This document shows positions 1 through 34,500 of a stretch of 34,500 nucleotides of DNA, in pieces (the first letter of the stretch is position 1; each line of letters begins with the position of its first letter). The DNA comes from Conidiobolus incongruus B7586. Taxonomy: Eukaryota. The position numbers were made by a program, and so were the translations under genes. The stretch lies in NCBI GenBank assembly GCA_000697335.1, contig JNEM01008461.1:1-34500 (forward strand), in the 5' to 3' direction. A model generated the notes under the pieces. It saw only the letters and a program-made list of their open reading frames with translations, was not told where the DNA came from and did not search any database.

Positions 1-150
1 TAAAAATTATTTTTTATTTTAAAAAGTTATTATATATATATATATATATAATTTAAAACTATATAATTTTTTATTTATTTTGTATATATATATTTATTTA
101 AATCTAATGATATATTTAAAAAATTTCTTATTTCTTCAAATCTAAGGTAA
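1..150 (-). mobile_element. 5' end (TIR plus 5' UTR) of a second copy of the mariner element found at 27089-28388; truncated by the window edge
   Basis: Bases 1-150 are colinear with about 28218-28388: shared AAAAAGTTATT(AT)nAATTTAAAA block and TTTTGTATAT. The terminus AAATTTCTTATTTCTTCAAATCTAAGGTAA|TA matches AAATTTCCCATTTCTTCAATTCTATAGTAA|TA. Similarity ends a few bases after GTAA-TA. Confidence 0.85.
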
Positions 151-1845
151 TATATTTAAACTTCAATTATAATTGGTAAATATTTAGATTAAATATTAAA
201 TTTTTTATGAATTCAATGTTGTCAAATAAAGCAAATAAGTTACTTTTGCACTTTGACAAAAACAATATATTCATTTCAATGAGGAGTTTTTATTCAATCT
301 GAAACTAAACATTATTATTTTTTTATTTTCAAAATATAATATACAGCTTTTATAATATCAAATAAAATAAATAATAAAAAATATATCAATCTCTTTATAT
401 GCTTTTGGTATAAAAATATTTATCAATCTATTCTTTTTAAGGCTTAATGAATAGAACTGATTTCAATATTTTTAAAGCTAATATCATATTGTATATAATT
501 TTATTAATTTTAATATAAATTATTTTATCTAATTAGCTTATTAACTATATTTTTAATGAATTTTAAATATTTTAGTCGTTGTTATTAATTCAATATTAAA
601 TTATATTTAGTTAAATTAATTAATATATTGTACGTATAAATATAACTCATTGCAATTACTATGTTATTATTAATTAGTCAATATTAATAAACTATATTTA
701 TTAATAAAATAAGGATATAGTACATACCATTTATTATATCTATAATCATGGTAAAATTCAAATATATATAACATATTTAATTTTGAATTAAAGTTTCAAC
801 TTTCTGTGATAGTGGACATCTTTATTATTAAAATTGCTTTTTTCAAAATTTGAAATATAACCATTAACAAATTCAAACAATAATAAGCTCAGTATATAAA
901 TTAGCTTTAATATTATTAATTTAAAGATATTTCAAAGAATTTGAATATATGTAGAATTAGGATATTAATTAGTAAAAAGCATTAAACAGACAAGTTATTA
1001 TTGTCATTTATACTTTCAATATAATATTCAATAGTTAATTTTGAATGAATATTCTAAATTTAATAATTAGCAAAATTTTTAAGTTACGACAATATATATC
1101 TTTGAATAAGTTATTGAAAAAGAATGAATGTTAGTTTGACTATAATTCGTATTTAGTGTTAACATTATAAGCACAAGTCAAAAATGAATTGAAATGCTTA
1201 AAAATAATAATAGCATATCAATGGTGAATTTGACTAAATTTGTCCTGTTCTTGGCTATTAGATTATATTTATAAAATCAAAGTATTTTTGAATATATATT
1301 TCATCCCTTATTCAAAATACTTAAATTTGATTTTAATTCAAATCCGAATGTTAAAGCACTTAATCTTATCAAAGATAAATTTTAACTCGATGCTATATAT
1401 ATTCAAAGATTTATCAATTCAATATATTATCAAATTCATATCGCACTTAATCTAAATAATTATATTTTTTTAAAAGGATAATTGGTGCTGAAATTAATAT
1501 TGATATGAAAATTGTTTGAGTGAGATAAATTCATCTACATCTAAATCCCTATAATATATTGCTTTGTCACGTAACCTATCTTAAATTAGACTAGTGATTA
1601 TCTAACAAAATATCAATGTTTTTGTAAACTAATTTATCAATTTTAATAATCCCAAAATCATTTTTAGTGACAAATTTAATTAAAAACTGTGGATCAAAGG
1701 ATGAGTGAATTTCCCATAATTAGAATCAATTTTGAATCATATAAATGGATTAATTTAATATTTTCAGTAAATTTAACCTTGACAATTATTATCAGTTCAA
1801 TTTGATATTAAAAGCATAAATATATTAACTGGAATTCTTGGTTTA

Positions 1846-3627
1846 ATGTTTGGCAGAATTGACTTGAAAAATGCCCATCCTCAGCCCTGTGACCTCTGTA
1901 AACTTAGAAAATTGAAATGTGACCGCAAGGATCCTCATTGTACAAGATGTTTAAAATTAAATTTACCCTGTTCCTATTCTAAAAAATGCAAACCTCATGA
2001 ACCACCAAAAAAGTTGAAAATACAGTTAGATAAAGCACAGTGGGACGTAACCCTTGGAAATAATTGGTACGATTTATCTAACGCGATATTAAATAATTAT
2101 GACTTTAAATTCTCCATGGTCAACTCGGGTTTATTGCCTTTACCGAAAGAAGCTATTTTGATGCTTTTGATCAACATCACTCCCAATAATTTTCATTTGA
2201 AATTGAATAAAAGTCAGTTAGTAAGAACCAGTCGATATGAAATTATAAGAAAATGGCTAATTACAGCGAATCAACAATCCTATAAAATCATCCAACCTAC
2301 TGTACATTTAGATATCAATTGTCAACTCAAATTCAATTTGCTCAACTTATACGAGCTATATATCTATCCCGACCAACCTTTCGTCCCTCCTGAATATTTG
2401 AAGCAGTTGATTCAATCCAATCCTAACGATCCCTGCAGGAATGCATTAATTTGTATGGTATTTCTAATGGGATGTGAGTTTTTGCCCACGAAGCTAGCTA
2501 TTCCCCCTCTACGGCTTTATCTAGTCCACCAATTACAGAAATACATGCCCCACGTATTTCAATGCCCAAGTTTAGTATCTATTCAAGCATTACTCTTATT
2601 GAGTATATATAGACGTCCGGTTTGCCATTCACTACCCCCAGGATTCCCGATTCCCACAGGTTATCATGGAGGAAGAATGTGCTTGAATCATGGATATCAC
2701 CTCATCAAATATAATCGTCATTTTACTGAACTCAAAGCACGTAGTTGGCTAGGCTTTAGCTGGGGAGATATGTTAAATAGTTTTATGGCTCTTCGACCAA
2801 CACTTTTACCTGAACCATTTAACTATTTTCACGATCCTATTTATTTAAAAACAGGTTCAAAATCTAATACCAACATTACAATATCCCCTGAGCATTTTGT
2901 CAACTCTATTATACCGATTTTCCAAGTATTTGACAGCATTATCGACTGCGTTGCTTCGCATCAAAATCTCCTACTCCCTTCTTCATTAAGGACGCCAAAT
3001 CAACTTATATTACCAACTAATGATCTCCTTAAGCAATCGAATTATAACGAATTCAAAACTAAAGTTCAAGCGATTGAAAGCGATATATTCAATTATTATC
3101 AATCAACGCTAAGACAGATCATCAATTCCACTCATTCTTCCCAAGGGTCCAAAAAAGCAAATGATCAAATTATTTCTCTTCTCAGCTCAAGCCAACAACA
3201 AGATTACCTAAGATTCACTTTACTTTTGTATTACTTGTATGTAGAGTTGACTATACTTAAACTTACTCCATGTACTGTACCTTCGGTTAACTTGGACCAG
3301 ATAAAAGAAACTCATGACCAACTAAATTTAAAACAATTGAGACAACTTCCTCAAACTTTAGCAGTTATTTTCCTAAGTAATTTTTGTGCTCAGTTATTTA
3401 TTAAAAACAGAAAAAATTTAATCAACCGAGGAGGTCAATTTCATTGGAACTTATTGATGCTAGTAGGATTTAATCTATTCGAATATAAAGATGATCCATT
3501 AGTCAGAGACAGAGAATGGGGAGAACGCTCGCAGTATTTCTTTAAAGAATTAAAAGAAATTTGTATTGAAGGAAGTAAGCGGTGGGATTTGGTTAAAGGA
3601 TTATTAGAAATTTTTAATAACCTTTAA
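1846..3627 (+). CDS. Zn(II)2Cys6 (GAL4-type) fungal transcription factor, intronless, 593 aa
   Basis: N-terminal CDLCKLRKLKCDRKDPHCTRCLKLNLPC fits CX2CX6CX6CX2CX6C. The middle region (PSLVSIQALLLLS, ELKARSW) resembles the fungal TF middle homology region. Confidence 0.92.
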   Translation: MFGRIDLKNAHPQPCDLCKLRKLKCDRKDPHCTRCLKLNLPCSYSKKCKPHEPPKKLKIQLDKAQWDVTLGNNWYDLSNAILNNYDFKFSMVNSGLLPLPKEAILMLLINITPNNFHLKLNKSQLVRTSRYEIIRKWLITANQQSYKIIQPTVHLDINCQLKFNLLNLYELYIYPDQPFVPPEYLKQLIQSNPNDPCRNALICMVFLMGCEFLPTKLAIPPLRLYLVHQLQKYMPHVFQCPSLVSIQALLLLSIYRRPVCHSLPPGFPIPTGYHGGRMCLNHGYHLIKYNRHFTELKARSWLGFSWGDMLNSFMALRPTLLPEPFNYFHDPIYLKTGSKSNTNITISPEHFVNSIIPIFQVFDSIIDCVASHQNLLLPSSLRTPNQLILPTNDLLKQSNYNEFKTKVQAIESDIFNYYQSTLRQIINSTHSSQGSKKANDQIISLLSSSQQQDYLRFTLLLYYLYVELTILKLTPCTVPSVNLDQIKETHDQLNLKQLRQLPQTLAVIFLSNFCAQLFIKNRKNLINRGGQFHWNLLMLVGFNLFEYKDDPLVRDREWGERSQYFFKELKEICIEGSKRWDLVKGLLEIFNNL

Positions 3628-4247
3628 ATTTTGTAAATAATAATTATAATATAATTACATTTAATATATGATTAATTCAATTTTGAACTCATTAAATGTA
3701 AAATGTAGAATAAACACAATTTTCTGATTGAAATATTTTAAATATTTTTGATTCTTGATGTCTCAATATATATATTGAATTCAGTTTTAATAATATATTT
3801 TATACAAAATCACTTAGATGAATGTTACTAATACTTTACATTTTAAATATAAAGGATCCAATTATATTATTCAAAAATGTAGTTAATTTTCCTGATATTT
3901 ACAAACAATAGTCATCTATCAAAAACTATATTTTTCCATACAGGCAGTCTCATCATTAAATTGATGACCCATAAAATTTTCAATAAATAAACAATATGTA
4001 AATTTAAATGATTATGTCACAAAATATTTATTCCAAATTACTATATATTGGATTAACAATATTGAATATTCAACTCGAAACTCTAAAATATTTATCAATA
4101 CTTTCTATTGTAACTATAAATTAATATTAGCTAAATTTCACAAATTTGATATTAATTTAATAATTTATTCATAATTAAATTCCTAATCAAATCTTCAATA
4201 TTCAAAAGATTAATTATTGAATTTGATCAGTTTATTAAAATTCATTC

Positions 4248-7200
4248 ATGCTAGAAAGAGTGTTATTGGCACTGTACCTAATTCCTTGGTACGCATGTAC
4301 CCATCTCTATCAAGATCAAGTTGGAAGATTTGATTGGCATAAGAAATATATAGGAACACCCACATCTCTTCATTCTATAAGTACTAATAATGAATCATTG
4401 CTTCAAACTGATTTGAATTATATAAGTTTAATCAGTTCAAAGAACTCAAGCATAATTTGGCGCTTTGAAGCTCAACCTGAAGAAACTATTATTGGAATTG
4501 AAGAAGGTAATCAAATATTTTTAACTTCGGCTCAAAAATCACGCTCTCATTTATACGCTTACTGCTTGAAAACTGGGGATTTATTATGGGAACAAACTAC
4601 TCCTTTGACATCCGGAACCTTATCTGTCCACCTTGATTACCCTACAATTTATCATACCCAAAATCATCAAACATTAAGCAAAGGCAGTATCACTGGAACT
4701 AAATGGAACTGGATTTATAATTTAAATCAAGATCAAGGGTTGATCCTTCAAACTGTACAAGTCAACCAAGGAGACGATAGCATTGTGTTATTATTCACCC
4801 AATTGGAAAATGAGTTACAATTTTACAGTATCAGTGATAAAGGCGATCAATATGTTATTTCGAATTCTAATACGTTATTCAAGTTCAAAGATCAAAACCA
4901 TGTTGAAAGTTGTGTTTATTATGACCCCAAAGATGATATAGACATTTTGATTTTTAAAAATTCTAACGAAATACTTTTAACACTGCTTAATACCCAAACA
5001 CCAAAATCCATTGTATTGGACCATAATGAAGATTTATCTTTATTCCGTTTATCATGCTCTAATTTTTACTCAAAAAATTCTTCAAGGAAATTGATGGAAA
5101 ATATATTATTGTCGAAAGAGTCATCTGATGGAAACATCCAATTGGCTACTCTAGATTTGGACTATCATAATCACAAGCTTCAAATCAAGAATCAGCTCTC
5201 TGTAAGTTCCCAGTCAAGCTTTATTATTGAAAAAGGAGCTATTATCACGCCACCCAATGATTTCTCTATCTCTTTTCAAAGCTATGGAAACATAGAAAAG
5301 GTATATTTTAATACGTTAGAAATCACAGTTAATTAAATTTCAATCTCTACTACAATAGATAATCCCAGTTACAAGTGAGAAGATGCTCGCAATTACTAAA
5401 GATGGAAGTTTCCACATGATTTCCAAATCATCTAATTATGACTGGGCAATTGATTGGTCTAGAGATGAATCACTATCTAAGACTCAAGAGACTATCTTTT
5501 TAGAATTTCCTATTCAGACCAACATATTAGTAAATTCAGAAAATATTATCACAGGTTTGTTTTAAACTTTATATATTTAATTTAATCTTATCAGCTTTAT
5601 AGATACCCAGAATGCTCTCTCATCTTTTACCACATATTCTCATCGTTTAAAATGGCACTATAGACAATTTAAAGTAATTCTAATCTCTTTATTATTTTGA
5701 ATATCTATTTATTTTATATTAGAAAGCTATATTCTCTTTCCTAGCATCGCCTATAAACACAATCATCAACTTTCACCCCAACCTATTGATTTCAGGAACC
5801 CAAAAATTGCTAGTGTTCGTTAATAACGATGGAAAAATCACCGCTTTGAATAGTCAAAACGAAGGAGAAAAGGTGTGGGATCGATTCTTGAATTTATCTG
5901 GTAAACTTACAAAACTTGTGTCTGCTCATGTTTTATGTTTTCCAATATCTTCGAGAAATACTCTAAGTCATTCAGGTGCTCCTATTTTAGTCCTAAGATA
6001 TGCTTCAGAGGTACCTTTAACCAAAGCTGATATTTTAATTATTATTTAATATGCTTAATTTATAGGATGGTAGACATCAATTGCATATCCTTGATGGATG
6101 GACTGGAGAATTAATTAATGGTCAACATCCTCATCTTCTTCCTCCTTCTGACTTGTCAATTGTCGATATCAAATACTTACCCTATCACCATCCCAAGTAT
6201 CATTGTAGACTTTTGGGTATGATAGACTCCAGTTCTAATGTCCATATATATCCATCAATTTCAAACCAAAGCATTAAAGAGCTTCTAAATTCTGATATAA
6301 ACCATCAACTTTACTACACTAAAATTGGAGACACTTCGCTTAATGGATACAAATTATCTTGGGATCATGATTCTAGTGTAAATTTATTGAATAGCTAACT
6401 TGAACTCCTATAATTAAATCGCTTTATAGAGCTTAACTAGCAAATCCTTATGGGAAATTAATCTTCCTAAGGGTTTTAAAATTTACAAATCAGAAATCAA
6501 TTCTGGAATTGGTAATTGCATAATTAAAATTATTTACCAATTAATTAATATTAAACTTATAACAGATCAAATGGCTAGTCCCGGAAAAACAGTTGGTGAT
6601 CGCTCAGTACTCTACAAATATCTAAATCCTAATCTTATATCCGTCATGATTCAGCCTATTAATGGAACTGGAATGAATTTGATGCTAATCGATTCAGTTG
6701 ATGGATCAACCATTTATCAAACTTCTCACCAAGATGCTGAATTAACGAATCCCTATTCTGCTCACCAAGTTTTATATGAAAATATACTAATTTACTCTTA
6801 TAACTCTAAACACGAAGTAAAATTTGTGATTTCTGAATTATATGAACCAAATAACAAGCCCAATTATATTATTTCATCAATCAATCGCCAAAATCCCAAG
6901 ATTTTGACATCTGCATTTACATTTTCTCATTCCATTACATCAATGGGATTCACTATGACCAATATGGGAATTACTAGTAAAGAAATCTTAGGTAAATCTT
7001 TCATTGGCACTATTATTCATATATTTATCTAACATTTGCATTAGTGTCTTTGGCTTCAAATCAAATTCAGGCTATTCCAAAGTTTAAACTAGATCCAAGA
7101 AGACCTATCGAAAAAATATCTACATATGATCAAGAAGAAGGATTAACTGTTTATAATCCAGCCTTGCCAGTTTTAGGAAAATCGCTGATTTCTTATTATC

Positions 7201-7548
7201 TAGATGTAAATAATTTATTTATAAATTGAACTTGATTGCTTATAATGTATATAGGTCGCTAATATTCGTAAAATTCAATCATACCCTAGCGAATATGAAT
7301 CAACAACTTTAATCCTAGCAAATGGACAAGATATTTATTTCACTCTCAGACATCCTTCTAATTTATTTGATGTATTAAGTGAAGACTTTTCTAAAATTTC
7401 TTTAATTGTCACTCTACTCGGATTAATTGCAGGAATTATTATGGTCAAACCTCTGGTAAACATTTCATTTACTAAAATGTATTCGATTATTAATTCTGTT
7501 CAATTTCCTTAGATCAAATCAAAGGTCCTTAAAGAGAGATGGGTTTAA
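4248..7548 (+). CDS. EMC1: ER membrane protein complex subunit 1; 10 exons (4248-5300, 5359-5554, 5603-5673, 5723-6010, 6066-6377, 6430-6511, 6566-6991, 7045-7205, 7255-7455, 7513-7548)
   Basis: Signal peptide followed by LYQDQVGRFDWHKKYIG. C-terminal EMC1 motifs ASPGKTVGDRSVLYKYLNPN, LDPRRP, ESTTLILANGQDIYFT and PSNLFDVLSEDFSK, then a single TM helix and LKERWV*. GT-AG introns of 48-58 bp join the ORF-track fragments. Confidence 0.93.
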
Positions 7549-9091
7549 TTTAATATTCAGAATAAATAATTCATATTTAGAAAATCAATTAATCATTGAT
7601 TGCAAAATATTATCAACAAATTATTATATGAATTTAGCAATTTAATTTCATTATAATAATCTCTTTAAACGCAGCATAGGTAGGTTTTTATGGAGCTCAG
7701 GCGAAAATTATACTCAAAATGTTTGTTGTATTCAAATATTAGATTATTATTTTATTAACGATTGACTAACAATATATCCCAGGATAGTTGAATGATAAGG
7801 ATAAATTCAATACTTTATGGTAAATAATATCAATATGGAATTCTCACCGATTAAATTGTTGAGCATTCTTTGCTTTTTTGAGCAAAATACAGATTAAGAC
7901 AAATAGAGTTGTTACGAAATTATGGAATTGATTAATGTTAGGTTAGTAAATTTTTGGGCATTACTTGCCCATTTTAAATATCAAAATGGTGATATCATGA
8001 TTAAATATTAGCTATCATTATTAAAATTTAATTACAACAAAATAACTATGAAATTAAATATATTGTTTTGGTAAAAATGGCTAACTCAAAATCAACTTTT
8101 GTATATCTTATACTAATAAATATTTTCAATCACAATATACTCATCCAATGCATTTTTAACTTATTTCTCTGAATCTTAAATACTATCAAAGATAAAAAAT
8201 GTTTCTTTGTATTGAAAATATGTAATGTATTATTTATCCTTGTATTTATAATATTTCAAATCATTCTGTCAGATTTAAAATGGCACTACATTATTGATAA
8301 CTTTAAAAATGAAATTATAAAGAATTTACATTCGGAAAATTCTACCATGAATGTATTTTAATCAACTAATTCATATACGAATTAATATTAACCTTCTTTT
8401 CAATTGCGATTCTATTATGGATCCAACTGTTTAAGATATTTTTAATAAAAGATACTAATTTATCAATTAATAACCATAAAAAGGATTAAAAGTGCTCATT
8501 TTAAGAAGTCAAAGAAAATTTTTATATATCAAATGACTTTGAAAATAATTTGACTATATTTATTGAAAAAATTGATTATTAAACATTGATTCAGTGTACA
8601 TATATTTAGAAAAAACCCATAACTCATCAACTTTAATTAATATGTATAAATTCAATTAAATGAGTTGGAATTATTGATAAAAAATCATTTTTAAAATAGA
8701 AAAATTAATATTCATTAAATAAATATATAATTATTTGGTAAGTTAAATATTGATGAATCATCAATTATATCACCTTTTCTCCCATTTTTTATATTTGATT
8801 CTTCAACACTAATACTTTTTTAAACAAATATAAATTTTATAATAAAATTTTGAGTTAAATATATTAAATAATATTACCATTTTAATTATAACATTTAATA
8901 TATAGTGAAACATGCATGAACAGGATCAATAATATTATTTGACCCAAATATAATTTGCTGATTTTCATCAACGTTCTACCAAATATTCTTTAACTAATTT
9001 AATCAAAATTATTCTCTATCTACTTTTATCATATATTCGATTTTTCTAATAATTAACAATTTAATAATCAATTTAAGTAGAAATTTGAATA

Positions 9092-11026
9092 ATGACTGCT
9101 GAAGAGCTTGTACCCAAAGCAAAGATGCTATCTTTGATTGTTAGGTAAAAGTAATAATAACTCAATTTTAGACAAAATATTCTTATCCATCATATTTCAA
9201 TAGTCAATTAGCATCTTATGGTTATGCCAATTTAGCCAAAGCTGTTGCTGAGCATACTAACACTGAAGTATCAGCTGCCTTAGACCCATCCAATCTTTTA
9301 GTTGAATACTGTTTCAAAGGAATGAAATGTAATTTTATATTTTGCACATTATTACTCTTATAATTAATTTTTATCTAAAGCTGGTGATAATGATAAAACA
9401 ACTGAAATCGATACATCCAGTAATGATGAAACTCAAGAGCAATTACCTGATACCTCAAAAGAAGAAACAGATACAAAGACTAAAGTTACCAGCGTTTTAG
9501 ACTGGGACACTGCAGATTTTCATGGTAATGTAAAAAACCATCGTATCAACTATGACATGTTGCTCATGTAGATTAATATTAGCGCCCATTCATTTTCCAA
9601 ATTACACGACCCCATACATCACTATACATCAGGCTGCCTGTCGCACTGCAGCATATAGCTGGGATGGTATATTAATTATAAGTCACCTTAAAATAAGCTT
9701 TTTCACATAGGAGTTATATAGGTAAATTTATTGCTACTGGATCCATGGATTCTACTTCCAAGTTATTTGACGCCTCAAAAATTGATGTCCATTCAGAAAA
9801 CCCAGAAGATAAACCAGTTATTAGAACACTTTATGATCATAGCGAAGTAAGTTTAATTAATATCATTGATATAACTTAACTGATCAATATCCTAGCCCGT
9901 CAATGGTCTTTCATTCCATCCCAATGGTTTGGTATTAGCTTCATGCTCAGATGACCTTTCAACCAAGCTCTATGACATTTCCAAACCTAGTGTTAGGAGA
10001 TCCTTTCGCTATTTCCAAGTAATAAAGCCTTTATAAATGATCATATAGCATTTTACTAAATTCACTTATGTAGGATGCATTCAAAGTTAACTCAATTTGC
10101 TTTCACCCTTCTGGAGATTATCTTGCTTCAGGTATATCTTTTTCGAACATGATTGGACTTATATTAATCATTTTTAGGTACCGATCATACTAATGTAAGA
10201 GTATACGATGTTAGAACTTTCCAATGCTATACACCTGGTAAACCTGATAAATTTCATGTTGGAGCGATCAATTCTGTAATCCAAATGAACTCTATGGATA
10301 AATACATTTATTAAGCCAATTTATTTTAGGTCCGATTTTCTAAACAAGGAAATATTATCACATCTGCATCTATGGATGGAAGTGTAAAAATATGGGATGG
10401 AGTCTCTGGTGATTGTATTCGTACTTTTGAAAATGCACATAAAGGAGCTGCTGTTATTTCTTGTGAATTAACAGCGAATAATAAATATATTTTAACTTCG
10501 GGTTTGGATTCTATTGTAAGACTTTGGGAACTTAGTAGTGGTAATTATAGTTTTTAATCAATATCAATCGAATAATTTAATATATCTTTATTTAGGGCGC
10601 TTGTTACAATCTTATCAAGGAGCTGTTCAATATGTAAATCATTTATTTATTGTATTTTATAATTTTATTAATATTTGTTGTTTTAGAAATTTTCTTGTAA
10701 TGCAGTCTTGAGTTATGATGAGAAATTTGTATTCAGTGGTGATGAAAGTTCATCAACTGTAGTTTGCTGGAATGCATTAACGGGTCAATTAGTCAATAAA
10801 TTAAGTGGTAGGTAAACCTCTATAGTTTTTACTTTATTCTAATATCATTTCTATTATAGGTCATACTGCTCCTGTTCGTTATATTGCTACTAGTCCAATT
10901 GGTACAGGTTTCGTTAGCTGCAGGTAATTTATAACTATTTTAATTTTAATATTTTTACCAATTATTCGCTATAATTTTAGTGAGGATTCCCGCGCAAGAT
11001 TCTGGGTAGCGGCTAAAACTAATTAA
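9092..11026 (+). CDS. CSTF1: Cleavage stimulation factor 50 kDa subunit (WD40), 13 exons
   Basis: Spliced translation: N-terminal MLSLIVSQLASYGYANLAKAV (CSTF1 dimerisation helix), YITIHQAACRTAAYSWDGKFIATGSMD, KPVIRTLYDH, KLYDISKPSVRRSFRYFQ, FHPSGDYLASGTDH, VRVYDVRTFQCY, and C-terminal CSEDSRARFW. All match CstF-50 motifs as I recall them. 12 short GT-AG introns; stop TAA at 11024-11026. Confidence 0.9.
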
Positions 11027-11836
11027 CATTAATAATGCTAATAAATAATGAATTAAATGAATTTATGTCGCTAATATAATTTCAGTTTTATACCATAGTA
11101 TTGAACTATTATTAGTTGATATTTCATAATATTTTCAAAATTTACAATAGTTAATTGGACTATATCTGATTGTTTAATTTCGATTTAAAATATTGGTATT
11201 TTTTTGGTATTAACTAGAAATAATAGATAGACTGAACTTGGCTATTAATAATTCAGTTCAATATAACTATTAAAACTAATTTGCAACATTAATATTTATT
11301 TTTCAAATAATACAGCTATATTATTTGATAAAAGATTGTTAAATAAAAAATGAAACTTAATTAATATGAATATTTTTGTTATTATAACTTGATAAAATAT
11401 ATCTGCAAATTGATCATACTAGAGTAATGATATTCAGAAAATTATATTAAGTTACAGTATTATAATACCATCTATATATTTATTAAAAAATTTAATACCA
11501 CTTTTCAATGAAAATTTATATTTTATGCAAATTATATTGCAATAATTTGATTTATATATTACATATTATATTAGACTATTTATAATTCATTCTATAAAAT
11601 TATTTTTGCATTATTTTTTTAGTGTTGCATAATTTGATATATAAAATGTGTTTTAATAAGTTTAAGTTGACTAATAACCAAGAATTTTCAATATTTTGCT
11701 ATTAAATGTTAAGGTAATTCTCTCCTATTGTATTTCAATATAAGAGACTTCAAATTTTTACCATTGTCTTTATTTTAGTGAAATATCAATCTTATCAAGT
11801 TTATCAGAGATAAACCTCAAGTCATTTATCTATTTA

Positions 11837-11858
11837 TAATAATAATAATAATAATAAT
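11837..11858. repeat. (TAA)n microsatellite, about 7 units
   Basis: Direct reading. Confidence 0.8.
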
Positions 11859-13710
11859 TTGAAATTAATGGACGGTTTTGAACAATAAACAAAGACACTT
11901 ATAACAATATACATGCGATAAGGAGATAATTCTTTTATTCCTGGCGGTATGAGTAAGATTAGATATAACTTAATTTGAAAATAATTAGAGAAATTTGACA
12001 ATCATTCCGAAATCATTAAATTATACGAAAATTTATACGCCCAAGTACATTATTAGATCAAGATAAATTCATATCGATTTTATAATAATAATAAACTTTA
12101 TAATAGAACAATTTCAATTTCCATGTATTCCATATATTCTTGTAATCTAAGGCATCAAATAGTTTTGGTTATTATGGTAAATATATAAGCATAACTGAAT
12201 TTAAAATTTTTATATACATTATAGGACATTCAGTATTATTTATCAAATATAAATAAAAAAATTAGCACTTAATTTTTGTGTAATAAAAATGTAAATTTTA
12301 AATTATCCATTATTTTTAAATTTAGTCCATATACTAATAAAATTACTAGATTTGGATATATTTTTGTAAGGTGCGAAATTAATATTAAAGGAAAATATTT
12401 AAATCAAATTTCCGAAAACATTTTCTTAATATTCAATAGTTAGATTATTTGTTTTTTCATCCTGATTCAATATTTTTCATATTAACATATATCTGGACTC
12501 AAGTTTCACTATTATTCAAGCTAAACTATAGATCAGATTATATAAAATGTATATCATTAATGAAAATTTAAAATCATAGTATAACTCAAGTTTATTAGAG
12601 TATACAGTCTATTTCAATTATTTGCATTTTATAAAGTGTAAATGATTTTAACCCAATACAGTTAATTTTGATTTTAAAAACCAGAACATTATCAAAATGC
12701 TTTGAACTTTGTAAGGAATTACTGTGTATATCAAAGTAGCTGATTTTTATTTATTAGTAACTAGTGATATGGTGCAGTATTTATCAAAGTCGAAATTTGC
12801 ATTATATTGAGCTTACAATTGATTTTTAGGCTATTGTGATTTTTATAGATTGGCAAAATTTAAATTAATAAAATTGATGAATTTTGGTTAAATATTAGTG
12901 TAATGTGAATAGATATTTTACAGAATCAGAATTAATATAAAACTAGACTTAGTGAGTCAAAGATAATAATTTAACACTGGATAATATTAATTGAAATTTT
13001 GAATATATCAACTAGTCTCAATGAAAATTGCGTAAATATAAAAATTAGCATTAAATTGAAAAAATATTATCAATTTTAATTAGTAATATAATTATGCCAC
13101 TTTTAGCTTCCATTGAAGAATTTAAAAATAACTTGGATGATTAGCTAAAAGTTGTTTTGAACTATAATTGAAAACGTGTGCTTTGGGATGATAATGGGAT
13201 ATATCAGTTAATTAGAAACAACTGCGATTGTTTGAAAATGGACATGATATCATTATCAAATAATAAAAGGATTCGATCCAATTGAAAGATAACGTATTAT
13301 TTTTTGTTTAACAATGGGAAAATCTTTAATTCTACTATCACTCTTCAACAGATTTAACCTAATAAAAATGATCAGTGATATAAATAAATAATAACTAACC
13401 ATCGGAAATTTTTCAACAATTTAAAAATATCTATTTCAGAATAATTCATCAAAGAGACGTAGTTCATTGTATTAGGCAATATCGTTTATTCAGCCTGTTT
13501 AAAAAACTTTGTATTATATATTTTTTCTAGAATGATATTCACATAATGTCATAATTTTTGTTGAATTAAAACAAGCTTTATAACATGAATTTCCATGTGT
13601 AATTTGTAACTCAAAGTTGTTATCATAAAATCTTCTAATTTTTCCCTAAAATGGCGTTCTTGAATTCAAGAGATAAGAAAATTTCTAATTTAACTGTATC
13701 ATACTTAATG

Positions 13711-13880
13711 CTGATTGGCTTATTTGGATAAAATTATTCAAAATTTAAATTTCCTTCTTTTAATCAGATCACCAACACTGATAGTAATTGAAACTATGGA
13801 AATTTGACGTATCCTTCATATTCAATCCATTAAATCATCATTTTAACTCAATTAATCTCAAATCAATGCCAGTATAAATA
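13711..13880 (+). promoter_or_regulatory. Candidate promoter of the 13990 gene: reverse CCAAT box (CTGATTGG, 13711-13718) and TATA box (TATAAATA, 13873-13880)
   Basis: Consensus motifs about 275 and 110 bp upstream of the ATG. The AT-rich background makes chance matches possible. Confidence 0.4.
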
Positions 13881-13989
13881 CCCTTCTATCTCAATCATCA
13901 TTGTTAACTTTTAGGAACTAAAGACTTTTACTTCGATCATCGTCTTTAGTATCCATCGTTCTTATTTAATATATTTTAATATTAATCAA

Positions 13990-14988
13990 ATGACGCGGAA
14001 TTCACCAATTGTTACTGAATTAACTCCTCACTTTAATAATATTCATAGTGATCTATGTCTTTCTTCTAAGCATACACAAGACACACATAAACCTTTAAAA
14101 AAGTTAAGGAAATTGCAATTGTTCAACACCTTTAGTCATGATTCTACCAAAGTTTTAGTGGATCAATCATCCAACCAACATAAGTCTCAGCAATCTGGTT
14201 TCAAAGGATTTATCAAAAAAATATTTGGCATATCACCTAAAAATAGCAACAAAATTGAAACCGCTCCTCCTTCTCCAGCCAAGCAATCCTTCGTTGTCAA
14301 TACACCTCAGCCGACTTCACCTCCTCTTGTCCCCAAGGACCATGTCAGTCCTGCTAAGATCACTAGTTGTGAACCAAAGCCTGCAACCATTGAGCCCATC
14401 ATCACATCACTTCCTCCTATATCCTCTTTTACTCCCGTAAAACGCCCACCCAGTGTTCAATCATCTCCTTCCTCCTCCACCACCAGTCTTCCTCGCTACC
14501 ATCCAATTAGAATCACATATAAAATTAGTATGAGGAAACTAAAAGAATTCCCTAACAAGCGCCCTTTACATCAGCTTATTTGCATTCAACAAGTAATTCA
14601 AAATTTAGAGCGACATCCCCATTTACATCTTAGTCGCACCCCTTCGCAAACCCTCCTGGAGAGGTCCGCCACGCTTTCTTTAGCATCCCCGGCATCAATG
14701 ACTGAAGTATGTCGAAGAACAAAGAAATCGCACACATCGTCTAAATCTAAAAGTCATAGAAAATCTATGCTAGATCTTTTGATTCCAGAGGAATGTTCGT
14801 TCTCTAGATATCCCTCCCCAACCAGATCAGTATCACCCAACCCTAAAATCCACAAGCCATCTTCACCCAATATCAAAAAGCAACGATACTACTCACTCCA
14901 AACTCCACCTAAAACAAAACAAAATTTCATGCTAGACTTGCCTAATGAGTTATTGGAAGGTCGCTATCCGACTTTTTCCAAATCATGA
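13990..14988 (+). CDS. Intronless Ser/Pro-rich, largely disordered protein (332 aa) with one putative Zds_C/SERTA-like helical motif
   Basis: A 999-bp ORF with GC well above its flanks and many SP/TP sites. The only ordered-looking segment is RITYKISMRKLKEFPNKRPLHQLICIQQVIQNL. The gene is well supported; the function is tentative. Confidence 0.8.
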   Translation: MTRNSPIVTELTPHFNNIHSDLCLSSKHTQDTHKPLKKLRKLQLFNTFSHDSTKVLVDQSSNQHKSQQSGFKGFIKKIFGISPKNSNKIETAPPSPAKQSFVVNTPQPTSPPLVPKDHVSPAKITSCEPKPATIEPIITSLPPISSFTPVKRPPSVQSSPSSSTTSLPRYHPIRITYKISMRKLKEFPNKRPLHQLICIQQVIQNLERHPHLHLSRTPSQTLLERSATLSLASPASMTEVCRRTKKSHTSSKSKSHRKSMLDLLIPEECSFSRYPSPTRSVSPNPKIHKPSSPNIKKQRYYSLQTPPKTKQNFMLDLPNELLEGRYPTFSKS

Positions 14989-17058
14989 GCAATCAAATGG
15001 ATCAATCAATTTGAAATTGATGTTAGGACAATCCATTTAATTAGTTTGAAATGCATTGATGAAATGGACAAATCATTATCAGCTTATTTCATCATCCTAA
15101 GTTTTCCTCCCTTTGTAAAATATCGCAATGATCATCTTTAAATGATTGTAAAATATACAAAAATTATGTATTTATATTAATAAATGTGAGCAGTCCGCTA
15201 ATTTATTAACACATACATATTTGATTATTGTGTTGTTAGATTAAAGTCTATTAATAATTGTATTTAACATCCAATCTGTTCTTATTGACTTTAAAATTAA
15301 TTTATAGATATATGATTATGATTCAATATTTAACAAATTTCTAATAATATTCATTGCCAAAGTTAATAAGAATATATTACTAATATTACCACATTTTTAT
15401 CATCATCATTTCATACTATGATATGCATATATTTTTAAAAACATTTATTGTAAACTATTTGAGATAATTTCAAGTTTATTTTAAGGATGTATGTTAACCC
15501 AATCAAATGATGGTATATGAAGTAGTGGGTTATTGGTAAGCAATTGTTGTCCCCATTATTTACAAATACACTGGTATTTGAGCTTTAGAACTGTGATTCT
15601 TGATTGATAAAGAGAACTAGTCAATTGATAGTTGATATTAGCTCAGGTAATTCTATATCATTTAAAATACTCAATATCAAATAAGTTCAATATGATCATT
15701 TTAATTAAGTGATATTACATATTATCGTAATTTACTAATTAATTGTTAATTCATTATGAAAATATTTCAGAAAGGATGTGAGATTAATTAATGATTATAA
15801 AGCCATGATGTCATCCACTGTATATGTTTAATTTAAAGTTTCATTGCTGCTAATGTGATTTTTATGATTCATTTACTTCAAATGAGGTATGACCAAGCTC
15901 TAGAAATATAAAAGTCGAGAATTTGTAACAATAAGATTTTGAGTGGGATAATATTACATGGGACAATGATTAAAAGATAAATCGAAAAATATATTTAAAT
16001 TTACAGGATTTTTCAATTGATAGAGGTTACAAATGGGTGGTGGTAAGATTAAATTTCAGGTGAACAGAGACATAATATTTGTAACAATATCATTTGAAAT
16101 TTCTTGTCAATTAATCTGAAATACATTGTTGGATTTTATGTATGCCTTTAAAGTTCAATTCTAACTTTTTAGTTTATAATTTAAATTAAACACTGTTTGA
16201 TTAAATAAAAATTTTAAAGCCCACATTCAATATTAAAATATGTCTGTTTTGATAATTCAATTATAAGTAGTGGATCATTTTATTGTTTGAGAAAAATAAA
16301 TAAATTTAAATATTATAATTCATAATATTATAGTAATCTTAGTTATTAAGAATCTATCAATTCCATTAATGTTTCATTTTATATGAAATTTTCTATGATT
16401 TTAAAATAAAGGAATGTAAATTCTAATACTTGATTGAAAACTAATTAAATCATTATTCTAGAATGTTAGTATTTATTGAAATAACTAAGAAATAGTCAAT
16501 GGAGTATATATATATCTGATATTATCATAAATTAATCTCTGGGTGTTTTAAAATAAATTCGAATTGATCAAATTGTTGATTAATGCTAAAGTTATCAGCC
16601 TTCTTAATTTTAAAATTAGTAGCATCCCTTATTTTAATAGAAATATAAAAAAAATTCTATTTTTATATCAACTCTGGAAAGTGGACTTTATCTCTTCAAA
16701 ATAAGTTAGACTAATTAATAGCAATATCTCAACTTGCCAATAAGTTTAAATTCATAAAATATATTAAACAAATTGTGACTGATCTTCCAGAGATAATAAT
16801 TTGTTTAACCTAAACAAAATCAATTTAATATTATTATTTTAAAATATTATGAAAATTTTCAAAAGTTAATTTATATTGAAAATATAAAAATAAATTTTTA
16901 TATCAATTTATTATGATATAATTAGTGCAAGTTTATTCATTGATTCAAGTTTGACTTGGAAAGCTAAAAATATTTTGAATCCCATAATAGCATCAAATTC
17001 AAATAATTATTTAAATAATATCTTATATGATAACTAAATTGCATATAATTGAATCAAG

Positions 17059-17769
17059 ATGGATCCTGAATATCCTAATAATTTTTCAAATTTAAGTTTA
17101 AATGAAAACTTACCTAAAAAGAGCATTTTAAAAAATAATAAAGTAAATAATCATGTTAATAATAATAATAATAATATAAATAGTAATGAGAATAGGTAAT
17201 ATTTTATTTTATTTTCATTAAACTTTAATTCATAATTATGTTTTAGAATAACTTGGGATGAAGAGAATTTACAATTAAATGAAAGCCAAAAGAGTGCAAC
17301 TATGAAAATTGACGAACCTAAAACTCCTTTTGTTTATGGTATTGCTCCTGATGATGATGATGAATTAGATGGTAAAAAATATTATTATCTGGTATTATTT
17401 TAATTCTAATAATATAATTTTTAAACAGAATTAACAGAGTTGGATATGCAATTACCTAGCATGGAATTACCTTCGACTTCAACTCAATTTAATACTTCAA
17501 CATCGCAGACTATCCACGATGAATGGGACGACGACGAAGAAGATTCAGAAGTACTGGTTACCGTAGAAGGAGAGGTGCTACCTAAAAGAACACGTATATT
17601 TATCTTTATATCTTAAGAATTAATTTCGACATTAACACTATTTTTATTGATTTTTATAGCTGAAGAAAAAGCCAAATTTAACAAATTGAGATCTGAACAT
17701 TATAATATGAGGGAAGCTTTAATGAGAGGAAAGCAATTATCAGAACTTAGCGATGAGGATGATGAATAG
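17059..17769 (+). CDS. GLC8: Protein phosphatase 1 inhibitor-2 (IPP-2/PPP1R2/Glc8 family); exons 17059-17195, 17247-17371, 17429-17593, 17660-17769; absent from the ORF track
   Basis: SILK motif (PKKSILKN), RVxF-like [19 protein letters not shown] with the regulatory Thr-Pro, and inhibitory helix [11 protein letters not shown]. Three GT-AG introns keep the frame; stop TAG at 17767-17769. Confidence 0.92.
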
Positions 17770-18426
17770 ATTGTTATGATTTATTCTATGTATATTTCAT
17801 TAAGACACATTACAATTTTGACACTTGTTTAATAATTTAAACCCAATTTCATCTATTTATGATTAAACAATATTATTGGCATCATATAGTTTTGTATTGA
17901 TTAAGATGTAATAAAGCTATTAAATATAAAAATAAGCACTCTTTGAACTTATTATATAACCCAATAAACTAATTAATCCACTTTTACTATACTAATTTTT
18001 CAAATAAAAGTATAAACGATAAATAAATGATAGATTTTGAATTAAGTAATATGTGCTTGTATAGTATTAATCTATTATTTTTATTCTTCAACTCAAATCT
18101 AAATTTACTATCAAAATAATGAAAATTACCGATATAGTTTTATATATTCAAGTTAAATTACATTACTTAAAGTGGTGTCAACAGAAAATGACAATAAATT
18201 AATATTAGTATATATATATCATGCTATATTTAGGTATTTTAATCAATTTATATATTTTGAAAAACAATTCTAAATCAATAAATAATTATTTATGTGTATA
18301 AAATATAGATTAAACATCCCTTTAAAAGCTCATAGTCATTAATTTTATAAAAAAATAAAAGATTAGATATAATGTGATTTATTAATACTATCTATATCAA
18401 TAGATTATATCCTAACTATTGATCAA

Positions 18427-18447
18427 ATATATATATATATATATATA
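18427..18447. repeat. (AT)10 microsatellite
   Basis: Direct reading. Confidence 0.85.
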
Positions 18448-19137
18448 AGAGTTAAAATTATTTTCTTTTTATAAAATACATACAATCGATAATTTATTTT
18501 AGAAATTATTATGAAATAAACTTAAGAATTTGTATTAGAGTATTGATCATAAAGTTTATTAACATTCATATTAGTTTCATTATTAAAAATTAATAAAATT
18601 AATGACTATAGTTTCAATTCAAAAGCACTTTATTATATTGATAAAAACTTTATAACCCATTATCATAATATACATTAGAGTTTTATAAGATATTAACGAT
18701 TGGTTCATATTACTCGTATTATAATAATCAATGTTAATAGCTAAATAAGCTGTTTTTTATCAAAAAGATATATATTATTGTTTTACCATGATTATTAAAT
18801 TTGAAGGTTGAAACAGCTTATATCTATCATAATTTATACATAACTCAATTAATTTTTGATTTATAAATAAAATGTTTATAATACTTATCATTGATGAACT
18901 AATCTAAAAAGCTATTTATTACAATGGTTATATAATCATGAAATCAAGCTCAATTAACAAATCGAGTAGGACTATAAGAAATTTAAAGTTGGTAATATTA
19001 TATTATTGCATATCATTAGGTTGTAGTTGTAGAAATTGATATTCTCATTAATATAATTAATAAATAAAGAATTTATGTTAATTGAATATTTTAACTTAAA
19101 ACTGAAAATTTGATTACCAAATATATTAAAATTTATG

Positions 19138-19150
19138 AAAAAAAGAAAAA
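19138..19150 (-). terminator. Pol III oligo-T terminator of tRNA-iMet
   Basis: T5 immediately after the discriminator base, then C and T7, on the minus strand. Confidence 0.75.
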
Positions 19151-19222
19151 TAGCAGCGAGAGGTTTCGATCCTCCGACCTCGGGGTTATGAGCCCCGCGC
19201 GCTTCCTCTGCGCTACGCTGCT
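19151..19222 (-). tRNA. Initiator tRNA-Met (CAT), intronless
   Basis: Minus strand reads AGCAGCGTAGCGCAGAGGAAGCGCGCGGGGCTCATAACCCCGAGGTCGGAGGATCGAAACCTCTCGCTGCTA. It has an A1:U72 pair, consecutive G:C pairs in the anticodon stem and T-loop ATCGAAA (A54/A60), all eukaryotic initiator hallmarks. Confidence 0.98.
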
Positions 19223-20512
19223 TCTCTATCTATTCATATTTTAATATTTAATAATTTACTTAATATTCTTATCTTTATTTCCTTACACAAAATGATTTAA
19301 TTTCAATTCAAATTATATTAAAAATTTTATTATTAGAGAATTTTGATCTTTGTTATCAATTCAATTTAATTTTCACATTTTTGGAATGCTACATTCATCT
19401 GAATATTAATTATTATTGTCTAGTATTTTGTAATATTATATTTATTATTTTTAATTATCATTATCATTATTTAATATTGTTTTATTAAGATAATCATATT
19501 TTGAACTTGTGCATGTCTTATTCTAATCGTTCTGAATTGATTAATATATAACCAAATTTTTATTTATTCTAACGAGTTTAATTTTTCATAATAAATAACT
19601 TGCATTACTATTTAGATATGACTTTTCGATTAAAATAATCTTTGCATTTAATTAAATATAGTAAATTTTGAATAGATTCCAAGTTAAAATTTAGATATTA
19701 ATCTCTTGAAATGATATAAATTATTATTTTAATACTGATAATTGGTTTAATAAATGCTTATTTGTAGTGAAATTTATCATAGCATTAATTGTAATAAGTT
19801 TAATCACTGGAAATATTAAATATAGAATTGCCAAATTGGGTAATATCAAGTTATTTCTTTAGTTTTGAAAACTATTTATCCTTTTTATTAAATGTTGCCA
19901 ATTTAATAAGATAAACTTTCGTCAATTAGTTAAAATAGCCATTTATATCAACTAAGCACATCATATGAATCTCACTTACTAAATAAAATAGTTCGTCTTA
20001 TTATTAAATCCCAAAATCTATAAATCATGAAGATAATATACAAATATATTAATTGAACGAATATATTACTGGAGATTTATGTTGACTGTATTGGATGAAT
20101 TCATAAGTGGAATGAGAAAAAGAAGGGAAAATAAACCTAATGTGATCACTTTTATCCAATCAAATGATATCATATAGAAATCAAATAACCTCATTTGAAC
20201 TCCATCCACACAAACAGCAGTAAAAATAAAAAAATATAGATGTGACAGTATAAATTGGATTAATGTTAGTAGAAATTACTCATATTTTCAACTTATACAC
20301 TTGAATCATTTGATTGCCAATTATTTGATATTAAATAAGAGCATTTTTAGTTGCTTTCTCTACTATCTATCTACATTAAACAGGTTTAAAATTTATTTCC
20401 ATTCAAAAACCATTCAAGAACTATTCGGTGTTTGTGATTTAATTCTCTTTTCAACAAATATTGATTCGCATTTTAATATAATTCAAAAAAGTAAAGTATA
20501 TCATTCATTATC

Positions 20513-21187
20513 ATGGCCTTAAGTCAAGAATCTATCATCGCCATTTCATGTGGCTCTATACTTGGATTGGTAATCATAGCATCTGTTGTAGTTTATTTTA
20601 CTAGAAAGTCTTCACGTACTGAAGGTAATTGATAATCAGTTCACCCCATTTTCAAATTTTAATCTTGTGCATAGATTCAAGACTGCTTCAAGATCCTGAA
20701 AATTCTGTTCAAACTTCAGTCGATCAAACTCAAGCCAATTACAACACCTTTCAAAATTCTTCAACCAATTCAACAGCACCTTTAGTATCAGTTGTTGTTA
20801 CTGAGCAAATAACAACTGATCGCAAATTATCCCCTCAGATCAATCAAACTACTCAAACTAATACCGACTCAATTAATCAAAATGACCAGCTAAACAGACC
20901 TTCTAGCCATTTCGAAGGACATGATCACTTGACTGACTCTCAAGAAAACTCAGGTCGTTCTTCACCTGACTTGCAAGAACCTAAAACTCCCGAGCCTATT
21001 CATTTAGAGGCATCCCCTCAAGGAACTTATCGAGATAATATAGTTCTTAAGGGCGAGAAGTCTCAGAGAAAGAAAGCCAAAAAAGGTAAATACAATCCAA
21101 TTCACTAAAACATAGCTAATATCTTATAAATTAGGCGGTAAACTTTCTACAAAAGGAAAGAGGAAGTCAAAGAATAACTTATTCTGA
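20513..21187 (+). CDS. Hypothetical single-pass membrane protein, 191 aa; exons 20513-20624, 20675-21085, 21135-21187
   Basis: MALSQES, then hydrophobic IIAISCGSILGLVIIASVVVYF, then TRK, a S/T/Q/N-rich tail and a Lys-rich end (KKAKKGGKLSTKGKRKSKNNLF*). Two phase-1 GT-AG introns give a continuous frame. Confidence 0.78.
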
Positions 21188-21492
21188 TCCCGATACTCGT
21201 CTATACTAACATCCTGTCAATATCAATTATTCTATCTCATTTCTTTTCATTACAAAAATGTCCTAATTGGCTGGAATTTTTATGTGCGAGCACATCAAAT
21301 GATATTCTAAATATGATTTTCTCCCCTAATCAACCCTATACTTTTGACTCTCTTTTGTCTATATATATACACTCTATTTTTTTATAATTACAGCTAATAT
21401 AAACATCGAATGTTAGTGAAATTATTGATTCATTGATATAGCTCATTCATTGATTAATAAAAATATTTAATTCGATATGCAGTTTATTTAAT

Positions 21493-23025
21493 TTACACTA
21501 ATTCTAATTGTCTGACAATATACAATAAAAATAAAGTAGCTAAAGACATAATGCCTATAGTATTCACAAATCCATCAAGATTAGGAAGATCCATTCCTGG
21601 AACTGTCACGTTCATTCCCATTAGCAGCGATCCAAGGGAAAAGGGCAGAATGGCCCAGGTTAGGGCTGAAAAAAATGCCAGTTTATCGTTGAATGCAGTT
21701 GCCGAATATGTCAATTCGAATTCCCAATTCGTCTTTTGCAGTTCGAAAGATCTTTCAAGAATTGTTTGAAGTAGTTTTGCTTCTCTTAGCATGGCAACTA
21801 TCTGTGTAAAAGAGCTATTGATCCAAATTTCAATATCTGTTGAATCAAGCAAATTGGATCGACTGGCCGAGCGAGTTAGTCCTTTTTCCAAAGACTCTGC
21901 ATGTAGCTGCTGCAAATTCGATGACCCGGGAAGATCTGTGAGAGAAGGGACGGGTGATAAAGAACGAAAAGAAGGAACAGGTGACAAGGAGCGCGCAGGA
22001 GTACTAATTTGAGAAGATACCTTTGAGGAATAGATAGAAGAGGGTCGATTGGCTGTAGTAGAAGGGATTTTACCAAATAGAGTTAGAAGACTATTGAAGA
22101 GACCGGGTTTCATATCTAGTAACTCTACAAAGTCGGATGATATTTTGCGTAACTGTGTTAATCGAGGTGGTAGCTGGTTTTCACCTTCTTTGGGTGAAAA
22201 ATGTCTCGTTATTCCTTCAAAATCTTCAGATATTAAATAAAAATCATTGACAGCAATAATTTCTTGTTCTAGAAATTTTAGCTGCTTATCTAAATGCTCT
22301 ATAAAGCTATAAAGCATTACACTACCAACCCAATCTGGTAACAACTTTGTTCTAAAATCTGGTTTTTGCAACATTGAAAGTACTGAATCTTGAATAGAGT
22401 GATTACCATAATCAAAGGTGACAATACAATTGGAGTGTATGACATTATAAACATAAGTATACTGGGGATCAGGAATATCTCTCCTCAAGTTAATTGGCTC
22501 ATCCGTTCTAGTAGCACTATCCATATCTAATTCAATTAATTTAAAAGATGTAACATAGTAGTTTTGGAATTCTTCGCACTTTTCAACTGGATCTTGGATT
22601 AGCAAATCTTCCAAAGTAAGGGGATGAAGCTTTAACATCTAATAAATCTCAGTTATATTTATATTAGATTAGTATTAATAGAAATTACCTGAGAAATTAA
22701 TTCAATTTCAAAAGAAATCGGTTGAAATATATATAGCCAATAGTGAGGTCCTTGATTAGAAGTAGAATTGAGTATAGATTCTAAATGACTAATATGTGCT
22801 ATTTGTATAGGTTTACTCGGGTTCCTGACTAATAATATTCGAGTGGTTTCAGGTACCTAAATTTATGATAAATTTAACATTGTCAAAGTAATTTAATATT
22901 ATGTAAGTTACAGTATACTGCTTAGATAACTTAGATAATGAAGTTGAACTACTATTAATTAAAGTATCATATGAAGAGTATTGAGACTGTTTCAATAGCG
23001 GGGTATTCTCTTCATGTGTATTCAT
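21493..23025 (-). CDS. CorA-family (Alr1/Mnr2-like) Mg2+ transporter, about 475 aa; exons 23025-22912, 22856-22689, 22638-21493
   Basis: YWL...P...E...LHPLTLEDL motif and two C-terminal TM helices with the signature GMN (LLMGMNVTVPG). Phase-0 GT-AG introns. The start could alternatively be 23097. Confidence 0.88.
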
Positions 23026-23145
23026 AAGTTCAGAAATTGAGCTCAAATTAAAAATAGGATGATATTTTATTTTATCTATATCATATTTGTTAGGCATTCT
23101 CTAACAAAATAAATATTTAAGAAATAGTTATTTATTTTAAAAGAA

Positions 23146-23148
<3 letters not shown>

Positions 23149-23184
<36 letters not shown>
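23149..23184. repeat. (TTA)12 microsatellite upstream of the CorA gene
   Basis: Direct reading. Confidence 0.9.
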
Positions 23185-23186
<2 letters not shown>

Positions 23187-25699
23187 TAAATTAAAAAATT
23201 ACAAAAGTGACAAGCATTTTAATGACATAAATAATTTATATTAAATTTAACTCATGTATATAATATTATGGGTTTATTATTTTTTATTATCCTTTGTTTT
23301 CATCAATATTTTCAAAGCCACAATATTTTATTCCTCAAAAGTATAACCAAATTAAAGAAAATTCATATATAGAATTTAATATTTCTTTCTACAATAAATA
23401 TTCTATTTAGATTTCTATGTAATAATCCTGGTTTTCTAGACTATATTACTGACCTAGCTTGAAAGCTGAATTTTCATTAATATATGAATATTTGGTTCAC
23501 ATGATATTTTTATAATATATAATTAAAGAAATCAACCAAAATATATTAATAAAAATAACTTATTTAATCTTCCATTTGCACAATAATTATATTTCAAAAA
23601 TTTTGAAATTAGTAATTCATTTATACTAGATTAACTTATAATTTGAAGTAAAAAATAATACTGTATCTTTAACAGAAAAATAATCAGTTTAACCTTTTTC
23701 TATAGCAAAATGTCTTACCATATACAATGTTTAGCTTGAAATTTATCCTTATAATATGTTATATAATATATAACTCAAGTATAAAATACTCTTGATAAAA
23801 ACTTATCACAATTAATTTACATTTACCAGTATTATTGTATAGTTATTTGAGTTCTATTGGCTATTCTTCTATAATATAATGATAAATCAGAATTTGTATA
23901 ATTAGAAACAGTTTAAATATCTAACAAAAATATTAATCAAACATATATGTTGCATTAAGTTTTTAATATTAAATGAATCAAAAATATATTTTAATTTATA
24001 TTGAAAGTAGCAACAATAATAAATAATTCAAAATATATAATAATAATATTGATTGATATATTTTGCTGAAATATCGATTATATAATATAATACTTAAATC
24101 TTATTATCCCTGTTAAAAATAATATTTAGAGTATTTACATTACTGAAAATTTGAATTTAACTATTCCTTAAGCATGAATTGATAATATTTTTATTTGGTT
24201 GATTTAATTTGGAATATCATATTCAACACTGATTTTCATATTAATTTTAATCTGATAACTTAATTGAAATGATATTTGTAAAACTATAGAAAAATTACAA
24301 GGATTATTTTATTGTATCGATTTACAATATTATACTTTTAGTGTTACATTATTACGTTTGAGAATTTTATAAACTTTGAATTTATCTCATATTGGAATGG
24401 CCAGATATAAAAAATATATGTTATAACTAATATAGTAATGTTATTATATATCAATATATAAATAATATGTCAAACCTTAAATCATATATTGTTATATATT
24501 TGAACTCAATTTATATATTAATCAGATACTTTAATTTCTATTTTCAATATATTTATTTTCTTTGAAATTAAATCACCCAGTGATTCCATAATGATATTTT
24601 CCAAGTATTAATTAAATAATGCAATTATTAAAAATTTCAAGAATAATTAATTACTTTCATAAACAGATATACTGCCACTCAAATGCAAACTATTAAATCA
24701 ACCAAATTTATGGTATCAATTAAATTTATTAAAAATGATTGTTATATTCTAATATTGGGTACAATTGGAAGAATAAACTACATAGCATATATTTAATGTT
24801 AAATTATATATAATTTCTCCTCCTTATATTATCATATCATATATTTAATAATATCGTGTAATTGTCCGGTAATAAAATCTGATACATATTTAATATTATT
24901 ATTAATTTTAAAAAAAGTTTAAACCAGAATAAAGTTGCTTATATCAAAAACATTCATTTATTTCTTTCAACTAAAGAAATATATTTTGCCCGTTACCGTA
25001 AACATATTAAGTTTATTACCTTTTTAGTTTAAAGTATTAATTATCTCATAATAGAAAAATACAACTAAAATATGATCTACCAATCAATAGTAATTGATGG
25101 ATTTGCACAAAAAAGCAACAAATAACACTAATACACAGTTTCTAAATTATTTAGTATCATTTTATTATTACTTGGAAATGAATTTTTGGTTTCAATAGAT
25201 TTCAAAAGATCTAATGTTGAATAAGTTAAAACCGATAACATAATACAGGATTATAAATTAATTTATAAAATTGATATATTTTTATAAATATTTACATATA
25301 TCTTATAATATATTTATTCAATTTTATTACTACTTAAATTTAAATTAATATTAATTTTAGGAATTTACTTTTCTCAATGTAGGTTGGTATATGAATTGAT
25401 ACTTGGATAGTCAATAAAGTTTGTATTCATTTCATTAAAATCAATTAATGTGATTAAAAGTTTAATAGAACCAATAAATCTTAATAAAATAACTTCAATA
25501 ATATAGTATTTTATAATCGGCAAATTATCAAATTTGTATCATCATTAACTTTTTATATTGTACTGTATATTTTCAAGTGGTGATATAGTGACCTCAGGGT
25601 TTGAACTGAACCATTCTATTGGAGTTAAAATTTTATCCAAGGATTCAAGCGAAATCAAACTTAATTCACCTGCATAGGTGATACGGAGTATAAAGTTGG

Positions 25700-25709
25700 T
25701 ATATAAAAG
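25700..25709 (+). promoter_or_regulatory. Candidate TATA box (TATATAAAAG) of the antiporter pseudogene
   Basis: Strong consensus about 130 bp upstream of ATG 25839, within a locally GC-richer stretch. Confidence 0.4.
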
Positions 25710-26111
25710 GACGATGAATTCACATCCAAGTCAAAGGATTAAACAGTGTTTTAAAATCCTTTCATCCAAATATTTAAACTGCAAAAGCCTTAATTAATTG
25801 AAACAATAGTTGATTTATAAAATATTATCAGCTGAATAATGAGTATTGTTCGATTTTTAAATATAGATGAGATACATGTTATTCGCTCTATTTTAGGTGG
25901 TTGTATTTTATTCTTCGGTTTAATCTCTCTTTACATCAAAGAAAGATTATTTCTTTCTGAATCAAGTAAGTCTACTATTAATATAATATTACAATTCACT
26001 CAATAATATTATTTAGTGGTTGCTATACTATTTGGTATAGTTGTTGGACCAGTAGTATTGAATTTTATTGATCCGTATCAGTGGAAGCAACTCGACTATA
26101 TCACTTTGGAA

Positions 26112-26728
26112 TTTTCTCGACTTGTAATAGGTATTCAAGTTATGGCAGCTGGTGTATCTCTTCCCAAAAAGTATGTACTAAAAGAATGGAAATCTCTATT
26201 CGTCCTATTATTACTTGTAATGATCTGTATGTGGATGATATCAGCAGGTTTAATTTGCGCTTTCTTCCCTCTGTCATTTTTAGAATCTTTAGTGATTGCA
26301 GCTTGTATTACACCTACTGACCCAGTATTAGCCAATTCCATTGTGAAAGGTAAATTTGCTGAGAAAAAGGTACCGATTCACTTGAGAGACATATTGTCTG
26401 CTGAGAGTGGTGCCAATGATGGATTAGGGTTTCCTTATATGTTCTTTGCTATTTTTTTACTTGTTAGTAAGTCGCCTGGACAAGCCATGGGATACTGGTT
26501 TGGTATGAGTTGGGGGTATCAAATCCTACTATCAATTATAGTTGGTATATTGGTAGGATATATTGCTCGAAAACTCTTATACTATGCAGAACGAAATGAA
26601 CTCATTGATAAAGAGTCATTTCTTGCTTTTTGGATGGCATTAGCATTATTTTTAATTGGTGTTATGAGTATGATAAATAGTGATGATTTATTATGCTGCT
26701 TTGTAGCTGGTAATTCATTTACCTGGGA
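26112..26728 (+). repeat. Near-perfect direct repeat of 30215-30831 (offset 4103 bp)
   Basis: By-eye alignment shows 2 mismatches (26192, 26200), then 26201-26728 identical. A second high-identity block spans about 26913-27037. Confidence 0.9.
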
Positions 26729-27088
26729 TGATTGGTTCCGTGTTGAAACACAAGAAGCTTACTTGCAAGGAGTAGTGGATATGATTTTCAACTATTTGTT
26801 CCTTATTTACTTGGGCACAATTATTCCGTGGACAAATTTTTCAGTACCTGAATACAACATTCAAGTGTGGAAACTGGTAGTTTTAGCAATTCTTATCCTT
26901 ATACTCTGATGATTGCCAAGCCTTGTAGCAATATATAAGATTATCCCAGCAGTCAGAACCTTCAGAGAAGCAGTCTTTGCTGGATGGTTTGGGCCTATTG
27001 GTGTCTGTGCTATTTTCTATGCTATGATTGCTTTAGAAAAGCTAGAAGGTGCTGAGAATCAAGGATTACATTTGAATGTTATATATTA

Positions 27089-27120
27089 TTACTTTGTAAT
27101 TTAAATAATGGGAATTTTTT
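27089..27120. repeat. Left terminal inverted repeat
   Basis: TTACTTTGTAATTTAAATAATGGGAATTTTTT versus reverse complement of the right end, TTACTATAGAATTGAAGAAATGGGAAATTTTT. Confidence 0.85.
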
Positions 27121-27159
27121 GCAATTGAAAAAAAATAACCATTTTAATATATAAAAAGT

Positions 27160-28195
27160 AAAAATAATAATTTGTTTTATTTCTAATAACTTTTTGCTAT
27201 ACTTTTAGCAAAAATCTAACACTTAAAAAACAATTCTTTTTATTAAAGACTGAAATTTGATATTTCACAAACTAATTAAATTTTCCTGTAGAAATTTTCT
27301 TTCTTGTAAGCTAGTTTTTTAATTACTTAAAACAATTATAATTACATAGGTTATAATTTAAAGAATATACTAGATATAGTAGTTTTTTCTAGTTATTTTT
27401 AATTAAAAATTTTTTTACAACTTTAAATTTATATATTTTATAATTATCATGTAAAATAATAGGTTTTTTTAAATTTATTAAAAATACTAATTAAAAATAG
27501 TTTTATTTTAAAAAAATATAAAGTTTATTATTAATTAATTTTCTTTTAAAAATTAAATAAGAATAATGTATGTTATTATAATTTATTATAATAATTAACA
27601 TTTGTTTATTAATAAAGTATTTATTTAAAAGAATTTATAAAGGAGGTTAATTTAACTTAATCTAACATTTTAATTTATATTTTAATAAAAAATTATATAA
27701 AAAAATCTAAGATTTATTAATTATAATAATTTATTATAAAAGTTTTAGTTTCTAGTTATACTTTAATAAATTTTATTTAATAATAACTACTCTAGTTTTT
27801 TTTAAGTTTTAGTTAAATTATAAGGTATTTATTTTATATTTTTATTAATTAATTTTAATTTAAACTTTAATATATATAAATTACTTATGTAACTAATATT
27901 AAAATATCTTAATAATTCTTTAACTAAAATAAAAAAATATTTTTTAATATGTTTTTTTTTATTTTATTAACAATTAAAAAAATAATAGTTGAAATTAGTT
28001 TTTTAGATTTTAATAAGTTTTAGGTAGTTTTTTTTTAGTTTTAAAATAATTTACCTAGTAATAAATTGTTAATTTAAATAATACTTTATTATTAAAACTT
28101 GTTTATAAATTTTAAATGATTTTCAAGGGTTTATAGTTAAGTTTTACTAATACTAAAATAAAAAACTTTTGATGGTTACTATTTAGTTTAAACAT
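27160..28195 (-). pseudogene. Mariner transposase relic (about 340 codons, many stops, several homopolymer frameshifts)
   Basis: ATG at 28195. Ordered motifs as read, with back-mutated form in brackets: FNNKVLFKLTIYY*VNYFK (FGDEALSxSTIYxWVxRFK); NLLKSKKL at 28019-27996 (DLPRSGRP); *IPYNLT at 27831-27811 (WIPHDLT); IIIINKS*I (IITxDESWI); IILHDN intact, HDN at 27451-27443; *KKLLYLVYSLNYNLCNY (WExLPHPAYSPDYNPCDY); LLKV*QKVI (LPEVWQKVI). The 3' end is approximate. Confidence 0.88.
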
Positions 28196-28356
28196 AATTA
28201 AATTAAACAACTAATTTTAAAAAATTATTTTTTTAATCAAAAAAGTTATTATATATATATATATATATATATAATTTAAAAATATTTATTTTCTTATTTG
28301 TTTTGTATATATTTTTTTATTTGAAATTATTAATATGTTTGAAAAATCAGAAATTA

Positions 28357-28388
28357 AAAAATTTCCCATTTCTTCAATTCTATAGTAA
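28357..28388. repeat. Right terminal inverted repeat
   Basis: Inverted match to 27089-27120 and direct match to about 119-150. Confidence 0.85.
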
Positions 28389-29940
28389 TATATTATACCA
28401 ATTACATTTTTATAGTATTATCTTTAATTGTTGTTCATGGTATTACTATTCTATTATTTTAACTTGGTAAAGCTATGAAATTGTGTAGTGCCATTACAAC
28501 TAACATTTTATAGAATATTATTCAATGTTTGCCTAATATTCAACCAGGTAAAGAGATCATTATTAAAACAGTATCTGATGTGTGGAACAATGTAAATATT
28601 GATACAAATCAAGGTGATTTAGAAAAACAATCAAGTATATCTTGCCTTTCTACACACTCTGAAAATGTTAGTGTAATGGTCAAGATGAATGGTGAGGTAA
28701 AATATAGAGGCTCTGTAGAATTAGAATATACTAGACAAGCCTTGGAGGATAACTCAACTACTTCCAATTATTAATGCTTAATTAATAATATCAATTATAT
28801 CAAATTAAGGTAATAATAAAGGAAATATATATCATTTTACAATATCCTTAATTTTTATACTTTTCTATATACGATTGTATAATAATATTTTTGCTTCAAC
28901 ATATATTGGTTTAAATTTTCATTATTACTTACTGAATGATACATCATGAATATTTATATGCTTAAATGAACAATGTGGAGAAATTTCCTCTTCAAATAAA
29001 TAACTGCAATAAAACATCATTTCCAGTTCACATATAAATAATCCTTGTTATCATTCATTTATCTACAAATGATGTAATACAATGTTATGATAAATATTAT
29101 ATTCGTATACTCAATAAATGAATCATTTAATATATTTATTTTAAACTATTAAATATTTAATCAACTATTTTTAAAATGAATGCTAACGCAAAAATAAGTT
29201 TATATGTTTTATTACAACGAATAATTAAGTAATTTTAAATACTTAAAATTTTAGAATTATTGATTATTATTACTCAACAATTTGTAACCAATAAAAAATT
29301 CATAGTTTCTAGAAATATCTTTTTATTTTTATGTATAACTTTTATTTTCCCAAGTATAATTGTTTAAAGAAACAGAAACGTGTCAAGAAAAATAAAAACT
29401 ATTGCTTCAAAATCCTGAATTATCAATAGAATCTTCCACTAAATCCACTAATTTGGTATTTTTTTAAATGTGTTGTGATTTATAATTTAGCAGGATGATT
29501 AGGAATTTTGTTAGAGAGTTTAACCACAAGATCGGATTAAATCCATTTGCTTAATCAATTATCCACAATTAAACGTTGAAAATATTTCCTTATTTGGAAA
29601 TTTTGAGTTCAAGTAATAGGTTTGAGAGTTGCATTATAAAGAGAAGGTCAATATATACCAGTTGATGGGCTGATATACTTAGATTTTCATGAAATTCAGG
29701 GGTGAACTTGAGGTATCATTGCTTTTGGCTAGTTCCAATTATATATTTTTATCTACTTTCTACTCTTGGATGGAGTGTGTATAAAGATCCATGCTTTTGG
29801 TAAATGATTCTTGTTTAATGAGAAAATTGAAGTTTCTTTTGATTTAACTATAAATTATAAAGTTGAGGTTGAATTTGTTCAAGTTTTTAATATTTATAAA
29901 AATTTTCTACCATAGATTTCATCTATTTTTCTATGGCAAT

Positions 29941-31627
29941 ATGAGTTTAATAAGATTTTATAATACGGACGAAATCCATGTAATATGCGCTATACTGGGC
30001 GGGTTCATTCTATTTTTTGGCTTAGTCTCTCTATTTGTTAAAGAACGATTATTTCTTTCCGAAGCATGTAAGTTAATACCAGTGCTATATAGCAACAATC
30101 ATACTAATCTTTATTTTAGTGGTAGCTGTAGTATTCGGCATTATAGTTGGGCCTATAGCACTGAACTTTATTAACCCTTATGAGTGGACTAATATCGACT
30201 ATGTCACACTCGAGTTTTCTCGACTTGTAATAGGTATTCAAGTTATGGCAGCTGGTGTATCTCTTCCCAAAAAGTATGTACTAAAAGAATGGAAGTCTCT
30301 ATCCGTCCTATTATTACTTGTAATGATCTGTATGTGGATGATATCAGCAGGTTTAATTTGCGCTTTCTTCCCTCTGTCATTTTTAGAATCTTTAGTGATT
30401 GCAGCTTGTATTACACCTACTGACCCAGTATTAGCCAATTCCATTGTGAAAGGTAAATTTGCTGAGAAAAAGGTACCGATTCACTTGAGAGACATATTGT
30501 CTGCTGAGAGTGGTGCCAATGATGGATTAGGGTTTCCTTATATGTTCTTTGCTATTTTTTTACTTGTTAGTAAGTCGCCTGGACAAGCCATGGGATACTG
30601 GTTTGGTATGAGTTGGGGGTATCAAATCCTACTATCAATTATAGTTGGTATATTGGTAGGATATATTGCTCGAAAACTCTTATACTATGCAGAACGAAAT
30701 GAACTCATTGATAAAGAGTCATTTCTTGCTTTTTGGATGGCATTAGCATTATTTTTAATTGGTGTTATGAGTATGATAAATAGTGATGATTTATTATGCT
30801 GCTTTGTAGCTGGTAATTCATTTACCTGGGACGATTGGTTTCGTATGGAAACACAAGAAGCTCACTTGCAAGAAGTAGTGGATATGATTTTCAACTATTC
30901 GTTCTTTATTTACTTGGGAATGATTATCCCTTGGTCTTCATTTTCAGCTCCCGAATACGACATTCAAGTGTGGAAACTCGTCGTTCTCTCTATTCTAATC
31001 CTTATATTTCGACGATTGCCAAGCCTTGTAGCAATGTATAAGATTATCCCAGCAGTCAGAACCTTCAGAGAAGCAGTCTTTGCTGGATGGTTCGGGCCTA
31101 TTGGTGTCGGTGCTATTTTCTATGCTATGGTTGCTTTAGAAGAATTGGAGACTCCAGATGCAGCTGAATCAAATTTAAAAGTGACTCACTACTTAATGCC
31201 CATTGTGTTCTTTGTAGTATTATCGTCCATTGTAGTTCACGGCATTACTATTCCATTATTCTATTTGGGTAAAGTTGTAAAGTCCCGTAGTATTATAACT
31301 ACACAAACTGTCCATCACATTGTGAGTAGATTGCCCACAGCTGGATTGAGTCGTGAATTTAGCTCAAAAGAGAATTCTGCTATTGCATCAGATTTGTCCA
31401 AGAAGTCAAGTTTATCACAGAATTTGCCAGATCTGGAAAAACAAAATAACATTGGTTTGATTTCTGAGGATGCTAATAAATCTTTGGATATTACTATCAG
31501 ACAGGATGGTCAAGTTGTGTATAGAGGATCCATTGATGCTGCCTCTTTGCATTCTAATCAAGATACTGCAATTCCAAATCAAATAGAAAAGCCAAAAAGT
31601 CAGGCTCAAAACCCATATTTTAATTAA
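29941..31627 (+). CDS. NHA1: Plasma-membrane-type Na+(K+)/H+ antiporter, Nha1/Sod2 family, about 544 aa; exons 29941-30067 and 30120-31627
   Basis: Motifs FVKERLFLSEA, ACITPTDPVLA, LSAESGANDG, SDDLL, RRLP, FAGWFGPIGVGAIFY and SIVVHGITIP, with about 12-13 hydrophobic segments. 52-bp intron with GTAAGT donor, TACTAAT branch site and TTTTAG acceptor. Confidence 0.95.
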
Positions 31628-31948
31628 TCAAATTTAAACAATACACTAATAAAATATTAATTAAAATTAAATTTTATAATTTGACTAGTAAGATATAATA
31701 TTAAAAATATAATTAACAATCAAAGTATCAATAAATTGTTAAATGATTATAAAATTTTAGTCCAGTTGATTATCGGGCAACATATAAAAATTTAGTAAGA
31801 GAAGAACAATGGATAATATATGCTACTGTAGGATTGATCGAATTTAGGCTAAAATTTAAGTTATGTTTAGAATACAAAAAAGTGTATTTTATTATTAGAA
31901 CATGAAATCTATCTTAAAATTTCCAAATCGTAAACTACATAATCAGAA

Positions 31949-33504
31949 TTAGTAGCGCCATAATTTCAAAGTACGATCTTTGCCGCCAGAAGAAACTTTA
32001 TCACCTCCTGGGGACCAGTCAATTGCATAAACTTCATCCAAATGGCCAGGAAGATTGACCTTCAATTTTCCAGTACGATAATCCCAAACTTTACATGTGG
32101 CATCTTTGGAAGCGGAAACCAGCATTCGTGAATCTGAAGACCAGCACACCTGGTAAACTGAAGAAACATGGCCTCTAAGATTTTTAATAAACTTACCAGT
32201 GCTAGCATCCCACACCTTCACAGAGTTATCGAAAGATGCAGAGGCAATTAGACGACCATCAGGTGAAAAATTCACATGGTTGACAATCTTTTGATGACCT
32301 GTCATCCTTGCCAAAGGCTTGTCATTCTTAAGAGGATCCCAAAGGAACATGGTAAAGTCATCGGATCCTGTTACCACTCTTTCCCCATTAGTTTTGACCA
32401 CTTCATTGTATCTCTCGAGTGCCTTGGCTTGTCCTTCTTCAGGAGTATCATATCGCTTACCTGTATGATCGAATTGCCCTGTCCTAAGTACGTAATCTGT
32501 GCTTAAAGCAATTGTATTGACCCAGTGAGCATGGCCTGAAAGTGATTTAATCAAAGATCCGGTGGCTGGATTCCATAACTTAACAGTACGATCTTGGGAT
32601 GTTGTATAAATAATTCCTTGTGGAAATTGAGCCAAATCATTTCCACCACCCCATTTGACACAAGTAACGCTTGATGTGTGAGATGAAAATGTCATAATTG
32701 TCGTCCTCCTTACTGTATCCCAAATTCTTACTGTACCATCTTTGGAAGCAGTGGCTAATCGAGGATTCTTGGGATTAATATGATAAGGCTCCCAAGCTAA
32801 GCTTGTCACCCATTTTCTGTGACCATTGAGAGGATTTCCGATCATTTTACCAGTTTTAGGATCCCATAAACGTACACTTTTATCCATGCTGCCTGAAGCT
32901 AGCATACTGCCGTCAGGAGCCCACTCAAGACACAAAACCCAGTTAGAATGACCTTGGCAAGTAAACTGTGGTGTTTCAGTATTGAGATCCCAAAGACGAA
33001 CAGTTGTATCGCCAGATCCAGTAGCAAGGTATGAGCCGTCAGGAGAGAAGCGACAAGATAACAGAGCTTCTGTATGGCCACTTAAAGTTGAAGAGCATCG
33101 AGTAACTGCTCTTACGCGAAATACAGCTTGAGGGTGATAGACAATAGTTAAAGAGTCTTCGGTTGATTTTTTTCCACTTTGGATTAAATCTTCATAAACA
33201 CTACGAATTACTTCAGTTTGATCAACTTGAAATGAATAAGGCAAAGGCTCTTCCTAAATTAAAGTTAATATAATGAGTTCGAGTTAATTTTACATGTACT
33301 TACATTGTTAAGTAATTTATTCAATAGTAATGTTAATTGTTGAGGAGTGATCTGAGCAGGAATACTTAAGGGTGGGCCAGTAACCTCACCATCGGCTGTT
33401 TGGAATCTAGCCGACACAGTAGCTGTGGCTGAAATAGCTGCATTTTTAGAGTCATCAGGACCAATCTGATCTTGTACTTTCCTTTTTAAGGGTACGGAAC
33501 TCAT
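31949..33504 (-). CDS. RSA4: Ribosome assembly protein 4 / Notchless homolog (NLE/UBL domain plus WD40 repeats), about 501 aa; exons 33504-33304 and 33253-31949
   Basis: QLTLLLNKLLNN|EEPLPYSF, STEDSLTIVYHPQAVFRVRAVTRCSS, GHAHWVNTIALSTDYVLRTG and GHLDEVYAIDWSPGG; 50-bp phase-0 intron. Confidence 0.96.
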
Positions 33505-34212
33505 TTTTTTATATTAAATTTGATCAAATATTAGTATTGATTAAATCAGATATGCATTAATCATGTAGACAATTTATCAGCCATCCCTTTAATAACAAAT
33601 TCGAATTGTGGGATTGGATAATTCTTTATCAAGATATTTATCAATATTTGAAAAAATTTTGAACTGAATAAATGATAGATGAATATGAATATATACTTGG
33701 TGTAAGTTGGAAAAATAAATATATTGATTTTCTTAAATTTTAATATCTAAAATTTGATATACATATATTAATTACGTAAAGTTATTAAACGATAAATTAC
33801 ATTGAATTTCTAAATAAATTCAATATAAACACGATCCAGGTGGCCAACTATCATTATTTTGATAAGATGGATTTGAATAGATGTATATTATATAATATTA
33901 ATAATCAAATAATTATGCTTAGTGGACTTGAAGTGTCACCATATAAACACTATGTTATTTTGACTATAGCGGTTTATTGAATTATTAAGATCTCATATAT
34001 GGTAGAAAGTATTTTTTTGTATCACTATATGATATAATATTGGCTGAATACAATATGTATTTGAAAGGCAAAATTGACAATATATAATTGTAAATGAATA
34101 ATAAGTATATTAAAATAATTTAATCAATTTAAAAAATACAATGATATATTTTATTAGACTATATTGTAAAAATGAATTTAAAAAGATGTGAGGAAGTAAA
34201 GAAATAGAAAAT

Positions 34213-34500
34213 TTAGACCAATTTGACTTTCTTACGAAGAGATTCTTTGTAGGCTTCAATACCACCTTCAGTCCATTCTGTAATACGGCCATTATCAACT
34301 AACCAAATGGTTTCGGCAACTTGACTGATCAATCTGAAGTCGTGAGAGACTAAAACCATACCACCGTCGAAATCGTTGATAGCTTTGGCCAAGGAGTCGA
34401 TTGACTCCATGTCTAAGTGATTTGTAGGTTCGTCTAATAATAAGATGTGGGGTCGAGAGAGGGCCATTTCAGCAAAGACCAATCTGGATTTCAAACCATC
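34213..34500 (-). CDS. ARB1: 3' end of an ABCF-family ATPase (Arb1/ABCF2-like); partial, continues beyond the window
   Basis: Walker B/D-loop [14 protein letters not shown] and H-loop [17 protein letters not shown], typical of the ABCF2/Arb1 second nucleotide-binding domain. Confidence 0.85.

Follow-up and report, generated by a model that had tools for sequence, protein, structure and literature searches.

The window analysed here is a stretch of 34,500 nucleotides of Conidiobolus incongruus B7586 (contig JNEM01008461.1). It carries a number of host genes, among them two tandem NHA1 genes, and the remains of a transposon inserted in the first of these two (Table 1). The position of the host was assessed with the RSA4 gene. 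A host outside Dikarya had been suspected in the first-pass annotation of the sequence, and this is borne out by the match of the RSA4 main exon to the C. coronatus protein (Table 1) and by the grouping of RSA4 with Neoconidiobolus, Entomophthora and Massospora in an entomophthoralean clade (SH-aLRT 100 in a quick tree of 35 rows). No Dikarya protein occurs among the 120 best matches for RSA4 or NHA1, and hence the tree has no Dikarya rows. These comparisons place the host in Conidiobolus sensu stricto (Entomophthorales, Zoopagomycota); it is distinct from the reference strain of C. coronatus. The mutation pattern described below would have been ordinary repeat-induced point mutation (RIP) had the host belonged to Pezizomycotina; this does not apply to Conidiobolus. 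Early divergence had also been argued from a retained CstF-50 gene. The CstF-specific Pfam family was not found in this gene, and the argument is not needed for the placement.

Table 1. Features of the 34,500-nucleotide window
Feature	Position	Strand	Remarks
End of a second mariner copy, clipped by the window edge	1..152	-	blastn 76% over 171 columns, E 5e-32; TIR and TA present
Zn2Cys6 transcription factor	1783-3627	+	
EMC1	4239-7512	+	
WD40 gene (CstF-50 of the first-pass annotation)	9172-10711	+	one exon matches WD40 families; no CstF-specific family (Pfam)
Ser/Pro-rich open frame	13915-14988	+	no Pfam match
tRNA-Met (CAT)	19151-19222	-	
Gln/Ser-rich open frame	20629-21108	+	no Pfam match
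CorA-type transporter	21493-22638	-	
NHA1 (Na+/H+ antiporter) copy 1, pre-insertion part, pseudogene	25839..27086	+	CGA>TGA stops at 26907 and 26910; CpG gone in last ~350 bp
528-bp tract in NHA1 copy 1	26201..26728	+	identical to 30304-30831; 74 CpA/TpG and 6 CpG sites, zero differences
Mariner-type element, 1,304 bp	27087..28390	-	bounded by TIRs and TA duplications
TA target-site duplications	27087-88 and 28389-90		flank both element ends
Left terminal inverted repeat (TIR)	27089..27117		22 of 29 bases as in right repeat
Dead DD34D transposase frame	27167..28190	-	HTH region, WVPHEL-like motif, triad at 27718/27448/27343
Right terminal inverted repeat	28360..28388		paired with left repeat
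NHA1 copy 1, post-insertion part	28391..28774	+	0 CpG; several C>T at conserved residues
NHA1 copy 2, open frame	29941..31627	+	PF00999, E 2e-47; internal control
RSA4/notchless main exon, taxonomic marker	31949..33253	-	93% identical to C. coronatus KXN73565
ABC-type protein, end	34213-34500	-	

The insertion in NHA1 copy 1 is a dead 1.3-kb DD34D mariner relic. Both its ends, with TIRs and TA duplications, and its coding part, with the HTH region and the DD34D triad, identify it as a member of this group. The span originally annotated (27160..28195) lies inside the element, which is longer on both sides. The second and third Asp columns of the triad are 35 codons apart, and AAT is now present at two of the three Asp codons. 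The transposase frame, with a GC content of 11.8%, is interrupted by two frameshifts and, over 300 aligned codons, by 19 stops. The read-through translation of the minus strand gave 41 phmmer matches among 1.84 billion proteins (best E 4e-18, 29% identity), 40 of which aligned as mariner-like; the remaining one is an unrelated repeat protein. Eight of the matches were compared with Pfam and showed DDE_3 in all eight, Transposase_1 in seven and HTH_48 in four cases; the read-through relic itself had no match in Pfam. A profile made from the phmmer matches aligns to 300 minus-strand codons with D-D-34-D spacing, crossing the two frameshifts, at an E value of 2.5e-39 that is not independent evidence, since the profile was built from matches to the same element. 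The nearest public proteins, most of them unnamed, share 19–44% identity with the relic over the matched stretches. No intact member of the family was found among the 1.84 billion protein representatives, a library from which the host is perhaps absent. A search for short family fragments yielded none in 313 candidates at E ≤ 0.01, and when the closest intact relative was used to scan metagenomes, the 71 candidates included one weak locus, which was set aside. With Mos1-like DD34D mariners the element has in common the length of about 1.3 kb, TIRs of about 29 bp, the TA duplication, HTH and DD34D, and motifs of the WVPHEL and YSPDL type. The leader of the second copy, clipped by the left window edge, carries the same (TA)n run as the main element. 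Between the element ends present in the window there are 22 substitutions, 12 of which are A<->T, and this comparison is too noisy to use.

The element is repeated in high copy number. Contigs from four sequencing runs of one sample were mapped at 80% likeness to positions 26900-28240, a span outside which the right element end and the identical NHA1 tract lie. Between 18,752 and 24,346 contigs per run matched this span, and contig depth jumps about a thousandfold at the element edge. At position 27087, 50–67 contigs per run depart into unlike flanks; these junctions set a floor on the number of insertion sites and are not a copy number, nor was summed contig depth taken for one. A second cluster of 15–17 junctions is located 4 bp beyond the main end (27083 versus 27087). 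Together with several joints between element parts, it suggests that some copies are nested or carry deletions. Less-mutated copies exist as well, since a few of the loose contig ends are richer in G. Three runs bearing the same species label contained almost none of the words searched for and were left out of account.

The sister copies made it possible to follow the amount and direction of mutation. In the four runs, the places that vary among the copies are transitions in 298 of 360, 292 of 355, 298 of 360 and 301 of 365 cases. The other variable places are mostly A<->T; in run X2 just 23 of 355 are transversions of another kind. About 187 places that are T or A in the window copy are C or G in sister copies, and 136 C/G survive in 1,152 bp. 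At least about 58% of the C:G pairs have thus been lost from the window copy, a floor that is rough because copies less than 80% alike were excluded and some places are perhaps forward changes. Among the 37 best-supported element places (from the best 40 of 380 variant rows, which are biased to sites where most copies retain C/G), the window copy has T/A against a majority C/G in 26 cases, the opposite in 2 and a transversion in 9. A hand count of same-strand runs among these 26 sites gave 15 against about 14 expected. This absence of clustering does not support processive bursts.

The same direction is evident from the conserved transposase residues. Out of the 40 profile columns with p>=0.4, 23 are identical in the relic, and 14 of the 17 altered ones need C>T/G>A alone. 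The opposite changes, T>C/A>G, explain none of the 17. A shifted-register null gave a mean share of 13% and a maximum of 24% for residues needing C>T/G>A only. In the likelihood model, P(C>T) is about 0.66 overall, and T>C and each transversion are at about 0.001. The first-pass annotation had recovered the transposase motifs by reversing only T->C and A->G changes. This holds for the 14 residues, but the word "only" is slightly too strong, since other changes are required at 3 of the 17, and transversions account for 9 of the 37 sister-copy differences. Its reading of the six inferred Trp columns as five TAG, one TAA and no TGA was reproduced exactly; TTA and ATT stand at two further, weaker Trp columns. 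For Pro codons the expected CTA is present at PHP, NP and LP, TTA at the Pro of SPD, and CCT is kept at two columns, but the Pro of HDNARPH is ATA and not CTA as had been claimed. The stops across the 300 codons are 11 TAA and 8 TAG, and the lack of TGA among these 19 fits a loss of TpG following the loss of CpG.

The C:G>T:A transition excess affects both strands, as in RIP, and it is confined to the repeat within the window. Of 68 windows of 1 kb, two have a clearly positive composite RIP index, both on the element, and one further window scored 0.0; the genes retain CpA/TpG. The copies, the conserved residues and the likelihood model agree in confirming the earlier claim of a both-strand, transition-dominated hypermutation of a high-copy repeat, far past neutral drift.

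None of the 152 surviving C of the element stands in CpG, against 8.3 expected from the noncoding DNA of the window (Poisson P ~2.5e-4). The lack of CpG had been noticed from the sequence with the reservation that few are expected, and the deficit goes beyond what this reservation allowed. The base 3′ of the surviving C is A in 48, C in 16, G in 0 and T in 88 cases, compared with 1397, 372, 160 and 1003 in noncoding DNA; CpA is underrepresented relative to CpT among the survivors (Fisher p 2.6e-7). The observed/expected ratio of CpA is 0.72 in the element and 1.1–1.3 in neighbouring noncoding DNA, and that of CpA/TpG is 0.58 in the reading frame and 1.0–1.2 in genes. Survivors in TpC are depleted as well (Fisher p 4e-7). 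The contexts of the 26 sites mentioned above (CpT 18, CpA 7, CpC 1) were not read as the target spectrum, since those sites were drawn from places where most copies keep C/G.

An independent-site model assigned C>T values of ~1.0 to CpG, 0.74 to CpA, 0.66 to CpT and 0.31 to CpC (LRT 35, p 1e-7), and it barely parts CpA from CpT. Since neighbouring bases mutate too, sequential simulation was used, started from proxy ancestors. All context models refer to one copy and to proxy ancestors taken from relatives ~25–30% identical, and the ten scenarios of the simulation were set by hand. The simulation rejects a context-free, a CpG-only and a strong-CpA spectrum. Two of the ten scenarios fitted, both with relative weights of 10 for CpG, 2 for CpA and 1 for CpT plus a 5′ effect. 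ABC with 34,866 draws gave ratios of 2.2 (1.2–4.4) for CpA/CpT, 8 (1.2–45) for CpG/CpT and 0.36 for 5′A/5′T, and P(CpG>CpA) was 0.83 from a prior of 0.58. We estimate that CpG is struck at least as strongly as CpA, followed by CpT and then CpC, and that a 5′ A is protective; CpG is probably a stronger target than CpA.

CpA had been named as the favoured target in the first-pass annotation. CpA is indeed hit about twice as strongly as CpT, but CpG is struck at least as hard, and the Neurospora-like strong-CpA simulation fails. The element thus does not show the CpA dominance of Neurospora-type RIP. The target context varies among RIP species, and the missing dominance therefore lowers the probability of membership in RIP without excluding it. 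Neither is CG spared, as it would be by a Dim2-type mutator; CA and CG are both struck. Decay at CpG only, in which CpA/TpG is kept or gained, is not seen within the element but is seen in the flanking NHA1 pseudogene.

The tandem NHA1 genes provide an internal control. A change in copy 1 was regarded as damaging when at least half of 60 homologues have the residue of copy 2 and no more than a tenth have that of copy 1 (13 changes); two further stops were added. All 15 changes lie within ~330 bp to the left or 140 bp to the right of the element, and none in 26012-26728. Ten of them are C>T/G>A, five at CpG and five at CpA/TpG as read from the codons. Over 739 bp the flanks contain 2 CpG, compared with 15 over 790 bp in the intact paralogue, and they retain CpA/TpG (Fisher p 0.004). 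The element sits at the centre of a 2,045-bp stretch devoid of CpG, the longest in the window. The second-longest (22999-24075, 1,076 bp) contains a (TAT)n run and has no RIP-index signal. In the right flank 16 of 45 C/G are changed, and in a distant part 10 of 39. Since these shares are comparable, no leakage of CpA mutation into the flanks is claimed, only the loss of CpG and the clustering of damage near the element. We estimate that on either side the CpG-only decay reaches ~350–400 bp into the host gene. Such a gradient, with CpG affected in the flanks and CpG, CpA and CpT inside, would be expected from spreading methylation combined with a non-CpG mutator confined to the repeat.

The two NHA1 copies share identical 528-bp tracts that lie 4.1 kb apart. 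Neither has been mutated, and the NHA1 partner is intact. RIP of the Neurospora type acts on linked duplications above ~400 bp and mutates both partners. The unmutated perfect duplication thus counts against pairing RIP of the Neurospora type, although it is not decisive: recent conversion, an assembly mosaic or the absence of sex since the duplication may explain it. The mosaic of diverged and identical segments in the NHA1 pair suggests gene conversion or an assembly mosaic. Contigs at 26933, 27050 and 27056 carry another copy-1-like NHA1 version at 2–3 times the depth of the window version, and further paralogues, alleles or a heterokaryon are candidates for its origin.

With the element, the host clade, the many copies, the one-way transition excess and the confinement to the repeat directly observed, the process works like RIP; its membership in RIP is unproven. 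As the best explanation we propose, with a little less than even confidence, that the C>T loss is caused by a mutator linked to a cytosine methyltransferase of the DNMT1/DIM-2 family and aimed at transposon chromatin. The copies would be packed into heterochromatin, where the enzyme would methylate CpG, with spreading into the flanks, as well as non-CpG cytosines, staying within the repeat. In successive rounds it would then promote the conversion of methylated C to T, probably with no need for two copies to pair or for a sexual cycle, by analogy with the mitotic mutator of Zymoseptoria tritici, which depends on Dim2. The result would be RIP-like, with transposases killed irreversibly. Several observations speak against this proposal. 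The Z. tritici Dim2 mutator spares CG, while in the present element CpG ranks first or shares first place among the targets; the posterior for CpG over CpA rose only modestly above its prior; the untouched NHA1 tract may reflect recent gene conversion or an assembly mosaic; and 5mC is described as scarce in Zoopagomycota in the portion of PMC11258239 available to us.

A true RIP, or a convergent equivalent, would involve pairing around the zygospore stage and a RID/Masc1-like enzyme, with CpG methylation decay on top. The depth of the loss, the involvement of both strands, the order CpA > CpT > CpC and the TAG and TAA codons without TGA are what RIP relics show, and C. coronatus is reported to have no 1-kb repeats at 95–100% identity and 555 at 80–95% (PMC12543289). 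The same study, however, scores this species as "no_rip", and Masc1/RID homologues are unreported from Zoopagomycota in the accessible part of a survey of 633 proteomes (PMC5751038). Furthermore, the strong-CpA spectrum, rejected here at z ~6–7, would leave surviving CpG, and the 528-bp perfect tandem duplication persists along with the intact NHA1 partner. We consider true RIP somewhat unlikely. Passive decay, in which copies densely methylated in all contexts lose 5mC by slow spontaneous deamination and no dedicated mutator acts, appears rather improbable. It would account for CpG being the most depleted context, for the CpG-only decay in the flanks and for the absence of strand clustering, and early-diverging fungi are known to carry 5mC on transposons (PMC11258239, as far as accessible). 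More than half of the C:G pairs are lost, though, against 9 majority transversions in 1,152 bp among the best-supported rows, and this tens-fold gap includes CpT. Decay restricted to CpG is rejected (z 4–6) and would raise CpA/TpG, which is lowered in the reading frame.

A cytidine deaminase, AID/APOBEC-like or other, might instead act on transposon DNA independently of methylation. This is suggested by the preference for 5′ T over 5′ A and by the depletion of TpC survivors; yet a TpC flank also belongs to the known RIP-like target TpCpG (PMC3318451, in the part accessible), and the strong preference for 3′ G/A and the CpG-only decay of the flanks suit methylation better. We regard a deaminase as very improbable. 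That an old element simply drifted with the usual AT bias of an AT-rich genome is scarcely credible. The unique noncoding DNA of the window does have a GC content of just 17–23%, but that of the element is lower still (11.8–12%), and the conserved residues are kept in 23 of 40 columns with almost no transversions. The deficit of CpA relative to neighbouring noncoding DNA and the failure of the context-free model likewise contradict drift, and neutral drift is rejected. We think it somewhat more likely than not that entomophthoralean fungi have a bona fide RIP-like defence, which would be enzyme-driven, kill repeats at CpG and CpA, and either predate Dikarya or have arisen independently from a different methyltransferase.

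The existence of RIP-like mutators beyond Dikarya is disputed in print (PMC11105155 versus PMC12543289, each in its accessible part). Stajich et al. 2024 report RIP indices of 24.2% for Zoophthora radicans, 5.7% for Entomophaga maimaiga and 2–6% for allies, and state that RIP may operate beyond Dikarya "with major caveats" (PMC11105155). Their RIP panel, as given in supplement 1b, includes no Conidiobolus or Neoconidiobolus (C. coronatus and N. thromboides are absent). PF00145 is described there as present in all entomophthoralean proteomes examined, including that of C. coronatus. Badet and Croll 2025, in the accessible part of their study of 1,239 genomes, found the RIP signature almost exclusively in ascomycetes and list C. 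coronatus as "no_rip" (PMC12543289). According to the part of Muszewska et al. 2017 at hand, Masc1/RID occurs in Pezizomycotina as well as in a few further members of Dikarya, and for Batrachochytrium a bacterial transfer is listed as probable (PMC5751038). DIM-2 is placed in early-diverging fungi by two reviews (PMC7862722, PMC13297926, both as far as accessible). A RIP-like signal has therefore already been published for the order, from Z. radicans and its allies (PMC11105155); new here is copy-level, direction-resolved evidence from another entomophthoralean lineage. We found no report of RIP-like mutation in Conidiobolus itself in literature whose scope left out most subscription papers and off-site figure data. 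The Conidiobolus element adds a distinct spectrum, CpG plus CpA, as well as a gradient in the flanks that points to methylation. If the pattern is true genome-wide, it would place the origin or the convergence of genome defence by mutation further back than Dikarya, and it would show that surveys based on annotated repeats can overlook heavily eroded cases. Conidiobolus is culturable, unlike its obligate insect-parasitic relatives, and if it has a RIP-like defence of the kind outlined above it would be the first tractable non-Dikarya system for finding the enzyme.

Compared with the RID/Masc1-dependent RIP of Neurospora crassa and other Pezizomycotina, the Conidiobolus element shows the same C>T mutation of repeats on both strands, the order CpA > CpT > CpC, AT-rich relics, TAG/TAA codons and a positive composite index. 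It differs in its Zoopagomycota host, in CpG being struck at least as strongly as CpA, in a CpA preference of only about twofold over CpT and in the unmutated linked 528-bp duplication. The Dim2-dependent mitotic mutator of Z. tritici, as described in the accessible part of PMC8016269, also causes repeat-confined C>T mutation including CpA, and there the tie to a methyltransferase and the independence of sex, which are part of our proposed model, are reported. In that fungus more than 98% of C>T changes occur at CA and CG is spared, whereas CpG and CpT are heavily struck here as well. The TpCpG hypermutation of Pucciniomycotina (Horns et al. 2012) and the CpG decay of other basidiomycetes (PMC3318451, in part) resemble the present case in having CpG as the top target and in the preference for 5′ T. 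Their TpG/CpA products persist, while in Conidiobolus CpA/TpG is depleted and CpT is struck. The RIP-index signal of Entomophthoraceae (PMC11105155, in part) belongs to the same order and is likewise RIP-like outside Dikarya. That signal is a window dinucleotide index, whereas direction and spectrum were obtained here from the transposase and the sister copies.
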